This document shows, piece by piece, positions 1 through 64,000 of a stretch of DNA of 64,000 nucleotides. The position numbers were made by a program, and so were the translations under genes. This DNA comes from Elusimicrobiota bacterium. GTDB taxonomy: Bacteria; Elusimicrobiota; JBDRON01. The notes under the pieces were generated by a model, which saw nothing but the letters and a program-made list of their open reading frames with translations, searched no databases and had not been told where the DNA came from. The stretch spans positions 19,377-83,376 of the forward strand of contig JBDRON010000056.1 in assembly GCA_043810025.1 (NCBI GenBank), given 5' to 3'. Within the stretch, counting starts at the first letter, position 1; every line of letters starts with the position of its first letter.

Positions 1-22
1 ACAGCTCAAAGTTAAAGTTATC

Positions 23-3000
23 GTGGTGCGCCGAATAACCGGGGGTTTTAAGACTTTGGATAACCGGCGAACGGTGACGATTAGCGCTCAAGATCCCAAT
101 TATAAAGAGTTTTTTACCCAAACGGTTAAGCTTAACGAGTTAGGCAGCGCCAGTGTCAGTCTGGAAATACCGCAAGGCCGTCTGCTGGGCCGCTATACCC
201 TCAATGCTCAAAGTTCTGATGGGCAGTTTAGCAACAGCAGCGCGATTAATTTTTCCGTTGAGGAATATAAGCGGCCGGAGTTTGAGCTTAGTTTAAAACC
301 GGCGGAGAAGGTTTGGAAATATGATCAGCCGGTAGAGGTTAAAGGTTCGGCCAAATATTATTTTGGCGGAGCGGTACCGTCAGCGGTCATTAAATACCGG
401 ATTAAGCGGCAAAGTTATATTCCCTGGTGTTACCGTTATTGGTTTGCGGAAAATTATACCGGATCTCCACAGGAGATGGCCAGCGGAGAATTGAAAACTG
501 ACGCGGAAGGCAATTTTTCGATTCCTTTTACGCCGACCGGTGGACAGGGTGGATATGCGGGTAATATTCCGGAGATCGCCCGGTTTGTGGTGGAAGTGGA
601 GGGAAGAGATGCCGGCGGCCGGACGATCCAGACAGAGCAAACTTATCAAGCCAGCCGGCAGGCGTTCTATTTTGCCGTCCAGCCGCAGAAAGGTTTTTAT
701 CGGGAAAAAGAAAAAATTGGGATAGAAACTAAACTGTTGACGATTAACGACGCGCCGCTGGCCGGTAAAGCTGATTTTCAAGCGTTTGTCTTAGCCAATC
801 AGCCGGCTAAACCGTTGTCCGAAAGCCGTCACCAATCTGGAGGAATATGGACGCCGCCGCTCGATCTGCAGTTAAAGGATGTGCCGAATGCGGAATTGGT
901 GGAAGAAGGAGAAATTAAGTATGGTCAGGATGGGCAGACCATTATAAACTTGCGGTCACTGCCCCAGGGGGTGTATCGGATCCGATTAAAATCCCAAGAT
1001 CAGTGGGGCGGGGAAGTTGAACAAAACAAAATTTTTGTGGTCGCAAAAAGCGTAAAAGAGGCCGTGCCTGTGCCCGCGGCTTCAGTGACGCTGGTGGAAA
1101 AAGACGAATATCAAGTTGGCCGGACGGCCCGGCTGCTGATCGGTTCGGCGCTGGCCGGCGGCCGTTACTGGGTGGAAATCTGGGCGGGTGAATATTTTTT
1201 GCGCAGTGAGTTTATCGACCGCGGTCAGCCGGTGCAGTTAATCGAAATACCGGTGACCGAAGCGCTGAAAGGCGGGTTTACCGTGCGCTGGTTCGGAGTT
1301 AAAGATTTGGATGTTTACGCCGGCCAGACGGTAATTGCCGTACCCTGGAAAGAAAAAAAACTTACTTTAAGTTTAGAGCCTTTTAGCAAAAAACTAAAAC
1401 CGGGAGAAAAAATTAACTGGGGACTGAGAGTAAAAAATTTTGCCGGCCAGCCGCAAAAAGCGGAGGCGCTGGTTTTAATGTACGACCGTTCCTTAGAATA
1501 TTATCGGACTTCCCAAAACCCCTGGCTGGATAATCTTTATGCCTTAAAACCTCAGCCTTATAATTATCTGAATTCGGTTTTTGACCCGCCAACAATCCAT
1601 CTCCCGATTACCGAAGGACTGCTGGAAAAAGTACTGCGCTCTTTTCGTCAACCGTCGCCAGGGCCGGCGCTGCCCGGTTTGCGTACCCGCCGCACCTGGT
1701 CACAGGGGTATGATCTTGATAGTTTCGCGAATTTTGGAAGTGAGTATAAAGGTAAAAACAATGTAATGAGAAAAGAGATGGCCAGTGTTGTTTTGGAAGA
1801 CAACAAAAGAGATGCTGAAGGTCGGGGAATTGTGAAATCTTCGTCACTCCCTGATGCCTCCGGCTCAGCAGCCGGCAAACCGTATGCTGGTGCACTCAGC
1901 AAAGTCGAAGCGCGCAAAACTTTTGCCGACACCGCCTTTTTTAAACCGCAGATTAGCACCGCGCTGGACGGCCGGGGTAAATTTTCTTTCACCGCTCCCG
2001 AACAGTTAACCAGCTGGCGGATAAAAATGTTTGCTTTTACTAAAGACGCGCAGGAAGGTATTTTGGTGGAAGAAGCCCAAACCCAAAAAGAGCTGATGGT
2101 CCGCTTGGACCTGCCGCGGTTTTTCCGGGAGAAAGACCAGGGAACAGTGACAGCGATTGTGCACAACGAGTCCGAAGTGGAGCAGGAAGGGGAGCTGCTT
2201 ATGGAGATCAGGGAAAACAAACAATTGATTAACGAAAAATTGCAACTGGCCGCCCCTCAGAAACATTTTAAGATTAAACCTCATCAGCTGGCCAGTTTTA
2301 ATTGGCTGGTGAAAATTCCCGCAGGGGTAACTAATTACCAGGTGAAGGCTGCCGCGGTTAGTAAAAAACTTTCCGATGTCGAGGAAAGGGAACTGCCGAT
2401 CCTGCCTTCCCGCCAGCGGTTAAGCGAATCGGCTTTCACGGTTTTGTCCGGTGATGTATCGCGAAAATTGGCCATCGTTCTGAAAGCCGATCCGACCCGG
2501 ATTAACGAAACGATGGTCTTGCAAATTGATCCTCAACTGGCGCTAACTATTTTGAATACGATCCCCTTTTTGATCGAGTATCCTTACCATTGCGTGGAAC
2601 AGCTGTTAAATAAATATGTGCCTTTAAGTATCGTTAACGAACTGTACAAAAAATATCCGAATATCCAAAAAGCGGTCAGTAAAATTCCCAAACGCCAGAC
2701 GGTTACGCCGGACTGGGAGAAAGACGATCCCCGCCGGCTGCTTAGCTTAATGGAAACGCCCTGGGTCTGGGAATCGGAAGGGCGTCCGGCCCCCTGGCCG
2801 CTGATCGATCTGCTTGATCCCCAGATCGTGGAAAATCAAAAAAACAATATTCTGGAACAGCTGCAATCCGCCCAACTGTCCAACGGCGCTTTCCCCTGGT
2901 GGCCGGGCGGCGAGGCTGATCCTTATATCACCCTTTATGTGCTGGCCGGTCTGGCCGAAGCCCGTCGTTATGGGGTAGAGATGCCCAAACAGCTGGTAGA

Positions 3001-4180
3001 AAAAGCCCTGCGTTATGTCAACTATGAAATACCGCGCCGTTTGACCGCTGAAGAATACAACCTCAGTCTGGTAGCCTACGCCGGCTATGTGCTTACCTCA
3101 TTTTCCCCGCAGGAGTTTTCCGCGGCAAAAAACGGACACACCGCCGCCAAATCCTGGGTGGTCTTCCTGGAACGGCATCTTCAGGCGCTGCCCCCCTTGG
3201 GGAAAGCTTATCTGGCCTACACCTATTGGCGGCTGGGTAATAAGGATCAAGCGAACAAAGTATTGGCTATGGCTTTAGACGGAGCGCGGGATGATTCTCT
3301 CACCGGTGTTTACTGGACACCGGAAAAATATTCCTGGGTCTGGTATGCGGATACGGTGGAAAAACATGCCTTCTTTTTGCGCGCCCTGCAGGAGCTGCGT
3401 CCGAAAGATAGCCGGATCCCGGGGATGGTGCGCTGGTTATTGTTCAGCCGGAAAGGAACTGTTTGGAAATCGACGAAAGCTTCCGTGGCCGCCGTTTTTT
3501 CTTTACTGGATTATCTTAACCAGCAAGGAGCGTTAAGCGGTGAGGAAAATTTTAAGATTAAATGGGGTGACCGTATCGACTCGGTAGTCGTCAAAGCCGA
3601 CGATTGGCTGGATAAACCTTTGCGCTGGCAGGAGAAAGGTTTTGAGATTACCCCGGATAAACAATCGGCAATCGTCGAGAAAAAAGGTCCGGGGGTGGCC
3701 TTCGCCAGTCTGCACTGGACCTATTCCACCGATCAGATACCGGAAGCTTCCACGCCCGGCTTGCTGGAACTAAAACGGATTTTTTACCGGCGGGTGAAAG
3801 AAGGCCGGGAGTATCATCTTAAACCGTTGGTTTCCGGTGATACTATCCACGTGGGCGACCAAATTGAAGTCCAGCTAAAAATCAACACCCGCAGCCGGTT
3901 CGAATATATGCACCTGAAAGATCCGAAAACCGCCGGTTTCGAAGCCGAAACCCTGCTCAGCGGCTGGAAATACGACCCGCTTTCCTTCTACGAGGAGCCG
4001 CGCGATTCGCTAACCAATTTTTTCTTAAGCCGGCTGCCCCACGGCGAATACATTCTGCGCTACCGCCTCAGACCAACCAAACCCGGCCTATACCGCGTCG
4101 GCGCCGCCACTCTGCAGTCGATGTACTCCCCGGAAATGACCGCCCACAGCGCCGGCTTTGTGATTAAGGTGGGGGAGTAA
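23..4180 (+). CDS. alpha-2-macroglobulin family protein (bacterial A2M, thioester-containing); 5' partial, ORF open to window start
   Basis: 1385-aa ORF running from the window edge; thioester-type motif CxEQ present (YPYHCVEQLL); very large multi-domain size; hydrophobic alpha/alpha-toroid-like region LAGLAEARRYG. Confidence 0.75.
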   Translation: MVRRITGGFKTLDNRRTVTISAQDPNYKEFFTQTVKLNELGSASVSLEIPQGRLLGRYTLNAQSSDGQFSNSSAINFSVEEYKRPEFELSLKPAEKVWKYDQPVEVKGSAKYYFGGAVPSAVIKYRIKRQSYIPWCYRYWFAENYTGSPQEMASGELKTDAEGNFSIPFTPTGGQGGYAGNIPEIARFVVEVEGRDAGGRTIQTEQTYQASRQAFYFAVQPQKGFYREKEKIGIETKLLTINDAPLAGKADFQAFVLANQPAKPLSESRHQSGGIWTPPLDLQLKDVPNAELVEEGEIKYGQDGQTIINLRSLPQGVYRIRLKSQDQWGGEVEQNKIFVVAKSVKEAVPVPAASVTLVEKDEYQVGRTARLLIGSALAGGRYWVEIWAGEYFLRSEFIDRGQPVQLIEIPVTEALKGGFTVRWFGVKDLDVYAGQTVIAVPWKEKKLTLSLEPFSKKLKPGEKINWGLRVKNFAGQPQKAEALVLMYDRSLEYYRTSQNPWLDNLYALKPQPYNYLNSVFDPPTIHLPITEGLLEKVLRSFRQPSPGPALPGLRTRRTWSQGYDLDSFANFGSEYKGKNNVMRKEMASVVLEDNKRDAEGRGIVKSSSLPDASGSAAGKPYAGALSKVEARKTFADTAFFKPQISTALDGRGKFSFTAPEQLTSWRIKMFAFTKDAQEGILVEEAQTQKELMVRLDLPRFFREKDQGTVTAIVHNESEVEQEGELLMEIRENKQLINEKLQLAAPQKHFKIKPHQLASFNWLVKIPAGVTNYQVKAAAVSKKLSDVEERELPILPSRQRLSESAFTVLSGDVSRKLAIVLKADPTRINETMVLQIDPQLALTILNTIPFLIEYPYHCVEQLLNKYVPLSIVNELYKKYPNIQKAVSKIPKRQTVTPDWEKDDPRRLLSLMETPWVWESEGRPAPWPLIDLLDPQIVENQKNNILEQLQSAQLSNGAFPWWPGGEADPYITLYVLAGLAEARRYGVEMPKQLVEKALRYVNYEIPRRLTAEEYNLSLVAYAGYVLTSFSPQEFSAAKNGHTAAKSWVVFLERHLQALPPLGKAYLAYTYWRLGNKDQANKVLAMALDGARDDSLTGVYWTPEKYSWVWYADTVEKHAFFLRALQELRPKDSRIPGMVRWLLFSRKGTVWKSTKASVAAVFSLLDYLNQQGALSGEENFKIKWGDRIDSVVVKADDWLDKPLRWQEKGFEITPDKQSAIVEKKGPGVAFASLHWTYSTDQIPEASTPGLLELKRIFYRRVKEGREYHLKPLVSGDTIHVGDQIEVQLKINTRSRFEYMHLKDPKTAGFEAETLLSGWKYDPLSFYEEPRDSLTNFFLSRLPHGEYILRYRLRPTKPGLYRVGAATLQSMYSPEMTAHSAGFVIKVGE

Positions 4181-4353
4181 AAATACAACGATTAGTCGAT
4201 TTAAAAAATCCGTGGTGAAGGGATAGGCATTTACAAGTTAAGCAACGTAGGAAACAACGTCCCCTAGTTTTTGCTCTTTTTTTCTTGCCTTTTATAAAAA
4301 ACTTTGTTATATTCACTATTTTAGTTCTGGCAGCTCCTTTTAGAGGAAGATCA

Positions 4354-4707
4354 ATGAATAATTATGGGCAAATCTTAATTTTCTTGCTGGTGGGGGTAGC
4401 TTTTGTTTTTGTTTCCCTGATGATGGCTTATTTGGTCCGCAGTGTTTCCGGCGGTCTGCAGAAAGCCTCTACTTATGAGTGCGGCGAGGAAGCGGTTGGC
4501 CAGTCCTGGGTGCAGTTCAATGTTCGTTACTATGTATTTGCCTTGATTTTTGTGATCTTCGATGTGGAAACGATTTTTTTGTATCCCTGGGCGGTGGTTT
4601 TTAAAAGTTTAGGATTATTTGCTTTTGTGGAGATGATAATTTTTATCGGGATACTGGGTTTAGGGCTGGCTTACGCCTGGCGCAAAGGGGCCTTGCTGTG
4701 GGGTTAG
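4354..4707 (+). CDS. nuoA: NADH-quinone oxidoreductase subunit A
   Basis: Three-TM small protein [14 protein letters not shown]...; GAGGAAG RBS 6-8 nt upstream of ATG 4354 (the track ORF from 4285 is an N-terminal over-extension); first gene of the nuo cluster. Confidence 0.88.
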
Positions 4708-5246
4708 AATTAGAAAAAGAAAATAAAATGGGGATTATTTTGGATAAAGCCCCGCTGATTCTGGAGAAAATACCCGGCGGAGGGATTGTTTTAACCACGA
4801 TGGATTTTTTTGTCAACTGGGCGCGCGAGTCTTCCTTGTGGCCGTTAACTTTTGGGCTGGCTTGCTGCGCGATTGAAATGATGTGCGCTTACGCTTCCCG
4901 GTTTGATTTCGACCGCTTGGGGGTTTTCCCCCGGCCGACACCCCGCCAAGCCGATCTGATGATTGTGGCCGGTACGGTAACCAAAAAAATGGCTTGTCGT
5001 CTGGAGCGGCTTTATCAACAGATGCCCGAACCGCGGTTTGTTGTTTCGATGGGGTCGTGTTCGAACAGCGGCGGCCCTTTTTTTGATTCTTATTCCGTTG
5101 TTAAAGGTGTGGATAAAATTGTTCCGGTGGACATTTACATCCCCGGCTGTCCGCCCCGCCCGGAAGCGTTGATTTACGGGGTAATGCAGCTGCAGAAAAA
5201 AATCGAAAAGATGAAGCTGTTGGAGTTAAGTAAAAGAAAATTGTAG
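4698..5246 (+). CDS. nuoB: NADH-quinone oxidoreductase subunit B (N2 Fe-S cluster)
   Basis: Conserved motifs [18 protein letters not shown] and IPGCPPRPE; overlaps the nuoA stop. Confidence 0.92.
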
Positions 5247-5255
5247 TGAGGACAA

Positions 5256-5723
5256 TTGATGGATAAAGATAATTTATTTGCTTACATTGTCAATAAGTTT
5301 CCGTTTGTGGAAAAATTAGCGAATTTTTTGCCGGCGGAAGAACTGGCGCTAAAAGTTCCGAAAGAAATATTTTTTGAACTGGCCCGTTTGCTGAAAGAAG
5401 ATCCGACCCTGAATTTTGATTATCTTTCCTTTATTACCGCTGTCGATTATGCCGATCGTCTTGAAGTTGTTTATCATTTTTTTTCTTTTGAGCACCGGCA
5501 CAAAATTTTTTTAAAGATTGATGTTTCCAGGGATAAATCCGAAATTCCCTCGTTGTTCGGGCTTTGGCCGACGGCGAATTGGCACGAACGGGAAACGTAT
5601 GATTTGCTGGGAATAAATTTTATCGGTCACCCTGATTTGCGCCGGATTCTTTTACCGGCGGATTGGCCGGAAGGACCGCCGTTAAGAAAAGACTATCAGC
5701 ACCAGGCAGATAAATACGACTGA
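5256..5723 (+). CDS. nuoC: NADH-quinone oxidoreductase subunit C
   Basis: 155-aa NuoC/30-kDa subunit-like (WPTANWHERETYDLLGI); position between nuoB and nuoD; not fused to nuoD. Confidence 0.88.
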   Translation: MMDKDNLFAYIVNKFPFVEKLANFLPAEELALKVPKEIFFELARLLKEDPTLNFDYLSFITAVDYADRLEVVYHFFSFEHRHKIFLKIDVSRDKSEIPSLFGLWPTANWHERETYDLLGINFIGHPDLRRILLPADWPEGPPLRKDYQHQADKYD

Positions 5724-5724
5724 G

Positions 5725-6837
5725 ATGAATAGTACAGAAAAGTTGCAAACAGAGACGATGTATATTAATATGGGGCCGCAGCATCCTTCGACGCACGGGG
5801 TGCTGCGGTTGGGTTTGACTTTGGACGGAGAAGTCGTTACCGCGGCAGATCCGGACATCGGTTATTTACACCGGGGAATAGAAAAGCTGGCCGAGAAACG
5901 CAATTATTTTCAGTTTAACCCGCTGACTGACCGGTTGGATTATCTGGCCTCGATGTCCAATAATTTGGCCTATTGTTTAACCGTGGAAAAAATACTGGGG
6001 GTGGCCATACCGCCGCGGGCCCAGGTGCTTCGCGTAATTATGGCCGAGCTGCAGCGAATTGCCAGCCATCTGGTTTATTTTGGCACTTATGGGGTTGATC
6101 TGGGAGCCGTTACGCCCTTTATGTACGCTTTTCGCGACCGGGAAGTGATTGTCGATTTGTTTGAATCGGTTTGCGGCGCCCGTCTCACCTATAATTATAT
6201 CCGTATCGGCGGGGCGGCCGCTGATCTGCCGGAAGGTTTTGTTGAAAAAACAAAAATATTTATCCAATCGATGGGGCCGCATCTCCAGGATTATGACAAC
6301 CTGCTTTCCGATAATGCTATTTTTCTGGACCGAACCAAAGGGATCGGAATTATCTCTGGAGAAAAAGCGATCGCTTATGGCTTAAGCGGTCCCAATCTGC
6401 GGGCTTCCGGGATAAAGTTTGATTTGCGCAAAGACGAACCTTATTCCGGATACGACCAATATAATTTTGCCGTGCCGGTTGGGACCAGGGGTGATTGCTG
6501 GGATCGGTATTATTTAAGGATGTCCGAGATTCGGGAAAGTTTAAAGATTGTTGAACAGGCTTTGAACAAATTGCCGTCAGGCGAGTATCTGGCTAAGGTA
6601 CCGAAAGTATTGAAAGTCCCGGCGGGAGAAACTTATCAGCATATTGAGTCCCCGCGCGGGGATTTGGGGTTCTATCTGGTCAGTGACGGGACAGAAAAAC
6701 CTTACCGGCTGAAAATTCGGGCGCCCTCCTTTGTTAATTTGCAAATCCTGGGAGATATTATGCCGGGTGGAAAGATCGCCGACATCGTCGCTATTTTAGG
6801 CAGTATCGATATAGTTCTTGGGGAAGTGGATAGGTGA
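5725..6837 (+). CDS. nuoD: NADH-quinone oxidoreductase subunit D (49 kDa)
   Basis: 370 aa; NiFe-hydrogenase-large-subunit-like fold typical of NuoD (MYINMGPQHPSTHGVLRL...RAPSF). Confidence 0.93.
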   Translation: MNSTEKLQTETMYINMGPQHPSTHGVLRLGLTLDGEVVTAADPDIGYLHRGIEKLAEKRNYFQFNPLTDRLDYLASMSNNLAYCLTVEKILGVAIPPRAQVLRVIMAELQRIASHLVYFGTYGVDLGAVTPFMYAFRDREVIVDLFESVCGARLTYNYIRIGGAAADLPEGFVEKTKIFIQSMGPHLQDYDNLLSDNAIFLDRTKGIGIISGEKAIAYGLSGPNLRASGIKFDLRKDEPYSGYDQYNFAVPVGTRGDCWDRYYLRMSEIRESLKIVEQALNKLPSGEYLAKVPKVLKVPAGETYQHIESPRGDLGFYLVSDGTEKPYRLKIRAPSFVNLQILGDIMPGGKIADIVAILGSIDIVLGEVDR

Positions 6838-6865
6838 TAAAGGCTGGGGATCGTAAAAAGCGGAC

Positions 6866-6955
6866 AGGTCATGAGTCATGGGTTATGAGTTATGAGTTTA
6901 TAAAGAATAGAGTCTTTTAATCACAAGACACATGACTCATAACTTGTGACTTATT
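6866..6955. repeat. Family B long palindrome (tandem-heptamer arms + conserved AAAGAATAGAGTCTTTTAA centre), copy B1
   Basis: Arms GTCATGAGTCATGGGTTATGAGTTATGAG / CACAAGACACATGACTCATAACTTGTGAC; lies between nuoD and nuoH. Confidence 0.7.
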
Positions 6956-6982
6956 TTGGTAATTTAACAACCAAAGGTGATA

Positions 6983-8032
6983 ATGAGATATTTGGATATT
7001 GATTTTTGGGGTTCCTTTATTATTGAGCAGGCGCAGAAGTTCTGGCTTCAGTTTCATTTGCCGGCCGAACTGCTGACTTTGCTTTTCGGGTTGGTTAAAG
7101 CGGCGGCGGTCTTGGGGCTGATTCTGGTTACCGTGCTTTTTCTCGTTTGGTTGGAAAGGAAAATATCCGCTCATGTGCAGCTGCGGCTGGGACCGATGCG
7201 GACCGGCCGTTGGCATGGGTGGGCACAGACGATTGCCGATGCGATTAAATTGTTTCTAAAAGAGGACATTGTTCCGGAAGCGGCTGATCGTTGGATACAT
7301 TTTCTTGCTCCGGTGGTCACTTTTGTGCCGGCGCTTTTATGTTTTGCCGTGATCCCTTTTAGCCGGTTGATGGTGGCGGCAGATTTGAATGTCGGCTTGC
7401 TTTATGTTTTTTCCCTCAGTTCGATTACCGTAATCGGGATTATTATGGCCGGCTGGGGTTCAAATAACAAATATACTTTATTGGGTGGTATCCGCTCGGC
7501 GGCTCAGATGGTTTCCTACGAGATCCCGCGGGCGTTGTCGATTTTACCGGTGGTGATGTGGGCAGGCAGTTTAAAACTTTCGGAAATTGTTTTGGCGCAA
7601 AAGGGGATGTGGTTTATTGCCTATCCGGTGGTCGGCCAATTAGCTTTCCTTCTTTATCTGATTTCCTCGGTTGCCGAGACCAACCGCATACCGTTTGATT
7701 TACCGGAGGCGGAGGCGGAATTAGTGGCTGGATTTAATACGGAGTATTGCGGTCTGAAATTTGCCTTCTTCTTTTTATCGGAATTTGCTTATGTGTTCTT
7801 AGCCTCCGTTTTAGCCGCGGCGCTGTTTTTTGGCGGAGGGGCGGGTCCCTGGCTGCCGTCGTGGATCTGGTTTTTTGTTAAAACTTATGCGATAATTTTT
7901 CTTATTATGATGTTCCGCTGGACTTACCCGCGGCTTCGGGTTGACCGCTTAATGGATTTTAGCTGGAAATTTTTACTGCCGCTGGCCTTCATCAATATTG
8001 TCTTGGCCGGGATATTGTTTTTGATCTTTTAA
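6983..8032 (+). CDS. nuoH: NADH-quinone oxidoreductase subunit H
   Basis: Polytopic membrane protein with NuoH signature (WLERKISAHVQLRLGP, EAEAELVAGFNTEY); ATG 6983 lies after an AAAGG RBS, and the track alternative GTG 6977 is also possible. Confidence 0.9.
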   Translation: MRYLDIDFWGSFIIEQAQKFWLQFHLPAELLTLLFGLVKAAAVLGLILVTVLFLVWLERKISAHVQLRLGPMRTGRWHGWAQTIADAIKLFLKEDIVPEAADRWIHFLAPVVTFVPALLCFAVIPFSRLMVAADLNVGLLYVFSLSSITVIGIIMAGWGSNNKYTLLGGIRSAAQMVSYEIPRALSILPVVMWAGSLKLSEIVLAQKGMWFIAYPVVGQLAFLLYLISSVAETNRIPFDLPEAEAELVAGFNTEYCGLKFAFFFLSEFAYVFLASVLAAALFFGGGAGPWLPSWIWFFVKTYAIIFLIMMFRWTYPRLRVDRLMDFSWKFLLPLAFINIVLAGILFLIF

Positions 8033-8095
8033 ATAGTAGTTTTATTGTTTATTCTTGAACCCTCGAACCCTTTGCTTCTGAAGGAAGTATATTTT

Positions 8096-8503
8096 ATGAA
8101 CTATCTGAAACATGTCTTAATCTCAGCGCTTAGTTTGCTTAAAGGACTACTGGTCACTTTCCGCTATTTGTTTAAACCGGCGATTACTGTGCAGTATCCC
8201 TGGCAAAAAGTTGCCCTTAGCCCGCGGTATCGGGGTTTTTTGGAATTTAACGCCAAGACCTGCATCGTCTGCGGGATGTGCGTGAAAGCCTGCCCGGTGC
8301 AGTGTATTGCGTTGACGACGACTAAGGATGCCAACGGTAAAAGAGTTTTAGCCGGTTACGCGATCAATTTTAGCCTTTGCCAGTTTTGCCGGCTTTGTGA
8401 GGAAAGTTGTCCGGTGGCGGATAAATCGATAAAGCACGGTCAGAAATACGAAGTTTGTTTTACCAAACGGGAAGAGATGAATATTGTGATGTATCAAATC
8501 TGA
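8096..8503 (+). CDS. nuoI: NADH-quinone oxidoreductase subunit I (2x[4Fe-4S] ferredoxin-type)
   Basis: Two CxxCxxCxxxCP motifs (CIVCGMCVKACP, CQFCRLCEESCP); AAGGAAG RBS before ATG 8096 (the track start 8045 is an over-extension). Confidence 0.9.
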   Translation: MNYLKHVLISALSLLKGLLVTFRYLFKPAITVQYPWQKVALSPRYRGFLEFNAKTCIVCGMCVKACPVQCIALTTTKDANGKRVLAGYAINFSLCQFCRLCEESCPVADKSIKHGQKYEVCFTKREEMNIVMYQI

Positions 8504-8526
8504 TTTTTGCGTAGGGAGTTAACAAC

Positions 8527-9024
8527 TTGAATTTACCTTTAATGATTTTTTATGGATTAGCGGCCTTAGTTGTGGCGGGCGCCTTAGGCGCGGTGCTGTT
8601 TAAAAACTTGATGCATAGCGCTTTGTCTTTAATCCTGAGTTTGTTTTTTGTAGCCGGTATTTTTTTTATGTTGGAAGCGGATTTCCTGGCGGTTGTCCAG
8701 ATCATGTTGTATGTCGGCGGGATCACAGTTTTGATTTTATTTGTGATCATGCTGACCTACAGATTAACCGATAAAGATATCCGACAAACTAACCATCAGG
8801 TTTTGCCGGCGGGGATTGCCGGTTTGGGATTAATCTTCGTCTTTTTATTAATTCTGAGCAAAACTAAATTTGTCTTTGATCCCGGTGCGGCCCAGGACAA
8901 CTCCGTGGTAATTATCGGCAAACTTTTGTTAACAAAATATGTTTTGCCTTTTGAGGCGGCCGGTATACTGCTTTTAGTCGCGATGGTTGGCGCCATCCTA
9001 ATGGCCAGAAAAGAAGAAAAATAA
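8527..9024 (+). CDS. nuoJ: NADH-quinone oxidoreductase subunit J
   Basis: 165-aa, 5-TM NuoJ-like; TTG/ATG start ambiguity (TTG 8527 or ATG 8542). Confidence 0.85.
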   Translation: MNLPLMIFYGLAALVVAGALGAVLFKNLMHSALSLILSLFFVAGIFFMLEADFLAVVQIMLYVGGITVLILFVIMLTYRLTDKDIRQTNHQVLPAGIAGLGLIFVFLLILSKTKFVFDPGAAQDNSVVIIGKLLLTKYVLPFEAAGILLLVAMVGAILMARKEEK

Positions 9025-9028
9025 ACGA

Positions 9029-9063
9029 GTTAGTTGTAGGGAACGGTCGCGACCGTTCCGCAT
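9029..9063. repeat. Family D palindrome GTTAGTTGTAGGGAACGGTCGCGACCGTTCCGC, copy D1
   Basis: Perfect 20-bp palindrome GGAACGGTCGCGACCGTTCC directly after the nuoJ stop. Confidence 0.65.
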
Positions 9064-9084
9064 CGATAATTTGAGGTTTTGATC

Positions 9085-9393
9085 ATGGTGACAATATATC
9101 ATTATCTGGTTTTGAGTTGTATACTGTTTGCGATTGGCGTCTTTGGCGCTTTGACCCGGCGGAACATTTTGGGTATTTTAATTAGTTTGGAATTAATTTT
9201 TAACGCGGCCAATATCAATTTAATCGCTTTTTCTCACTATTTGCCTTCTTCGGAGATCGTCGGACAAATTTTTGCCATTTTTGTGATCGCTGTCGCCGCG
9301 GCTGAAGCGGTGGTCGGTCTGGCTTTAGTCTTAGCTCTCTATCGAAACACAAAAGAAGTTTTTGCCGAAAAAATGAACATTATGAAAGGATAA
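9085..9393 (+). CDS. nuoK: NADH-quinone oxidoreductase subunit K
   Basis: 100-aa, 3-TM NuoK (ILISLELIFNAANINLIAF); GAGG RBS before ATG 9085. Confidence 0.9.
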   Translation: MVTIYHYLVLSCILFAIGVFGALTRRNILGILISLELIFNAANINLIAFSHYLPSSEIVGQIFAIFVIAVAAAEAVVGLALVLALYRNTKEVFAEKMNIMKG

Positions 9394-9410
9394 ATCAACC
9401 GTATAATATT

Positions 9411-9505
9411 GGTCGTGAGTCATGAGTCTTGGGTTATGAGCTTGAAAGGAATCGATTCTTTTAGACTCAAGACTCATAACGCATGACTCAGGACTTGTAA
9501 CTTGC
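9411..9505. repeat. Family B palindrome, copy B2
   Basis: GGTCGTGAGTCATGAGTCTTGGGTTATGAGCTTGAAAGGAATCGATTCTTTTAGACTCAAGACTCATAACGCATGACTCAGGACTTG; between nuoK and nuoL. Confidence 0.7.
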
Positions 9506-9510
9506 TAACT

Positions 9511-11466
9511 ATGAACTATATCTACCTTGTTCCTCTGCTCCCGTTGTTTAGCGCTGTTTTGATTTTCTTTTTTGGCCGCTGGCTGCCCAAAAAAGGGGCG
9601 GTTGTTGGTATTTTGGCGATTGGAGCCTCGGCGCTGATCTCGCTGGTCGCTTTTGCCCAAACACTTTTGGGGTTGCCCTGTTTCCGGGAAGAGAGCTGGC
9701 TGTGGTTCCGCAGTGGTTCGATCAGTTTGGAAGTTGGCTTGTTGGTGGATGGGCTGAGCCTGGTGATGCTTTTGGTCGTGACGATCGTCAGTTTGCTGGT
9801 CCAGATTTATTCACTGGGGTACATGAAGGATGACCCGCGCTTTAAACGGTATTATGCTTATTTGTCTTTATTCACTTTCTCGATGTTGGGGCTGGTCTTA
9901 GCCAACAATTTTTTACAGCTGTTTATTTGTTGGGAACTCGTCGGGGTATGCTCGTATTTACTGATTGGCTTTTGGTTTGAGAAAAAATCGGCCGCGGAGG
10001 CCGGCAAAAAAGCTTTTATTACCACCAAGATCGGTGATTTGGGATTTTATCTCGGGATGTTTTTAATTTTTGCGGCAGGCGGCACATTCCATTTTGGCCA
10101 GCTTTCTTTAGCGGCGGAAAATGGTGTTTTTAGCGCGCAGTTGGCGACCTGGATCAGTTTGTTGATTTTTTGCGGAGCGGTGGGGAAATCCGCCCAGTTC
10201 CCGCTTCATGTCTGGCTGCCGGATGCGATGGAAGGCCCCACTCCGGTATCGGCCTTAATTCATGCGGCGACGATGGTCGCGGCTGGGGTTTATTTAGTGG
10301 CCCGCTGTTATTTTATTTTCAGTCTTTCCGGCACGGCCTTAATTGTCGTGGCTTCGATCGGCATTTTTACGGCGTTTCTCGCCGCGACGATGGCTTTAAC
10401 GGCTAACGATATTAAACAGGTGTTGGCTTATTCGACAATTAGTCAATTAGGTTATATGATGATGGCTTTGGGTGTGGGCGGTTATACGGCCGGAATATTC
10501 CATTTAACCACCCATGCTTTTTTTAAGGCTTTGCTCTTTCTCGGCGCCGGCAGTGTGATTCACGCCATGCATACTAACGATCTTTGGCAGATGGGCGGGT
10601 TGTGGGAAAAAATGAAGCTCACGGCTTTTACTTTTTTTGTCGCCGCTCTATCCATCTCTGGGATTCCGCCGTTCAGCGGTTTTTATTCCAAGGATGAGAT
10701 CCTCCTGGCCGCTTATCGGTCTGGGCATACTTTTATTTATTTTCTAGCCACTCTGGTGGCCGGAATGACCTCTTTTTACATGTTCCGGCTTTACTTCCTC
10801 GCTTTTACCGGTAAACCGCGGAATAAGGAAAAGTATGAACACGCTCACGAGTCGCCGCTTTCCATGACGATTCCTTTAGTGGTTTTAGCCTTTTTTTCGG
10901 TTTTTCTGGGGATGCTGGCCCTGGTTAAATTTAAATATTCCCAGCCAGCCCAAACTATTTTTCAATATTTTGTCAGTTGGCCGGGGTTGGCGGAGGAACA
11001 TGAAAGTTTGCCGGTGATGTTGGTTTCGATTGCGGTTGCCGGGTTGGGGATTTTTCTGGCTTACTCATTTTATTGCCGGAAATGGTTTGCCCCGGAAAGA
11101 CTGGCTGAGCGCTTGCCGGCAGTTTATAAAATATTAGTTAATAAATATTATCTGGATGAGATTTATTTGAAATTTGTGGTGCGTCCCCTGATGGCTTTTG
11201 CCGGCGCTCTATCCCATTTTGATTGGCGGGTAATTGACAGCTTTTTTGTCGACGGCAGCGCCTGGCTGGTAATCAAACTCAGTTTGATTAAAGATTGGAT
11301 TGACCGATGGATTATTGACAAAACAGTGGATGGATTGGGTTTTATTACTGTCGGGGCGGGTAAAATTCTGCAGTTCACTCAGACCGGTCAAATCCAAAAT
11401 TATTTATTAATGATCGTCCTCGGTCTGGGAATAATGGTAGTACTAAAAATATTCTTCGGGATGTAA
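9511..11466 (+). CDS. nuoL: NADH-quinone oxidoreductase subunit L (antiporter-like)
   Basis: About 650-aa Mrp/antiporter-like subunit with long C-terminal amphipathic extension; conserved AKSAQFPLHVWLPDAMEGPTPVSALIHAATMV. Confidence 0.92.
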   Translation: MNYIYLVPLLPLFSAVLIFFFGRWLPKKGAVVGILAIGASALISLVAFAQTLLGLPCFREESWLWFRSGSISLEVGLLVDGLSLVMLLVVTIVSLLVQIYSLGYMKDDPRFKRYYAYLSLFTFSMLGLVLANNFLQLFICWELVGVCSYLLIGFWFEKKSAAEAGKKAFITTKIGDLGFYLGMFLIFAAGGTFHFGQLSLAAENGVFSAQLATWISLLIFCGAVGKSAQFPLHVWLPDAMEGPTPVSALIHAATMVAAGVYLVARCYFIFSLSGTALIVVASIGIFTAFLAATMALTANDIKQVLAYSTISQLGYMMMALGVGGYTAGIFHLTTHAFFKALLFLGAGSVIHAMHTNDLWQMGGLWEKMKLTAFTFFVAALSISGIPPFSGFYSKDEILLAAYRSGHTFIYFLATLVAGMTSFYMFRLYFLAFTGKPRNKEKYEHAHESPLSMTIPLVVLAFFSVFLGMLALVKFKYSQPAQTIFQYFVSWPGLAEEHESLPVMLVSIAVAGLGIFLAYSFYCRKWFAPERLAERLPAVYKILVNKYYLDEIYLKFVVRPLMAFAGALSHFDWRVIDSFFVDGSAWLVIKLSLIKDWIDRWIIDKTVDGLGFITVGAGKILQFTQTGQIQNYLLMIVLGLGIMVVLKIFFGM

Positions 11467-11513
11467 TAGTTAAATTGAAGTTTTTTAAGATAAAATTGAA
11501 TGATTTTGGAAAA

Positions 11514-11572
11514 GTAGGGCAGGGCTTTAGCTCTGCGTTTTTTAAAGATGCAAGCCTAAAGGCTTGCCCTAC
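11514..11572. repeat. Family C nested-hairpin element (GTAG...CTAC bounded), copy C1
   Basis: GTAGGGCAGGGCTTTAGCTCTGCGTTTTTTAAAGATGCAAGCCTAAAGGCTTGCCCTAC; outer stem GTAGGGCA/TGCCCTAC enclosing two inner hairpins; between nuoL and nuoM. Confidence 0.65.
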
Positions 11573-11628
11573 ATTTTAAATCTAGTTTTAATTTTCCGAA
11601 TTAATCGGATTATCTAGGGAGAAAACAG

Positions 11629-13110
11629 ATGGGTATACTGACGGCAATAACTTTTTTACCTCTAATTGGAGCGATAATAATCTTATTTGTTCCTAAAACA
11701 AGAACCGGTTTAATTCAACTGCTGGCGATGGCTTTTTCTCTGGCCACCCTGGGACTTTGCGGCTGGTTGTATTACGCCTTTGATCGGACCACGGCCAGCA
11801 TGCAATTCGTGGAACAATGTTCCTGGATTCCTAATCTGAATGTTGAATATTTTCTTGGTGTCGACGGGCTTTCCGTGCCGCTGATTATTTTGACCGCGCT
11901 GCTGTCTTTATTGTCGATTGTCTACTCTTATTCGATTAAGGAACGGGTTAAAGAATATTTCTTTTTCTTTTTGCTTTTAGAGACCGGGATGCTCGGGGTT
12001 TTTGCGGCCCTGGATTTCTTTCTTTTTTATATGTTTTGGGAAATCAGTCTGGTGCCGATGTATTTTCTCATCGGGATCTGGGGTGGGCCGAAAAAAGAAT
12101 ATGCGGCGATAAAATTTTTCCTCTATACGCTTTTTGGCAGTGTGTTTATGCTTTTGGCGATTCTGGCTTTGTATTTTAAATCCGATCCGCATACATTTAA
12201 CATGATCACGCTGATTGGCCAATATAAGAATTCCTGGACCTTCCCCTTTCAGATGTTGGTGTTTTTAGCTTTTTATTTGGCTTTTGCGATTAAGGTCCCG
12301 ATTTTTCCCTTCCATACCTGGCTGCCGCTGGCCCATGTGGAAGCTCCGACGGCGGGCAGTGTAATTCTGGCGGGAATTTTGCTGAAGATGGGTGTTTATG
12401 GTCTGTTGCGGGTAAATTATACAATTTTACCGGAGATGGCTGTTTATTTTGCCTTACCCCTGGCCATCTTGGCTTTGATTAACATCGTCTACGGCGCTTT
12501 GGTGGCGATGGCGCAGCAGGATTTGAAAAAGATGGTGGCCTACTCTTCAATTAGCCATATGGGTTATTGTTTGTTGGGGATGGCCGCTCTGACCACTACC
12601 GGGTTTAACGGAGCGGTCTTTCAAATGATTAACCATGGGGTAATTACCGGCGCTTTATTCTTGCTGGTTGGAGTAATTTATGAACGGACGCATACCCGTC
12701 AGCTTAACGATTTTGGCGGTTTGGGAGCCAGACTTCCCGTCTATACCGGGATTATGGTTACCGCCACTCTAGCCTCGTTAGGTTTGCCCGGATTAGCCGG
12801 TTTTGTCAGCGAGTTGATGTGTCTTTTGGGGGCTTTTATGGGTAAAACGCCGCTGATTCAATTGATCACCATTATCGCGATCAGCGGTATCGTGATTACT
12901 GCCGCCTTTTTCCTCTGGATGATTCAGAAGGTTTTTCTGGGACCGTTAAAAGAAACCTGGGCGAATTTGACCGACATGACTGCCCGGGAGCTTCTTTGTC
13001 TCGTTCCTCTGGTAATCTTGATGCTGCTGCTGGGAATTTTTCCAAAATTTGCCGTCGATTTAATGGATGTAACCATGACTCATCTGGCGAATATGTTGGG
13101 AAACATTTAA
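11629..13110 (+). CDS. nuoM: NADH-quinone oxidoreductase subunit M
   Basis: 493-aa antiporter-like subunit (FPFHTWLPLAHVEAPTAGSVILAGILLKMG); GGGAG RBS before the start. Confidence 0.92.
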   Translation: MGILTAITFLPLIGAIIILFVPKTRTGLIQLLAMAFSLATLGLCGWLYYAFDRTTASMQFVEQCSWIPNLNVEYFLGVDGLSVPLIILTALLSLLSIVYSYSIKERVKEYFFFFLLLETGMLGVFAALDFFLFYMFWEISLVPMYFLIGIWGGPKKEYAAIKFFLYTLFGSVFMLLAILALYFKSDPHTFNMITLIGQYKNSWTFPFQMLVFLAFYLAFAIKVPIFPFHTWLPLAHVEAPTAGSVILAGILLKMGVYGLLRVNYTILPEMAVYFALPLAILALINIVYGALVAMAQQDLKKMVAYSSISHMGYCLLGMAALTTTGFNGAVFQMINHGVITGALFLLVGVIYERTHTRQLNDFGGLGARLPVYTGIMVTATLASLGLPGLAGFVSELMCLLGAFMGKTPLIQLITIIAISGIVITAAFFLWMIQKVFLGPLKETWANLTDMTARELLCLVPLVILMLLLGIFPKFAVDLMDVTMTHLANMLGNI

Positions 13111-14517
13111 ATGAATATATTATTTTTACCGGAATTGATTATTTGTATGACTTTACTGGTTGTGTTGGGGGTGGATTTATTTATTCCTTCCCGCCATCAG
13201 CCGAAGTTGTATCTGGTTTCTTTGGCTGGGGTAATCCTGGCTTTTTTAGCGGTGGTCTATCTCTGGAGCAGCGGTAAAGAAGGGGCGATGTTTTACCAGT
13301 TTTTTCTTGCTGATAATTTTGCCTATTTTATTAAAGCGCTGATTCTAATTACCGTATTTTTTGTTTTGATTATTTCTTACCCTTACCAGCCGCTGAGCGA
13401 AAGCAAATATTTGGCCGAGTATCAGTTTTTGCTGCTCGGGGCCACCTTGGGGATGTTCCTACTGGTTAGCGCGCAGAATTTATTGATGATTTTCCTGGCT
13501 TTAGAATTGGTGGGAATTGCTTCCTATATCCTGGTCGGTTTTATCCGGAAAGACGTTCTTTCCAACGAAGCGGCGATAAAATATTTTCTCATCGGAACTT
13601 TTTCCTCAGGGATAATGATTTTCGGGATGTCTTTGTTTTACGGGTTAACCGGCGACATCTCCCTTTTTGATCTGGGTGGTAAAATTAGTCAGGGTCCGCT
13701 GGTTATTTTTTCTTTACTCTGCATTACTGCGGGGTTGGGTTTTAAAATTTCCCTGGTACCTTTTCATTTCTGGGCGCCGGACGCTTATCAGGGGGCGCCC
13801 ACACCGATTACCGCTTTTCTTTCTTTAGCTCCCAAGATGGCCGGGTTAGCGATAATTCTGCGGTTTTTTGACACCTTCATTCCTTTGGATAAAATTAATT
13901 TTAATCTGCTTTTTGCTTTTCTGGCCGCGGTGACCATGACGGTCGGAAATTTAATGGCGATTCAGCAGACAAACATTAAACGGCTGCTGGCCTATTCTTC
14001 GATCGCTCAGATCGGGTATTTGCTGGTGGGATTTGTGGTAGTGGATAGTTTTGGTAAACAGGGGATGATGGTTTATTTAACGGCTTATCTTTTCACCAAC
14101 CTGGGAGCGTTCAGCTGCGTGATTGCCGTTTCCAATAAACTGTTTTCCAATGAGATTAAAGATTATGCGGGGTTGGCTCACCGCTCTTTAGGTTTGGCTT
14201 TGATGATGTTTGTGTTTTTGCTTTCTCTGGCCGGGTTACCGCCGATGGGAGGATTTTTAGGGAAGTTTTTGGTCTTCGGCTCAGCGATAAAAACCGGCTA
14301 TTTGTGGTTGGCCGTTTTCGGCATCTTGAACAGCGTCGTTTCAGTCTACTACTATTTTCGGGTTGTCTACCGGATGTTTTTTCAGTTTCCCGCCGACCAA
14401 AACAGGTTAGTGGTATCTCCGGTGATTAATCTGGTTATTGCGGTTAGCGGGATCATGGTTTTGCTCATCGGCCTTTATCCAAACCCGCTGATTCAGTTGA
14501 TCAGCTGGTGGAAGTGA
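13111..14517 (+). CDS. nuoN: NADH-quinone oxidoreductase subunit N
   Basis: 468-aa antiporter-like subunit (VPFHFWAPDAYQGAPTPITAFLS); start abuts the nuoM stop. Confidence 0.92.
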   Translation: MNILFLPELIICMTLLVVLGVDLFIPSRHQPKLYLVSLAGVILAFLAVVYLWSSGKEGAMFYQFFLADNFAYFIKALILITVFFVLIISYPYQPLSESKYLAEYQFLLLGATLGMFLLVSAQNLLMIFLALELVGIASYILVGFIRKDVLSNEAAIKYFLIGTFSSGIMIFGMSLFYGLTGDISLFDLGGKISQGPLVIFSLLCITAGLGFKISLVPFHFWAPDAYQGAPTPITAFLSLAPKMAGLAIILRFFDTFIPLDKINFNLLFAFLAAVTMTVGNLMAIQQTNIKRLLAYSSIAQIGYLLVGFVVVDSFGKQGMMVYLTAYLFTNLGAFSCVIAVSNKLFSNEIKDYAGLAHRSLGLALMMFVFLLSLAGLPPMGGFLGKFLVFGSAIKTGYLWLAVFGILNSVVSVYYYFRVVYRMFFQFPADQNRLVVSPVINLVIAVSGIMVLLIGLYPNPLIQLISWWK

Positions 14518-14527
14518 GGGAGTGTAT

Positions 14528-14650
14528 AGGAAATTAGAAGTTTGTTGAAGTGTTCCCCCTTTTGAAAGGGGGATGAAGGGGGATTTTAAAATATTGATAA
14601 AATCTCCCCTACCCCTCTTTTTAAAGAGGGAAAAAAACGTCACAGGTGTG
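14528..14650 (+). repeat. Family A triple-hairpin REP-like element, copy A1
   Basis: GAAATTAGAAGTTTGTTGAAGTGTT-CCCCCTTTTGAAAGGGGG-ATGAAGGGGGATTTT...AAATCTCCCCTA-CCCCTCTTTTTAAAGAGGG-AAAAAAACGTCACAG; three consecutive stem-loops; immediately downstream of nuoN. Confidence 0.7.
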
Positions 14651-14690
14651 TAAAGTTCTGAACGTAGCTCGGAACAACTTAGGGGGGATT

Positions 14691-15470
14691 ATGGTCTTGG
14701 TTTTTGATATTGGCAATACCCAGGTTACGGTTGGTTTATTTGAGAAGGATGAGGTGGTTGGCTGCTGGAGTGTTTCCAGCGATGAAAAAAAAACAGCTGA
14801 TGAATACGGGATAACCCTGCGGATGTTGTTGAAGAATAATTTAGCAGGCAAGGCTTCTTTAGAAGGGGTGGTTATCTGTTCGGTTGTTCCCGGTTTAACC
14901 CCGGTTTTTGAGAAAGCCGCTAAAAGTTATTTCTCCTGTTCGGCGCTGATAATTTCTTCAAAATTAAACCTGCCGATGAAAATTTTGGTTGATTATCCCA
15001 AAGAAGTCGGAGCAGACCGGCTGGCTAATGCGGTTGCCGTGCAGAAATTGGGGTATACCCCGGCGATTGTTATCGACATGGGAACAGCGACAACTTTTGA
15101 TGTCGTCGATTCCTCCGGCGGCTATTGGGGCGGGGTGATTGCTCCCGGGATGGAAATCTCCATTCAGTCCCTGGCGAAGAAAACCACTCAGCTTCCCAAA
15201 ATTGAATTGAATGTTCCGCAAAACGCGTTAGGAAGAAATACCCGCGAATGCATTGTGTCCGGAATTTATTGGGGTACAATTGGGCAGATCAAAGAAATTA
15301 TTCAGCGGCTGCAAACAGAGTTAAGTCCGCAGATTGGCGGTAGGGAATTTAAGGTTGTCCTAACCGGCGGTTTGTCTTCTCTGGTTACTCCCAATCTGGA
15401 AAAAGTATATTTGGTTGATCCTTATTTAACCTTACGCGGGATTAAGTTTATTTGGGATACGAATCATTGA
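14691..15470 (+). CDS. coaX: type III pantothenate kinase
   Basis: N-terminal MVLVFDIGNTQVTVGLF and ASKHD-fold motifs (IVIDMGTATTFDVV); AGGGGGG RBS before ATG 14691 (the track start 14646 lies inside the repeat). Confidence 0.85.
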   Translation: MVLVFDIGNTQVTVGLFEKDEVVGCWSVSSDEKKTADEYGITLRMLLKNNLAGKASLEGVVICSVVPGLTPVFEKAAKSYFSCSALIISSKLNLPMKILVDYPKEVGADRLANAVAVQKLGYTPAIVIDMGTATTFDVVDSSGGYWGGVIAPGMEISIQSLAKKTTQLPKIELNVPQNALGRNTRECIVSGIYWGTIGQIKEIIQRLQTELSPQIGGREFKVVLTGGLSSLVTPNLEKVYLVDPYLTLRGIKFIWDTNH

Positions 15471-15516
15471 GGAAGAAAATTCCTGGTTAGCGAGAACTGA
15501 TTTCTTGTGCTATGTG

Positions 15517-15580
15517 TTGTAGGGAACGGTTTTTTAAAGAGGGAAAAAAACGTTACAGACAGGTAAAGTTCCGAGCGAAG
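15517..15580 (+). repeat. Composite repeat: Family D head (GTTGTAGGGAACGG) fused to a Family A 3' tail (TTAAAGAGGGAAAAAAACGTTACAGACAGGTAAAGTTCCGAGCG)
   Basis: The tail matches A1 positions about 14620-14665 almost base for base; the head matches D1/D2. Confidence 0.55.
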
Positions 15581-15684
15581 TGAGGACTAACTTAATTGAT
15601 AAATGAAGGCAAAAAAGCTTTTTTGACTAACTTGTGGATACTGTGGATAAGGTTGTGGATAACTATTACATACAAAAGAACACA

Positions 15685-15770
15685 GGTCATGAGTTGTGGG
15701 TCGTGGGTTGTGAGCTTAAAAGAATCGAGTCTTTTAATCTCAAGACTCATGACTCATAACCCATGACTTA
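15685..15770. repeat. Family B palindrome, copy B3
   Basis: GGTCATGAGTTGTGGGTCGTGGGTTGTGAGCTTAAAAGAATCGAGTCTTTTAATCTCAAGACTCATGACTCATAACCCATGACTTA; upstream of bamA. Confidence 0.7.
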
Positions 15771-15895
15771 TTTCGGGAATTTCGCAGGCAATCGCGGTTC
15801 TAGGGATCATAGTTCTGGTTTGACTTTTGCTGTAAAAATGGTAAGATAAATTAAACTAAACTATTATAAATTGGATTACAAGGAGTTTACTTAAG

Positions 15896-18229
15896 ATGAA
15901 AAAGCTACTGGTTTATTTTAACATAATTTGTTTTTTGTTTGGTCTTTTTCCGACCGCTGTCTTCGCCGAGACCGTCGATGTCTACACTGGAAAAAAAATC
16001 CGGGCAATAGAGATTAAGGGAAATAGAAATGTTAAGGAGAGCGCTATCCGGGAAAAAATGAAGTTGAGTAAAGGTGATTTCTATAATCAAGGAAGTGTCG
16101 ATGAAGATATTCAAAAAATTAATGAATTGGGTTTGTTCGACGAGGTTAAGGTTGATCTGGAAGAAGTGAAGAAAGGGGTGAAACTGATTTATTATTTGGT
16201 GGAAAAACCGATTATTAAAAAAATTGAGTTTAAGGGTAATAAAAAATTTCCTAACCGCCGGTTAAAAGAAAAAATTGCCAGTAAAGAAGAGGAGTCTTAT
16301 AACAAAACCAGAGTTGAAGATGATCTTGGCAAGCTGATCATTTTTTACAAAGATGAAGGTTATAGCGAGGTTAAAGTCGAAGCTTTTCCGGCTGTCGATG
16401 AAAAAACAAATCAAGCGGTGATAACCTTTTTTATTCGGGAAGGCAAACAGGTTTTAGTTGATAAAGTCCTTTTGAGCGGAACAAAAGATTTTAGCGCCAA
16501 GAAAGTGCTTAAAGGGATGAAACTGCGCAGGAAAAAGGTTTTTAAAGAAGATACTCTGCGGGCGGATATCAAGGAGATAGAAAGTTTTTATAAAAATCGC
16601 GGGTATTTGCAAGTGACGGTTGTCGAACCACAGATTACTTACAATAAGGAGCGGACAAAAGTCAGTATCGAAATAAAAGTTGTTGAGGGCAGGAAATTCA
16701 GGTTTGGAGCTATTACTTTTGAAGGGAGCAGTTTGTACCCGGAAAAAAAATTATTGACTAACCTTACCTTTAAACCCGGGCAGATTTTTTCCCAGCAGGA
16801 ACTGGACAAAAGTGTGGAAAATGTTCATCAGCTTTATTATAGCAAAGGATATCTGCGCTCGTTGGTGGAAGCTAAACAAGATGTGCAAGAGATTGCCGGT
16901 ATTTTAAATGTGGCCGTCAATATTACTGAGGGCGGGATTGTTTATATCGATCGGATTTATATTGAAGGCAATACCTTCACCAAAGATTATGTGCTCCGCC
17001 GGGAACTGCTGGTTAAGGAAGGGGATCCGTTTGATTTAACTAAAATTAAACGCAGTCAGGAAAAACTTTACAATTTGGGATTTTTAAAAGAGGTGTCGAT
17101 AGACATTCAAGAAACACCGGTTGAGGATAAGGCCGACTTGGCCATTGATATTAAAGAAGACAAGCCGGGAATTTTAACCATGGGCGCGGGCTATTCTTCC
17201 GTGGACCGGTTTTCCGGAACCTTGCAGGTTTCCCATGTCAATATGTTTGGCCTGGGCCAGCGTCTTAACCTGCTCTGGGAGTTCGGCCAGCGCAAACAGA
17301 ATTATGAAATCGGTTTTACTGAGCCCTGGATCTTCAGTAACCCGATTTATGCCGAAAGTCCTTCGGCTTTGTTTCGTTGGTTAAATCGCCATCAAACCAC
17401 CGCCGGTTTCGGTGTTTTTAACACGATTCGCAAAAGGCAGTATGGCACGGAGTCCGATGCTTATAAAGAACAGCGCCGGGGTGGAGATTTGCGCTTGGGC
17501 CGCAGTTTTACTGATTTCGTTTCGGGAAACCTTACATACTCTTATGAAGAAATAAAGCTATTTGATTCTATCGTGACCGATGTTAAACCTTCTCTGGCGG
17601 TTACCTCCAGCATTTCGTCCGGGTTATCCCGGGATAGCCGCGATAACATTTTTGATGCGGCCCGCGGGTCCCGAAATAGTGTTTCAGTGGAACTGGCCGG
17701 CGGTCCGGTTGGCGGGAATGTGCATTTCTACCGGCCGAGCGTTACCTCTTCCTGGTTTTTTCCGACCTTTTGGAAGTTTGTGTTTTCCACCAATTTGCGC
17801 TTGGGTCTGATTCGCTCTTTTCCACCATCATCAGAAATACCGGTCTATGAGCGGTACTATGTGGGTGGGGCGGATACGGTGCGCGGCTATGACTACCGCG
17901 GGCAAATCGGCCCTCAGGAAGGCGGCAATATCATGAGCGTGGTGAATGCTGAATACAAGTTTCCTTTTGTCGAAGAAGGCGGTCGGACAATATTGCAGGG
18001 AGCCTTCTTCTTTGATTTGGGCGGCGCCTGGCGGAACTTTCGGGATATAAGGTTAGCTCTGGGTAACGAAGAACTGAATTGGAAAGCCGGGGTGGGTTTC
18101 GGGATCCGGATTTTTGTGATGGCGGTATTCCCGATCAGGCTGGACTGGGGCTATGGTTTAAATCATCGCCGGGACATTCAAAAAGCCAGCCGTCACCAGT
18201 TCTACTTTACCATCGGCCAGGTGTTTTAA
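15896..18229 (+). CDS. bamA: outer membrane protein assembly factor BamA
   Basis: 777 aa; N-terminal signal peptide, repeated POTRA-like segments (IEFKGNKKF..., ITFEGSSLY..., IYIEGNTFT...); C-terminal beta-barrel ending ...FYFTIGQVF; followed by skp-lpxD. Confidence 0.9.
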   Translation: MKKLLVYFNIICFLFGLFPTAVFAETVDVYTGKKIRAIEIKGNRNVKESAIREKMKLSKGDFYNQGSVDEDIQKINELGLFDEVKVDLEEVKKGVKLIYYLVEKPIIKKIEFKGNKKFPNRRLKEKIASKEEESYNKTRVEDDLGKLIIFYKDEGYSEVKVEAFPAVDEKTNQAVITFFIREGKQVLVDKVLLSGTKDFSAKKVLKGMKLRRKKVFKEDTLRADIKEIESFYKNRGYLQVTVVEPQITYNKERTKVSIEIKVVEGRKFRFGAITFEGSSLYPEKKLLTNLTFKPGQIFSQQELDKSVENVHQLYYSKGYLRSLVEAKQDVQEIAGILNVAVNITEGGIVYIDRIYIEGNTFTKDYVLRRELLVKEGDPFDLTKIKRSQEKLYNLGFLKEVSIDIQETPVEDKADLAIDIKEDKPGILTMGAGYSSVDRFSGTLQVSHVNMFGLGQRLNLLWEFGQRKQNYEIGFTEPWIFSNPIYAESPSALFRWLNRHQTTAGFGVFNTIRKRQYGTESDAYKEQRRGGDLRLGRSFTDFVSGNLTYSYEEIKLFDSIVTDVKPSLAVTSSISSGLSRDSRDNIFDAARGSRNSVSVELAGGPVGGNVHFYRPSVTSSWFFPTFWKFVFSTNLRLGLIRSFPPSSEIPVYERYYVGGADTVRGYDYRGQIGPQEGGNIMSVVNAEYKFPFVEEGGRTILQGAFFFDLGGAWRNFRDIRLALGNEELNWKAGVGFGIRIFVMAVFPIRLDWGYGLNHRRDIQKASRHQFYFTIGQVF

Positions 18230-18232
18230 TAG

Positions 18233-18328
18233 TGCAAAACGCAAAGCGCAAAACGCAAAATGCAAAGTCAAAAGCATCGAGTCTTTAAAAGTCCTTAAGT
18301 TTTGCGCTTTGCGCATTGAGTTTTACGC
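18233..18328. repeat. Family B-type palindrome, copy B4 (arms built from GCAAAAC heptamers)
   Basis: TGCAAAACGCAAAGCGCAAAACGCAAAATGCAAAGTCAAAAGCATCGAGTCTTTAAAAGTCC...TTTTGCGCTTTGCGCATTGAGTTTTACGC; same centre as B1-3 but different arm heptamers. Confidence 0.65.
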
Positions 18329-18358
18329 TATTATGTTTGTTGGGGGGGAGTCAAAAAT

Positions 18359-19132
18359 ATGAATAGAAAATATTTTACTTTGCTCTTGATTGTTAGTATC
18401 GGGGCGCTGCCGTGTTGGGGATTTCGGCTTACCGATCAGCCGCAGACCGCAGCGACTCCATCCAGTGTTCAGCCGGCCAAACTTCTTCAAGCGGCTCCGG
18501 CCGAAAAAAAAGCGCCGAAGATTGCTTTTGTGGATATGGAGAAAATTTTTAACGAATTTCCGGAAACCAAAACAGCTAAAGAGCAATTGGATGCGATGGT
18601 TAATAAAGGCAAGGAAGAAATTGTTTTAAAAGAACAAAAAGTAAAAAATTTAAAAGCTGAAATTGTTTCTCTTTCTGTCCAACCTTCGTCGCCGGCTGTC
18701 AAGCAGCAGTCCTATACGGTCCAACCATCATCGCCTTCGATCAATCAGCAGTCCTATACTGTTCCGCCATCCTCATCGTCATGGAGTCAACCATCGGATC
18801 TGGAACAACCGGTTTCTTCCCGCTCTTCTGCGGAGATTCTGTCGGATAAACAGGCGGAATTAAAACAAGCTCAAGACGCTTTGGACAAATTTATTGCCGA
18901 CACCGAACAACGGCTTACGGAATGGGAAAGTAAAGCCATGCGCGGGATCTTGGGCAAGTTTTACCAATCCCTCCGCAAAATTGCCGAGGAGGAAAATTTT
19001 AGCATTATTGTTGATAAAAACAGTGTTCTTTATGGTGAGCAGGGATTGGATATCACCGATCGTCTCCAAAAAGACTTGGAAAAAGCAGCCGAAGAATTAA
19101 TTGAAATTGAAGAAAATCCGGAGGATGAGTAA
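18359..19132 (+). CDS. skp: periplasmic chaperone Skp (OmpH family) with internal P/S/Q-rich tandem repeat insert
   Basis: Signal peptide; coiled-coil Skp-like ends; position between bamA and lpxD; tandem 14-aa repeats QPSSPAVKQQSYTV/QPSSPSINQQSYTV. Confidence 0.72.
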   Translation: MNRKYFTLLLIVSIGALPCWGFRLTDQPQTAATPSSVQPAKLLQAAPAEKKAPKIAFVDMEKIFNEFPETKTAKEQLDAMVNKGKEEIVLKEQKVKNLKAEIVSLSVQPSSPAVKQQSYTVQPSSPSINQQSYTVPPSSSSWSQPSDLEQPVSSRSSAEILSDKQAELKQAQDALDKFIADTEQRLTEWESKAMRGILGKFYQSLRKIAEEENFSIIVDKNSVLYGEQGLDITDRLQKDLEKAAEELIEIEENPEDE

Positions 19133-19140
19133 TAAAACTT

Positions 19141-20157
19141 ATGCAAAAAACCGTTGAAGAAATTAGTCGGCTGCTGGATGGTAAGCTGGAGGGTAACGGA
19201 CAAATAATTATTACCGGCGCGGCCGGTATTCGAGAGGCGGCGCCTGGAGAGATAACTTTTTTGGCGAATCCCAAATATGTTGAGGATCTAACAACTACAC
19301 AGGCTTCGGCGGTAATTGTGCCTAAGGATATTTCGCTAGAGGGTAAAACCTTGATCCGGGTAGATAATCCGCAATTTGCTTTCGGTAAAATTTTGGAAAT
19401 TATCGATAAGGAAAAAAAGACTATCGCCCGGGGTATCCACCCGACGGCGGTTTTGGGCAAAAACATCAAGATCGCTCCGGGGGTAACCTTAGGAGCTTAC
19501 ACGGTAGTTGAGGATGGTGCGGAGATCGGGGAAGAAACGGTCATCTATCCGCACTGCTACATCGGACAGAAAACAAAAGTCGGTTCTTTTTGCCGGATCT
19601 ATCCCCAGGTAACCATTCGGGAAGAGGTGAAGGTTGGCGATAGAGTTATTATCCATTCCGGCACGGTCATCGGGTCCGATGGTTATGGTTTTGCCGCTTT
19701 TGAAGGGGTTCATCACAAAATACCGCAAATCGGCACGGTAATCATTGAGGATGATGTAGAAATCGGGGCGAATGTCACTATTGACCGGGCGACAACCAGC
19801 GCTACCCGGATTGGAACTGGGACAAAAATTGACAATCTGGTTCAGATTGCCCATAATGTAGTTGTCGGAAAAAATTGTTTAATTATCGCCCAGGTAGGTA
19901 TCGCCGGTTCGACAAAAATTGGCGATGGTGTGACGCTGGCCGGGCAGGCCGGTCTGGTCGGGCATATTAGTATCGGTGATAAAGCGGTGGTGGCGGCTCA
20001 GGCCGGGGTGATTGCCGATGTGCCGGCCAACACGGTAGTTTCCGGTTATCCGGCTCGCCCGCATCGGGAGGCTTTAAAATTGCAGGCCTACATGCAGAAA
20101 CTGCCGGAATTGATTGCGCTAGTCAAAGAATTAAAAGAAAAAATAGAAAGAAAATAA
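19141..20157 (+). CDS. lpxD: UDP-3-O-(3-hydroxyacyl)glucosamine N-acyltransferase
   Basis: 338 aa; left-handed beta-helix hexapeptide repeats; LpxD N-terminal domain; conserved bamA-skp-lpxD synteny. Confidence 0.9.
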   Translation: MQKTVEEISRLLDGKLEGNGQIIITGAAGIREAAPGEITFLANPKYVEDLTTTQASAVIVPKDISLEGKTLIRVDNPQFAFGKILEIIDKEKKTIARGIHPTAVLGKNIKIAPGVTLGAYTVVEDGAEIGEETVIYPHCYIGQKTKVGSFCRIYPQVTIREEVKVGDRVIIHSGTVIGSDGYGFAAFEGVHHKIPQIGTVIIEDDVEIGANVTIDRATTSATRIGTGTKIDNLVQIAHNVVVGKNCLIIAQVGIAGSTKIGDGVTLAGQAGLVGHISIGDKAVVAAQAGVIADVPANTVVSGYPARPHREALKLQAYMQKLPELIALVKELKEKIERK

Positions 20158-20171
20158 GGGGGGAAGGCCAG

Positions 20172-21485
20172 TTGGATAAACAGCGAACAATCGAGAAAGA
20201 AATAAGTTATTCGGGAATCGGTTTGCATACCGGGAATACTACTACGGTGAGTTTTAAACCGGCGCCGGCTAATTCCGGGATCAAGTTTGTACGTAGTGAT
20301 CTGACCGGCCGGCCGGAGATAGCCGCTAATTTTTCTAATGTTTTAGGGGTTGTGCGCGGTACCAGTATCGGTGTTGGCGAAGTGCAAATACATACAGTTG
20401 AACATTTGATGGCGGCCGTCTGTGGTTTGGGGATTGATAATTTAGCGATTGAAGTTAACGCCAACGAACCGCCCGTTGCCGATGGTTCCAGCCGGCCCTT
20501 CATTGATATTCTGGAAAAAGCCGGTATTATTGAGCAGGATGCCCCGCGCAATTATTTTGCGATAGAGTCACCGCTGAAGTATTCGGTTGACAATGTGGAA
20601 ATAATTGCTTTGCCCGATGATAAATTTCGTATTTCTTACATTATAGAATACAATCATCCGCTGGTGAGCGTAGAGTTTGCTTCTTTCGAGATTACCCCGG
20701 AAATATTTAAAAAGGAAATTAGTTCCGCCCGAACTTATTGTTTTGATTATGAAATCGAGATGTTAAAAAAGAAAGGGCTGGGCAAAGGCGGCAGTTTGGA
20801 TAATGCGATTGTCATCGGAGAAAAAAATATTCATAATAAAGAAGCTTTACGGTATCCTAATGAGTTTGTCCGGCATAAAATTCTGGATTTGATTGGCGAC
20901 CTTTATCTGCTGGGATGCCCTCTGAAGGGTCACATTATTGCGGTTCGGTCCGGTCACGGACACAATATCAATTTTGCTAAGCAGCTTAGCCGGCAGATCA
21001 ACAAAAAACCTGAGCTGGCGGCTAAAAAGGACATTGCGCCGGCGCCGGTCGGCCGGATGTTGGATATTATTGAGATTAAAAAAGTTATTCCACACCGTTA
21101 TCCCTTCCTGCTGATTGATAAAGTTATTGTTACCGAAGAACAAAAAAAAGCTGTTGGCTACAAGTGTGTCACCGCAAACGAAGAATTCTTTCAGGGACAT
21201 TTTCCGGAACGGCCGATTATGCCCGGGGTTTTGATCGTTGAGGCGATGGCCCAGACCGCCTGCGTGCTTTTTCTATCCCGCCCGGATTTGAAAAATAAGC
21301 TGGCTTATTTTATGGGATTGAATGAAGTAAAGTTCCGGCGGCCGGTCGTTCCCGGCGATGTTTTGCGGCTGGAAGTAGAAGTGCTTCGGGCGCGGGAACG
21401 CGGGGGTAAGGTGCAGGGAAAGGCTTATGTCGATGAACATCTGGCGGCCGAATCGGAATTTATGTTCACGTTAGTGGATAAGTAA
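20172..21485 (+). CDS. lpxC-fabZ: bifunctional UDP-3-O-acyl-N-acetylglucosamine deacetylase / 3-hydroxyacyl-ACP dehydratase (LpxC::FabZ fusion)
   Basis: 437 aa; N-terminal LpxC (GIGLHTG..., HTVEHLMAAV, zinc motif region), C-terminal FabZ hot-dog (IPHRYPFLLIDKV...FFQGHFPERPIMPGVLIVEAMAQ); TTG start. Confidence 0.88.
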   Translation: MDKQRTIEKEISYSGIGLHTGNTTTVSFKPAPANSGIKFVRSDLTGRPEIAANFSNVLGVVRGTSIGVGEVQIHTVEHLMAAVCGLGIDNLAIEVNANEPPVADGSSRPFIDILEKAGIIEQDAPRNYFAIESPLKYSVDNVEIIALPDDKFRISYIIEYNHPLVSVEFASFEITPEIFKKEISSARTYCFDYEIEMLKKKGLGKGGSLDNAIVIGEKNIHNKEALRYPNEFVRHKILDLIGDLYLLGCPLKGHIIAVRSGHGHNINFAKQLSRQINKKPELAAKKDIAPAPVGRMLDIIEIKKVIPHRYPFLLIDKVIVTEEQKKAVGYKCVTANEEFFQGHFPERPIMPGVLIVEAMAQTACVLFLSRPDLKNKLAYFMGLNEVKFRRPVVPGDVLRLEVEVLRARERGGKVQGKAYVDEHLAAESEFMFTLVDK

Positions 21486-21593
21486 ACGGCAGCCTAAAAG
21501 CCTAAAAGGCTAAGAGTTATTAGCCCAAGAGTAAAGAATAAAAGCCTTTTTGGAGAAAATATGCTGACAAAAGAAAAAAGCAAGGAGACCTTG

Positions 21594-22368
21594 ATGAACA
21601 TTCATAAAACTGCTTTAGTCCATCCCGATGCGGTCATCGGTGAAGATGTGGAAATCGGTCCCTTTTCAATTATTGGGGGCGAGGTAAAAATTGGCAAGAA
21701 TACCCGGATTGGCGCCCATGTGGTAATTGAGGGAATAAGCGAGATCGGTGAGAATTGCCGGATATTTACCGGAGCAATCATTGGGAATTTCCCGCAGGAT
21801 TTAAAATATAAAGGGGGAAAAAACGAAAGTTGTGATCGGCAGCAACAATGTTATCCGCGAATATGTAACGATTAATCGGGGAACTGTGGCTGTGGGGGAA
21901 ACAAGAATCGGGGATAATTGTTTATTGATGGCTTATGTGCATATCGCTCACGATTGTTCCGTTGGTAACGGGGTAATTTTGGCGAATGTGGCTACTCTGG
22001 CCGGCCATGTGATAATTGAGGATAAGGCGGTCATCGGCGGGGTTACTCCAATCCATCAGTTTGTCCGGATTGGGACGATGGCCATCGTTGGCGGGGCCAG
22101 CCGGGTGGCTAAAGATGTGCCTCCTTATTGTATGGCGGCCGGTATGCCGATCCGGACATTCGGTTTAAATGTTGTCGGGTTACAGCGCAACGGAGTCTCT
22201 TCGGAGACTAGGGAACAGTTGAAGAAAGCTTACAAAACAGTTTTTCGTTCCAGCCTCAATGTCAGCGATGCGATCGCCGCTTTGGAGAGGGAAAGCAATC
22301 ATTGTGAAGAGGTTGCCTATTTTATTAATTTCATTAAACAATCCGAACGAGGGATATGCAAAGAGTAG
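21594..22368 (+). pseudogene. lpxA: acyl-ACP--UDP-GlcNAc O-acyltransferase LpxA, interrupted by a +1 frameshift in a G5 run (sequencing error or real pseudogene)
   Basis: Two overlapping ORFs (21561..21875, 21832..22368) together give a full LpxA. Deleting one G from GGGGG at 21813-21817 restores ...[29 protein letters not shown]... in one frame. Confidence 0.75.
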
Positions 22369-23159
22369 GTTTAATTGCCGGCAACGGATCATTCCCGTTT
22401 GTGTTTGCCAAACAAGCCAGAGAGTTGGGCAATCAGGTTGTGGTGATCGGGCTGAAAGAAGAGACGGATCCTTCCTTGGAAAAGTTTGTGGACAAACTCT
22501 ACTGGATATCCTTAGGCGAATTTGGAAAATTAATCAGGATTTTAAAAGAAGAAAATATTACCCGGCTGGTGATGGCCGGGCAGGTTAAACATGTCCAGAT
22601 TTTTAAGAATATCAAACTGGATTTGCGCGCCGGCGCTCTGCTTTTTAAACTGATCAACAAAAAAACCGATACCATTCTTAAAGCTGTCGCCGATGAATTG
22701 AAAAAAGAAGGTATCGAACTGCTTTCCTCGGCCACCTTCCTCCCTCATTTGCTGGCCACCAAAGGCCTGATCTCTTCCCGCCAACCAACCAAAGAAGAAT
22801 CCGAAGACATAAAATTTGGCCAAAGTATCGCCAAACAGATTGCCGGCCTCGATATCGGCCAGACCGTAGTGGTTAAAGACAAAGCGGTAGTGGCGGTAGA
22901 ATCGGTAGAAGGCACCGACCAATGCATTCGCCGCGGCGCATCTTTAGCCGGTGAAGGTGTAGTCGTGGTTAAAGTAGCCAAACCCAACCAGGATTTCCGC
23001 TTCGATTTACCGATTATCGGCCTGAACACCATTACCACCTTAAGCGAATCCGGCAGTTCGGTCATCGCCATCGAAGCCGGAAAAACGCTGATGCTGGATA
23101 AAGAAGAAATAATCCGCCAGGCCAACGAAAAAAATATCAGCATATTCGGGATAGAGTAA
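22356..23159 (+). CDS. lpxI: UDP-2,3-diacylglucosamine pyrophosphatase LpxI (DUF1009 family)
   Basis: 267 aa beginning MQRVGLIAGNGSFPF, the typical LpxI N-terminus; located right after lpxA. Confidence 0.8.
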   Translation: MQRVGLIAGNGSFPFVFAKQARELGNQVVVIGLKEETDPSLEKFVDKLYWISLGEFGKLIRILKEENITRLVMAGQVKHVQIFKNIKLDLRAGALLFKLINKKTDTILKAVADELKKEGIELLSSATFLPHLLATKGLISSRQPTKEESEDIKFGQSIAKQIAGLDIGQTVVVKDKAVVAVESVEGTDQCIRRGASLAGEGVVVVKVAKPNQDFRFDLPIIGLNTITTLSESGSSVIAIEAGKTLMLDKEEIIRQANEKNISIFGIE

Positions 23160-23180
23160 AAAAATAATTCGGATAGTAAT

Positions 23181-23265
23181 GTTAGTTGTAGGGAACGGTC
23201 GTGACCGTTCCGCTTTTGTCATGTAACAGAAATATAAGTTGTAGGGAAAGCATATCTGCGTTCCC
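23181..23265. repeat. Family D element, copy D2 (two GTTGTAGGGA units)
   Basis: GTTAGTTGTAGGGAACGGTCGTGACCGTTCCGC...GTTGTAGGGAAAGCATATCTGCGTTCCC; downstream of lpxI. Confidence 0.6.
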
Positions 23266-23287
23266 AGGTGAACCATAAAAATAGTCC

Positions 23288-23316
23288 TTGACAATACAAG
23301 TTATAACTTGTATACT
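23288..23316 (+). promoter_or_regulatory. sigma70-like promoter TTGACA-17-TATACT with a palindromic operator (CAAGTTATAACTTG) in the spacer, upstream of higB-like/higA-like
   Basis: Consensus -35 at 23288-93, 17-nt spacer that is itself a perfect 14-bp palindrome, -10 TATACT at 23311-16. Confidence 0.5.
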
Positions 23317-23340
23317 CTTATTAGAAATAAAGAGTAAAAG

Positions 23341-23688
23341 ATGCTGAAAAATATCTATTATTTTGTAGATGAACGGGGTGATAACCCGGTTAGAGAATTT
23401 ATAGATTCTTTGCCGATTAAAGAACGGGCAAAGATATTTGCTTACATTGAAGAATTAAGAAATCAGGGTCACAATTTGCGTAGGCCGATAGCGGATTATT
23501 TAGGTAACGATATTTATGAACTAAGACCTAAAAGCAATAGAATCTTTTATTTCTTCTTTTTAAAAGATAACGCGGTTTTGGTTCATGCCATAAAAAAGAA
23601 GACGGACAAAATTCCCAATGCCGATTTAAACTTAAGTATAAAAAGAAAAGGGTTGGTTGAGGAGTATGAACGAGTAGAAAAAATATAA
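23341..23688 (+). CDS. type II toxin, HigB-like / phage-related Gp49 (RelE/ParE superfamily)
   Basis: 115 aa, MLKNIYYFVDERGDNPVREFIDSLPIKERAKI...; followed 8 nt later by an XRE HTH gene (toxin-first HigBA arrangement). Confidence 0.68.
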   Translation: MLKNIYYFVDERGDNPVREFIDSLPIKERAKIFAYIEELRNQGHNLRRPIADYLGNDIYELRPKSNRIFYFFFLKDNAVLVHAIKKKTDKIPNADLNLSIKRKGLVEEYERVEKI

Positions 23689-23704
23689 TAGTGAGGTGAG
23701 CGGG

Positions 23705-24031
23705 ATGAAAAAAATTAAATTAGAAAAAATCGACGACCATTTAAACGCGGAATTAAAGAATGAAGAATTCAGAAGGAATTTTGAATTAGAAAGAGCTAAA
23801 GTATCGTTGGCTCAAAAAATAGCGGAGCTGAGACAGGATAAAAAACTGAAACAAATTGATCTCGCCAAGAAACTGCATGTTTCGCAGCAATTCATTTCCC
23901 TGATTGAAACTGCGCAAGAAAAGAATTTGACTCTGGAAACTTTAGTAAAAATTGCCAAGTCCTTGGGAAGAAGTGTCAAAATTTCTTTCCCCAAAGCCTC
24001 TGCCCAAGGTGCTCATCTCAAGATAGCATAA
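23705..24031 (+). CDS. HigA-like antitoxin, XRE-family HTH DNA-binding protein
   Basis: HTH region LRQDKKLKQIDLAKKLHVSQQFISLIE; GAGGTG RBS before ATG 23705. Confidence 0.68.
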   Translation: MKKIKLEKIDDHLNAELKNEEFRRNFELERAKVSLAQKIAELRQDKKLKQIDLAKKLHVSQQFISLIETAQEKNLTLETLVKIAKSLGRSVKISFPKASAQGAHLKIA

Positions 24032-24119
24032 TTTGTTTGAATACAAAGTAACAGATAAAAAAATACAGCCGACTAATTTTAGTTTAATTCCCTAGTTTAA
24101 GAATATAAGTAAGTTTAAT

Positions 24120-24593
24120 ATGAGTGAAGAAGAAAAATACGAGTACGATAGTAATATTTTGTCAATAAAGTATACAAAAATTACTGATACGATACCTGTT
24201 TCTGGTGCGAATACATCTACCAGTATATTTTGGGATCAAACAGAAATGCCTGATGCCGGAGTTCTTAAATTTTTAGAACCTTGTGGTCGGAATTGGAGAT
24301 TCGGAAAACTGGAAAATGAAATGAAGTATGTAGCGAGGGTGCACCACAAATTAAAATCAAATTCTAAAGGTAATTTCTATACTTTAATATGGAGTTGGAA
24401 AGATATTCATCAAGTAAAGGAGTGGCTTGAATTAGACGGTGTTGCAATAGACTTAAAAACAAAATTTGTTATTAGGCCAGGATGTTTAATCGCAATTGGG
24501 AATTTTAAGAAAAACAATAATCATCAAATTTATGTAAAAGAAAAAGAGGAATTTGTTCTTGAAATTACAGAAAGTACTACTAATATAGAATGA
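24120..24593 (+). CDS. hypothetical protein (ORF A of AT-rich island), translationally coupled to the next gene
   Basis: 157-aa ORF in a markedly AT-rich segment; 4-bp overlap (ATGA) with the downstream ORF; no recognisable motif. Confidence 0.5.
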   Translation: MSEEEKYEYDSNILSIKYTKITDTIPVSGANTSTSIFWDQTEMPDAGVLKFLEPCGRNWRFGKLENEMKYVARVHHKLKSNSKGNFYTLIWSWKDIHQVKEWLELDGVAIDLKTKFVIRPGCLIAIGNFKKNNNHQIYVKEKEEFVLEITESTTNIE

Positions 24594-25666
24594 AAACTTC
24601 TCCGATAAAACAATTACCAAACAATGACTATTTAATAAATCCTGGTGCTTCATTTGAAATGCATCTTTATAATACCGACATCAATACCGTAACCGAACTA
24701 GTTAATATTATGAAAAAAGGTGAGGAAGAAGGATCAGGAACTGGCGTTGTTAACTGTAAATTGTTGGAATTACTAGTAAAAAATAATGTTAGATGCCGTG
24801 AAATTGATTCTTATGTAAATGAATTTCGGCCACAATATATTCAAAATCTAAAAACATATTCTGGATTAAATGTTGACTGGCAGAGTATTAATGAAATTGA
24901 TATAAGTAGTATTCCAGAAGAAATCAGAAAAAAAGCAGTTGATGAGTTGCGCATAAAACCAGACACTAATATAGAGGTTTTGTTTAAACTTTATCCTTGT
25001 GATGATTCTGTGCCGATAGAAGTATTTAGGAAGTATCCCTTTAAAGTTATAGTAAAATATCTTAATGTTTGGGATCGGGGCAAAGAATTGAAAGTTATTC
25101 CTCTGGAACACCGAGATAGAAAAATTTACGAGAAAATGGTTGAATTGAATCTGTCTATGCAAGGGGAAGCAATTCCGCTTAAAGATATATTAGTGACTTT
25201 GAAATTATCTGAATTAAAGGAAATCGGTTTAAAGGTAAATACAGAGCCATCAAATAAGAAAGAAAAAGTTATTGAAAATTTACTGAGCAAAGAAGGTGTT
25301 GAAAAACAAATTCAAGGTAGTATTAATCTTAAAGACTATTTTAAACTTATTTCTATCGAACGAGAGTTTGGCTCCGATATATTCAGTAAATTAAATTCAT
25401 CCATTAAATATAATGAACTTAATGCAGACTTAATTGGGAGAACTTTTTTATTCTCTTATTACAATGATTCTAGGGATAATTCCTGGTCGAATCCAATATC
25501 TTCTGAACTAATCACAGGATATGAAATTTCAATGGTTTCCGATGCAAGATGTTGCCCTTACTGTAAAGATATGAAAGGAAAAAAGTTTGACAAAGTTAAT
25601 TGTCCTAAAATACCATTGCATTTGGCTTGTCGATGTGCGAAAGTCCCGCTAACAAAATATGGCTAA
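24590..25666 (+). CDS. hypothetical protein (ORF B) with SAP-like helix-extended-helix motif and C-terminal Mu-F/SPP1-gp7-like zinc-ribbon motif (CxYC...PLHxxCRC)
   Basis: 358 aa; LKDILVTLKLSELKEIGLKVNT...KKEKVIENLLSK resembles a SAP DNA-binding motif; C-terminus CCPYCKDMKGKKFDKVNCPKIPLHLACRCAKVPL resembles the conserved end of phage head-morphogenesis (Mu F) domains. Confidence 0.5.
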   Translation: MKTSPIKQLPNNDYLINPGASFEMHLYNTDINTVTELVNIMKKGEEEGSGTGVVNCKLLELLVKNNVRCREIDSYVNEFRPQYIQNLKTYSGLNVDWQSINEIDISSIPEEIRKKAVDELRIKPDTNIEVLFKLYPCDDSVPIEVFRKYPFKVIVKYLNVWDRGKELKVIPLEHRDRKIYEKMVELNLSMQGEAIPLKDILVTLKLSELKEIGLKVNTEPSNKKEKVIENLLSKEGVEKQIQGSINLKDYFKLISIEREFGSDIFSKLNSSIKYNELNADLIGRTFLFSYYNDSRDNSWSNPISSELITGYEISMVSDARCCPYCKDMKGKKFDKVNCPKIPLHLACRCAKVPLTKYG

Positions 25667-25702
25667 AGTATTTGAATAAAACACTGTATTAGGGGATTAA
25701 AT

Positions 25703-26155
25703 ATGTCGGGATCATTTTTATACATTGGAATTCATTTTATTTTTAGTACAAAAAATCGTGTGAACATAATTACTAGCGAAATAAAAGATAGGTTGTATTC
25801 CTATATTGGCGGAATAATAAAATCAATTAAAGGTATACCAATTGCTATAAATGGAATGCCTGATCATATCCATGTTTTTTGTATTGTATCACGGGAAATG
25901 ACCATTGCTGATTTTATGCGTATTGTTAAATCAAATTCATCAAAATGGTTGAATGAAACTTTTCCTGTTAAGCCAAAATTCCAATGGCAAGACGGATACG
26001 GTTCGTTTTCAGTCACTAAATCATCAGAAAATAAAATCATTGAATATGTAAAAAATCAAGAAGAACATCATAAACAAAAATCATTTCAGGATGAATTTAT
26101 TGAATATTTAAGATTGATGAAAATTGACTATGATGAAAGATATATATGGCAATAA
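25703..26155 (+). mobile_element. tnpA: IS200/IS605-family Y1 HUH transposase (TnpA) / REP-associated tyrosine transposase (RAYT)-like, solitary
   Basis: 150 aa; HUH motif MPDHIHVFCIV; C-terminal catalytic Tyr in EYVKNQEEHH (Y-x-x-NQ motif of IS200 TnpA/RAYT); no tnpB partner. Confidence 0.75.
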
Positions 26156-26400
26156 TACTCCGCCGCCCCGTTGGGGCTTATATTTTCATGGGTGATTATA
26201 GCGGGGATTACATCCCCGCCTATAATCCGCAATCCCTTCGGGATAATAAATTGAAAAAGATTGTAGTATGCTTTTATTTGTCCTGAAAGGACAACGGAAT
26301 ATAGGCGGGGGGCTTGCCCCCCGAAAATGAAATATTCCATGAACGATAAGCCCTGAAAGGGCGGAGGAAAAGCGCCCAAATTATTTATAAATTTTCAGTG
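26156..26400 (+). other. structured GC-rich hairpin cluster downstream of tnpA (possible IS end / REP-like hairpins / small RNA)
   Basis: Hairpins TATAGCGGGGATTACATCCCCGCCTATA (26195-26225), GTCCTGAAAGGAC, GGCGGGGGGCTTGCCCCCCG (about 26300-26322), GCCCTGAAAGGGC; the outer complement CTCCGCCGCCCC...GGGCGGAG frames the region. Confidence 0.45.
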
Positions 26401-26592
26401 TAATAAAAAGAGGTAAGCTATGGATTTCAAAATTTTATCTACTCACTCGTGGGGCGGAGATTTGACAGAAAAAAATTATTGGCCTAGAATCGGGGGAAAG
26501 TTTCCCTATTACGAAATTATCTGGTCGAAGGTTATAGCGCTCTTAACAAAGAGATCAGACAATTTACTTTTGGTTTAAAAAGGGGGGGTGTT

Positions 26593-27498
26593 ATGAAAAA
26601 TTTTTTTGAGAAAAATAAAATATTCTTGGGTATAATTATAGCCGGTTTGATGATTGCCGCAGCTATTTATTTTGGTTTAAATAAGCCGGCTGATAAAGAA
26701 AAATATTTATCATTATCGTCCTCGCCGTCTCCTGCCCAAAGTTTGGCGCCGGCTGAGGCTCTTGTCACTAAAGTTATCGATGGTGATACGATAATTGTTG
26801 AAGGCGGTTATAATGTCCGGCTTTTGGGTATTGATGCTGATGAGGCGGGTTATCCCTGTTACGAAGCAGCCAAAAAACGCTTAGAAGAATTGATTTTAAA
26901 TAAAACGGTGAGATTGGAAAAAGACCAAACCGATGTTGACCAATATAAAAGATATTTGAGGTATATTTTTCTTGACGACAAAAATATATGTTTAGAGTTG
27001 GTAAAAGAAGGCTTGGCAATTGCCAGATTTTATGAGCCGGATAGAAAATACAAAAACGAGATTGTTTCCGGCGAAAAAGAAGCGATTGAGAAAAAAGTTG
27101 GTTGCAAATGGTCCGCTTCCACCAATGTTTCGGCGGATAAATTATCTTACGAAAAAAACGAATTCTCCTATGAGAAATTAACCACGGGGAAGACCGGTTT
27201 AAAAGTAGTTGGCGCTTACCAATCAGGGAATTATTACGGAAGAGAAGTCATTGTGGAAGGAAAAGTAGTTGGCGCTTATCGCTCAAAAACAAATATAGTT
27301 TTCTTAAATTTTGATAAAACCTATCCCAATCAATATTTTGTCGGAGTTATTTTTAGTTCAGACCAGTATAAGTTTGTTGAGGCGCCGGAAAAATATTATG
27401 CGGGAAAAACCGTTAGAATCAAAGGAAAAATTAAGGAGTATCGCGGCAAACCGGAAATTATTATAAAAGACCCTTCCCAGATTGAGATAGGAAAATAA
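26593..27498 (+). CDS. membrane-anchored thermonuclease (SNase-like) with C-terminal OB-fold domain
   Basis: N-terminal TM; SNase core VIDGDTIIVEGGYNVRLLGIDADE...RYLRYIFLDDKN...; C-terminal OB-fold-like repeat (KVVGAY...KGKIKEYRGKPEIIIKD). Confidence 0.72.
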   Translation: MKNFFEKNKIFLGIIIAGLMIAAAIYFGLNKPADKEKYLSLSSSPSPAQSLAPAEALVTKVIDGDTIIVEGGYNVRLLGIDADEAGYPCYEAAKKRLEELILNKTVRLEKDQTDVDQYKRYLRYIFLDDKNICLELVKEGLAIARFYEPDRKYKNEIVSGEKEAIEKKVGCKWSASTNVSADKLSYEKNEFSYEKLTTGKTGLKVVGAYQSGNYYGREVIVEGKVVGAYRSKTNIVFLNFDKTYPNQYFVGVIFSSDQYKFVEAPEKYYAGKTVRIKGKIKEYRGKPEIIIKDPSQIEIGK

Positions 27499-27735
27499 AC
27501 TCATATATGCAAAGTCAAAATAAAAAAGGGAAAAATCTTTTTACAGTATCAAAAATTAGAGGGTATTGATTGGTTATGAAACTCACTAAAAAAGATTCAG
27601 AGACAATTTGTGATGTTTTTTTGTTTTCTGGTAAATATGATCTTATGGATGGAAATTGATAATGAGTAAAGAGACAATAGAAAAGCTCACAAATACAATT
27701 GCTCAAAATACCGAACCTAAAATTCAGCCGCGTAT

Positions 27736-27764
27736 TGTATATAACTGCGCATAATTAAAGGGAC
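27736..27764. repeat. left arm of a 29-bp perfect inverted repeat (TATATAACTGCGCATAATTAAAGGGACAT)
   Basis: Exact reverse complement found at 27958-27986; the pair flanks a 193-bp segment containing Family A copy A3. Confidence 0.8.
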
Positions 27765-27817
27765 ATCAGCAAAAGTGTCATAGCAACGAAAGCTGGTATC
27801 CAGAAAGTGTGATATAC

Positions 27818-27957
27818 AGAAATTTGAATGTTTGTTTTGCGTATATTCCCCCTTAAAAAAGGGGGACACAGGGGGATTTTGAAAATTAGAAATATTGTCT
27901 AAATCTCCCCTACCCCTCTTTTTAAAAGAGGGGAAAAAATACCACAGAACGAAACTC
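27818..27957 (+). repeat. Family A triple-hairpin element, copy A3 (inside the 29-bp IR pair)
   Basis: GAAATTTGAATGTTTGTTTTGCGTATATT-CCCCCTTAAAAAAGGGGG-ACACAGGGGGATTTTGAAAATTAGAAATATTGTCTAAATCTCCCCTA-CCCCTCTTTTTAAAAGAGGGG-AAAAAATACCACAG. Confidence 0.7.
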
Positions 27958-27986
27958 ATGTCCCTTTAATTATGCGCAGTTATATA
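27958..27986. repeat. right arm of the 29-bp perfect inverted repeat; contains the start codon of the downstream wHTH gene
   Basis: ATGTCCCTTTAATTATGCGCAGTTATATA; ATG 27972 (MRSYIVEK...) lies inside it. Confidence 0.8.
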
Positions 27987-28196
27987 GTCGAAAAAATAGA
28001 GGATAAAAACATAATTGTAGTTGATGTAAATGAATCTATTTATTTAAGAGAACATAAAGAAATAACTAGAAATGAATGTATGGAATTATTGAATTTAACG
28101 AGAGATATTGCAATTAGAGAACTTTTATCGTTGAAGAGAAAGGGAATTATTAAACAAATTGGTAAAGGGAAGAACATTTATTATGTACTTGTCTAA
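27972..28196 (+). CDS. small winged-helix DNA-binding protein (possibly a gene fragment)
   Basis: 74 aa; ...ITRNECMELLNLTRDIAIRELLSLKRKGIIKQIGKGKNIYYVL resembles C-terminal wHTH domains of Fic/AAA-type regulators; the start is embedded in the inverted repeat. Confidence 0.4.
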   Translation: MRSYIVEKIEDKNIIVVDVNESIYLREHKEITRNECMELLNLTRDIAIRELLSLKRKGIIKQIGKGKNIYYVLV

Positions 28197-28256
28197 CGAA
28201 AATGCGACGAATCCGATTCGTCTCAGGCGGATTGATTTTTGGTTTTGCGGAGTGAT

Positions 28257-29237
28257 ATGGCTAAAATAAAAGTTGCGGTTGTTGGGGTGGGGCATTTGGG
28301 GCAGCATCATGCGCGGGTTTATTCCCAGTTGCCGGAAGCGGAATTGGCGGCGGTGGTGGATAACGATTTTTCTGCGGCGCAGAAGTTTGGGAAAAAATTT
28401 GGCTGTGCGGCTTTGGCGGATTACCGGCAAATTTTGGGCAAAGTTGAGGCGGTTTCGCTGGTCGTGCCTACCCCGCTGCATTTTTCCATCGGCAAAGATT
28501 TGCTTTCTGCCGGTCTGCATGTTTTAATCGAAAAACCACTGGCTTCCTCTTTGGAAGAAGCGGAAGAATTAATTGCCTTGGCTCAGCAAAAAAACTCCAT
28601 ACTGCAAGTCGGGCATATCGAACGGTTTAACAGCGGCCTGGTAGAAACGCAAAAGTATATCAGCCGGCCGCGGTTTATTGAAGCTAACCGGCTGGGGCCT
28701 TACGATCCCCGCACCGGTCATATCGGGGTGATCCTGGATTTGATGATTCACGATCTGGACATAGTTTTACAGTTGGTTAATTCCAAGATCGAAACAATCG
28801 AGGCGGATGCGGCGGCGGTTTTTTCCGGCCACGAGGATATCGCCAAAGTGCGTTTAAGGTTTGCCAACGGTTGTATCGCCGATTTATCGGCAAGCCGGAT
28901 TTCTCTGGAAAAATTTCGTAAAATAAGAATTTTTCAGCCGGAGAGTTATATTTCGCTGGATTATATCCGTCAGGAGCTGAAAATTTATCGCAAGAAAGAG
29001 TCGGTGGAGCAGGTTAAATCCCTGATGGACATTGAGGTTATCCGTCCAAAGTTAAAAAGCCAGGAACCTTTGCAGGAAGAGCTGAAACATTTTCTGGAAT
29101 GCGTCCGAACCGGTAAAACCCCGCTGGTCACCGGCGAACACGGCCGCGGCGCCCTGGAGCTGGCTTTGGAAATTTTAAAGAAAACAAAAGTACAAGTAGT
29201 AAATAGTCCACAGTCCACGGTCCACAGTCCACACTAA
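28257..29237 (+). CDS. Gfo/Idh/MocA-family NAD(P)-dependent oxidoreductase (possible UDP-GlcNAc 3-dehydrogenase GnnA-like, lipid A associated)
   Basis: Rossmann N-terminus MAKIKVAVVGVGHLGQHHARVY; immediately upstream of lpxB-msbA; the last 11 codons (NSPQSTVHSPH) are encoded by a GTCCACA heptamer-repeat arm. Confidence 0.75.
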   Translation: MAKIKVAVVGVGHLGQHHARVYSQLPEAELAAVVDNDFSAAQKFGKKFGCAALADYRQILGKVEAVSLVVPTPLHFSIGKDLLSAGLHVLIEKPLASSLEEAEELIALAQQKNSILQVGHIERFNSGLVETQKYISRPRFIEANRLGPYDPRTGHIGVILDLMIHDLDIVLQLVNSKIETIEADAAAVFSGHEDIAKVRLRFANGCIADLSASRISLEKFRKIRIFQPESYISLDYIRQELKIYRKKESVEQVKSLMDIEVIRPKLKSQEPLQEELKHFLECVRTGKTPLVTGEHGRGALELALEILKKTKVQVVNSPQSTVHSPH

Positions 29238-29290
29238 TAACAGCTCCTTTTATTTTTATTCTGTGGTCAGTGGACTGTCGACTGTGGACG
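29217..29290. repeat. heptamer-arm palindrome (GTCCACA x4 ... TGTGGAC x2) at the oxidoreductase 3' end
   Basis: GTCCACAGTCCACGGTCCACAGTCCACAC-TAATAACAGCTCCTTTTATTTTTATTC-TGTGGTCAGTGGACTGTCGACTGTGGAC; same architecture as Family B with a different centre. Confidence 0.65.
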
Positions 29291-29306
29291 AAGTAACTTT
29301 GATATT

Positions 29307-30434
29307 ATGGATAAAAAAATATTTATTTGTGCTGGCGATGTTTCCGGGGACGAGCATGCTGGCCGGCTGGTCGAGGAGTTAAAAAAAATTAATCCCTCTT
29401 TAACCATTTTTTCTTGCGGTGGAGAAAAACTTAAAAGTAAGACTAATTTTATTTGCGATCTGGTTGGGCTGTCGGCGTTTGGTTTCCTGGAACCGCTGCG
29501 GGAAATTTTTACTTTTCGGAACATTTTAAAAAAAATCATTCAACCTTTGTTGGTTGGCAATAAAATTGATTTGGTTGTTCTGGTTGACTATTATGGATTT
29601 AATGTTCATGTGGCCCGTTTAGCCAAAGAGTTAGCTATACCGGTAGTTTATTATATCAGCCCGCAGGTTTGGGCGAGCCGGCCGGGAAGGATAAAAGTTT
29701 TAGCGAAATTGGTTAAAAAAATGCTGGTCATCTTCCCCTTTGAGGAAGAAGTTTATCGAAAGTCCGGGCTGGAGGCGGTTTGGGTGGGACATCCCTTAAT
29801 GGATAAAATACCCGAGCCTAATTTCTCCAGTCAAAATACGGCTAAAGAATGTTTGATCGGCCTTTTTCCAGGCAGTCGGCGAGGAGAGGTTGTCAGTCAT
29901 TTACCGATTATGGAAAAGACTGTTCGGTTAATTATTAAACAGTTTCCGCAAGCGTATTTCGTGATCTTTGCCGCTTCGGCGATGGCTGAGGATTTAATCA
30001 ATAATTATTGGGCCGGGGATGATTTGCCGGTATCGATCGTGCGCGATCATAATTACAGTTTTCGCCGAATGCTTAAATTTGCGATTGTTGTTTCCGGCAC
30101 GGTTACACTGGAAAATGCCTGTTTGGGAATACCGATGCTGGTAATTTACCGGACCAATTGGCCGACTTATTTTTTAGCTAAACAGTTGATTAAAATCCGT
30201 TACATTAGTATAGTTAATCTATTGGCCGGGCGCGAAATTGTCCCGGAGTTCATTCAGCGGAAGGCCGCAGCGGAAAATCTGGCCGCGGCGACGGTTAAGC
30301 TGCTGAAAAACCCTGATGAATTGGAACAATTTCGACAACAATTGCTTGAGATAAGAAAAAAACTCGGCGCGCCGGGAGCGAACCGAAAAGCAGCAGAAAT
30401 TATTCTCGGGTGCTTGGGGGAAGGTGGGGTTTAA
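29307..30434 (+). CDS. lpxB: lipid-A-disaccharide synthase
   Basis: 375 aa starting MDKKIFICAGDVSGDEHAGRLV (GT19 LpxB signature); followed by msbA. Confidence 0.88.
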   Translation: MDKKIFICAGDVSGDEHAGRLVEELKKINPSLTIFSCGGEKLKSKTNFICDLVGLSAFGFLEPLREIFTFRNILKKIIQPLLVGNKIDLVVLVDYYGFNVHVARLAKELAIPVVYYISPQVWASRPGRIKVLAKLVKKMLVIFPFEEEVYRKSGLEAVWVGHPLMDKIPEPNFSSQNTAKECLIGLFPGSRRGEVVSHLPIMEKTVRLIIKQFPQAYFVIFAASAMAEDLINNYWAGDDLPVSIVRDHNYSFRRMLKFAIVVSGTVTLENACLGIPMLVIYRTNWPTYFLAKQLIKIRYISIVNLLAGREIVPEFIQRKAAAENLAAATVKLLKNPDELEQFRQQLLEIRKKLGAPGANRKAAEIILGCLGEGGV

Positions 30435-30437
30435 ACT

Positions 30438-32162
30438 ATGTATTCACGGTTAGCAAAGTATTTTCGGCCTTATTTAGCGCGGTTTTTGCAGGCGGTGGTC
30501 TGTATGCTTTTAGTTGCCGGCTTAACTGCTTTGTCAATGTGGATTTTGCGCGATGTCATCGATAAAATATTTATTGCTAAAAACCAAAAAATGCTGTTCT
30601 GGGTTGCCGGAGCCGTGCCGGCGATTTTTTTATTGAAAGCGATTTTCTCTTATATTCAAACTTATTTGATTGCTTATATCGGCCAGCAGATCATTAAGAC
30701 TCTGCGCAACGAATTATTTAATCATCTCCAGAAACTTTCCCTGGATTTTTACCATCGTAACCCCAGCGGCAAGATTATGGCCCGCCTGACCAACGATGTG
30801 CAAACATTACAGAATGCGATCACCCATGTGCCGTTGTATTTTATTCGTGACGGCTTTACGATAATTTTCCTGGCCGGGTTTCTTTTTTATCTGAATTGGC
30901 AATTTGCTTTGATTACGCCAATCGCGATTCTGGTTGCCGGCTGGCCGATTGTCCTCTTTGGCAAGAAACTGCGCAGTGTTGGCCGGCATGGCCAGCAAAA
31001 AATGAGCGATGTTTACACCTCGCTTCAGGAGAATGTCAGCGGGGTAATGGTGATTAAGGCTTTTAATATGGAGGATTACGAGCGGGAGAAGTTCACCCGG
31101 GAAAACCAGAACTATTTCAATATTGTGATGCGTTCCTTACGGGTGGAGGCGCTTTCCACTCCGGTTATGGAACTTATTGGGGCGGTCTCGATAACGATAA
31201 TTATTTTCTGGGGCGGCTGGGATGTAATTAAAGGGGTATGGACCGCGGGATCTTTTTTTGCTTTTTTGGGAGCTTGCTGGTCCACATATAATCCAATCAA
31301 GAATTTTGCCCAAATGAACAACAATGTCCAACAGGCTTTGTCGGCGGTGGAACGAATTTTTTCCTTGCTCGATGAGAAACCAAAAATCCAGGAAGTTGAC
31401 CATCCGATACAGCTGTGCCCGATCGAGCAGGAGATTCGGTTTCAAGATATCTGGTTTTCTTACTACCCTGGTGAATATATTCTAAAAGACATAAATTTTA
31501 TTATCAATAAAGGCGAGGTTGCGGCGCTAGTCGGCCCTTCCGGCGTAGGGAAAACCACCTTGATTAATTTATTGGCGCGGTTTTACGATCCGGTGCAAGG
31601 AGCAATTTTCATTGACGGTATCGATATCCGGCAAGCCGGCAAGAAATCGTTGTATGAGCAGATTGGGATAGTCACCCAGGAGACGATTCTTTTTAACGAT
31701 ACAATTTACAACAACATCGCCTACGGGCGCTGGGGAGCGTCGGATAAAGAAGTGGAGACCGCCGCTCAAATGGCTAACGCCCATGAATTTATTGGCCGGC
31801 TTCCCCAGGGTTATGGCACTTTTGTCGGTGAGCGGGGGGTGCTGTTGTCCGGCGGTCAAAAACAACGGATCGCCATCGCCCGGGCGATCCTAAAAAAACC
31901 TTCTATTTTAATTCTGGATGAAGCCACCTCCAATCTGGATACCGAATCGGAAAAACTAGTCCAGGAGGCTTTAGAACGGTTAATGGTCCGGCAAACCACT
32001 CTGGTAATTGCCCACCGTCTTTCCACGATCGCCCGCGCCGATAAAATAGTGGTTTTTAACCATGGCCGGATCGCCCAGATCGGCCGCCATCAGGAACTTT
32101 TAAAACAAGAAGGAATATACAAAAAACTTTTTGAACTCCAGTTTTCCAAAACCACAATTTGA
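30438..32162 (+). CDS. msbA: lipid A export ABC transporter permease/ATP-binding protein MsbA
   Basis: 574 aa; six TM + NBD with Walker A GPSGVGKTT, signature LSGGQKQRIAIARA, Walker B ILILDEATS. Confidence 0.85.
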   Translation: MYSRLAKYFRPYLARFLQAVVCMLLVAGLTALSMWILRDVIDKIFIAKNQKMLFWVAGAVPAIFLLKAIFSYIQTYLIAYIGQQIIKTLRNELFNHLQKLSLDFYHRNPSGKIMARLTNDVQTLQNAITHVPLYFIRDGFTIIFLAGFLFYLNWQFALITPIAILVAGWPIVLFGKKLRSVGRHGQQKMSDVYTSLQENVSGVMVIKAFNMEDYEREKFTRENQNYFNIVMRSLRVEALSTPVMELIGAVSITIIIFWGGWDVIKGVWTAGSFFAFLGACWSTYNPIKNFAQMNNNVQQALSAVERIFSLLDEKPKIQEVDHPIQLCPIEQEIRFQDIWFSYYPGEYILKDINFIINKGEVAALVGPSGVGKTTLINLLARFYDPVQGAIFIDGIDIRQAGKKSLYEQIGIVTQETILFNDTIYNNIAYGRWGASDKEVETAAQMANAHEFIGRLPQGYGTFVGERGVLLSGGQKQRIAIARAILKKPSILILDEATSNLDTESEKLVQEALERLMVRQTTLVIAHRLSTIARADKIVVFNHGRIAQIGRHQELLKQEGIYKKLFELQFSKTTI

Positions 32163-32383
32163 ACCGGTAACACCAGACCAGCCTCAACCTCGTCCCGATG
32201 CCCCTCTCCCCAGTAAGGGAAATTTTAAATGGGCTAATAATTTTGTTAATGGGTTAATAAATAGGGTAATATCGAAGTTGCTGCTTACCAAGAAAAAAAT
32301 TACTTTAATTGTCGTTAGTAGGGCAATTACACAACGTTGGTAGCCCAATAAATTGGGCAATTACTCTATTAAGGTAGACCACG

Positions 32384-32947
32384 CTAAATTGACTGATCGG
32401 TTAATTTTGGGATACCGAATTCTTTCTCTTTAATCATTTTTATATTTTTTTGGTTATCCCTGGAAAATATTTCAGTACTGAGCATAGTTAAACTAATTCC
32501 AAACATAATCATAAATACCGTGGCTATGTTAAAAAATTTCGCAGGTTTTGCTGTTATATTTTTCTGAAATTCGTGTTCAGATGTTTTCTGAAAAATCGGC
32601 AGGGTTAAAACATCAAATCCCAGACTTTGCCAATGAGGATAATCAATTTTTGCATATTCCAGATCGTCTTCCGAGCAGACCAGCAGCCCTCCCCGAATTA
32701 AGGACGGAGACAATTCTTCTAGTAATTGGGACACAAGATTCCATGGATTGGTCAGATAGACATAAACATTCTGACAGAATATGATATCCAATCTATTCAT
32801 TCGTTTTTTTTGGTGTTCATTTGTTATATTCAAAAACTCAAAATTTACCATTTTTTTAACTTTATCCTTCACCTGATAATATTCCGTTGCTTGGGGAAAG
32901 GGTAAAAAATATTCATTTACTATACTAGGCGGGTCAAAAAAGACCAT
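32384..32947 (-). CDS. CheR-like SAM-dependent methyltransferase C-terminal fragment with C-terminal TM segment (probably truncated)
   Basis: LDIIFCQNVYVYL and GGLLV motifs typical of CheR/class I MTase post-motif I regions; lacks a GxGxG N-terminus; AT-rich island. Confidence 0.3.
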   Translation of the reverse strand: MVFFDPPSIVNEYFLPFPQATEYYQVKDKVKKMVNFEFLNITNEHQKKRMNRLDIIFCQNVYVYLTNPWNLVSQLLEELSPSLIRGGLLVCSEDDLEYAKIDYPHWQSLGFDVLTLPIFQKTSEHEFQKNITAKPAKFFNIATVFMIMFGISLTMLSTEIFSRDNQKNIKMIKEKEFGIPKLTDQSI

Positions 32948-33598
32948 GAATTAATGAAAATTAGAGCAGCGATCGATTGGAGTTTTGTCGAAACTATGAC
33001 GCGTGAATTGTCTCGTGTTTTAATAGGAGTTTTATTTCATTGTAGATTCTTGTATCTTCTGTTTCGCCTGACAGTTTCATTGCCCAATCGAGTAGATATT
33101 TCTTATCCAGTTTGCCTGAATTTTTAATGGCGATACTTTCTGCATCGGCGATGTCTTTCGGTTTTCCGGGAATTATTTTCAGTAAAATCAAATCTTCAGG
33201 TGTGGGCAGATTTTTCTTTATTGAGAAATGTTACGATTTTTTTAAATACTTCAATTAAATTCATCTCTTTGCCTTTAACAGTAACTCATAACTTAAAGGT
33301 GTGTCTTTAATAAAATCACTTCCATGATGGTCGAAAAAAATCAACAAGGATTTTTGCAACTCTTCCTAGTTATTATACGCAATAGTTCAAGGATAGTAAA
33401 GAAATTTAAATTACAGAAATTTCCAGTTGTCCCTTTAGCAATATTGTATTACATACTTATTGTCGATGATAACTACGGATTGCTTCGTCACTTCGCTTCT
33501 CGCAATGACACTTCTGGCGGCTTTTCGAGCAGGAACTATGTCTGGCCCAGCTTTAAACTTTATAAAGTTTTACCGTATTTGACATTCTTTATAAAGTT

Positions 33599-34543
33599 AT
33601 GTATATTTTAAATATGGATATAAAAGAAAAACTTACTCTGATTAAAAGGTTGTCGAGGAAGACACAGGAAAAGCTGGCGGCTGAACTCGGGGTTTCTTTC
33701 CCGACGCTGAACAGCTGGATTAACGGAAAATCTGTTCCGCGCAAAGATGCGCAACGATTGATTGATGAGTTATACCTGCGTCTGATCGGACAGAATATAA
33801 TTCCTCAAACGCTGATTGAAGCAAAGAAGTTGGGAATATTAAATAAGCGGCTGGAGTATCCGAAAATTTTGCGCTTATTGCAAGACCGAAAAGATCTATA
33901 TGATCAATTTTTGCTTTCGCTAACCTATAATACCAACCGCATTGAGGGGAGCACATTAACCGAACCGGAAACGGCGGCAATCCTTTTCCAAAATGCCGCT
34001 CTGCCGGACAAATCCATTATTGAGCAGATGGAAGTAAAAAATCATCAGGCGGCTTTCCAATACATGATCCGGCATTTGGCTGGAGGGGGGGGAATTTCGG
34101 AAGAATTCATTCTTAGAATGCATGCTATCTTGATGAACGGGATCAGGGAAGACGTCGGACAGTATCGCCGGCACGGGGTGCGAATAGTCGGTTCTAATCT
34201 TCCGACTGCCAATTATCTGAAAGTGCCGGCGTTGATGCAAATCCTGATTGAGGAAATTTTTAAGGGTGAAAAAGATATCATCGGCTTGGTTACCCGTATT
34301 CACAGCCGTTTTGAGCAAATCCATCCTTTTTCCGACGGAAACGGTCGGATAGGCCGCTTACTGTTGACCGCGATGCTTTTAAAAGAAAACCTGCCGCCAG
34401 CGATTATTCCACAAGCGCAAAGACGATACTATATTCTCTACCTGAATCAATCCCAAACCCGGAATGATTATAGCCGTTTGGAAGATTTTATCAGCGATGC
34501 AATTCTGTCCGGCTATGATCTTTTGAACGAAAAATCATTGTAG
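33599..34543 (+). CDS. Fic/DOC-family protein with N-terminal HTH
   Basis: Fic motif HPFSDGNGRIGR; N-terminal HTH-like LSRKTQEKLAAELGVSFPTLNSWINGKSVP. Confidence 0.85.
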   Translation: MYILNMDIKEKLTLIKRLSRKTQEKLAAELGVSFPTLNSWINGKSVPRKDAQRLIDELYLRLIGQNIIPQTLIEAKKLGILNKRLEYPKILRLLQDRKDLYDQFLLSLTYNTNRIEGSTLTEPETAAILFQNAALPDKSIIEQMEVKNHQAAFQYMIRHLAGGGGISEEFILRMHAILMNGIREDVGQYRRHGVRIVGSNLPTANYLKVPALMQILIEEIFKGEKDIIGLVTRIHSRFEQIHPFSDGNGRIGRLLLTAMLLKENLPPAIIPQAQRRYYILYLNQSQTRNDYSRLEDFISDAILSGYDLLNEKSL

Positions 34544-34620
34544 GGGCAGGACAGGCTAAGGTATGAGCGGTAATGTGGATGCCTTTCTAAAGATGTTTTA
34601 GGATGTTTTTTAGTAACTAC

Positions 34621-34872
34621 TCAGGTACATGACCGCTCACAATTAACTGGAAACACAGAAATTTTAATGTTTGTTTTTTTTGTGTTCCCCCTTAATGAAC
34701 TTCTTATTTCCCAGTAGTTTTTTCTGAGGTGTTTCAAGCCTAAGCCTTCCGGCTTTTTTTTAGAGGTAAAAAAATCAATCGCCTGGCAAACTGACTCTTT
34801 GGCTTTCTTTTTACGTAAGTGGTCCAAATTTCGCAGTGATTTATCAAAAGACGGTTTAAATTCAAATCTCAT
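34621..34872 (-). CDS. RelE/ParE-family toxin-like protein, 3' end replaced by a partial Family A repeat (likely inactivated)
   Basis: MRFEFKPSFDKSLRNL...GLGLKHLRKNYWEIR matches RelE/ParE toxin N-terminus and core; the expected C-terminal catalytic region is missing, and the last about 15 codons are encoded by the Family A head sequence (34657-34695). Confidence 0.5.
   Translation of the reverse strand: MRFEFKPSFDKSLRNLDHLRKKKAKESVCQAIDFFTSKKKPEGLGLKHLRKNYWEIRSSLRGNTKKTNIKISVFPVNCERSCT
34657..34695 (+). repeat. partial Family A element (5' head only: AGAAATTTTAATGTTTGTTTTTTTTGTGTTCCCCCTTA), copy A9
   Basis: Matches the head of A3 (GAAATTTGAATGTTTGTTTTGCGTATATTCCCCCTT); embedded in the 3' end of the RelE-like ORF. 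Confidence 0.55.
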
Positions 34873-35129
34873 AGTTTAGCTAAGTATTCCTTCGCTTCTT
34901 TACCGGTTAAACAGGTTTTACCCTTTTGGTCGGCCAATTTTTCAATCTTTGACCACTCATCAGGGCTAAAGATAGATTCAAATTCCCACTCTTCCAAGAA
35001 ATGTTTAATTGCTTTAGAAATTAACCATGATTTGGAGCGTTCTTCTCTTTTGCAGAATTCATTAAATTTAATAAAAATTTCTTTGTCTAATGTTGCCGAA
35101 ATATGCACAGCATTACGCATAAAAACCAC
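34869..35129 (-). CDS. ribbon-helix-helix (CopG/Arc-like) antitoxin-like protein
   Basis: ISATLDKEIFIKFNEFCKREERSKSWLISKAIKHFL is RHH-like; 4-bp overlap with the downstream toxin-like ORF (antitoxin-first operon). Confidence 0.55.
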   Translation of the reverse strand: MVFMRNAVHISATLDKEIFIKFNEFCKREERSKSWLISKAIKHFLEEWEFESIFSPDEWSKIEKLADQKGKTCLTGKEAKEYLAKL

Positions 35130-35200
35130 CTCCTAGTTAGATATTAACATAAGTATTAACAAATATTAAGAAGTTTCTGGTCGTCTATTAAATTTTTTAC

Positions 35201-35229
35201 TTGACATTTGTTGATTGATTTTTTATAAT
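35201..35229 (+). promoter_or_regulatory. consensus sigma70 promoter TTGACA-17 nt-TATAAT driving the cobalamin riboswitch/cob operon
   Basis: TTGACA at 35201-06, exactly 17-nt spacer, TATAAT at 35224-29; a riboswitch follows immediately. Confidence 0.65.
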
Positions 35230-35236
35230 ACGGCTA

Positions 35237-35400
35237 GAATTTAAGAAACACTTCAGCCAGGGGAAGTCCGTGGGAATCGGACACTGCCCCGCAACGGTGA
35301 TTCCTTCCGCCATCAGGCGGATTGGATAAGTCCGGTCTACTGTCTGAAGCATAAATCCTAAAAAGTGTTTTTAGGATTGCCTGCGCGGGCGGGATGGGTT
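35237..35400 (+). promoter_or_regulatory. cobalamin (AdoCbl) riboswitch
   Basis: B12-box-like core ...AGGGGAAGTCCGTGGGAATCGGACACTGCCCCGCAACGGTGA... (the conserved ...GCCACTG... region appears as CACTGCC); 5' UTR of the cobO-btuFCD-cobCUTS operon. Confidence 0.75.
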
Positions 35401-35408
35401 TTTGTCTG

Positions 35409-35441
35409 CCCAACCTCCGTCGGAGGTTGGGTTTTTTTTAT
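35409..35441 (+). terminator. intrinsic terminator / riboswitch expression platform (CCCAACCTCCGTCGGAGGTTGGG + U8)
   Basis: Perfect 9-bp stem with CGTC loop followed by TTTTTTTT, located between the riboswitch aptamer and the cobO RBS. Confidence 0.65.
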
Positions 35442-35457
35442 TTAGGGGGGATAGCTA

Positions 35458-36006
35458 ATGAACAATTCAAAAAAAAATATTCGAGGCCTGGTTCAGGTTT
35501 ATACCGGCAACGGGAAAGGTAAAACAACGGCGGCGGTCGGTTCGGCGATCCGGGCTTTAGGTCAAGGCTTAAGGGTCTGTTTTGTTCAATTTTTTAAAAA
35601 TGACAAAAAATTTTCTTACGGGGAGCAAAAAATATTTTCCCAGTTAAAAAATTTGGAATTCCATTGTTTTTCCCCTCATCATCCGCGGTTGGAAAAGATG
35701 GTCGATGATGCGGAAATCCGTCAGGGATGCCGGCAGGGAATGGAATTTATCAAAAATATTTTTCTGCGGAATAATTTTGACCTGCTGATTATCGATGAAT
35801 TAAATATTGCTTTGCGCGATGGATTTTTAAGCCCGGAAACGGTAATCGGCCTGCTCAAAAATAAGCCGGCAAAAATGGAAGTAATTATCACCGGACGGGG
35901 CGCGTCGAAAGAGTTGATGGAATACGCTGATTTAGTGACCGAAATGCTGCCGGTAAAACATCCTTATGATAAAGGTATCCCCTGCCGCAAAGGAATAGAA
36001 TATTAA
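35458..36006 (+). CDS. cobO: cob(I)yrinic acid a,c-diamide adenosyltransferase (CobA/CobO/BtuR)
   Basis: P-loop VQVYTGNGKGKTTAAVGSAIRALGQG typical of BtuR/CobO. Confidence 0.88.
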   Translation: MNNSKKNIRGLVQVYTGNGKGKTTAAVGSAIRALGQGLRVCFVQFFKNDKKFSYGEQKIFSQLKNLEFHCFSPHHPRLEKMVDDAEIRQGCRQGMEFIKNIFLRNNFDLLIIDELNIALRDGFLSPETVIGLLKNKPAKMEVIITGRGASKELMEYADLVTEMLPVKHPYDKGIPCRKGIEY

Positions 36007-36023
36007 AGCAGGTAAATTAAAAA

Positions 36024-36683
36024 ATGAGCAAAATAGTTTATTTAGTAAAAAGAAGTTTGTTGTTAAGTTTTGCGTTTTGCGCTTTGCACTTTACGCTTGT
36101 TTTCGCGGCTTCACCGCAAAGGATTGTCTCTTTGTCGCCTTCCGTAACGGAGATACTTTTTTTGCTTGGTTTGGGGGATAAAGTGGTCGGGGTCACCACT
36201 TCCTGCGATTATCCGCCGCTGGCCAAAGAAAAATTTAAAGTTGGTGATTTTTCCAATCCGAACCTGGAAAAAATTGTTGCGCTTCAACCGGATCTGGTTT
36301 TTGTTACCGACGGCATACAGGAGCCGCTGGCGCGGAAATTGAGGCAGTTTGGTTTAAGGGTGGAGGTGGTTGCCCCCCAGAATATTGAAGGGATTCTCCG
36401 CTCATTTGTTTCAATTGGTGAATCTACCGGAACAAGCGGGCCGGCGATGAGGTTGGTAAAAGAAATTCGCCGCAGGTTGAATAAGGTTGAGGTGAAAGTT
36501 GCCGCTGTTCCCCGGGAGAAAAGGCCGAAAATTTTTCTGGAGATTTGGCCTAAACCCTTGATGACGGTCGGCAAAGACTGTTTTGTTGACCTTGACCCGG
36601 ATTTATTGCTGCGCACCGGACCGCGTTTTGTCCAGGGGGTAGAAGATTTGTACCGGATTTTCTACCCGGATGATAAACCATGA
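36024..36683 (+). CDS. btuF: periplasmic cobalamin-binding protein (ABC substrate-binding, BtuF-like)
   Basis: Signal peptide, then PQRIVSLSPSVTEILFLLGLGDKVVGVT (BtuF/FecB family). Confidence 0.78.
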   Translation: MSKIVYLVKRSLLLSFAFCALHFTLVFAASPQRIVSLSPSVTEILFLLGLGDKVVGVTTSCDYPPLAKEKFKVGDFSNPNLEKIVALQPDLVFVTDGIQEPLARKLRQFGLRVEVVAPQNIEGILRSFVSIGESTGTSGPAMRLVKEIRRRLNKVEVKVAAVPREKRPKIFLEIWPKPLMTVGKDCFVDLDPDLLLRTGPRFVQGVEDLYRIFYPDDKP

Positions 36684-37378
36684 AAAAAATACCGCCGTTT
36701 AATTTTTTAGTTATTCTGCTGATTTTTTTGTTGGGTGTCTTTATTTTATCGATTTTTATCGGGTCCAGTTCTATTTCTCCATTGAAAATAATGAAAATTC
36801 TTCAGGCAAAGTTTTTGGCCGGTCAGACTTCCTGGGAAACTGCGGTTATCTGGAATATCCGTCTTCCCCGGATTTTTCTCGGGTTTATAGTTGGGGCCGG
36901 TTTGGGCTGTGTGGGGGCGGTGTTCCAGGGGTTGCTGGGTTCTCTCAGCCAAACCGAGGGGAAACTGTTGGTTCTGGTCAGTATTATTATTTTGCTGGGG
37001 ATTGCGCTGCTGCAGCTGTTCTCCTGGCAGCTTAACCTGATTTCTTTAAGCGAAGATAAAGCCGCTCATCTGGGTGTGGATACGGAACGAACTAAAAAAG
37101 CTGTTTTTACTATTGCCTCGATCATCATCGGGGCGGTAGTCAGCGTTTCCGGGTTGATTGGTTTTGTCGGTTTGATTATTCCGCATATCATCCGGCTGTT
37201 TATCGGCCCTGACCACCGCTATTTATTAATCGGTTCGGCTTTGGGCGGGGGGATATTCTTGATTTTTTCCGACACAATCGCCCGAACGATATTCAGCCCG
37301 GTGGAACTGCCGGTCGGCATAGTCACCGCAATTTTTGGCGCCCCTTTTTTCCTTTATCTGTTAAGAAAGGGGAGATAA
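36680..37378 (+). CDS. btuC: FecCD-family ABC permease (BtuC-like), unusually short (about 100-aa internal in-frame deletion)
   Basis: N- and C-terminal FecCD motifs (RLPRIFLGFIVGAGLG..., GFVGLIIPHIIRLFIGPDHRYLL...ELPVGIVTAIFGAPFFLYLLRK), but only 232 aa versus about 330 expected. Confidence 0.65.
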   Translation: MKKIPPFNFLVILLIFLLGVFILSIFIGSSSISPLKIMKILQAKFLAGQTSWETAVIWNIRLPRIFLGFIVGAGLGCVGAVFQGLLGSLSQTEGKLLVLVSIIILLGIALLQLFSWQLNLISLSEDKAAHLGVDTERTKKAVFTIASIIIGAVVSVSGLIGFVGLIIPHIIRLFIGPDHRYLLIGSALGGGIFLIFSDTIARTIFSPVELPVGIVTAIFGAPFFLYLLRKGR

Positions 37379-37459
37379 TAGCCATTTTTGTGGTAGCCGC
37401 AACCTTTAGGTGCGTTTCAAATTATGCGCAGGCTAAAGCCTGCGGCTACCAAGTGATAC

Positions 37460-37560
37460 TGATGTTATGTGTGTTCCCCTTTTAGAAAGGGGGATAAGGG
37501 GGATTTAGAAAATAATTACTAAATCTCCCCTAACCCCTCTTTATAAAAGAGGGGAATAAG
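37460..37560 (+). repeat. Family A triple-hairpin element, copy A4
   Basis: TGATGTTATGTGTGTT-CCCCTTTTAGAAAGGGGG-ATAAGGGGGATTTAGAAAATAATTACTAAATCTCCCCTAA-CCCCTCTTTATAAAAGAGGGG-AATAAG; between btuC and btuD. Confidence 0.7.
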
Positions 37561-37578
37561 AAATGAGGTGCCTAACTA

Positions 37579-38385
37579 ATGCTGCTAAAATTCGAAAATC
37601 TAAGTTTTTATTATAACGGCGCTCCGGTGCTTGAGGATATTTCCAGCCAGATCAGGGGTGGAGAGTTTTTAGGGGTGATTGGGCCGAATGGCGCCGGTAA
37701 ATCCACCTTCTTAAAAATTCTCAGCCGGGCCGTTTTGCCGGCCCGTGGCCGGGTTTTTTTCCAGGATCGGGAGATGCGGAAATATTCGATTAAGCAGTTG
37801 GCCCAAAACATCGCTTTTGTCAGCGCGGAAAATTTTGTCCCTTACGATTTTACCGTGCGAGAAATTGTTCAGATGGGACGCACCCCGTATCTTGGTTTCT
37901 TTCCGCGGTTTTCGGTTAACGACCAGGAGATAGTCGAGCGGATGCTAAGGGAAACGAATATTTTAAAATTAGCTCAGCGTTCGATAAACTCGCTTTCCAG
38001 CGGTGAAAGACAGCGGGTTTTTATTGCCCAGGCTTTTGCTCAGGAACCAAAGCTATTATTGCTGGACGAGCCGACTAATCATTTGGATATCCGCTACGAA
38101 ATTGAGATCTTTAAACAATTAAAAAAATTCAACCGGCTGCAGCAAACCACGATAGTGGTAGTCACCCATAACCTGAATTTAGCCGGAGCCTATTGCCGGA
38201 AACTGATTCTGCTTAAATCCGGCCGAATTTTTGCCCAGGGTAGTCCGGAGGAAGTGATCACAGAAAATAACATTCGCCGTGTTTATCAGGCCGAGGTGGA
38301 AGTAGTCAAAAATTACCGGAACAACACAGTACAGGTTTTCCCCAAAACGGAAAACACAAATATAAATTTATGCCCACAAAATTAA
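37579..38385 (+). CDS. btuD: ABC transporter ATP-binding protein (BtuD/FecE-like)
   Basis: Walker A GPNGAGKST, signature LSSGERQRVFIAQA, Walker B LLLLDEPTNHLD. Confidence 0.8.
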   Translation: MLLKFENLSFYYNGAPVLEDISSQIRGGEFLGVIGPNGAGKSTFLKILSRAVLPARGRVFFQDREMRKYSIKQLAQNIAFVSAENFVPYDFTVREIVQMGRTPYLGFFPRFSVNDQEIVERMLRETNILKLAQRSINSLSSGERQRVFIAQAFAQEPKLLLLDEPTNHLDIRYEIEIFKQLKKFNRLQQTTIVVVTHNLNLAGAYCRKLILLKSGRIFAQGSPEEVITENNIRRVYQAEVEVVKNYRNNTVQVFPKTENTNINLCPQN

Positions 38386-38927
38386 TCTTAATCCGGCACG
38401 GTGAAACTGCTTGGAGCAGTCAGAAGAGGTATTGCGGGATTAGCGATGTGGAGCTGAACGAAAACGGCCGAAAACAGGCTCTCCTGCTGGCCGGGAAATT
38501 GAGCGGAGAAAGAGTGGACAAAATTTATTCCAGCGACCGGAAAAGAACCTGGCAGTTTGCCCGGATCGTTTTTCCGGGTTTGCCGGTGGAAAAGGTTCCG
38601 GAGCTGCAGGAAATAAATTTTGGAATTTTTGAAGGGTTTACTTATCGGCAGATTTTGAAAACTCATCCGGAGATTTATCGAGCCTGGCTGGCTAACCCGG
38701 TCGATACCCAAATTCCGGGAGGAGAATCCCTAAGTAATCTGGCCGAAAGGGTCAAAAAAATATTAGAAAAAATTTTGGCGGATAACCGGAACAAAACAAT
38801 TGCCGTGGTTACCCATAGCGGCCCGATTCGGATAATTTTGGGCGGGATCAGGAAATTGGAGTTAAAAAATATCTGGCAAATCAAACCTGATTTAGCCAGC
38901 GTCAATATTGTGGAGTTCAATGGGTAA
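38370..38927 (+). CDS. cobC: alpha-ribazole phosphatase / histidine phosphatase family (CobC)
   Basis: LILIRHGETAWS catalytic RHG motif; sits within the cob salvage operon. Confidence 0.75.
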   Translation: MPTKLILIRHGETAWSSQKRYCGISDVELNENGRKQALLLAGKLSGERVDKIYSSDRKRTWQFARIVFPGLPVEKVPELQEINFGIFEGFTYRQILKTHPEIYRAWLANPVDTQIPGGESLSNLAERVKKILEKILADNRNKTIAVVTHSGPIRIILGGIRKLELKNIWQIKPDLASVNIVEFNG

Positions 38928-39438
38928 AATTATATTTATTCTTGGTGGAGCAAGAAGCGGGAAAAGTTCCCACTCGCTTAAATTAGCCGGAGCGGTCCGA
39001 GGCCGGGCCGCCTTTGTGGCCACCTGCGCGCCGCTGGATAAAGAAATGGAAAAGCGGATCGAAAAGCATAAAAGTTCGCGGCCGCTTAACTGGCAGACTT
39101 TTGAAGAGCGGCGAAATTTACCGGCGCTGATGGCGAAGATTGGATCAAAGTTCCGGGTGATTATTGTTGATTGTCTAACGCTTTATCTGACTAATCTTCT
39201 CTTGGCCGGTCTGGATGAGGCGGCAATCGAGCGGAATATCGGCCAATTGCTCCAAACGGTTAAAGCGGTAAAAAGTAAAACGTTGATTGTTTCCAACGAA
39301 GTGGGGTTGGGGATTGTTCCCCAGAACCGGTTAGCCAGAAAGTTCCGGGATTTAGCCGGCAGGATAAACCAGATTGTTGCCGAAAAATCCGACGAAGTTA
39401 TTTTTATGGTCTCCGGTCTGCCAATTAAAGTTAAATAA
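38908..39438 (+). CDS. cobU: bifunctional adenosylcobinamide kinase / adenosylcobinamide-phosphate guanylyltransferase (CobU/CobP)
   Basis: P-loop IIFILGGARSGKSSHSL; about 176 aa. Confidence 0.88.
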   Translation: MWSSMGKIIFILGGARSGKSSHSLKLAGAVRGRAAFVATCAPLDKEMEKRIEKHKSSRPLNWQTFEERRNLPALMAKIGSKFRVIIVDCLTLYLTNLLLAGLDEAAIERNIGQLLQTVKAVKSKTLIVSNEVGLGIVPQNRLARKFRDLAGRINQIVAEKSDEVIFMVSGLPIKVK

Positions 39439-39457
39439 TTTTTCAAAAGGAGAAAAC

Positions 39458-40513
39458 ATGGAAAAAGTGGAAGAAATTGTAGTGAAAATTGCCGGGCTTG
39501 ATTCGGATCTGCTAAGGAGGACACAAGAAAGGTTGGATAATCTTACCAAGCCGCCGGGCAGTTTGGGAAGGCTGGAAGAGTTGGCCAGGATGATCGTCGG
39601 AATGACCGGAAAAGCTAACCCCTCTTTGGACAACAAGGTTATTTTTACCCTTGCTGCTGATCATGGAGCGGCGGAGGACGGGGTCAGCGCTTATCCCCGG
39701 GAAGTGACGGCTCAGATGGTTTATAATTTTTTAAATGGCGGGGCGGCGATCAATGTTTTGGCTAAGCATGCGGGGGCGAGGGTGGTGGTCGTGGATCTGG
39801 GAGTGGCCGTCGATTTAAAACCTCATCCGGAGTTAATGATTAAAAAAATAAATTATGGGACAAAAAACATGCGCCAGGGGCCGGCGATGAGCCGTGGGGA
39901 AGCGATAAAATCCATCGAAGCCGGGAAGGAAATTTTTCAGGTGGCGGCGGAGAAAGGGATTGATATCGCCGGGACCGGAGATATGGGCATTGGGAATACG
40001 ACGGCCAGCGCGGCTTTAACGGCTGTTTTTACCGGCCGGGCTGTGGAGGATGTTACCGGCCGCGGTACCGGCCTTGAGGATCAGGCTTTAAAAAACAAAG
40101 TTGCCTTTATTGCTGAGGCGATAGGCTTAAACAAGCCGGATAAAAACGATCCGTTGGATGTGCTGGCTAAACTGGGCGGGTTTGAGATCGGGGGGTTGGC
40201 CGGAATAATTTTGGCGGCTGCTTCCCGAAGGGTGCCGGTGGTGATTGATGGTTTTATTTCCGGGACGGCGGCTTTGCTGGCTTATCAGCTAGAGCCAAAA
40301 GTTAAGGATTATCTGATCGCTTCGCATTGTTCGGTAGAAAAGGGGCATAAAATAATTCTTGATTTTATTGGTTTAAAACCGTTTTTGGATTTGAATTTAA
40401 GGTTAGGCGAAGGAACGGGAGCGGCCTTGGGCATCAGTCTGGCCGAAGCTAGTATAAAAATATTAACCCAAATGGCCACCTTTGCCAAAGCCGGAGTTTC
40501 CACAAAAAAGTAG
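39458..40513 (+). CDS. cobT: nicotinate-nucleotide--dimethylbenzimidazole phosphoribosyltransferase
   Basis: CobT family (KPPGSLGRLEELA..., GIGNTTASAAL, ...ALGISLAEASIKIL); AAGGAG RBS before ATG 39458 (track start 39374 is an over-extension). Confidence 0.88.
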   Translation: MEKVEEIVVKIAGLDSDLLRRTQERLDNLTKPPGSLGRLEELARMIVGMTGKANPSLDNKVIFTLAADHGAAEDGVSAYPREVTAQMVYNFLNGGAAINVLAKHAGARVVVVDLGVAVDLKPHPELMIKKINYGTKNMRQGPAMSRGEAIKSIEAGKEIFQVAAEKGIDIAGTGDMGIGNTTASAALTAVFTGRAVEDVTGRGTGLEDQALKNKVAFIAEAIGLNKPDKNDPLDVLAKLGGFEIGGLAGIILAAASRRVPVVIDGFISGTAALLAYQLEPKVKDYLIASHCSVEKGHKIILDFIGLKPFLDLNLRLGEGTGAALGISLAEASIKILTQMATFAKAGVSTKK

Positions 40514-40516
40514 TAG

Positions 40517-40590
40517 TTGTGGGTCATGGGTCTTGAGCTCAAAAGACTCGATTCCTTTAAAATCACAACCCATGACACACAACTCAGAAC
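40517..40590. repeat. Family B palindrome, copy B5
   Basis: TTGTGGGTCATGGGTCTTGAGCTCAAAAGACTCGATTCCTTTAAAATCACAACCCATGACACACAACTCAGAAC; between cobT and cobS. Confidence 0.7.
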
Positions 40591-40616
40591 CATTACTTTA
40601 GGGAGCTTGTTTTATC

Positions 40617-41360
40617 TTGAAAGAGTTTTTATTGGCTTTACAGTTTTTAACGATCATACCGCTGGGATCTACGGAGGTGTTCGAGGAAAAAAAACTTCTT
40701 CGGGCGCCGGCGTTCTTTCCGCTCGTCGGACTGCTGATCGGTTTAATTTTAGCCGGAATGAATAATATTCTCTCATGGCTGTCCGTAGAACAGTTTTTGT
40801 CTAATGCTGTTCTACTGGTCTTGCTGATTGTTTTAACCGGAGGACTGCATCTGGATGGATTGGCCGATACTTTTGACGCTTTAGGCAGTGGAAAAGATCG
40901 AGCTCGCCGGCTGGAAATTATGCGCGATTCCCATATCGGGACGATGGGTGTTTTAAGCCTGATCAGTCTTCTTTTGCTGAAACTGGCGCTTCTCTGTTCT
41001 TTGGTCCCGGTCTTAACGAATAATTCTTTAATTCTGATGTGTTTATTAAGCCGGTATGCTTTAATTTTGGCGATGTTTTTGTTCCCTTACGCCCGCCAGG
41101 AAGGTAAAGCAAAACTTTTTATGCAGGGAATGAATTATAAGGTTTTTTTTCTGGGAAGCGGGCTAAGCTTAGCTTTCTCCTTAATTTTTTTTCAACTCCA
41201 GGGGGTGATATTTTTTATTTTAGTAACCATCTTTGTTTTTTTAGCCGGTAAATATGCGGCGAATAAGATTGGCGGAATTACCGGAGATGTTTTAGGGGCG
41301 ATCAGCGAATTGACCGAAATTTTTGTCCTCTGCAATGTTTTAATTTTGAGTAAATTTTAA
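40617..41360 (+). CDS. cobS: adenosylcobinamide-GDP ribazoletransferase (cobalamin synthase)
   Basis: Polytopic membrane protein starting LLALQFLTIIPL (CobS signature); TTG start. Confidence 0.85.
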   Translation: MKEFLLALQFLTIIPLGSTEVFEEKKLLRAPAFFPLVGLLIGLILAGMNNILSWLSVEQFLSNAVLLVLLIVLTGGLHLDGLADTFDALGSGKDRARRLEIMRDSHIGTMGVLSLISLLLLKLALLCSLVPVLTNNSLILMCLLSRYALILAMFLFPYARQEGKAKLFMQGMNYKVFFLGSGLSLAFSLIFFQLQGVIFFILVTIFVFLAGKYAANKIGGITGDVLGAISELTEIFVLCNVLILSKF

Positions 41361-41383
41361 TGGATGCTAATTTTCTTGTGATA

Positions 41384-41432
41384 GTGATGTGATTTGTGTT
41401 CCCTCTTTATAAAAGAGGGAATGAAAAAAATC
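41384..41432 (+). repeat. internally deleted Family A element (head + hairpin 3 only), copy A8
   Basis: GTGATGTGATTTGTGTT-CCCTCTTTATAAAAGAGGG-AATGAAAAAAATCGC. Confidence 0.5.
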
Positions 41433-41472
41433 GCGCTAAGCTAAATAAACCAAATCAGAAGGAGTAACTAAA

Positions 41473-43347
41473 ATGTTTAAGAGAAAAAAAGATGTTTTGC
41501 TGGTTATTTTTTTATTTTTTGTCTGGGGGGGGAGAACTTTTTTATATTCAAAAGATGAACCTTTGATCGTGGTGAGCGCGACCCTTGCGCCGTTAAGTTA
41601 TCCCAATGCCCCTACTAATGTCAATGTGATCAGCCGGGAAGAGATTGAGCAAACCAACGCGCAAAATGTGGGCGAGGCGATTAATTATTTGCCGGGTATC
41701 GAAGTCAGCCGGCATGGCAGTCTGGGAGCCTTAAGTCAGGTGCGGTTAAGAGGTTTTTTTGCCGACCAGGTGCTGGTGTTAATTGATAATCGGCCGGTGG
41801 GTGGTATATCGCTGGGTGTTGTCGATCTCAGTTTAATTCCCCTGGATAATGTGGAACGGATCGAAGTGGTTCGCGGGCCGGGATCCAGTGTTTACGGGGC
41901 GAACGCTCTAGGCGGTGTGGTCAATATTATCACCAAAACACCGAAGAATGAAATTCCTTATACCGAATATACTGTTCAACAGGGTAGTTTTTCGACCTAC
42001 CTTAATCGCCTTAGTTTTGATGTCCGCAAAGAGAAACTAGGGATACTTCTTTCCGCTAGTGAGAATAATTCTCAGGGTTTCCGGGATAACGGCGGATTTC
42101 AGTCGGCTAACTATTTCGGTAGTTTTGAGTACCGGCTCAATGAGAATAATCAATTGCTGTTTAGTGGCGGTTACGCTAAAAAAAGAACGGATGTTCCCGG
42201 ACCAAATCCTTTACGTTTGAACGAATTCGACGGACATAAGGAACGGTCTGCTTCCACCCCCAACACTTTTCAGAAGGACAAAGATGTTTATGGCCAGCTG
42301 GTTTATAAACTGCTGGTCGGAGAAAAAAATATGTTTCAAGGAAGAGTTTATTCTAATGTAAAAGAAAATTTTTATAACCAGCCCGACGACTGGGCGATAA
42401 AAAATTTAGCCGACGAGAAAAGTAACGGCGCTGAACTTCAGTGGGACACAGTCTATGGATTTGTTTTAGGGACAAACCTGCATACCGATTACTATGTTTT
42501 GACCGATCAACTTGCCGACAGCGAACAAATAAATAAGAAAGCCGGCAACTTCGCCTTTTTCCTGGAAGATAACTTGCATTTGAAAAAGTTAACGGTTGTT
42601 CCTGGTGTTCGATATGATCGGCATAAGACTTTTGGCGCTGAGGTTAATCCGCGTCTGTCGGCGATCTATCAAGCTAATGAACAAATAAAATTTTCTACTA
42701 ATTTTGGCCGCGCCTATCGGGTACCGACTTTCAATGATTTGTATTACCCATCCGGTGGTAATCCGGATTTAAAACCGGAGATTTCTTTGGGCGGGGATTG
42801 TGGAACCGAATATAAAATCAGGGGAAGTCTGACGGCCCGGCTTACTTATTTTCATTCCCGGGTCAAAGAGATGATTCGTTGGTCCGAAGATGCTAATACC
42901 GGAGTCTGGCATCCGGTTAATAACAAAGTTATTAATCAAGGTCTGGAGTTGGAACTGGAGAACAATTTTTTTTCTAATTTGAGTGGTAAACTTGGTTATT
43001 CTTTCCTTCACAACCGCAAATACGATTTTAAGGCCAGCCGCTATGTAGAGTGGTTTTATACGCCGGCGCATCGGCTTACTTATCAAATCGGTTACCAGCC
43101 CTCTGCGGCCTGGAATATTAATACTGGCTTGGAGTATGTCGATAAACAGTATGCTTCTGACGATAAAACGGGAACAAAACTGCCTTCCTATACTTTATGG
43201 GGGTTGCGCGTTTCCCGAAAAATTATTTCCTGGGATTTCTTCGCCGGTGTAGACAATCTAACCAATAAAAGATATATTATCCGCCAGGGCTATCCTCTGC
43301 CCGGCCGCACTTATTATGCCGGCGCCACCGCCAGATTTTCGAATTGA
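41473..43347 (+). CDS. btuB: TonB-dependent outer-membrane receptor (BtuB-like vitamin B12 transporter)
   Basis: Signal peptide, TonB-box-like DEPLIVVSAT, plug and 22-strand barrel-sized body; located after cobS. Confidence 0.78.
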   Translation: MFKRKKDVLLVIFLFFVWGGRTFLYSKDEPLIVVSATLAPLSYPNAPTNVNVISREEIEQTNAQNVGEAINYLPGIEVSRHGSLGALSQVRLRGFFADQVLVLIDNRPVGGISLGVVDLSLIPLDNVERIEVVRGPGSSVYGANALGGVVNIITKTPKNEIPYTEYTVQQGSFSTYLNRLSFDVRKEKLGILLSASENNSQGFRDNGGFQSANYFGSFEYRLNENNQLLFSGGYAKKRTDVPGPNPLRLNEFDGHKERSASTPNTFQKDKDVYGQLVYKLLVGEKNMFQGRVYSNVKENFYNQPDDWAIKNLADEKSNGAELQWDTVYGFVLGTNLHTDYYVLTDQLADSEQINKKAGNFAFFLEDNLHLKKLTVVPGVRYDRHKTFGAEVNPRLSAIYQANEQIKFSTNFGRAYRVPTFNDLYYPSGGNPDLKPEISLGGDCGTEYKIRGSLTARLTYFHSRVKEMIRWSEDANTGVWHPVNNKVINQGLELELENNFFSNLSGKLGYSFLHNRKYDFKASRYVEWFYTPAHRLTYQIGYQPSAAWNINTGLEYVDKQYASDDKTGTKLPSYTLWGLRVSRKIISWDFFAGVDNLTNKRYIIRQGYPLPGRTYYAGATARFSN

Positions 43348-43462
43348 TTTTGGGGGATCAGTTGTATTAAAATGTCCCCCTTTGATAAAGGGGGATTAAG
43401 GGGGTTGGGTTTTATATTTTTAAACTCCCCTAACCCCTCTTTAATAAAGAGGGGAATTAAAG
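43340..43462 (+). repeat. Family A triple-hairpin element, copy A5
   Basis: GAATTGATTTTGGGGGATCAGTTGTATTAAAATGT-CCCCCTTTGATAAAGGGGG-ATTAAGGGGGTTGGGTTTTATATTTTTAAACTCCCCTAA-CCCCTCTTTAATAAAGAGGGG-AATTAAAG. Confidence 0.7.
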
Positions 43463-43479
43463 CTCCGATAAATAAAAAT

Positions 43480-44283
43480 ATGTTCTCCAAACTTAACCAT
43501 TTAGAAAAAATTCTTAAAAAATTGGGCCGGGTGCTGGTGGCTTATTCCGGCGGGGTGGATTCGGCTTTTCTTTTGCTGGCGGCGATAAAATTTCTTGGCC
43601 GGGAAAATGTTTTTGCGGTGATTGCCGAAAGCGAGACCTATCCCCGGGCGGAAAAAAAATCGGCTGTTAGTTTGGCAAAAAAATTACGGGTCAAATATCA
43701 AGTTATTTTAACCGAAGAATTGAAAAATAAAAATTTTGCCGACAACCCGGTGGAACGATGTTTCTGGTGTAAAAACGAACTGTTTGCCAAGTTGACTGTC
43801 TTGGCCGATCAGAAAAAGATGGTGGTTGTTGACGGGTTGAATTATTCCGATCGAGGCGATTTTCGTCCCGGGGTGAAGGCGGCGGCTAAATGGAATGTGC
43901 TGCACCCGCTCCAACAGGCGAAGCTGACGAAGGAAGAAATTCGTTTTTGGAGCAGGGAATGGGACCTGCCGACCTGGGATAAACCGGCGCAAGCCTGTTT
44001 GGCTTCGCGGTTTCCTTATGGGCAGCCGATTACCGGGGAATCGCTGGGCAGGATCGAACGGGCCGAGAAAAACCTGTCTAAGTTAGGTTTTAAAATAATT
44101 CGGGTGCGCCATTACGGATCAACTGCCCGGATTGAGGTCGGAAAGAATGAATTAATAAAAATCATTAAAGATGATATCCGGGAGAAGATTATTTCCAGTT
44201 TTAAAAAATTAGGCTATCAATATGTTACTTTGGATTTGGCCGGCTATCGGACGGGAAGCATGAACGTCAGCCTAAAAGCCTAA
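43480..44283 (+). CDS. PP-loop ATP pyrophosphatase, LarE-like (TIGR00268 family)
   Basis: SGGxDS PP-loop (LVAYSGGVDSAFLL), conserved CFWCK cysteine; the track N-terminus (43372-43479) is encoded by repeat A5, so ATG 43480 is used. Confidence 0.7.
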   Translation: MFSKLNHLEKILKKLGRVLVAYSGGVDSAFLLLAAIKFLGRENVFAVIAESETYPRAEKKSAVSLAKKLRVKYQVILTEELKNKNFADNPVERCFWCKNELFAKLTVLADQKKMVVVDGLNYSDRGDFRPGVKAAAKWNVLHPLQQAKLTKEEIRFWSREWDLPTWDKPAQACLASRFPYGQPITGESLGRIERAEKNLSKLGFKIIRVRHYGSTARIEVGKNELIKIIKDDIREKIISSFKKLGYQYVTLDLAGYRTGSMNVSLKA

Positions 44284-44345
44284 GAGTCGGGGAACTAAAA
44301 AGCCCGCACCGCAGGCGCCCTAATTCCCTGTTTACCGCCGGTTTT

Positions 44346-44810
44346 TTAAGCCAGCTGTTTAATCATGCCTTTAATTCCGGTAGGGTAAATTTCCAATAGT
44401 CCGTAAGTACGATAGATGGAAAATACCCGGTCGGTGGGTGAGCCGGGGTTAAAACAAAGTATGCCGTTGAGGACTTTATTGTAAGGTTTATGCGTATGAC
44501 CAAAAACCAGACAATCGATTTTTTCGCCGCTGTATTTTTTTAGGAGAGAAATCGGCAGATTAAAAGGACTGCCGCTGCCATGGGTGAGGGCAATCCGCCG
44601 GCCTTCGATCTCAATTATCTTGTGTTCAGGAAGTATTTTACAGAGCGCCGGTTCGTCCATGTTGCCGCAGACACCCTCCATCTTTATGCCCATGGAGTTT
44701 AACTTTTCATAAGTTTCTTTGCTGACAAAGTCACCGGCATGAAGAATTAAATCTACTTTTTTTAGCTCTTCGATTAATTCGTCAGGAAGATTTTTTGCCC
44801 GCATCGGCAT
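44346..44810 (-). CDS. YfcE/MJ0936-family metallophosphoesterase; conserved N-terminus extends upstream of the annotated ATG without a canonical start
   Basis: GDFVSKETYEKL, ...VFGHTHKPY motifs; the upstream in-frame codons (to 44843) encode KIFRIAILSDTH, the canonical metal-binding N-terminus, following an AAGGAGG RBS but with no ATG/GTG/TTG. Confidence 0.7.
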   Translation of the reverse strand: MPMRAKNLPDELIEELKKVDLILHAGDFVSKETYEKLNSMGIKMEGVCGNMDEPALCKILPEHKIIEIEGRRIALTHGSGSPFNLPISLLKKYSGEKIDCLVFGHTHKPYNKVLNGILCFNPGSPTDRVFSIYRTYGLLEIYPTGIKGMIKQLA

Positions 44811-44867
44811 ATGTGTGTCGGAAAGAATCGCTATCCTAAAAATTTTTTTTACCTCCTTATGTGTGTG

Positions 44868-44905
44868 TTTAATTTACTGCAAGTCACAGGCTGCAAGCAG
44901 CCTGT
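44868..44905. repeat. palindrome GCAAGTCACAGGCTGC-AAGC-AGCCTGTGACTTGC
   Basis: Perfect 16-bp stem; shares the CAAGTCACAGGCTGCA core with the 45295-45365 element. Confidence 0.6.
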
Positions 44906-45005
44906 GACTTGCGGCCTGCTTCATAATATATACATGGAAAGAAAGAAAATTTCCACTGTTTTTTTTAAAAATAAGGGGGGGTGCTGGGTTTGAGGAAAAA
45001 CGATT

Positions 45006-45257
45006 TTATAAAATTATCCCAAAAGCGATGCCAATATAGCCGGCGATGATCAGGAGCTGAGATAGATTGCTGGCCCAATTATCGCCTTGCGGGTTGGTTT
45101 TGGTCAGGATATAGAAACCGATGATCACAATAATAATCGCGAAAGTAATTATTTTTTTTCCTCTCCGGCTAAGACCGGAGTTAAGTGGTAATACTTTTGC
45201 CTCAGCGGTTTGCAAAACAGCTTTTCTATCTTTCCTTTTAGACATTTTTTCCTCCAA
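45006..45257 (-). CDS. small membrane protein (hypothetical)
   Basis: 83 aa with two predicted TM helices; flanked on both sides by CAAGTCACAGGCTGCA-type palindromic repeats. Confidence 0.35.
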   Translation of the reverse strand: MEEKMSKRKDRKAVLQTAEAKVLPLNSGLSRRGKKIITFAIIIVIIGFYILTKTNPQGDNWASNLSQLLIIAGYIGIAFGIIL

Positions 45258-45294
45258 AAAGCCGTTAATTGTCAGCTTCGATATGCAATATGCG

Positions 45295-45365
45295 TAATTA
45301 TACCAAATTTTCCAGTTTCGTCAAGTCACAAGTCACAGGCTGCAGGTCGCAAGACACAAGACTCA
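45295..45365. repeat. heptamer-arm element (AAGTCAC AAGTCAC AGGCTGC AGGTCGC AAGACAC AAGACTC)
   Basis: GTCAAGTCACAAGTCACAGGCTGCAGGTCGCAAGACACAAGACTCAAGC; tandem 7-mers like the Family B arms. Confidence 0.55.
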
Positions 45366-45462
45366 AGCTACTTGCATCTTGTACAGCTTGATTGTTTAAG
45401 TATTTTTTTGTATTATAGATGGAAGTAAATGGCAAATTAAATCGTGGGCAGAGGAAGTCCGG

Positions 45463-45990
45463 ATGAAAAAAAAGCAAAAATCTGCGGTCAGCGCTAAGGA
45501 ATTGGAGAAAAAATTGGCCGATTTTATTGTCAAGACAGGCTTGAAAAATATTAAAAAAATTGATTTCTCATCTAGCGAAGAAAATTATTTGTGGCGGGAA
45601 ATGATCATCGTTAATGTGTTTGCCGTGATTCAGGTAATTCGCCAAATTCTTAATAATGAGCATTTAGAAAACGAAATTTTAGAAAATCTGCACCGGGATT
45701 ATTATCAGGGACTGGTAGAACAATTCGACTTTACGGAAGAGCAGATTGTCGGACAGTTTAATCATGCTTTGAGCCGTTATCAGGATTATCAGGAAATCAT
45801 TGATGATGAATCTTCCTCGGATTGGCTGGAAAAGGTTACGGAGCGGATGTATCGTAATTTGCAGAAGTTTAATGAAGATGAGCCGGTTGATCCGGAAGAG
45901 CTGGAGCGGTTCGGCGAAATTTTTTCTTTAATGTTAAAGGAGATTACAGGGTTCTTGCCGGACGGTAAAATTATCAGCGAATGGGAGTAA
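45463..45990 (+). CDS. hypothetical acidic protein
   Basis: 175-aa ORF with a good RBS region; no recognisable motif. Confidence 0.45.
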   Translation: MKKKQKSAVSAKELEKKLADFIVKTGLKNIKKIDFSSSEENYLWREMIIVNVFAVIQVIRQILNNEHLENEILENLHRDYYQGLVEQFDFTEEQIVGQFNHALSRYQDYQEIIDDESSSDWLEKVTERMYRNLQKFNEDEPVDPEELERFGEIFSLMLKEITGFLPDGKIISEWE

Positions 45991-45995
45991 GGCCA

Positions 45996-47132
45996 ATGCG
46001 CGAGCCAAAAATACTTTTTCTTTATATTTCGGTTAGTTCCGGCCATCAACAGGCGGCTGAATCAATTCAAAAAGCGATAAAAGAAATTGTCCCGGAAGCA
46101 AAGACTTTAGGGTTGGATTCCTTTAATTATGCCTATCCTTTTGTGGGCAAATTTATTGCCGGCACTTATCTGCAAATTGTTAAACGGACACCATTTCTTT
46201 GGGATTATCTTTACGATAACCCCGATGTGGTTACCGCCACGCAGGAAATTCGCGAGGTGTTAAACCGCCTTAATTCCAGGAAATTCAAAAAATTGCTTGC
46301 CTCGTTTCATCCTTCGGCCGTTGTTTGTACCCAGGCTGTTCCCTGTAGTGTGGTGGCTGCCGCGAAACGACACCGGAAGATTAACGTGCCGTTGATCGCC
46401 GTGATTACGGATTTTGCCGCCCATGCTTACTGGGTTTATAAAGAAGTCGATGCTTATGTCGTGGCTAATGAGAGTACCCGGCGGGAACTGATGAAAAAAG
46501 GCATCCCCGAAGAAAAAATTTATCTCTTTGGCATCCCGATCAATCCGGTGTTTAATCAGCAGGTCGGAAAAGAAGACGCCCGGCTCAGTTTGGGGTTTAA
46601 ACCCAATTTGCCGGTCTTATTGGTAATGGGCGGCAGTCAAGGGCTGGGGCCGATCGAGAGTATACTCTCCGCCCTGGATTGGATATCCATTCCTTTTCAG
46701 GTGGCGGTAATTACCGGACTGAATGAAAAATTGCGGCGTTCTTTAAAAAAAGATTTTGCCAAAAGTATTCATCGGTTTCACATTTTTGGTTATATCGATG
46801 GGATTGACAAGTTTATGGAAGCGGCGGATATTTTGATTACCAAACCCGGTGGATTAACGTCTTCAGAGGCCTTGGCAAAAGGTTTGCCGATGATTATTGT
46901 CAATCCGATACCCGGTCAGGAGGAAAGAAACAGCAGTTATTTAATTAAACATGGTGTTGCTGAACGCGCGGATAATCTTGAAGAATTGGCTCATTATGTA
47001 AGTGATTTTTTTTCTCATCCGGTAAAACTGTCCCGGATGCGCCATCAAGCCCTCTCCATGGCCCAGCCTGATGCGGCTTATAATACGGCTTTATTGGTTT
47101 TGAAACAAATCGGCTGGCCGACAATAGTGTAA
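45996..47132 (+). CDS. glycosyltransferase family 28, MGDG-synthase/UgtP-like (diacylglycerol glycosyltransferase)
   Basis: N-terminal KILFLYISVSSGHQQAAESI (MGDG_synth domain signature) and C-terminal GT-B fold (LVMGGSQG..., ITKPGGLTSSEALAKGLPMIIVNPIPGQEERN). Confidence 0.75.
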   Translation: MREPKILFLYISVSSGHQQAAESIQKAIKEIVPEAKTLGLDSFNYAYPFVGKFIAGTYLQIVKRTPFLWDYLYDNPDVVTATQEIREVLNRLNSRKFKKLLASFHPSAVVCTQAVPCSVVAAAKRHRKINVPLIAVITDFAAHAYWVYKEVDAYVVANESTRRELMKKGIPEEKIYLFGIPINPVFNQQVGKEDARLSLGFKPNLPVLLVMGGSQGLGPIESILSALDWISIPFQVAVITGLNEKLRRSLKKDFAKSIHRFHIFGYIDGIDKFMEAADILITKPGGLTSSEALAKGLPMIIVNPIPGQEERNSSYLIKHGVAERADNLEELAHYVSDFFSHPVKLSRMRHQALSMAQPDAAYNTALLVLKQIGWPTIV

Positions 47133-47190
47133 AACGCAAAGCGCAAAACTTAAAGTCAAAAGATAAAAGAATCAAGTTAGTCGCTTTCGG
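47129..47190. repeat. half Family B element (GCAAAAC-type arm + AAAAGAATCAAG centre, right arm missing), copy B8
   Basis: GTAAAACGCAAAGCGCAAAACTTAAAGTCAAAAGATAAAAGAATCAAGTTAGTCGC, abutting Family A copy A6. Confidence 0.5.
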
Positions 47191-47204
47191 CGCTGACTTT
47201 TAAA

Positions 47205-47340
47205 ATTTCCTTCTTCTTTTGTTCCCCTCTTTTATAAAGAGGGGTTAGGGGAGATTTGGTAATTATTATTGTCTAAATCCCCCTTATCCCCCTTTAAAAA
47301 AGGGGGAAATTAGATTTTTGCTACACATTGAATTTCCTTA
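47205..47340 (-). repeat. Family A triple-hairpin element, copy A6 (reverse orientation)
   Basis: Reverse complement reads GGAAATTCAATGTGTAGCAAAAATCTAATTT-CCCCCTTTTTTAAAGGGGG-ATAAGGGGGATTTAGACAATAATAATTACCAAATCTCCCCTAA-CCCCTCTTTATAAAAGAGGGG-AACAAAAG. Confidence 0.7.
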
Positions 47341-47393
47341 ACTTCGAGTTTTCAAAAGTTTTTAAACTTTGTGTTTTTCGCTAAATTATAACA

Positions 47394-48242
47394 ATGTCGG
47401 TTTATTTAATCTATAAATTTATTTCTGTTCTGGTCCGCCTTTTGCCTCGGAGAATTAGTTATTTATTGGCTGATCTGGCGTCTACGATCAGTTGGTTGAT
47501 CAGCAGAAAAATAAGGTTGAACATTCAAAGCAACTTAAGTCGGATTTTAGGTGTTAGCGAAAAAAAATGCCTGCTAAAAAGCCGAAAGGCAGTGGTGTAT
47601 TTTACCCAGTATCTGGTGGATTTTTTTTTATTCCCGCACCTGGACGAAAAGAAATTTTTAGAAATAGTTACACCGCCCAGCCGGGATAAAGTAGAAGATT
47701 TATTCAAACAAAAAAAGGGGATCATCGCTCTTTCCGGCCATTTAGGACATTGGGAATTAGGGGCGTTGGTCTTAGGTTTGTGGGGATTCCCGGTTAATGT
47801 GATTTATTTGCCGCATCAAGATCAAAGGATTGACCGGCTTTTTCTCCAAACCCGCTTGCGGCAGATTCATTGGGTGCCTGTGGGCAGCGCTTTGCGCCGG
47901 GGGATGAAGGTTTTGAAGCATGGGGAAATCTTGGCTACCGGCGGAGATTTGGTTTATGGCGAGGGCGGAGTGGAAATAAATTTCTTAGGAAAACCGGCGC
48001 GGTTTCCGACCGGTCCGGCCCTCCTTTCCATCAGAACAGGAGCGCCGATTTTAGTGGCGTTTTTTGTCCGGGATAGTCAAGGCAACTACCGGGGAATTAT
48101 GGAAGAGCCGATTTATCCCCTGGCCAATAACGATCAGAAAAATGAAGCCTATAGAATTACCAAAGAGTTTGTTAAAATCTTAGAGAGGTATGTGTACAAA
48201 TATCCGGAACAATGGCATATTTTTCAAAAATTTTGGCTTTAG
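47394..48242 (+). CDS. lipid A biosynthesis late acyltransferase (LpxL/HtrB-family lysophospholipid acyltransferase)
   Basis: LPLAT fold with HX4E-like motif SGHLGHWELG (compare HFGNWE of LpxL); 282 aa. Confidence 0.65.
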   Translation: MSVYLIYKFISVLVRLLPRRISYLLADLASTISWLISRKIRLNIQSNLSRILGVSEKKCLLKSRKAVVYFTQYLVDFFLFPHLDEKKFLEIVTPPSRDKVEDLFKQKKGIIALSGHLGHWELGALVLGLWGFPVNVIYLPHQDQRIDRLFLQTRLRQIHWVPVGSALRRGMKVLKHGEILATGGDLVYGEGGVEINFLGKPARFPTGPALLSIRTGAPILVAFFVRDSQGNYRGIMEEPIYPLANNDQKNEAYRITKEFVKILERYVYKYPEQWHIFQKFWL

Positions 48243-48700
48243 CGGTTATCCATACTCTTTTTAGCCGGCTGGTTTCCATACCGACAGGGATGCTGATGTT
48301 CGGGGATTGGTCGGTGGTAGTTGTATTGGTATTTTTGATGGATTTAGTCCAAATACCTCTTCTCTATTATCTTTATGAGCAGCACAAAAAAATTGGGTTC
48401 CTCGCCAGATTTTTGGAAAAGTTATACAGTAAACTGGAACAGCTGCAAAAAAAAACTCTTTTTCAGAAATCACTGCGTTTTCACGAATGGGGAGTAATCT
48501 TGCTTACGGCGATGCCTACCTTTGGCGGGGGGATGTGGTCGGGAGTACTGCTGACTCATTTGTTAAAAATTAACCGGCAAAAAAGTTATTTCCTCGTTAG
48601 TTTGGGGAGCATTTTAGGCTGTGTTTTCCTGGCTTTGGGCTGGGGAGGGATAAAAAACTTATTTTATCCGGTCTGGCGTTATCTGGAAAAATTGGTTTAA
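48212..48700 (+). CDS. small multi-TM membrane protein (hypothetical; COG2426-like)
   Basis: Four predicted TM helices; overlaps the previous gene by 31 nt, so the start may lie further downstream. Confidence 0.45.
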   Translation: MAYFSKILALAVIHTLFSRLVSIPTGMLMFGDWSVVVVLVFLMDLVQIPLLYYLYEQHKKIGFLARFLEKLYSKLEQLQKKTLFQKSLRFHEWGVILLTAMPTFGGGMWSGVLLTHLLKINRQKSYFLVSLGSILGCVFLALGWGGIKNLFYPVWRYLEKLV

Positions 48701-48808
48701 CGGTGTCCGATTAAAAATAAAAATTTCTTGCTCTTTGTTTTATTCTATGATAAAATTCCTCCCGTTAAGGCTTTAAATAGTCGGATTATAGTTGTGGATG
48801 TGGATTGG

Positions 48809-49105
48809 ATGACGATGAATAGCGGGCTGTCCAAGGCAGCCGTGCATATTTTAATTCAGGGAACGGTGCAGGGGATTGGCTACCGCTGCTTTGCGCTGCG
48901 GCAGGCAAAGGCCTTAGGGATCATGGGTTGGGTAAAAAATTTAGCTAACGGCGATGTGGAGCTGGAAGCGCAGGGGGATAAAAAAAGTTTGGAAGATTTC
49001 ATTGAAAGTTTGAAAACCGGTCATCCCTGGGCATCGGTGCAGCAAGCAAAAATAAGCCGGCTGGAAGGTAATAAACAATACGATCAGTTTGTGATTAAGG
49101 CATAG
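48809..49105 (+). CDS. acyP: acylphosphatase
   Basis: VHILIQGTVQGIGYRCFALRQAKALGIMGWVKNLANGDVELEAQGD (VxGxVQGVxFR motif and GWVxNxxDGxVE motif); start set at the internal ATG. Confidence 0.78.
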   Translation: MTMNSGLSKAAVHILIQGTVQGIGYRCFALRQAKALGIMGWVKNLANGDVELEAQGDKKSLEDFIESLKTGHPWASVQQAKISRLEGNKQYDQFVIKA

Positions 49106-49113
49106 GGAGAAAA

Positions 49114-49950
49114 GTGGATTCGTTAGATCCTTTAAAACTATATTTTCAGCAGATCAGAAAGATTCCCCGTTTAAGCGCCGACGAGTTTGACAGCCTTTGG
49201 AAGCTGTGGATGAAAACCGGGAACAGGAGAGCAAAGGAGCGCTTGATCGAAGGTAATCAGCGGCTGGTGATTACTTTAGCCAAACGCTACCATCGTTGGG
49301 GGATGGAGTTTTTAGATCTGATTGAAGAAGGCAATTTGGGCATGCTGCGGGCGCTGGAGAAATATAACCCGAGAAAAGGCAACCGCTTTTCCACTTACGC
49401 CGCTTATTGGATTGACCAGGCGATGCGCCGGGCCATGGATACCCAATCGAAGACCATTCGGATTCCTCCTCATGCCTGGGAAGGACTGCGAAAATGGATT
49501 AAAGAATGGGACAAACTTCGCGGCCAGTATGGCCGGGCTCCAACGATGACCGAGATGTCGTCAAGGCTTGGGCTTTCGGCTAGAGAGATGAAGAGCATTA
49601 TGGAGTTAAACGAGCTGACCAAAAGTTTAAGTTCTCTGGATGCTCCGATTAATTTGGAAGAAAATCTTTATCTCAAGGATGTTATACCCGATGGTGAAAA
49701 AAATTCACCGGAACACATTATTTCTCTGCTCCGGGCTAACGATGATTTAAGCAAGGTGATCGATCAGCTCTCTCCCAAAGAGAAAGCAGTCATCCAGATG
49801 CGGTTTGGTCTTAACGATGGAAAAAGATTAACCCTGGATGAGGTGGGCCGACGTTTTAAGCTTTCCCGGGAAAGAATTCGCCAGATCGAACATAAAGCCT
49901 TACTTCGTCTGCGCCGGTTTGCCCAACGCAAAGGATTGATCCAACCCTGA
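49114..49950 (+). CDS. RNA polymerase sigma factor, sigma-70 family (group-3-like, e.g. FliA/SigB-type)
   Basis: Region 2 (LIEGNQRLVITLAKRYHRWGMEFLDLIEEGNLGMLRALEKYNPRKGNRFSTYAAYWIDQAM) and region 4.2 (LTLDEVGRRFKLSRERIRQIEHKALLRLR); no region 1.1; followed by a PilZ gene. Confidence 0.85.
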   Translation: MDSLDPLKLYFQQIRKIPRLSADEFDSLWKLWMKTGNRRAKERLIEGNQRLVITLAKRYHRWGMEFLDLIEEGNLGMLRALEKYNPRKGNRFSTYAAYWIDQAMRRAMDTQSKTIRIPPHAWEGLRKWIKEWDKLRGQYGRAPTMTEMSSRLGLSAREMKSIMELNELTKSLSSLDAPINLEENLYLKDVIPDGEKNSPEHIISLLRANDDLSKVIDQLSPKEKAVIQMRFGLNDGKRLTLDEVGRRFKLSRERIRQIEHKALLRLRRFAQRKGLIQP

Positions 49951-49965
49951 TTTTTTTGAAGCAAT

Positions 49966-50496
49966 TTGGAGGATAAGATGAATCGAAGAGAAGATACTGA
50001 ACGGCGAAAAGGTAATTTATCCGTCTCGCATGTAGACCGGCGCCGGTTCAATGACCGGCGGTCGGTTTCTGAACGAAGAAGACATTTTCGAGTTCCGGTA
50101 ATTCACGATTTAGCCAAACAAATTGAATTGCGTTTTTTCCCCTCCACTTTGGAAACCGCCATTCCGGCCGTGATCACCCAGCTTTCCAGCGGCGGGATGA
50201 CCGTGGTTGCTTTTTTTCCGCTTGTTGATGAACAACATTTGCCTTCCGTCATAGTTGATTTGCCGGTGATCGGGATTAGACAGGTTGAAGGCAAGATTAT
50301 CTGGTTTGACAAAAAAGACAGTAGTTATCTGCTGGGAGTAAAATTTTCCCGTATTGCCCAGGAAGATGCCGAGAAAATCAAGACCATGGCTTACGATTAT
50401 CTTGATTGCAATAACAAGCTTTCTTTTGGGGTAAAGGATGTTTGTTTTCCCAACTGCAGTTATAAAGCGCTTTGCGCAAAACCGGAAAAAGACTAA
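49966..50496 (+). CDS. PilZ-domain (c-di-GMP-binding) protein
   Basis: Arg-rich N-terminal RxxxR cluster RRFNDRRSVSERRRHFRVPV and a following beta-barrel-sized domain. Confidence 0.65.
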   Translation: MEDKMNRREDTERRKGNLSVSHVDRRRFNDRRSVSERRRHFRVPVIHDLAKQIELRFFPSTLETAIPAVITQLSSGGMTVVAFFPLVDEQHLPSVIVDLPVIGIRQVEGKIIWFDKKDSSYLLGVKFSRIAQEDAEKIKTMAYDYLDCNNKLSFGVKDVCFPNCSYKALCAKPEKD

Positions 50497-51546
50497 ATGG
50501 CTAATTTTACCTATGCGACAATGATCGGGAGCCTGCCTCACCTCAACCCCGAGGAAGCCTGTCGCTTGGTGCTTGCCTGTTTCCCGCAATTTCCGGTCTG
50601 GCCGCAGCTTACCCGTCTAAGTTTCAAAGAAAATATGTATGTTCAGTATTCCCAGTGCGTGCCCGGCCTGGTAATCAATGAAGAAAAAAATATAATCTAT
50701 TTTAAACAGGGGCCAGAGTGGGAAAAAGATCTGGAAAAGTTTTATGAACGGTTTCTGGAAGATGATTTAAATTATTTTGCGATTACCCCGGAATATGCCT
50801 GCGGTCTCCATACCCTTTACGAACAGATCAAGCAATCCCCTCCCAAACGGCTGAAAATGATTAAAGGACAGATTACCGGTCCGATCACTTTCGGTTTGGC
50901 GATTAAAGACGAGCATGGCCGGTCGATTTTTTATAATCAGCAGATGGTTGATTTGATTGTGAAAAACTGTATGATGAAAGCCCGCTGGCAGATCCAAAAA
51001 TTCCGCCGGCTGCATCAGGATTTTGTTTTGTTTCTGGATGAGCCTTACCTCTCGGCCTACGGTTCAGCCTTTACGGCTTTGAGCCGGCAGGAAGTGATCA
51101 ATTGTCTAAATGAGATAATTGAGGCGGTGCATCGGGAAAAGGTCCCGGTGGGGGTGCACTGCTGCGGCAACACCGACTGGTCGTTACTGCTGGATTCGGA
51201 GATTGATATCCTTTCCTTCGACGCCTACGAGTTTTTTGATACCCTGAATCTTTATCCCGATCAATTAAGGAAATTTATCAATTCCGGTAAAACCTTGGCC
51301 TGGGGGTTGGTGCCGACCGGCGAAACAGTTTCACAGGAAAATGTGGAAAAATTGAGTAAAAATTTCTTTACGAAAATAGAATCGTTGGCCCAAAAAGGTA
51401 TTTCTAAGGAACAACTGCTCAGACAGGTGATCATTACCCCGGCCTGCGGGGTGGGTACGCGTTCGCCGGAACTGGCGGAAAAAGTTTTAAAATTCACCCA
51501 ACAACTGGCTGAGGAGATCGATAGAACAAAAAATGAAAATTTATAA
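50497..51546 (+). CDS. UROD/MetE-like TIM-barrel family protein (methyltransferase/decarboxylase-like), function unclear
   Basis: [26 protein letters not shown] resembles the metal-binding C-terminal region of URO-D/MtaA/MetE-like enzymes. Confidence 0.35.
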
Positions 51547-52006
51547 TACTTTAGAAAAAATTAAAGAGTCTGTTTTCGGTTATCTCGGCTATCTCCGGAG
51601 GAAGCTGGGCCGCTATCCAATCCCGACGGCGGATATTATTATCGAATATGGGGACGGGATCATTTTGGTGGACCGGGTAAATCCGCCTTTTGGCTGGGCG
51701 ATACCGGGCGGGTTTGTGGAGTACGGGGAAAGTTTAGAGCAGGCCGCCCGGCGGGAAGCGAAAGAAGAAACCGGTTTGGAGTTGGAAAATCTGGCGCAGT
51801 TTCACACCTATTCCGCCCCGGACCGCGATCCTCGCTTCCAGACGATTTCTACCGTCTTTACCGCTAAAGGAAAAGGCCGGTTCCGGGCGGCCAGCGATGC
51901 CAAAAATATCGGTGTCTTCAACCCAAAAAAATTGCCGGAGAAAATAGTTTTTGATCACAAAAAAATTCTAGAAGATTATTTTCAGCGTCAGAACTTACTT
52001 AGTTAA
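51533..52006 (+). CDS. NUDIX hydrolase
   Basis: Nudix box [26 protein letters not shown]. Confidence 0.8.
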
Positions 52007-52023
52007 TTGTATAGGAGTTTTAA

Positions 52024-52082
52024 TGTAGGGCAAGCCTTTAGGCTTGCGTTTCTAAAACCGCAGGGCTAAAGCCCTGCCCTAC
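52024..52082. repeat. Family C nested-hairpin element, copy C2 (approximately the reverse complement of C1)
   Basis: GTAGGGCAAGCCTTTAGGCTTGCGTTTCTAAAACCGCAGGGCTAAAGCCCTGCCCTAC. Confidence 0.65.
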
Positions 52083-52121
52083 GATGAAAAATCATAACGA
52101 TTCAATGCAGAGGATAAATCG

Positions 52122-52868
52122 ATGAAAATAGCGGTGGCCGGCAAAGGCGGGGTTGGTAAAACTACCTTAAGCTGCGGTCTGGCCCTGATTTTTGCCGAAG
52201 CGGGGAAGAAAGTATTGGCGATCGATGCTGATCCGGACGCCAATTTGGCGGTTTATTTAGGTTTCCCGCCGGCCCTTAAAATTGTGCCGATGAGCGAGCT
52301 GAAAGAAGAGATTGCTCAGCGGGTGGGCGGCAAGGAAGATTGGGGCGGTTATTTTCGCCTCAACCCCAAGGTGGATGACATACCCGCTAAATATTGTCCG
52401 GTTTATCAGGGGATTCAGCTGATGGTGCTGGGTTATGTCCGGAAAGGCGGCGGCGGCTGTATCTGTCCGGAAAATTCTTTCCTGAAAGCTTTGCTCACCC
52501 ATGCTTTGTTTAATCACGAGGCGGTAATTATCGACTTGGTTGCCGGTACCGAGCATTTAGGGCGGGGAACTGCCGGCAGTGTCGACGGTTTTATTATTGT
52601 TGCTGAACCGAATGCCCGCAGTCTGGATACGGCTTTGCGTTCGGAAAAACTGGCCAAAGAAGTCGGGATAAAAAAAATTTATTTCGTCGGCAATAAAATT
52701 CGCTCCCTTGAGGACGAAAAATATATTTCTGCCCAATTACCCCAAAAAAATGTGATTGGATTTCTTAACTATGAACCGGCTCTGGAAAACAGCCGGGACC
52801 AATTCAGTTTTACCCCGCAGTTGTCTACCCAGATAAAGTCAATTATCCAAAAGTTAAGAAATGCTTAA
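52122..52868 (+). CDS. CooC-type nickel-insertion accessory ATPase (MinD/ParA superfamily)
   Basis: Deviant Walker A AGKGGVGKTT, DADPDANL motif and CxC metal motif (GGGCICPEN) characteristic of CooC/AcsF. Confidence 0.72.
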   Translation: MKIAVAGKGGVGKTTLSCGLALIFAEAGKKVLAIDADPDANLAVYLGFPPALKIVPMSELKEEIAQRVGGKEDWGGYFRLNPKVDDIPAKYCPVYQGIQLMVLGYVRKGGGGCICPENSFLKALLTHALFNHEAVIIDLVAGTEHLGRGTAGSVDGFIIVAEPNARSLDTALRSEKLAKEVGIKKIYFVGNKIRSLEDEKYISAQLPQKNVIGFLNYEPALENSRDQFSFTPQLSTQIKSIIQKLRNA

Positions 52869-52957
52869 ACCGGCACTAATCCTCCAAATTTCCTTCTTGT
52901 TGCCCATTTTAATGTCTTCCGTGATAATACAGGATATTAGAATATAATATTATTTAC

Positions 52958-54694
52958 TTGAAAAATATTAAGAAAACGGTTATTAATATCTTAGGCAGCA
53001 GCGGCCGGGGCTGTTCACCGTGCAATCCGGCATCTTCGGCGAACATGCCCAATAAACGGGCTAAACGAAGGGAGGTTAACTTGAAACCAAACATTGTCAA
53101 AATTTTTTTTCTTGGATTTATCAGCATAATCATCTTGATAACGGCTATCGCCGTTTTTGGCTGGTATGCAGCGAAAAAAATCGGTTATATCAAGGACAGG
53201 GTAATTGCCGGTTACCGGTTGGAAAAAGAAATTCTGCTCTGCCGGAGAGAAGAAAAAAACATTATAATTAGGGGTGTATCGCCGGAAGCTATTGCCCAAT
53301 GGCGGAATTCTTATGTCCGGATTCAAGATCTTATTCCGGAGATGAAAGCTAAAAGATATATTGGTTTAGCGGAAAGCCGGACTTTGGAAAAAAATCTGCT
53401 TACTTATGGACAATTATTTTTGACGTTTGTCAAACAAATCCAAGGGAAAAAGGCGTTGAATACGGAAATATTGAATTCTTACGATGAACAATTGAAAAAA
53501 ACCGGCCGGTTAATCTTGGAGACCGGTGAGCAAATTATTCAGCAATCCAAAACCCGGGCGAGAAAAATTACTCGAAGCGCTTTCAGTTTGTTAATTATTA
53601 TTTCTCTTTTGGGGATTGGTTTTTCGCTAATTTTGGGTTACAGGATTATCAAAACTACTCGGCAATCATTAAAAGAAAACGAAGATCTGGCTAAGCAATT
53701 AAAGCAAAATAATTTAGAACTAACCTTGGGTTTATCTGAGCTGAAACAGACGCAAAAAGAATTGGAAGAAATTAGTCTGGAAATGGCGCTGGAGTTGTCG
53801 GAGATTTTTAATATCCTAAGACGGGTGGCTGGAGGGGATTTAACCGCCGCCCCTTTAAGGGAATCCAAAAACGAACTGTTGACCAAGCTAAGAGTTGAAC
53901 TTAATCAAACGATCGGCAAGATTAAGCAGCAGAGGGAAGAGCTAAAAAGTTATACGGAGAAGCTGAAAGAAAGCAATACAAATTTGGAAGATTTTGCTTA
54001 TGTTGCCTCCCACGATTTGCAGGAACCTTTACGCAAGATAAAAAGTTTTGGCGACCTTTTAATGCTTAAATATAAAGATAACATAGATAGTCAGGGAGGC
54101 GATTATATTCAGCGGATGCAGGGTGCGGCTATTCGGATGCAGAAGCTGATTGAAGACTTGTTAAGCTACTCGCGGGTAACCCAAAAAGGACAACCGTTTA
54201 TGGCTGTTGATCTGAACATTGTAGTGAAGGAAGCGCTTTCTGATCTGGAAATCCGGCTCCGGGAGACTAATGGCCGGGTGGAAGCCGGGGATTTACCGGT
54301 AGTTAATGGAGATTCCCTGCAGCTTCGCCGGCTTTTTCAAAACCTGCTTGGCAACGCTTTGAAATTCCACAAAAAAGATCAGCCGCCGGTAATCAAGGTC
54401 TACAAAAACGATGTGCAGTTGGCCGGCGCTGATTCTTCAGTTAAACGGTTTTGCCTGATTGTTGTAGAAGACAATGGGATCGGGTTTGACGAACAATACA
54501 CGAACAAAATATTCGAAATTTTTCAGCGCCTGCACGGACGCGATGAATACGAGGGAACCGGGGTGGGGCTGGCAATTTGCAAAAAAATAGTTGAGTGGCA
54601 CGGTGGCGCAATAACCGCCCAAAGCCAGCCCGGGGAAGGAACAAAATTTATCGTTACTTTGCCGATGAAACAGATGGCGGTGGATGCGGGTTGA
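52958..54694 (+). CDS. sensor histidine kinase (membrane-anchored, coiled-coil/HAMP-like linker, HisKA + HATPase_c)
   Basis: TM segments; H-box FAYVASHDLQEPLRKI; N, G1, G2 boxes (LGNALKFH, DNGIGFD, GTGVGLAICKKIVEWHGG). Confidence 0.8.
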   Translation: MKNIKKTVINILGSSGRGCSPCNPASSANMPNKRAKRREVNLKPNIVKIFFLGFISIIILITAIAVFGWYAAKKIGYIKDRVIAGYRLEKEILLCRREEKNIIIRGVSPEAIAQWRNSYVRIQDLIPEMKAKRYIGLAESRTLEKNLLTYGQLFLTFVKQIQGKKALNTEILNSYDEQLKKTGRLILETGEQIIQQSKTRARKITRSAFSLLIIISLLGIGFSLILGYRIIKTTRQSLKENEDLAKQLKQNNLELTLGLSELKQTQKELEEISLEMALELSEIFNILRRVAGGDLTAAPLRESKNELLTKLRVELNQTIGKIKQQREELKSYTEKLKESNTNLEDFAYVASHDLQEPLRKIKSFGDLLMLKYKDNIDSQGGDYIQRMQGAAIRMQKLIEDLLSYSRVTQKGQPFMAVDLNIVVKEALSDLEIRLRETNGRVEAGDLPVVNGDSLQLRRLFQNLLGNALKFHKKDQPPVIKVYKNDVQLAGADSSVKRFCLIVVEDNGIGFDEQYTNKIFEIFQRLHGRDEYEGTGVGLAICKKIVEWHGGAITAQSQPGEGTKFIVTLPMKQMAVDAG

Positions 54695-54760
54695 AGAAAT
54701 AAGGAAAAATACCGGTTTATTGCCCAAGTAGAGCAGTCGAAATAAAAAAGGAGGATTTTT

Positions 54761-54985
54761 ATGGCGGTAGAAGTTCTGGATACCTGCGGTTTGAAATGTC
54801 CTCAACCGGTTTTAAAGCTTGCGGTTAAATCTCCGGATATGAAGACGGGAGATGTTTTGGAGATTGTTGGGGATTGCGAAACTATGGAACGAGATGTCCG
54901 GCTGTGGTGCCGGCGGCTGGGCAAAATTTTTCTTTCTACCCGTGATGAAGGACAAAACCGGAAACGGCTCCGAATCCAGTTTTGA
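54761..54985 (+). CDS. TusA-like sulfurtransferase
   Basis: 74 aa with LDTCGLKCPQPVLKL (CPxP motif). Confidence 0.7.
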   Translation: MAVEVLDTCGLKCPQPVLKLAVKSPDMKTGDVLEIVGDCETMERDVRLWCRRLGKIFLSTRDEGQNRKRLRIQF

Positions 54986-55071
54986 TGCCTGCCTCGCGGA
55001 TATCGGAAATTGAAAGTAGTAGCGGTCCTTATATTGTCGAAAAAAATATTTCCCTAAGGCGGTGCGTCTAG

Positions 55072-55449
55072 ATGAATGATCAGCGAATAAAAGTTCTTCT
55101 GGTTGATGATGATGAAGATTATTGGGTGATCACCCGTTCTTTATTAGCCGAGTCTAAAGATGTCCATTATGAGCTGGATTGGATCGCGGCCTACGACGCC
55201 GCTTTGGAAACAATTAAGTTGAATAAACACGATATTTATCTGCTTGATTATCGGATCGGATCGCATACCGGGCTGGATCTTCTTTCTATGGCGCTCGAGA
55301 ATGGTTGTAAAGCCCCGTTCATTATGCTAACCGGCCAGGGGGACCGGAAAACGGATGTAAAAGCGATGCAGATGGGGGCCGCCGATTATTTAAGTAAAGA
55401 CAAGATTGATGCGGCCTTACTGGATCGTTCCGTCCGCTATGCTATTTAG
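55072..55449 (+). CDS. response regulator receiver domain protein (CheY-like); ends at an in-frame TAG immediately before the PAS domain of the next gene
   Basis: REC motifs (VLLVDDDED, DLLDYRIG, FIMLTGQGDR, K at ...YLSKD); stop TAG at 55447-49. Confidence 0.8.
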   Translation: MNDQRIKVLLVDDDEDYWVITRSLLAESKDVHYELDWIAAYDAALETIKLNKHDIYLLDYRIGSHTGLDLLSMALENGCKAPFIMLTGQGDRKTDVKAMQMGAADYLSKDKIDAALLDRSVRYAI

Positions 55450-55533
55450 CGGAAAAAAAATGAAGATTACCTGCGTAATTCCGCCCAAGAGTGGCAAACC
55501 ACTTTTGACGCGATCAGCGACGGGGTAGTAGTA

Positions 55534-56979
55534 GTGGATGTTAAGGGGGAAATTCTGCGCTGCAATCGGGCAATGACCGAAATAATCGGAAAGCCGGCGG
55601 GAGAAATAATCCGGCGAAAATGCCATGAAATTATTCCCGGCGGTTCCGAGGTGGAAAGATGTCTTTTCTCAAGGGCGAAAGCTGCCGGTAAAGGGGAAAC
55701 CGGCGAGCTGGAATTTGGGGGAAAAAAATATCAATATTTTATTGATCTAATCCGGAATATTCAAGGCAATATTGTCGGCGGTGTCGGGAAAATAATGGAT
55801 ATTACCGAACGCAGGAAACTGGAGGAACGGTTATTGCAGTCGCAAAGGCTGGAAGCAATCGGTCAGTTAGCCGGCGGTATTGCCCACGATTTTAACAATC
55901 TGATGACTTCGGTGCTGGGTTACAGCTCTCTGATCTTAAACGGGTTGGCCGAAAATGATGTTTTAAGGGCAGACCTTGAGGAAATCCATAAAGCCGGTAA
56001 ACGGGCTTCTTTGCTTACCCAGCAGCTTCTGGCTTTCAGCCGCAAACAGATGCTGAAAGTTCAGCTAACGGATTTAAACAGCCTGGTTAGGGACATGGTC
56101 ATAATGCTCCAGAGGCTGATCGGGGAAGATATTAAACTATTTCTGGAGTTGGAACCAAAAATTGAAAAAATAAATCTTGATCCGGGGCAGGTGGAACAAG
56201 TAATTATGAATTTAGTGCTTAATGCCCGCGATGCGATGCCCGGTGGAGGTAAAATTACTTTCTCTACGGAGAATGTAAATATTAGCGGGAAGGAAAACAA
56301 AATTTTACCCGGCGCCCGGCCGGGACGGTTCGTCCGCTTTTCGGTTCAAGATAACGGAATCGGAATGAACGAAGAAATTCTTAAGCGTATTTTCGAACCG
56401 TTCTTTACCACCAAAGAGAAAAATAAAGGCACCGGACTGGGGCTTTCTACGGCTTACGGAATTATTGCCCAGCACGAGGGTTGGATTAATGTGGAGAGCG
56501 AGCCGAAGAAAGGAGCAATATTTAAGGTTTACCTGCCTGTGGTCAATACCGCGATAGAAAAGGAAATTATTGAAGAGGCTGCGGTTATTTTAAATGAACA
56601 CAAGGGTAAGGGGGAACGGATACTTCTGGTTGAAGATGAAGAAAATGTGCGCAAATTTGTTTGCCGGCTTTTAGCAGATAACGGCTATGATGTTTGTGAT
56701 GCCGTTGATGCCCGGCAGGCCCTGGAAATTTTTAAGCGGGATACAGGAAATTTTCAGCTTGTTTTTAGCGATGTGGTTTTGCCGGATAAAAATGGCCTGC
56801 AGTTGGCGGAGGAATTATTATTGCTTAAGCCCGATTTAGCCGTAGTTTTGGTCAGCGGTTATCTGGACGAAAAATCCCAGTTGGCGGCCGTGCAGGAAAA
56901 AGGTCTGGTCCTTCTTCAAAAACCTTATCCGGCGTCTTTATTGTTCAAGACCTTTAAGGAACAGATAAAACCGAAATGA
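55534..56979 (+). CDS. hybrid sensor histidine kinase (PAS + HisKA + HATPase_c + C-terminal REC); reading frame is open upstream to 55450
   Basis: H-box [18 protein letters not shown]-binding boxes, C-terminal REC ([10 protein letters not shown]...[12 protein letters not shown]). The annotated GTG start 55534 sits inside the PAS S1 box (...[19 protein letters not shown]). Confidence 0.8.
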
Positions 56980-57069
56980 AAGAAGCAGTTTTGGCAGGCT
57001 GGAATATTATTTGATGTTTGTATTGGTCATTTCGCTCGGACAAAATAGCTGGCTGGTAAAGGGGGGGGA

Positions 57070-59007
57070 ATGGTAGAAAAGGTTGGGGTGTTCATTTGTG
57101 ATTGCGGCACAAATATTTCTGAGAGTATCGAAACGGCAGAATTAGCCAAGTTTGCCGAAAAGCACGATGATGTAGTAGAAGTAAAAATTCATCGCTTGTG
57201 GTGTTCAGATGAAGGAAAAGAGGAACTGAAGCGCATAATTATGGAGAAAAAACTTTCCCGGGTAGTAATGGCTGCTTGTTCTCCGAAACAACACGAGTTA
57301 ACCTTCCAAAAAGTCCTAAGTTCAGCCGGATTGAATCCTTATCTCCTGCAGATGGTTAATCTTCGCGAGCAAATTGCCTGGGTTACTAAAGATAAGGCGG
57401 CGGCTTTGAAAAAAGCGGTTTCCCAATTAAATTCGGCGCTGAAAAGGGTGAGATTGCACAAACCTTTAGAAAAGAAAGAAATTGAATGTAAAACCGATCT
57501 ATTGGTAATCGGAGCCGGTATTGCCGGTATGTCGGCGGCTTTAACGGCTGTTCAGAAAAACAGGAAGGTCTATCTGGTGGAAAAACAACCTTGGATTGGC
57601 GGGAAGGTAGCGGCCTATGAAGATGTTTTCCCAAATTTAGATTGCGCTCCTTGTATGCTGGAACCAAAAGAAGACGATGTTCTTCATCATCAACAAATTA
57701 CCCTGCTAACCAATAGTGAAGTGGAAAATGTAAAAGGATTTTTTGGCAATTTTGAAGTGGAAGTTAAAAACAAAGCCCGGTTTATCGATGCCGATAAATG
57801 CATCGGCTGCGGGGCCTGTTTTGAGGTTTGTCCGGTTAAAGTGAAAAATAAGTTTGACGGTAACCTTTCGGAAAGGAGAGCTGTTTATACCGCGTTTGCC
57901 GGGGCGCTTCCTAATTTACCGGTAATCGATCGGGAAAACTGTCTGCGTTTTATCAAAGGTGAAGATTGCCGGAAATGTCAGGATGCTTGTCCGTGCGGCG
58001 CGGTTGATTACGAACAAAAGGATAAAACTGTTTCTGTGCAAGTCGGAGCGCTAGTGGTGGCCACAGGTTTTGAGCTTATGGATGTCAGCCGGCTGGAAAA
58101 TTTTTCTCCTCACCTGCCAAATGTTGTTAACGGTTATCAGTTTGAGCGGTTAACCAGTTCTACCGGACCAACCGGAGGAAAAATTTTAACTGCCGGCAAT
58201 CAACCGCCTAATTCCATTGCCTTTATCCACTGTGCAGGCAGCCGGGATAAAAATTACCGGGACTATTGCAGCGGTGTTTGCTGCGCTTATAGCCTTAAGC
58301 TGGCCCATCTGGCCAGAAAAAAACTCGGTAATATCAAAACCTACGAAATTTACTCCGACTGGTGTTTGCCCGGTAAAGGTTATCAGGAGTTTTATAATAA
58401 ATTTGCCTCGGAGGGAACCTGCTACCTGCGGGTGAATAATCCCAACGAAATCAAAATCGGCGCTAGCGGGAAAGGATTATTAGTTAATTACGGCGGCGGT
58501 TCCTTAACGGTGGATATGGTGGTCCTGGCGCCGGCAATCGTGCCTTCGTCCGGGGTGGAGGATCTGGCAATTTTACTGGGATTAGCCAGGGATAAAAATG
58601 GGTTTTACTTGGCTGAACACGAAAAAATCTCTCCGGCCTCGACGACTAACCGGGGAATTTATATTGCCGGATGCGCCGCCGGACCAAAAGATATCGCTCA
58701 ATCTGTCTTACAGGCGCAGGCCGGAGCGGGGATGGTTTTGAATATCCTTGTTCCCGGAGAAAAACTTGAGCTGGAAGCAGCTGTCTCCACCATTGATGAG
58801 AAACGATGCGGGGCCTGCCTGGTTTGTGTTCCCCTTTGTCCCTATCAAGCGATAAGTTTTGACGCAAAAGGAAAAACGGCGGTAATAAACGATGTTTTGT
58901 GTAGAGGGTGCGGGGTGTGTGCCGCCTCTTGTCCGTCCGGTGCGGCAGAAAATAAACATTTTACCGCCCGGCAAATATTCGCCGAGATCGAAGGAGTTAT
59001 GGAATGA
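57070..59007 (+). CDS. hdrA: heterodisulfide reductase subunit A-like flavoprotein (HdrA; FAD + multiple [4Fe-4S])
   Basis: FAD fold DLLVIGAGIAGMSAAL; four ferredoxin-type Cys clusters (CIGCGACFEVCP, CRKCQDACPCG, CGACLVCVPLCP, CRGCGVCAASCP); followed by mvhD. Confidence 0.85.
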   Translation: MVEKVGVFICDCGTNISESIETAELAKFAEKHDDVVEVKIHRLWCSDEGKEELKRIIMEKKLSRVVMAACSPKQHELTFQKVLSSAGLNPYLLQMVNLREQIAWVTKDKAAALKKAVSQLNSALKRVRLHKPLEKKEIECKTDLLVIGAGIAGMSAALTAVQKNRKVYLVEKQPWIGGKVAAYEDVFPNLDCAPCMLEPKEDDVLHHQQITLLTNSEVENVKGFFGNFEVEVKNKARFIDADKCIGCGACFEVCPVKVKNKFDGNLSERRAVYTAFAGALPNLPVIDRENCLRFIKGEDCRKCQDACPCGAVDYEQKDKTVSVQVGALVVATGFELMDVSRLENFSPHLPNVVNGYQFERLTSSTGPTGGKILTAGNQPPNSIAFIHCAGSRDKNYRDYCSGVCCAYSLKLAHLARKKLGNIKTYEIYSDWCLPGKGYQEFYNKFASEGTCYLRVNNPNEIKIGASGKGLLVNYGGGSLTVDMVVLAPAIVPSSGVEDLAILLGLARDKNGFYLAEHEKISPASTTNRGIYIAGCAAGPKDIAQSVLQAQAGAGMVLNILVPGEKLELEAAVSTIDEKRCGACLVCVPLCPYQAISFDAKGKTAVINDVLCRGCGVCAASCPSGAAENKHFTARQIFAEIEGVME

Positions 59008-59426
59008 ACAAAAATGATTTCGAACCGAAAATTGTCGGATTTTTTTGTAACTGGTGCAGTTATGCCGGAGCCGACCAGTCAGGTAATCAGCATAAAGAGA
59101 TACCGGCAAACTTGCGGACTATTCGGGTAATGTGTTCCGGCCGGGTGGAGCCGCAGTTCGTGCTCAAGGCTTTTAAAGAGGGAGCTGATGGAGTAATGGT
59201 GATGGGTTGTCATCCCGGCGACTGTCATTATAAGGAAGGTAATTACAAAATGCTGCGCCGGAAAAAATTGTTGGACCAGATGCTCAAGCAGTTTGGCATT
59301 GAGAAAGAACGTTTCCGGCTTGACTGGGTTTCGGCCGGTGAAGGCGAAAAATTCTCTCAATTGGTCACGGAAATGGCGGATACTTTAAAGAAACTGGGAC
59401 CGTTAAGAGTTAATAGAGCAGCTTGA
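59004..59426 (+). CDS. mvhD: methyl-viologen-reducing hydrogenase delta subunit (MvhD)
   Basis: IVGFFCNWCSYAGADQSG...IRVMCSGRVEPQFVLKAFKEGADGVMVMGCHPGDCHY (MvhD Cys pattern). Confidence 0.85.
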   Translation: MNKNDFEPKIVGFFCNWCSYAGADQSGNQHKEIPANLRTIRVMCSGRVEPQFVLKAFKEGADGVMVMGCHPGDCHYKEGNYKMLRRKKLLDQMLKQFGIEKERFRLDWVSAGEGEKFSQLVTEMADTLKKLGPLRVNRAA

Positions 59427-59460
59427 ATATCTTGCGTTCATTTTCCAAAGGAGGATGTAG

Positions 59461-60408
59461 ATGGGTAAACTTAAACTGGCTTTATATTGGGGGGCGTCCT
59501 GCGGCGGATGCGAAATCGCGGCGCTGGATATAAATGAAAAAATTTTGGCTGTGGCGGCTGTGGCCGACATTTTGCTTTGGCCGCTGGTTGTTGACGGCAA
59601 ATATAAAGATATTGAGGCGCTGCCGGATAAAACAATTGATGTCTGTTTATTTAACGGCGGGATACGTAATTCTGAAGCGGAACATAGAGCTAAAATGCTG
59701 CGAGTTAAATCCAAGACGCTGGTGGCTTTTGGCGCTTGCGCCGGTCTGGGAGGGGTGCCGGGCTTAGCTAACCAGTTTAGCCGGGAAGAAATTTTAGAAC
59801 GGGTCTATCAAACTACTCCTTCCACAGTAAACCCTGAAAAGGTTCGTCCCCAAACTAAAACTAAAATGCCGGAAGGCGAATTGGAAATACCGGAATTTTT
59901 TCCGCGGGTCCTGCCTTTAGATGAAGTGGTTAGCGTTGATTATTATCTTCCGGGATGTCCACCGACTGCCGAATGGGTGTTAAAAGCCATCGATGCTATC
60001 GTCAAGAATCAATGGCCGGCGCCCGGTTCAGTGATCGGATTGGAAAAAGCCGTCTGTGATGAATGTCCCTTGGAGCGGAAAAGTGAACGAAGTATAAAGA
60101 AATTTTATCGGCCGCAAGAAATTATTCCCGAACCGAAAAAATGTCTGCTGGAACAGGGGATAATTTGCTGCGGGCCGGCCACGCGAAGCGGGTGCAAAGC
60201 TCGTTGTTTGGAAGTGAATATTCCTTGTAGAGGCTGTTACGGACCACCGCCGGGAGTAGTTGACCAGGGGGCTAAAATGCTAAGCGCTGTAGCTTCGCTG
60301 ATTGATTCCGATCAAGAGGAGGAAATTGATCAAATAATCTCCGGAATCAAAGACCCTTTAGGAATATTTTATCAGTTCTCTTTGCCTAAATCTCTGTATA
60401 AGAAATAA
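59461..60408 (+). CDS. mvhG: NiFe hydrogenase small subunit, group 3c (MvhG-like)
   Basis: N-terminal proximal-cluster motif WGASCGGCEIAALD, further Cys clusters (GACAGLGG, CxxC...C); between mvhD and the large subunit. Confidence 0.8.
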   Translation: MGKLKLALYWGASCGGCEIAALDINEKILAVAAVADILLWPLVVDGKYKDIEALPDKTIDVCLFNGGIRNSEAEHRAKMLRVKSKTLVAFGACAGLGGVPGLANQFSREEILERVYQTTPSTVNPEKVRPQTKTKMPEGELEIPEFFPRVLPLDEVVSVDYYLPGCPPTAEWVLKAIDAIVKNQWPAPGSVIGLEKAVCDECPLERKSERSIKKFYRPQEIIPEPKKCLLEQGIICCGPATRSGCKARCLEVNIPCRGCYGPPPGVVDQGAKMLSAVASLIDSDQEEEIDQIISGIKDPLGIFYQFSLPKSLYKK

Positions 60409-60535
60409 GAATTCCCTTCCCCTTAAGGCTGGGTTTCCCCCTTTTTAAAGGGGGATCAAGGGGGATTTTACGACGATAAAAATCCTCCCTAACCCTCCTT
60501 TACAAAGGAGGGAATAACTAAAAAAACCGCGTTTT
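60408..60535 (+). repeat. Family A triple-hairpin element, copy A7 (compensatory stem-3 variant)
   Basis: ...TTT-CCCCCTTTTTAAAGGGGG-ATCAAGGGGGATTTTACGACGATAAAAATCCTCCCTAA-CCCTCCTTTACAAAGGAGGG-AATAACT; stem 3 reads CCCTCCTTT/AAAGGAGGG here versus CCCCTCTTT/AAAGAGGGG elsewhere. Confidence 0.7.
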
Positions 60536-60583
60536 TAGTAATATTATTTTTGACATTACCGCTAATTAGAAAGGGAGGTTAGA

Positions 60584-62047
60584 ATGAGGAAAATTACTAT
60601 CGATCCGATCACCCGGCTCGAAGGTCACGGTAAAATTGAGATATTTTTGAACGATGCAGGGGATGTGGAGAAGGCTTATTTACAGATCCCTGAACTGCGC
60701 GGTTTCGAAAAGTTTTGCGAAGGCCGGCCGGTCGAAGAATTGCCCAGAATTACAGCGAAGATTTGCGGGGTTTGTCCGGAAGCCCATCATCTTGCTTCCA
60801 GTAAGGCTGTGGATGCCGTTTACAAAGTTGATCCGCCGCCGGCGGCAAAAAAACTGCGGGAGTTGTTTTATATGGCCCATATCATGCATTCCCATATCGC
60901 TCATTTTTATGCCTTGGCTGCTCCCGATTTTGTTGTGGGTCCCGATGCTTTACCGGCGGAGAGAAATATTTTAGGGGTAATTGCTAAAGTCGGCGTGGAT
61001 ATCGGCAAAGAGGTAATCAAACACCGGGCTTATGCGCAGGACATTCAGACAACGATCGGGGGACGAGCCGCTTATCCGGTTTGTGGTTTGCCCGGCGGAT
61101 GCTCCAAAGCAATCAACGAAGACGAACGAAAGGAAATTGAAATTAAAGCTAAATCCTGTATCGAGTTTGCCAGATTTTCTTTAAAAATTTTTGAAGATAC
61201 GGTTTTAAAAAACAAAACTTATCTGGATATAATATTGTCTAAGGATCTTTATTATTTGAAAACTTATTATATGGGTCTGGTGGATAAAAATAACCTGGTC
61301 AATTTTTACGACGGCGCTATCCGGGTGGTTGATCCCGAAGGAAAAGAGTTTGCCAAATTTAAACCGGCCGATTATTTAGAACACATCGCCGAACATGTCG
61401 AGCCTTGGACTTATTTGAAATTTCCTTACCTGAAGAAGGTGGGCTGGAAAGGGCTTGTTGACGGAAAAGATTCCGGGGTATTTCGGGTTGCTCCGCTGGC
61501 TCGCTTGAATGCGGCTGAGGGGATGTCTACCCCGCTGGCTCAGACCGAGTACGAAAAAATGTATAAAACTCTTGGCGGGAAGCCGGTTCATCATACTTTG
61601 GCTTTTCATTGGGCCAGGTTGGTGGAACTGCTTTATGCCGCGGAACGGATGCTGGAGTTGAGTCAGGATAAAGATATTACTTCACCGGATGTCCGCGTTA
61701 TACCTACAGCTGTGCCGGATGAAGGCGTGGGGGTTGTCGAAGCCCCGCGCGGCACTTTGTTTCACCATTACAAAACTGATGCTGACGGAATGGTTAAGGC
61801 CGTTAATTTGATTGTAGCAACCGTCAATAACCATGCGGCGATGTGTTTGTCGGTAACCAAAGTTTCTCAAGGATTGATTAAAAAAGGGCAGGTTAACGAC
61901 GGTTTGCTGAATATGGTGGAGATGGCTTTTCGGGCTTATGATCCCTGTATGTCCTGCGCTACCCATTCCTTGCCCGGCAAAATGCCGCTGATCGTTAACC
62001 TGAAAAATCATCAAGGTGAAGTCATAAAGACGCTTCGGCGGGATTAA
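60584..62047 (+). CDS. mvhA: NiFe hydrogenase large subunit, group 3c (MvhA-like)
   Basis: N-terminal RLEGHGKI and Ni-binding CGVCPEAH; C-terminal DPCMSCATH motif. Confidence 0.88.
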
Positions 62048-62049
62048 CA

Positions 62050-62586
62050 GTGGATTTTGGATTGGCGATTGCGGAATGCGGAATGAAAAACAATAAAACT
62101 TTAATTCTGGGTCTTGGCAACCCGATTTTGTCCGATGATGCGGCGGGAATTATCGTTGGCAGAAAAGTCTATGAGTTTTTGCTGAATTCAAGATCAGTGT
62201 TTGCTGTGGAGTTTAGAGAAGCATCTTATGCCGGTTGGCGGTTAATTGATTTTCTTGGCGGATACAGCCGGGCAGTAATTATTGACGCTGTGCTTGATGA
62301 CAGTATGGCTGTGGGGGAAGTTTGTGAAATTAACAGATCGGCTATCTGTTCAATCCACTTGCAGTCTTCTCACGGAATGGGTTTGGCGGAAGCTTTGGAA
62401 TTAGCCGGGCAAAGCGGAATGCTGATGCCCAGGCAAATTTATATTTATGGGATCGGGATAAATAAGGCCGACAAATTTGGCGAGTCGCTTTCACCGGAAA
62501 TCGAACAAAAATTACCGTCAATTGTCCAAGAGATTGCAGAGGCTGTTAAAGACCGGTATCGAGAGTCGGATATTTGTTATAAATAA
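62050..62586 (+). CDS. hydrogenase maturation endopeptidase (HycI/HoxW/FrhD family)
   Basis: LILGLGNPILSDDAAGIIVG and ...DAV...HGMGLAEAL motifs; directly after the large subunit. Confidence 0.8.
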   Translation: MDFGLAIAECGMKNNKTLILGLGNPILSDDAAGIIVGRKVYEFLLNSRSVFAVEFREASYAGWRLIDFLGGYSRAVIIDAVLDDSMAVGEVCEINRSAICSIHLQSSHGMGLAEALELAGQSGMLMPRQIYIYGIGINKADKFGESLSPEIEQKLPSIVQEIAEAVKDRYRESDICYK

Positions 62587-62647
62587 GATCGATGTTATTT
62601 TATCTAAGGAGGAACGGGCTGGTTTTTTTACCCATTCAGATAAATTT

Positions 62648-63280
62648 TTATTCATAATCCTCCAGCTGATAGCTGGCGGCGATATTTTCTAACTGTTCAA
62701 GAATATGCTGTGTTTCGGTTTCCACTTTATTGAGTATTACTGTTTCTTCCTGACTAATTTTGCCGCTAAGTTTTTGCTGCAGCAAATTTAATCCGTTATT
62801 GGAGGCGGTCAAAGATGATTTTAATTCATCACCAAGAAATTGGCACAAGCTTTTATTTGTATCTTCCGCCTTTTTTAATTTGCGCAAACTTTCCTGCAAA
62901 TAATCATTGAGTTTGCGGATTCTCAGCAAACTTTTTACTCTGGTTAGCAGCTCTAATTGATTAAATGGTTTAGTGAGGAAATCGTCGGCTTTGTGCTGGA
63001 GACCTTTAATCTTATCGTCTAATTGGGAGAGAGCGGTCAGAAATATTATCGGAATAAACTGTGTAGCCGGTTCGCTTTTTAGAATTGAGCAGACCTGATA
63101 ACCGCTAAGTTCGGGCATCATTATATCCAAAATAATCAGATCGATATCCGCTTCTTTGGCTTTTTTCAATACTTCTTTGCCGTTTCTGCAAACGATAACT
63201 TCGAAATCTTCCGACTCCAAAATAATTTTCAAAGCATCGGTAATTGACAGCTCGTCATCCGCAACCAAAATCTTTCCCAT
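62648..63280 (-). CDS. response regulator (REC domain + C-terminal coiled-coil; no DNA-binding output domain)
   Basis: MGKILVADDELS..., DLIILDIMMPELSG, ...FLTALSQLDDKIKG; AAGGAG RBS before ATG 63280. The track N-terminal extension to 63403 runs through a Family B repeat and is rejected. Confidence 0.8.
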   Translation of the reverse strand: MGKILVADDELSITDALKIILESEDFEVIVCRNGKEVLKKAKEADIDLIILDIMMPELSGYQVCSILKSEPATQFIPIIFLTALSQLDDKIKGLQHKADDFLTKPFNQLELLTRVKSLLRIRKLNDYLQESLRKLKKAEDTNKSLCQFLGDELKSSLTASNNGLNLLQQKLSGKISQEETVILNKVETETQHILEQLENIAASYQLEDYE

Positions 63281-63310
63281 TTTTTTTCTCCTTTTACTAT
63301 TATTCGATAT

Positions 63311-63408
63311 AGTCGTAGTCTTGAGCCATGGGTCTTGAGTCTTGAGTCTTGAGTTTAAAAGAATCGATTCCTTTAAACTCAGAACCCATGACACATAACG
63401 CATGACCC
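63311..63408. repeat. Family B palindrome, copy B6
   Basis: GTCGTAGTCTTGAGCCATGGGTCTTGAGTCTTGAGTCTTGAGTTTAAAAGAATCGATTCCTTTAAACTCAGAACCCATGACACATAACGCATGACC; between the HK stop and the RR start within a minus-strand operon. Confidence 0.7.
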
Positions 63409-63413
63409 GTTAG

Positions 63414-64000
63414 TTATTCCCTTGTTATCGGTAATTCAATAATAAATTGCGCTCCACCCGACGGATTGTTTTGAGCAAAAATATTACCGCCGTGTTCTTT
63501 GATTATCCCGTAGCTGACACTTAAGCCCAAACCGGTATTTTTTTCTTTGGTGGTGAAAAAAGGATTAAATATTTTTGGCAGAATTTCTTTAGGAATACCT
63601 TCTCCGGTGTCAGAAAATTCAATAATGATCCGTCCTTCCTTGATGCCGGTTTTTACGCTAATCTGTTTGGCCGGCTTATTGCAGGCCGACAGCGCCTGGT
63701 GCGCGTTGTTTAAGAGATTAAAAAAAGCCTGTTGTAGTTTATTTTCGTCAACCATTAGATAGATATCTCGATCATATTGACGGATTAACTCAATATTGGA
63801 CAATTTCAATTCGTATTCTCTTATTTTAAGAACTGTTTCCAGGCATTTGTTGATACTGCACAACCTTTTTTCTGATTTGTAACTGCGGGTAAAAGTGACA
63901 AGGTTTTCAATAATTTTTTTACAACGCAAGGCATTCTCTTTTATTTGCAGCAATATCTTGTCTCGTTCTTCAACGGGGGCTCGTTCGATTATTTGTGAAA
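63414..64000 (-). CDS. sensor histidine kinase, C-terminal part (HATPase_c); 5' end lies beyond the window
   Basis: N-box LLNNAHQAL, G-boxes DTGEGIP, GLGLSVSYGIIKEHGG; frame still open at position 64000. Confidence 0.75.
   Translation of the reverse strand, partial: SQIIERAPVEERDKILLQIKENALRCKKIIENLVTFTRSYKSEKRLCSINKCLETVLKIREYELKLSNIELIRQYDRDIYLMVDENKLQQAFFNLLNNAHQALSACNKPAKQISVKTGIKEGRIIIEFSDTGEGIPKEILPKIFNPFFTTKEKNTGLGLSVSYGIIKEHGGNIFAQNNPSGGAQFIIELPITRE

Follow-up and report, generated by a model that had tools for sequence, protein, structure and literature searches.

The 261-nt gap between two lipid genes, encoding an MGDG-synthase-like protein and an acyltransferase, is occupied by two unrelated repeats that are apparently nested, and the segment at 47129-47340 is probably a mosaic of two turnover-prone intergenic repeats, with the other composites in the same DNA resulting from breaks or deletions at these structures. 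The gap lies in a 64,000-nt stretch of an Elusimicrobiota MAG (hereafter the window, i.e., the whole stretch of DNA that was analysed), which carries at least five intergenic repeat families (A-E). Three composites that the original prediction had placed at 47129-47340, 15513-15580 and 41384-41432 were all recovered at or within a few bases of these positions, with component matches far beyond chance. As a repeat mosaic, the composite is of an ordinary kind; the identity of Family A, in turn, ties an uncultured Elusimicrobiota genome to the BoxC class of elements, known since 1992, whose origin and spread are unexplained.

The mosaic between the two lipid genes

The mosaic opens on the forward strand with the left arm of Family B, built of the heptamers GCAAAAC/GCAAAGC, and the left part of its centre (AAAAGAATC), which together span 47123-47177 and are 82% identical over 55 nt to 18228-18282 (E=8e-10); TRF finds a period of 7 in this arm at 47131-47149. 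The MGDG-synthase-like gene has its stop codon and final three codons within the Family B sequence, and its product ends in ...GWPTIV* in the window and in ...GWPVVP* in a relative. With regard to annotation, elements of this kind account for many spurious small ORFs, altered gene ends and metagenome contig breaks, the altered gene end here being the last three codons of the glycosyltransferase. A 44-nt spacer follows (47178-47221, forward strand), containing a small hairpin and AATTTCCTT (47204-47212); it has no significant match elsewhere in the window and aligns weakly (~66%) to the right arm of the Family B copy at 18228. Adjoining it is a complete copy of Family A in reverse orientation (47222-47309, reverse strand), which is complementary to 37476-37566 in two blocks, one of 56 nt (91%) and one of 46 nt (89%). 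This reversed copy is an inverted pair of predicted intrastrand triplex motifs (see below), consisting of the unit CCCCTCTTT/AAAGAGGGG/GGGGAGATT on the forward strand (47224-47256) and the unit TCCCCCTTT/AAAGGGGGA/AGGGGGATT on the reverse strand (47275-47307), both of which parse into 9/9 compatible triplets. Half a Family B element and an inverted Family A copy had been anticipated here, and both are present; the description of the one as directly followed by the other does not hold, since the 44 nt of the first spacer intervene.

Between the end of Family A (47309) and the next ATG lie 84 nt. They include a second spacer (47310-47342, forward strand), which bears a second AATTTCCTT at 47331-47339 and is without match elsewhere in the window, and a further part (47343-47390, forward strand) that may represent the missing centre-right (TCGAGTTTTCAAAAG) and a degenerate right arm of Family B, 49 nt aligning at ~71% identity with these two parts of the 18228 copy. 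In the MFE fold this candidate arm pairs with 47118-47150 and encloses Family A in a helix formed by the left arm of B and the distal sequence, and its duplex energy with the left arm amounts to -23.8 kcal/mol (z ~-3.9, rank ~21 of 12792 windows). A BLAST comparison for a B right arm 3' of A (47343-47390) was not significant, the support thus being confined to the fold and the duplex energy. Additionally, the two half-centres of Family B, AAAAGAATC and TCGAGTTTTC, flank the A-bearing segment. Because a candidate right arm is present downstream of A, the proposal that A had replaced the right arm of B is probably wrong, and the arrangement is suggestive, but only suggestive, of a Family B element at 47123 that is interrupted by A and not halved. 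We infer the order of events as follows: most likely, the tip of the B hairpin was the place where a ~169-nt A-bearing segment entered or arose, and this would have left A reversed between the left arm and half-centre of B on one side and the degenerate other half-centre and right arm on the other. No clean target duplication was found at the ends of Family A, AATTTCCTT occurring on both sides at 10-20 nt from the motif ends.

Family A as a predicted intrastrand triplex motif

Besides the copy in the mosaic, full copies of Family A are located on the forward strand at 14553-14640, at 27846-27942 (within a MITE-like element, see below), at 37474-37563 (24 nt 3' of a GTAG...CTAC REPIN-like doublet of paired inverted REPs at 37393-37449), at 43374-43463 and at 60435-60521, the right unit of the last being the compensated variant CCCTCC/GGAGGG/GGGAGG. 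The 64 kb therefore hold six full pairs, every one of them intergenic and five of the six in the same orientation, and the two Family A patterns gave 5 and 4 matches in the window as compared with 0 in 100 shuffles. In each unit, a pyrimidine arm is followed by a purine arm and then by a third strand that mirrors the purine arm. Under the ITxF definition, an intrastrand triplex motif consists of a Y arm, an R arm and a third strand that form G*G-C, A*A-T and T*A-T triplets, with a stem of 6-15 nt and loops of 1-6 nt. All 12 units of the six full copies parse into 7-10 of 7-10 compatible triplets, with a first loop of 1-4 nt and a second of 2-6 nt, and Family A thus displays the three blocks, the loop lengths and the intergenic, multi-copy, inverted-pair arrangement of this definition. 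The units in the window, CCCCCTTT/AAAGGGGG/GGGGGATT and its CCCCTCTTT/AAAGAGGGG/GGGGAGATT variant, fall outside the TMECO pattern (CCCTCNCCC N3-6 GGGNGAGGG N3 GGGNGAGGG). As judged from its sequence, Family A is a member of the BoxC/PIT/TM class of intrastrand triplex motifs that lies outside the TMECO subfamily, with triplex formation being predicted.

Family A units are not lineage-specific, as they occur in at least 119 loci of other genomes, including Desulfobacterota, Gamma- and Betaproteobacteria, Chloroflexota, Nitrospirota, Omnitrophota, CPR (candidate phyla radiation), Spirochaetota, Deinococcota and others, with near-identical triplex-motif stems across phyla of 36-69% GC and with paired units in both arrangements (head-to-head and tail-to-tail). 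These loci display triplex-compatible covariation: among the 119 loci listed, hairpins with internally interrupted arms are accompanied by the mirror of the purine arm in 83 cases and by a direct copy in 10, and at least nine distinct arm variants, among the loci listed, each carry a matching third-strand box. The copies in the window are 76-84% identical to one another and 71-80% identical to copies in Smithella or Methylococcaceae. Being only 76-84% alike, they give no sign of a recent burst, and the view that the repeats are recently active is not supported, the copies being no closer to each other than to those distant ones. Clustering of the genes neighbouring A units yielded ABC ATPases as the largest cluster, which corresponds to background, and a plasmid BLAST with the A consensus returned two weak matches.

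The D/A fusion and the 41400 remnant

Another composite joins Family D to Family A. The head of Family D (GTAG, REP-like; GTTGTAGGGAACGGT) occupies 15516-15530 on the forward strand as an exact 15-mer also found at 9033 and 23185 (3 matches versus 0.04 expected), and is cut 2 nt ahead of the centre of its 20-nt palindrome. Without any gap (15530/15531), it continues into the loop and 3' arm of Family A stem 3 and the A-rich tail (15531-15594, forward strand; 80% identity over 64 nt to 14618-14681), so that two hairpins are fused internally and to the exact base. The A part includes 45 nt common to the coaX leader downstream of the copy at 14550 and lacks the third-strand box. The fusion of a D head to an A tail, expected at 15513-15580, is hence real, and only its extent needs correction, with the A part reaching 15594. 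Mechanistically, a REP-like hairpin would have been joined to an A hairpin after both were cut near the tip. The 64-nt duplication that brackets coaX looks local.

The remaining composite is a Family A remnant at 41399-41430 (forward strand), in which 41401-41429 is 86% identical to the stem 3 and tail at 37535-37563. Its 5' flank (..GTGTT), which on direct reading resembles that of the copy at 37471, abuts the stem-3 hairpin and tail, and just 2/10 triplets are recovered in the parse. The loss of stems 1 and 2 that had been noticed at 41384-41432 is confirmed, and both third-strand boxes are gone as well. This copy is better read as an internal deletion between two CCCC(T)CTTT pyrimidine arms, a kind of hairpin-preserving deletion that has been reported for paired triplex motifs (Holder et al. 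2015). Slippage between the two arms of one A element probably produced it, leaving a plain hairpin.

Two types of junction had been proposed, hairpin loops and GTAG/CTAC. Breakpoints fall at or near hairpin tips in two of the three composites, namely the D/A fusion and the B centre (AAAAGAATC | ... | TCGAGTTTTC), and GTAG/CTAC is found in Families D and E only and not at the junctions. An insertion preference for hairpins is not supported, with the co-occurrence of families being at chance level (p=0.32, see below) and target duplication absent at A.

Other repeats in the window

The full heptamer-repeat hairpin of Family B at 18228-18332 (forward strand) starts at the bamA stop codon and is self-complementary at 71% over 106 nt, with a TRF period of 7, and a B-type right arm at 36056-36097 (forward strand; 86% identity over 35 nt to 18295-18329) sits in the signal-peptide codons of an ORF starting at 36024. 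Family C is also a heptamer hairpin, present on the forward strand at 15682-15771 and in other copies at 6867-6952, 9405-9498, 40509-40592 and 63311-63410. Every arm of B and C has a TRF period of 7, i.e., consists of tandem heptamers, and in the long hairpins that these arrays make up the centre, of 18 nt, is conserved. The centre sequence AAAAGAATCGAGTCTTTT is common to both families (16 matches versus 4.1 expected). A metagenome scan with the B arm pattern, effectively a (GCGCAAA)n microsatellite, returned at least 120 loci in unrelated organisms of 24-69% GC; (GCAAAGC)n heptamer hairpins are widespread in metagenomes, and none of Families C, D or E was found on the B-arm loci among the at least 120 matches listed.

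Families D and E are the ones with GTAG/CTAC beside a palindrome, which is absent from A, B and C. Family D consists of GTAG and a 20-nt palindrome (REP-like, GTTGTAGGGAACGG...) at 9033-9062 on the forward strand and at 23185-23214, with a variant at 23238-23268, and Family E is a REPIN-like GTAG...CTAC doublet (GTAGGGCAGGGC...) at 11514-11572, without assigned strand, with a second copy in the opposite orientation at 52025-52082 (4 exact matches versus 0.15 expected). The sole Y1 gene of the window (25703-26155) was considered as a RAYT for these families and rejected, as it scores as IS200 (NF033573, 69 bits) and reaches 21 bits with the RAYT model, for which the cut-off is 80; it is flanked by no copy of D or E.

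A second and independent case of nesting is provided by the A copy at 27846, which lies inside a 249-nt MITE-like element (27738-27986, without assigned strand). Its terminal inverted repeats measure 32 nt (97%) and TA stands at each end, so that it combines the two hallmarks of a MITE, terminal inverted repeats and target duplication. It interrupts a 95-codon ORF that is restored once 247 nt are removed, and a sub-threshold AlbA_2 match spans the restored junction.

At the gathering threshold, Rfam has no match in the window except an AdoCbl riboswitch elsewhere, and in E-value mode the region 47100-47400 gave just sub-threshold matches to scattered, unrelated families, mostly precursors of eukaryotic microRNAs and snoRNAs. 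Likewise, a full-text literature search with the repeat sequence returned unrelated primer matches only.

Presence and absence in relatives

In the closest available relative, whose flanking proteins share 77% and 69% amino-acid identity with those of the window, 3 nt separate the MGDG-synthase gene from the acyltransferase gene (locus L120); the whole 47133-47393 mosaic is missing, and the locus has no copy of any of Families A-E. At another locus (L121), no Family B element follows bamA, and a heptamer hairpin lies across the conserved DnaA boxes, on their other side. Gene order is nevertheless kept at the composite sites, with the ECF sigma, MGDG synthase, acyltransferase and next genes in one case and coaX then bamA in the other. 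Because the B+A mosaic is missing in the closest relative, the repeats are gained or lost and not static, in agreement with the original suggestion that they are turnover-prone DNA rather than fixed regulatory sequence; at such a distance (69-77% amino-acid identity), the empty site could also reflect loss. The contigs of the relative break at repeats.

A possible link to DUF559

In other genomes, the DUF559 genes of this clade sit between a left and a right half of Family A in 7/7 cases (loci L040, L047, L117, L256, L264, L275 and L277), with the left triplex motif just 5' of the ATG and the right one at the DUF559 stop codon. With a strict definition of the triplex motif, a flanking motif was present in 8 of 19 DUF559 loci selected by protein, as compared with 2 of 600 control windows. 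A G-rich box is predicted to be able to act as the DUF559 ribosome-binding site in these other genomes; in the proposed cassette, the left third-strand box would double as ribosome-binding site and the right motif would overlap the stop codon. Clusters of heptamer repeats, A and DUF559 recur in unrelated genomes, one example being Smithella (L264), where a DUF559 cassette, heptamer repeats and an A copy lacking the gene adjoin. In E. coli, ycjD has a degenerate motif across its stop codon and a canonical BoxC ~170 nt downstream. This locus was considered as an empty site and discarded: it is polymorphic, but an unrelated island replaces it in O157:H7, and it is thus not a clean empty-site test.

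There is no DUF559 ORF in the 64-kb window, where the A copies represent the gene-less form. Tentatively, it is possible that Family A/BoxC/PIT pairs are gene-less, MITE-like derivatives of a compact selfish DUF559 cassette, whose nuclease would recognise or cut the hairpin or triplex ends in single-stranded DNA and thereby drive spread, instability, nesting and truncation. No mobility gene for triplex motifs is reported in the literature searched, and, if this proposal is true, DUF559 would be the mobility function for which these motifs had previously been searched without success. The placement of DUF559 turns the spread of the BoxC class into a testable question, namely whether DUF559 binds or cuts these structures, and would offer a first idea of what a very large protein family of 'unknown function' does.

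Alternative explanations

Both the mosaic and the other composites could have arisen by chance juxtaposition, i.e., by families landing or persisting independently in scarce non-coding space, with neither hairpin targeting nor true nesting, a reading that has some weight and yet is rather unlikely. Genes in the window are tightly packed and leave only ~35 gaps of at least 50 nt, and A shares an intergenic gap with non-A families in 4 cases versus ~3 expected (hypergeometric p=0.32), which is chance level; the lack of BLAST significance for a B right arm 3' of A and of a clean target duplication points the same way, and the weak alternative right arm directly 5' of A (47178-47221) argues against nesting. 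However, the D/A junction is a base-precise fusion within two hairpins and not a side-by-side arrangement, the conserved centre of B is apparently split around the A-bearing segment, the distal sequence pairs with the left arm of B (z ~-3.9), and the heptamer/A/DUF559 clusters recur in unrelated genomes. Structure-driven instability without mobility, in which old residents undergo deletions, template switches and local duplications from hairpins or triplexes at replication, is unlikely to be the whole explanation, even though triplex motifs elsewhere show more local rearrangement and hairpin-preserving deletions without mobility genes (Holder et al. 2015), a deletion between direct CCCC(T)CTTT repeats would account for the 41400 remnant, the duplication around coaX looks local and the A copies are diverged. 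Against it stand the near-identical stems in phyla of 36-69% GC, the presence or absence of repeats at orthologous sites and the endonuclease gene between the same two A halves elsewhere, which together point to horizontal and intragenomic spread, since instability alone makes no new copies at unrelated loci. In the favoured reading, a mosaic of turnover-prone repeats, hairpins or triplexes in single-stranded DNA would cause breaks by making replication stall or slip, a mechanism put forward by Holder et al. (2015), and the spread of A would depend on the DUF559 Vsr-like endonuclease acting in trans.

It is improbable that the repeats are static functional sequences, e.g., terminators, RNA stabilisers or protein-binding sites, with composites as functional modules. 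The elements do lie between co-directional genes, B starts at stop codons, five of the six A copies share one orientation and elsewhere DUF559 can use the G-rich box as its ribosome-binding site; yet the relative, in which 3 nt separate the genes, lacks the elements at the orthologous sites, no Rfam family matches them, the flanking genes are functionally unrelated, PIT/BoxC elements showed neither promoter nor terminator activity in earlier studies (cited in PMC4666352) and purine-motif triplexes do not form in RNA (PMC4666352). Similarly, the source being a metagenome-assembled contig, and repeats being where the contigs of the relative break, chimeric joins could have generated apparent fusions, which is very improbable given that gene order across the composite sites is kept in the relative and that the junctions lie in gaps of 100-400 nt flanked by the expected genes.

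Comparison with known systems

BoxC, PIT elements and TMECO are intrastrand triplex motifs (Bergler 1992; Hoyne et al. 2000; Holder et al. 2015, PMC4666352). They are intergenic and occur as inverted pairs, their loci are more rearranged and their deletions leave a hairpin (PMC4666352); the TMECO pattern has been reported in proteobacterial genomes, and a stable triplex as single-stranded DNA was shown by CD or NMR for the E. coli motif only (PMC4666352). Holder et al. (2015, PMC4666352) detected no triplex signal in vivo and, next to the E. coli motifs, no mobility genes. Family A resembles them in its pyrimidine arm, purine arm, mirror purine/T third strand (class II purine motif) and short loops, and also in being strictly intergenic, multi-copy, often arranged in inverted pairs, rearrangement-prone and subject to hairpin-leaving deletions. 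It differs in its units, CCCCCTTT/AAAGGGGG/GGGGGATT and the CCCCTCTTT variant as opposed to CCCTCNCCC..GGGNGAGGG..GGGNGAGGG of TMECO, in its host (Elusimicrobiota versus proteobacteria) and in that A halves bracket DUF559 genes elsewhere, whereas PMC4666352 reports no mobility function.

The repeats of the window, which occur as singles, doublets and mosaics, with a GTAG head in D and E, also recall REP/REPIN elements. In the REP/BIME/REPIN-RAYT systems of Proteobacteria, palindromic units are found singly, as doublets and in mosaics, and a single-copy nuclease/transposase gene is flanked by units (Gilson, Bachellier; Nunvar 2010; Bertels and Rainey 2011). Whereas the enzyme of REP/REPIN-RAYT is a Y1 HUH transposase, Family A is associated with a PD-(D/E)XK Vsr-like nuclease and has no GTAG/CTAC. 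The tandem-heptamer arms of B and C (TRF period 7) and the presence of small repeats inside other repeats resemble a further system. Cyanobacteria carry STRR heptamer repeats and nested small dispersed repeats (Mazel 1990; Elhai 2008). Unlike these, the B and C heptamers form long hairpins around an 18-nt centre, and the host is not a cyanobacterium.

With free-standing homing endonuclease genes and Vsr-fold nucleases (Vsr; I-Bth0305I; PDB 3hrl), DUF559 has in common the Vsr-like PD-(D/E)XK fold class and a small ORF wedged between, or inside, unrelated operons. The structured inverted repeats at both ends of the DUF559 cassette are atypical of homing endonuclease genes. We know of no cleavage site, homing event or intron/intein context for DUF559. 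Finally, Family A is MITE-like in being short, non-coding and multi-copy with inverted ends, and looks like the gene-less derivative of a gene-bearing cassette, but it has neither target-site duplication nor transposase and its ends are structured, predicted triplex motifs, whereas the element at 27738-27986, with its 32-nt terminal inverted repeats and TA duplication, is a classical MITE.

Composition of the mosaics

The composite repeats lie in a chromosomal stretch of a metagenome-assembled Elusimicrobiota genome in which genes are tightly packed, nearly all on the + strand, and only about 35 gaps reach 50 nt, a large share of them occupied by repeats. Five families were defined by self-comparison of the window and direct reading of its gaps. 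Family A spans about 90 nt with three hairpins, and self-comparison places five full + strand copies, starting at 14553, 27846, 37474, 43374 and 60435, and a sixth, reversed, at 47222-47309. The arms of Family B, a long hairpin with a full copy at 18228-18332, consist of heptamers in tandem (GCAAAAC/GCAAAGC); the five copies of Family C have the same 18-nt centre (AAAAGAATCGAGTCTTTT) and different heptamer arms, and every B and C arm shows period 7 (Tandem Repeats Finder). Family D consists of GTTGTAGGGAACGG plus a palindrome and Family E of GTAGGGCAGGGC...GCCCTAC doublets, both with the GTAG head typical of REP/REPIN elements. The mosaics are mixtures of a triplex-motif pair (Family A) with heptamer hairpins and REP-like units, a kind of element already known.

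One such mosaic, at 47123-47393, begins with the left arm and centre-left of the full B copy B_18228 (47123-47177; 82% over 55 nt, E=8e-10), followed after a 44-nt spacer by the complete reverse A copy, which resembles the 37474 copy at 91% over 56 nt and 89% over 46 nt. The original prediction, a half B directly followed by an inverted A at 47129-47340, holds for both parts but not for their direct contact. After A on the + strand, the stretch 47343-47390 (TCGAGTTTTCAAAAG...CTTTGTGTTTTTCGCTAAATTAT) is about 71% identical to the centre-right and right arm of B_18228, the B centre being split between AAAAGAATC, ending at 47173, and TCGAG, starting at 47343. The minimum-energy fold of the gap pairs the B left arm with this distal stretch and encloses the three hairpins of A; the duplex has an energy of -23.8 kcal/mol (z ~ -3.9) and ranks about 21st of 12,792 windows, those ranked better being mostly true B arms. 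However, the similarity of 47343-47390 to B_18228 is not significant by BLAST, and a weak alternative B right arm lies directly before A. Weighing the split centre, fold and duplex energy against the BLAST result and the alternative arm, we rate true nesting, with A inside B at the tip of B, at slightly better than even relative to simple abutment. No clean target duplication surrounds the A copy at 47222-47309; AATTTCCTT flanks the copy on either side, yet at a distance of 10-20 nt from the motif ends.

The D head is present as an exact 15-mer (15516-15530; 3 matches against 0.04 expected) and passes without a gap into the loop, 3' arm and tail of the third hairpin of A. This bears out the D/A fusion proposed at 15513-15580, with a longer A-derived part that reaches 15594, as 14618-14681 and 15531-15594 are 80% identical. 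The break in D falls 2 nt short of the midpoint of its 20-nt palindrome and that in A at the start of the T run into the third-hairpin loop, both near hairpin tips. The two similar segments form a 64-nt direct repeat (A tail plus 45 nt of coaX leader) on either side of coaX, which may have arisen by local duplication or belong to a longer A subfamily. Likewise, the predicted loss of stems 1 and 2 from A at 41384-41432 is seen at 41399-41430, where the third hairpin and tail alone remain (86% to 37535-37563), fused directly to an A-typical 5' flank (..GATGTGATTTGTGTT, cf. the copy A_37471). Such a remnant would be expected from slippage deletion between the two CCCC(T)CTTT arms, and it agrees with the hairpin-preserving deletions reported for paired triplex motifs (Holder et al., 2015; PMC4666352).

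A further nested case, absent from the original prediction, is the full copy A_27846, carried by a 249-nt MITE-like element (27738-27986) that is bounded by TA on each side and has terminal inverted repeats of 32 nt (97%). A small ORF is interrupted by the element; taking out 247 nt yields a continuous frame of 95 codons (27662 to ~28195), whose junction is spanned by an AlbA_2 match below threshold. The region 23160-28240 has low GC (31-36% around 24-28 kb) and mobile-element-like content, comprising, in addition to the MITE, a Gp49-like/HTH pair, an SPP1 gp7-like domain protein, an IS200 transposase and a staphylococcal-nuclease-like protein, with two tandem D units at its left edge. The IS200-family Y1 transposase gene (25703-26155; NCBIfam NF033573, 69 bits; RAYT model, only 21 bits) precedes a hairpin-rich 437-nt gap, and D/E copies do not lie at its flanks.

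Family A as a triplex-motif pair

The left-half pattern of A recurs at no fewer than 119 loci (one genome per species scanned) at GC contents from 36% to 69%. Among the matches listed, A units occur in Desulfobacterota, Gamma- and Betaproteobacteria, Chloroflexota, Nitrospirota, Nitrospinota, Omnitrophota, CPR, Spirochaetota, Deinococcota and others; in other genomes they stand singly or in head-to-head or tail-to-tail pairs. The G-rich box 3' of each hairpin is a mirror of the purine arm, never its complement, with A sometimes changed to T (GAGGGG..GGGGAG, GGAGGG..GGGAGG, GGAGAAGG..GGTTGAGG, GGGGAGG..GGTGGGG). Where the hairpin arms are internally interrupted, the mirror box follows in 83 of the matches listed and a direct copy alone in 10. 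This three-way covariation is, at the level of sequence, the signature of a predicted intramolecular purine-motif triplex (G*G-C, A*A-T, T*A-T). In the window, each of the 12 units from the six copies resolves into 7-10 perfect triplets, with connecting loops of 1-6 nt, and the 'ATT' conserved 3' of the G run is the portion of the third strand over the A-T end of the stem. Window copies are 76-84% identical to one another and 71-80% to Smithella and Methylococcaceae copies, and the conserved part is the triplex stems.

The class is known as BoxC in E. coli, later as 'PIT' elements and 'triplex motifs' (TM/TMECO), which are intergenic, frequently in inverted pairs, and without promoter or terminator activity (Holder et al., 2015; PMC4666352). 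Rearrangement is commoner at motif loci, deletions in paired motifs still leave a hairpin, and the absence of a transposase or integrase near the motifs is stated explicitly (PMC4666352). Family A conforms to the definition of this class but departs from the TMECO sequence pattern, and no Rfam family matches it. At several loci of other taxa (L070, L011, L073, L085, L104), tandem 6-7-nt repeats, or small hairpins of these, lie between A halves or 3' of a unit, indicating a recurrent association of triplex motifs with heptamer arrays in a nesting order the reverse of the window's. Additionally, a Nitrospirales chromosome (L040, 5211-6281) holds a tandem array of ~270-nt units, each starting with an A-type triplex motif.

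Association with DUF559 nucleases

The part worth following up is the association with DUF559, the only small family of note in ORF clustering around A-bearing loci among the matches listed. DUF559 is a Vsr-like PD-(D/E)XK endonuclease (Pfam PF04480, E=1e-34; PDB relative 3hrl). All three DUF559 genes from the clustering are enclosed by an A-type element, whose left half precedes the ATG by 20-60 nt and whose right half falls at the stop codon, and four loci chosen by protein similarity only (P0345, P0245, P0355, P0324) have the same layout. The left-motif third-strand box (GGGGGA/GGAGG) lies 5-9 nt before the DUF559 start (L256 1478-1503, L264 1480-1503, L275 585-603, L277 585-603), and hence probably doubles as a Shine-Dalgarno sequence; the right motif lies across the stop or immediately after it, and so sets the protein end, the L256 ORF reading through it. 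Under a strict motif definition, a correctly oriented flanking triplex motif accompanies 8 of the 19 DUF559 loci selected by protein, compared with 2 of the 600 control windows; a degenerate DUF559 gene within the control set is likewise accompanied by a motif. More distant DUF559 genes from viral contigs have this architecture in other sequences, and the mirror rule holds there too.

Unrelated genes flank these cassettes; in one case they are the membrane-fusion and ATPase genes of an efflux system. A Smithella locus has heptamer repeats, a gene-less A copy (~80% to the window's) and a DUF559 cassette next to one another, a mosaic of the type seen in the window. In E. coli K-12 (L274, 1351000-1351830), ycjD (DUF559) adjoins fabI, the locus where BoxC was first described; a degenerate triplex motif covers the ycjD stop, a 3' fragment of the gene is duplicated, and a canonical BoxC lies ~170 nt downstream, before fabI. 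At least 80% of this ycjD stretch is kept in only 3346 of 5426 complete E. coli genomes; in O157:H7 (L278), a TetR and RND efflux island replaces it, with a breakpoint ~45 nt from the BoxC position. The literature searched holds no link of DUF559 or ycjD to BoxC, PIT or triplex motifs, and a survey of programmed inversions found DUF559 genes enriched among genes with inverted-repeat flanks. The 64-kb window contains no DUF559 gene, so for this genome we infer the link.

Turnover and possible mechanism

The closest relative examined, a Logan assembly, shares its gene order with the window at amino-acid identities of 77% (MGDG synthase) and 69% (BamA). There, 3 nt separate the MGDG-synthase stop from the acyltransferase ATG; the 261-nt gap 47133-47393 is wholly missing, perhaps through loss in the relative, and that contig has no A-E copies. 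The final three codons and the stop of the MGDG-synthase gene come from B in the window (...GWPTIV*, relative ...GWPVVP*). The relative also lacks B downstream of bamA; upstream of bamA, it has a simple heptamer hairpin before a conserved DnaA-box cluster, and the window a C copy after it. Such presence/absence differences show repeat turnover, undated by them since the relative is distant. The cluster comprises three close DnaA-box-like repeats (TGTGGATAA; window 15622-15665, relative L121 498-531); GC skew is positive across the whole window, so it does not look like an origin, and may be a DnaA-regulated promoter or titration site.

The analysis shows the parts, their structure-compatible covariation, their differences between relatives and the DUF559 association elsewhere; the route proposed is as follows. 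Hairpin or triplex folding of single-stranded DNA in replication would stall synthesis and promote slippage, template switching and breakage at or near the tips, which could yield truncated and fused repeats. New copies may arise where the A ends are acted on by a DUF559 nuclease from another part of the genome and then copied through repair, and gene-less A pairs would be deletion derivatives of the DUF559 cassette.

A main rival is chance crowding in scarce intergenic space, in favour of which A and non-A families occupy the same gap 4 times against ~3 expected (p=0.32). The proposed link to hairpins is accordingly retained for the breakpoints, which lie near hairpin tips, but not as a demonstrated insertion preference. 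The other main rival, structural instability without any mobility, would produce the composites by deletion, template switching and local duplication alone. The difference from the relative speaks for gained or lost rather than static repeats, in part as originally suggested, and makes a static regulatory function unlikely; recent activity is not demonstrated, the 76-84% identity of A copies giving no sign of a burst. Assembly error is also an improbable source of the junctions.

Heptamer hairpins in other contexts

Arm-arm mismatches in C hairpins (15685-15771 and other copies) are mostly G.T on the + strand, which fits either selection on the + strand transcript or single-stranded DNA fold, or strand-biased C-to-T mutation. 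A Family B-type arm lies at 36056-36097, inside the signal-peptide coding sequence of an ORF starting at 36024, upstream of which is an AdoCbl riboswitch (35238-35379); in the relative, a (CTTAACC)n run lies in the signal-peptide coding sequence of an OmpH-like gene (L121 3030-3059), where the contig ends. The B-arm pattern was rejected as a lineage marker, being a widespread microsatellite-like hairpin. Arms of the type (GCAAAGC)n or (GTAAAGC)n form hairpins in many metagenome contigs (L122-L241) of 24%-69% GC, and the low-GC contigs L124, L138, L192 and L215 also bear a longer triplex motif, CCTCCCCCTCCC..GGGAGGGGGAGG..GGTGGGGGAGGG.

Follow-up and report, generated by a model that had tools for sequence, protein, structure and literature searches.

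A single in-frame TAG codon divides a fused REC-PAS-HisKA-HATPase_c-REC hybrid kinase gene in an Elusimicrobiota genome

Within a 64,000-nucleotide stretch of DNA from an Elusimicrobiota metagenome-assembled genome (MAG), hereafter the window, we found that one in-frame TAG codon separates a free receiver domain from the remainder of what would otherwise be a single hybrid histidine kinase. Whether real or artefactual, the interruption is very probably a point lesion in a single fused gene. The explanation we favor, with a probability of roughly 0.55, is that an ancestral single REC-PAS-HisKA-HATPase_c-REC gene acquired one recent and real nonsense substitution for which no function has evolved. 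The initial annotation had offered nonsense mutation, sequencing error and stop codon read-through as candidate explanations; we retain that list and order it with the nonsense mutation first.

The TAG lies at positions 55447-55449 of the + strand (as do all features described here) in the context CGC TAT GCT ATT TAG CGG AAA AAA AAT GAA, constitutes codon 126 of the read-through frame, and is followed by a C (TAG-C). The open reading frame (ORF) that it terminates (55072-55449, TAG included) specifies a 125-amino acid receiver whose C-terminal end is ...LLDRSVRYAI, and the same frame remains open from 55450 to a TGA at 56977-56979, a span of 510 codons that specifies PAS, HisKA, HATPase_c and C-terminal receiver (REC) domains. 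That the receiver ends in RYAI-TAG and that its frame then simply runs on, as originally reported, can be read directly in the sequence. The complete read-through translation comprises 635 codons and contains no second lesion. The 28 codons that separate the TAG from the first canonical start codon (55450-55533) encode a linker/N-cap helix together with the beginning of PAS strand A-beta, and they include a run of eight A residues (55453-55460). Bypass of the TAG by a frameshift at this A8 run can be rejected, as the upstream and downstream frames are identical and the alignment with homologues is free of gaps. The AlphaFold model places the TAG within a 3-residue loop (residues 125-127) between the alpha5 helix of the receiver (114-124) and the N-cap helix of the PAS domain (128-147). 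No other pair of adjacent, same-frame ORFs in the window represents a parallel case: these pairs are either ordinary neighbors in which an ATG occurs 0-6 nt past the stop or genes that are not contiguous.

Each of the domains expected of a hybrid kinase could be identified on the two sides of the TAG. The N-terminal receiver (55072-55449) is a complete (beta-alpha)5 fold in the AlphaFold model, with elements running from E5-11 to H114-124 and block-mean pLDDT values of 81-94 for residues 11-130. Its conserved residues, D13/D14, the phospho-acceptor D59, T87 and K109, all occupy invariant or near-invariant columns in the alignment of homologues (D13, D59 and K109 being invariant). Downstream of the TAG are a PAS domain (55489-55815; residues 140-248), matched by the Pfam profiles PAS, PAS_9 and PAS_4 from profile positions 1-2 with E-values of 2e-10 to 1e-7; a HisKA (DHp) domain (55861-56049; residues 264-326; Pfam E-value 1.5e-9) in which the H-box histidine H272, within the motif HDFNN, is invariant; and an HATPase_c domain (56179-56541; residues 370-490; Pfam E-value 1e-23) with intact N, G1, F and G2 boxes, for which the invariant columns are N384, D427/G429/G431, FEPFFTTK (441-448) and G453/G455/G457. 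The C-terminal receiver (56620-56949; residues 517-626) has its phospho-acceptor at D567, and D522, D567 and K617 are invariant; the Pfam profile Response_reg matches the read-through translation in two stretches (E-value 1.2e-33). Thus, the protein has a HisKA domain with its H-box, the HATPase_c boxes, and two receivers each with acidic pocket, Asp and Lys, and departs from a canonical hybrid kinase in that the TAG parts the first receiver from the remainder of what should be one uninterrupted ORF. Judged from the sequence, all of the invariant catalytic residues are present in both halves and both halves are undamaged.

Homologues of the read-through translation indicate that the two halves belong to one protein. 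We identified 26 full-length homologues (631-715 aa), each covering at least 97% of the query, and all 26 are single fused proteins that align across the junction without a gap. Both flanks of the TAG match a single protein in each full-length homologue, which is more than chance would give, and the original proposal that an in-frame TAG cuts a single REC-PAS-HisKA-HATPase-REC gene in the REC-PAS linker holds. The homologue consensus at the junction is RYAxER, and the column occupied by the TAG contains E in 15 homologues, K in three, Q in three, R in two, A in two and G in one. In total, 21 of the 26 homologues have E, K or Q here, and the codons GAG, AAG and CAG, if the G-ending codon is used, are each one base from TAG, such that a premature stop is reachable by a single substitution. 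Codon 126 was thus most likely GAG, AAG or CAG before the change; the specific GAG to TAG change first suggested is plausible, E being the majority residue. The comparison with orthologues called for at the outset revealed fused proteins throughout: apart from the MAG's own protein, no split homologue occurs among the 120 best matches, and a tblastn search of the junction against 81 fetched loci returned 10 junction-like matches, spread over 9 loci, and none of them has a stop at the junction.

The closest homologue is a fused 631-aa kinase from Elusimicrobia bacterium RIFOXYA2_FULL_50_26 and RIFOXYB2_FULL_50_12 (OGS18431.1 and OGS24183.1; cluster P0002), which has the same domain order, aligns over 99% of the read-through translation at 50% identity, and shares the catalytic residues and a gap-free junction, reading RYAIGRKKAENAARQSAKEWQATFDAIGDG where the window reads RYAI-stop-RKKNEDYLRNSAQEWQTTFDAISDG. 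It differs in being an uninterrupted ORF, in having G at the TAG column (E in most other homologues), and in gene context: P0002 lies behind a CHASE8-HAMP-PAS kinase and a free receiver, whereas the gene in the window is preceded by a membrane kinase and TusA and has an HdrA-MvhDGA hydrogenase cluster downstream. Identity to P0002 is 64% over the 28 codons after the TAG, compared with 49% over the whole protein. This conservation, together with the intact catalytic residues, suggests that the lesion is recent. No orthologue above 50% identity was found, the best match in a search of 5.8 billion proteins being 50% identical and the best genomic locus 49%; the latter has a different architecture (TM-PAS-PAS-kinase). 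The nearest relatives are fused, but none is closer than 50% identity in the collections searched, too distant to date the split, a point against the favored explanation.

We asked how the kinase half might be translated if it were a separate gene. GenBank annotates the locus as two normal coding sequences without a pseudogene mark: MFH1259278.1, a 125-aa "response regulator", and MFH1259279.1, a 502-aa kinase (55471-56979; PAS-HisKA-HATPase_c-REC). The initial annotation took GTG 55534 as the annotated start of the kinase, but the deposited sequence begins at CTG 55471, 22 nt downstream of the TAG, as fixed by the N-terminus of the deposited protein (P0001; MRNSAQEW, encoded by CTG CGT AAT TCC...), and a product initiated there (residue 134) would keep the whole PAS core. 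There is no ATG, GTG or TTG in the 84 nt after the TAG; the first canonical start is the GTG at 55534-55536 (codon 29 after the TAG, residue 155). Initiation at this GTG was correctly expected to truncate the PAS domain, with loss of ~17 PAS profile positions according to Pfam and, according to AlphaFold, loss of the N-cap helix and a cut through strand A-beta (151-156); its position is nevertheless in the first PAS strand and not, as had been stated, in the middle of the beta-sheet. Ribosome-binding signals also distinguish the two halves. The receiver start is preceded by a Shine-Dalgarno-like AAGGCGG (55056-55062) with a predicted anti-Shine-Dalgarno duplex of -10.2 kcal/mol, a score equalled by just 1.35% of random positions in the window. 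The corresponding score for CTG 55471 is -3.3 kcal/mol, the background median, and that for GTG 55534 is -6.4 kcal/mol, a value that 12% of random positions also reach. The kinase half lacks a canonical start accompanied by a good Shine-Dalgarno site, and the proper ribosome-binding site and start that would have argued against an interrupted gene are not found.

Several explanations other than a real and unselected mutation deserve consideration. It is possible, though distinctly less probable, that the TAG reflects an assembly, consensus or sequencing error, or a minority allele picked by the assembler, and that the true gene is uninterrupted (with, for example, GAG) and specifies a 635-aa hybrid kinase. 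In favor of this reading, the halves are wholly intact and the junction is gap-free against fused homologues, and the locus is present in a single MAG contig: exact look-ups found no second contig with either deposited protein, both proteins form singleton clusters, the protein collection holds no other copy, and a 35-nt pattern across the TAG, in which the codon itself was given as NNN, had no match among GTDB representative genomes or among JGI metagenomes. Because there is no independent public copy of the locus, a real mutation and a consensus error cannot be told apart. Moreover, lpxA, a normally essential gene, carries a +1 frameshift in the same window caused by a one-base insertion within a G5A6 homopolymer run at about 21813-21826. 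This insertion is typical of sequencing errors and looks like an assembly error, and the contig is hence not error-free; together with the presence of the locus in one assembly only, it counts against a real mutation. The lesion in the kinase gene, however, is a substitution and not a homopolymer indel, the adjoining A8 run is in frame, and substitutions are less frequent than indels among consensus errors. Only ~4% of possible substitutions in the gene (242 of 5715) create a stop, and of the nonsense routes ~0.4% fall in the inter-domain loop and ~3% within residues 121-133, so that a random error would have a probability of ~0.4% of landing in the loop. Remaining scanned ORFs in the window have no frameshift or premature stop, although btuF and btuC appear internally shortened and a CheR-like ORF looks like a fragment, which suggests that the genome does carry decayed genes. 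The position of the TAG, at the cleanest possible cut point, also counts against an unselected mutation; it exceeds what such a hit would be expected to give and hints that the fission is tolerated or useful. Somewhat less likely again than an artefact is that the fission has been selected, with the free 125-aa receiver serving as a single-domain response regulator or phosphate sink and the kinase made by termination-reinitiation at CTG 55471 or GTG 55534. This idea gains from a cut exactly on a domain boundary, at a position improbable for a random hit, which leaves a complete receiver and (from the CTG) a complete PAS-kinase-receiver, each with all of its catalytic residues; the separate free receiver beside the kinase at the locus of the closest homologue also indicates that free receivers work with kinases of this type. 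Set against it are the lack of a canonical start within 84 nt, candidate starts whose Shine-Dalgarno scores do not stand out from background, the fact that bacteria initiate very poorly at CTG, the loss of strand A-beta from a GTG-initiated product, and the lack of split homologues among the 120 best matches. Furthermore, the linker codons, which would go untranslated after a split, are still highly conserved, as fits a recent event and not an established split.

Least probable by a wide measure is programmed recoding of the TAG, whether through pyrrolysine, a suppressor tRNA or leaky termination, that would yield free receiver and full-length kinase in a set ratio. The downstream frame is wholly open and conserved, and a C at position +4 is a documented weak termination context in bacteria (PMC5289835), but TAG-C is a common context that counts for little as evidence. 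Global recoding of TAG can be rejected within the window: TAG terminates 9 of the 84 long ORFs, and for nuoA, nuoB, a lipid A acyltransferase and an acylphosphatase it coincides with the end of the Pfam profile, which bears out the earlier view, exemplified by nuoB, that TAG is a genuine stop elsewhere. The window of 64 kb contains no tRNA gene, and no pyrrolysine-system protein was matched among the ~60 window ORFs scanned. The stop is not accompanied by significant RNA structure (z = -0.84 for the fold of 55440-55560 relative to shuffles) or by an Rfam match, and the titles and abstract openings of the literature surveyed tie no Elusimicrobia to pyrrolysine use. The site resembles the pyrrolysine TAG codons of methylamine methyltransferase genes in having an in-frame TAG and an open, conserved downstream frame. 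Those codons, however, are conserved TAGs of specific enzyme families and require pylTSBCD, whereas here the TAG falls in a variable linker column of a kinase that contains six different sense residues (E, K, Q, R, A and G) and never a stop among the 26 homologues, in a window without a pyl gene. No evidence supports recoding. It is similarly very improbable that a leaky TAG-C, or a suppressor or pyrrolysine tRNA encoded elsewhere in the MAG, yields free receiver in abundance and full-length kinase in a small, tunable amount; were a leaky or recoded reading true, translation would set the stoichiometry of the phosphorelay.

Among known systems, the locus also resembles ordinary nonsense pseudogenes and nascent gene fissions, with which it shares one in-frame stop, no other lesion and no evolved downstream start. 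It differs from them in that the stop falls exactly on a domain boundary and both pieces are, in the predicted structure, complete modules. Further lesions and relaxed constraint downstream are also lacking: the 510 codons are open and the invariant residues kept. Given this lack of decay, either the lesion is very recent or the gene is not dead. Many of the homologues carry an automated, family-level JGI/KEGG label of CckA, and the window protein does resemble CckA in its HisKA/HATPase_c core, its C-terminal receiver and its HDFNN, FEPFFTTK and GTGLGLS motifs. We do not claim orthology to alphaproteobacterial CckA, from which the window protein differs in having an N-terminal receiver, one PAS domain and no transmembrane segment, and in belonging to Elusimicrobiota.

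Under the favored explanation of a recent nonsense substitution, translation would start at ATG 55072 and terminate at the TAG, releasing a complete 125-aa free receiver, and the kinase half would then be made poorly if at all. The kinase might still arise through occasional re-initiation, at CTG 55471 or GTG 55534, or through a basal level of near-cognate read-through at the weak TAG-C. The locus would accordingly be a young pseudogene or a nascent gene fission and probably neither an evolved two-gene system nor a recoding site.

An ordinary recent nonsense mutation is thus the most likely origin of the split, an assembly error is less likely, and a new coding mechanism is not indicated; the case leaves knowledge of the genetic code and of two-component signaling unchanged. 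Its value lies mainly in annotation, since what GenBank presents as two ordinary genes, one of them started at a CTG, appears to be one interrupted hybrid kinase gene that deserves a flag as a possible pseudogene. If the mutation is real, the locus would represent a gene fission caught very early, at a clean domain boundary, and would illustrate in a modest way how stand-alone receivers and orphan kinases may originate. As the gene lies just upstream of the HdrA-MvhDGA hydrogenase cluster, its loss or rewiring could, judging from position only, influence how hydrogen and redox metabolism is regulated in this uncultured Elusimicrobiota lineage.

An in-frame TAG at 55447-55449 (bases 55438-55464: CGC TAT GCT ATT TAG CGG AAA AAA AAT) interrupts a plus-strand gene for a hybrid histidine kinase. 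The first open frame comprises 125 codons from ATG 55072 to the stop (55072-55449) and is preceded by a Shine-Dalgarno (SD)-like AAGGCGG (55056-55062); past the TAG, the same frame stays open for 510 codons, up to a TGA at 56977-56979. In the 635-residue translation read across the stop, Pfam identifies an N-terminal receiver (Response_reg), a PAS domain (residues 140-248, the match beginning at position 1-2 of the profile), HisKA (264-326), HATPase_c (370-490) and, at the C-terminal end, another Response_reg (517-626). The initial annotation, in which the stop separates REC from PAS-HisKA-HATPase_c-REC, is thus exact with regard to sequence, open frames and domains.

Relatives of this gene encode it in one piece. 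Among the best 120 protein matches there was no kinase-half-only protein except the MAG's own, and the next best match, P0002 (a 631-residue protein of Elusimicrobia RIFOXY MAGs; OGS18431.1 / OGS24183.1), aligns at 50% identity to 99% of the read-through translation. The 26 homologues with at least 97% query coverage are each one protein, and their alignment is free of gaps at the junction; on this comparison, relatives are fused and not split. P0002 reads ...LLERSIRYAIGRKKAENAARQSAKEWQATFDAIGDGVLLVD opposite the read-through sequence of the window. At the position of the TAG, 15 homologues have E, three each have K and Q, two each have R and A, and one has G; in 21/26, the residue can be encoded by a codon that differs from TAG at a single base. 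The suggestion that an ancestral RYAIERKK was interrupted by a GAG to TAG change agrees with the family consensus, RYAxER. When the junction was compared by tblastn with the 81 fetched loci, 10 matches were obtained from 9 of them, and every match was free of a stop. From the gap-free single proteins and these stop-free matches, we infer that the fused gene is the ancestral and normal state.

The stop falls at a domain boundary in an AlphaFold2 model of the read-through protein (input alignment, 26 fused homologues; mean pLDDT 79.4, with block means of 88-90 across residues 111-160). The modeled receiver is a complete (beta-alpha)5 fold whose last helix spans 114-124, followed by a three-residue break (125-127), a helix (128-147) and the first PAS strands (151-156 and 160-164). 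The TAG is codon 126, exactly within the inter-domain loop, and the 125-residue product is predicted to be the whole receiver. Initiation at CTG 55471 (residue 134) would, in the model, retain the whole PAS core. GTG 55534, the first canonical start 3' of the TAG (codon 29 after the stop, residue 155), would give a product without the N-cap helix and with strand A-beta cut internally. The expected PAS truncation therefore stands, with ~17 Pfam profile positions missing from any product initiated there, while its place is corrected to the inside of this first strand.

In GenBank, the receiver half is the 125-aa 'response regulator' MFH1259278.1 and the kinase half the 502-aa 'ATP-binding protein' MFH1259279.1; each is a singleton cluster, and both lie on a single 84,305-bp contig of the Elusimicrobiota MAG. 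Since the 502-residue protein begins MRNSAQEW, its deposited start is CTG 55471, and not GTG 55534 as had been thought; the annotation pipeline apparently extended the coding sequence upstream toward homology. The CTG-started entry lacks an SD site, and the locus is not flagged as a pseudogene.

The kinase half has no recognizable start of its own. The organism relies on SD sites: many of its genes are preceded by AGGAGG- or GGGGG-like motifs, and the receiver ATG has a predicted anti-SD duplex energy of -10.2 kcal/mol, equalled by only 1.35% of random positions. No ATG, GTG or TTG occurs for 84 nt 3' of the TAG; CTG 55471 scores at background level (-3.3 kcal/mol), and the score of GTG 55534 (-6.4) is reached by 12% of random positions. 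Where other neighboring open frames of the window share a frame, an ATG follows the stop by 0-6 nt or the genes are non-contiguous. The 28 codons between TAG and GTG are 64% identical to P0002, versus 49% overall, and the alignment of 26 homologues shows all invariant residues kept in both receivers, the H-box and the N, G1, F and G2 boxes. Because no start has been acquired, nothing has decayed and a conserved stretch would go untranslated from the GTG, the lesion is either very young or not real, and the locus does not look, at the sequence level, like an established two-gene arrangement.

The proposed candidates of nonsense mutation, sequencing error and read-through were reasonable ones, of unequal weight. 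We favor a recent, real nonsense mutation without evolved function (probability roughly 0.55), and a real fission retained for its function seems quite improbable. Programmed recoding of the TAG is very improbable: TAG terminates 9 of 84 long open frames in the window and coincides with Pfam profile ends in nuoA, nuoB, a lipid A acyltransferase and an acylphosphatase; the window has no detected tRNA genes and, among ~60 open frames scanned, no pyrrolysine-system families; RNA 3' of the stop shows no gain in folding over shuffled controls (z = -0.84) and has no relevant Rfam match; and homologues vary at the aligned column, a linker position with no conserved special residue. Its sole support is the +4 base C, as bacterial termination is comparatively weak at a TAG followed by C (PMC5289835), which makes some basal read-through plausible, but this context is common.

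An artefact or minority allele is unlikely, yet the contig is evidently not error-free. Two overlapping open frames in different frames (21561-21875 and 21832-22368) jointly encode one LpxA, the frame switching at ~21813-21826 within AAAGGGGGAAAAAACG; this run contains a surplus G or A, whose removal restores a translation matching the LpxA family. As a homopolymer is affected, the gene is normally essential and the rest of the cluster is intact (lpxD / lpxC-fabZ / lpxI / lpxB / msbA), the lesion is probably an assembly or sequencing error. The TAG, however, is a substitution, whereas the lpxA lesion is a homopolymer indel. Moreover, of 5,715 possible substitutions in the kinase gene 242 create a stop, and of these ~0.4% fall in loop 125-127, ~3.3% within residues 121-133 and ~4.5% within 491-515, the other clean linker; random error would rarely hit a clean cut point, as a selection-filtered real mutation might, a weak argument made post hoc from a single case. 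Look-up of both deposited proteins found no other contig with either. A pattern search across the junction that allowed any bases at codon 126 had no match among GTDB representative genomes or in JGI metagenomes, and no relative above ~50% identity was among the protein matches or genomic loci searched.

Other genes of the window look genuinely decayed, namely btuF, btuC and a CheR fragment. In the B12 uptake cluster, a btuF-like gene (219 aa) and a btuC/FecCD-like gene (232 aa; both within 36024-37378) appear internally shortened relative to solved homologues, by ~65 and ~100 residues (the latter ~3 TM helices), possibly through real deletions (pseudogenes) or mis-assembly. Their cluster (35458-43347: cobO, btuF, btuC, btuD, cobC-like, cobU, cobT, cobS and a TonB-dependent receptor) follows a plus-strand AdoCbl riboswitch (35238-35379; RF01482, 53.1 bits, above gathering). 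A low-GC (37%) stretch, 32384-34543, contains an HTH-Fic protein (33599-34543) and a 187-residue minus-strand frame that matches only positions 98-173 of the 195 in the CheR methyltransferase profile and may be a gene fragment. A second low-GC island (23341-27498; 31-36% versus ~45% elsewhere), between lpxI and oxidoreductase/lpxB/msbA genes, is likely mobile DNA, with a Gp49-like (HigB-type) and HTH pair, an IS200-type Y1 transposase, an SNase/OB-fold protein and two further frames without Pfam matches. The complex I operon (4285-14517) runs nuoA, B, C, D, then H, I, J, K, L, M, N; the interval from nuoD (end 6837) to nuoH (start ~6977) lacks nuoE/F/G, and this is the 11-subunit form without the NADH-oxidising module.

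Directly upstream of the interrupted kinase, Pfam places a membrane HisKA/HATPase_c kinase (52958-54694) and tusA (54761-54985). Directly downstream is an Mvh/Hdr-type (group 3c-like) hydrogenase cluster (57070-62586) encoding an HdrA-like flavoprotein (645 aa), MvhD/FlpD, NiFe hydrogenase small (MvhG) and large (MvhA) subunits and a HycI-type maturation protease, a candidate regulatory target of the kinase by position. A minus-strand two-component pair (62648-63998) comprises a 251-residue response regulator (receiver, residues 45-157) and a preceding HATPase_c-containing kinase frame that extends past the window end.

On the general pattern of hybrid kinases, another kinase would phosphorylate the N-terminal receiver of an intact family member; this receiver is expected to signal through the helical linker and PAS to the DHp/CA core, and the C-terminal receiver to pass phosphate onward. 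With the TAG, initiation at ATG 55072 would yield a free receiver, and the kinase module would lose its covalent input; having no start of its own, it would probably be made only in traces, by CTG or GTG re-initiation or near-cognate read-through. The name CckA on homologues is automated, and we claim no orthology for the locus. It has every domain and motif of the common REC-PAS-HisKA-HATPase_c-REC hybrid kinase family, departs from it solely in lacking one uninterrupted open frame, and is an interrupted member of that family. Nonsense-interrupted genes and nascent fissions are well known from bacterial genomes and MAGs; this locus is another instance, and the practical result is an annotation flag.
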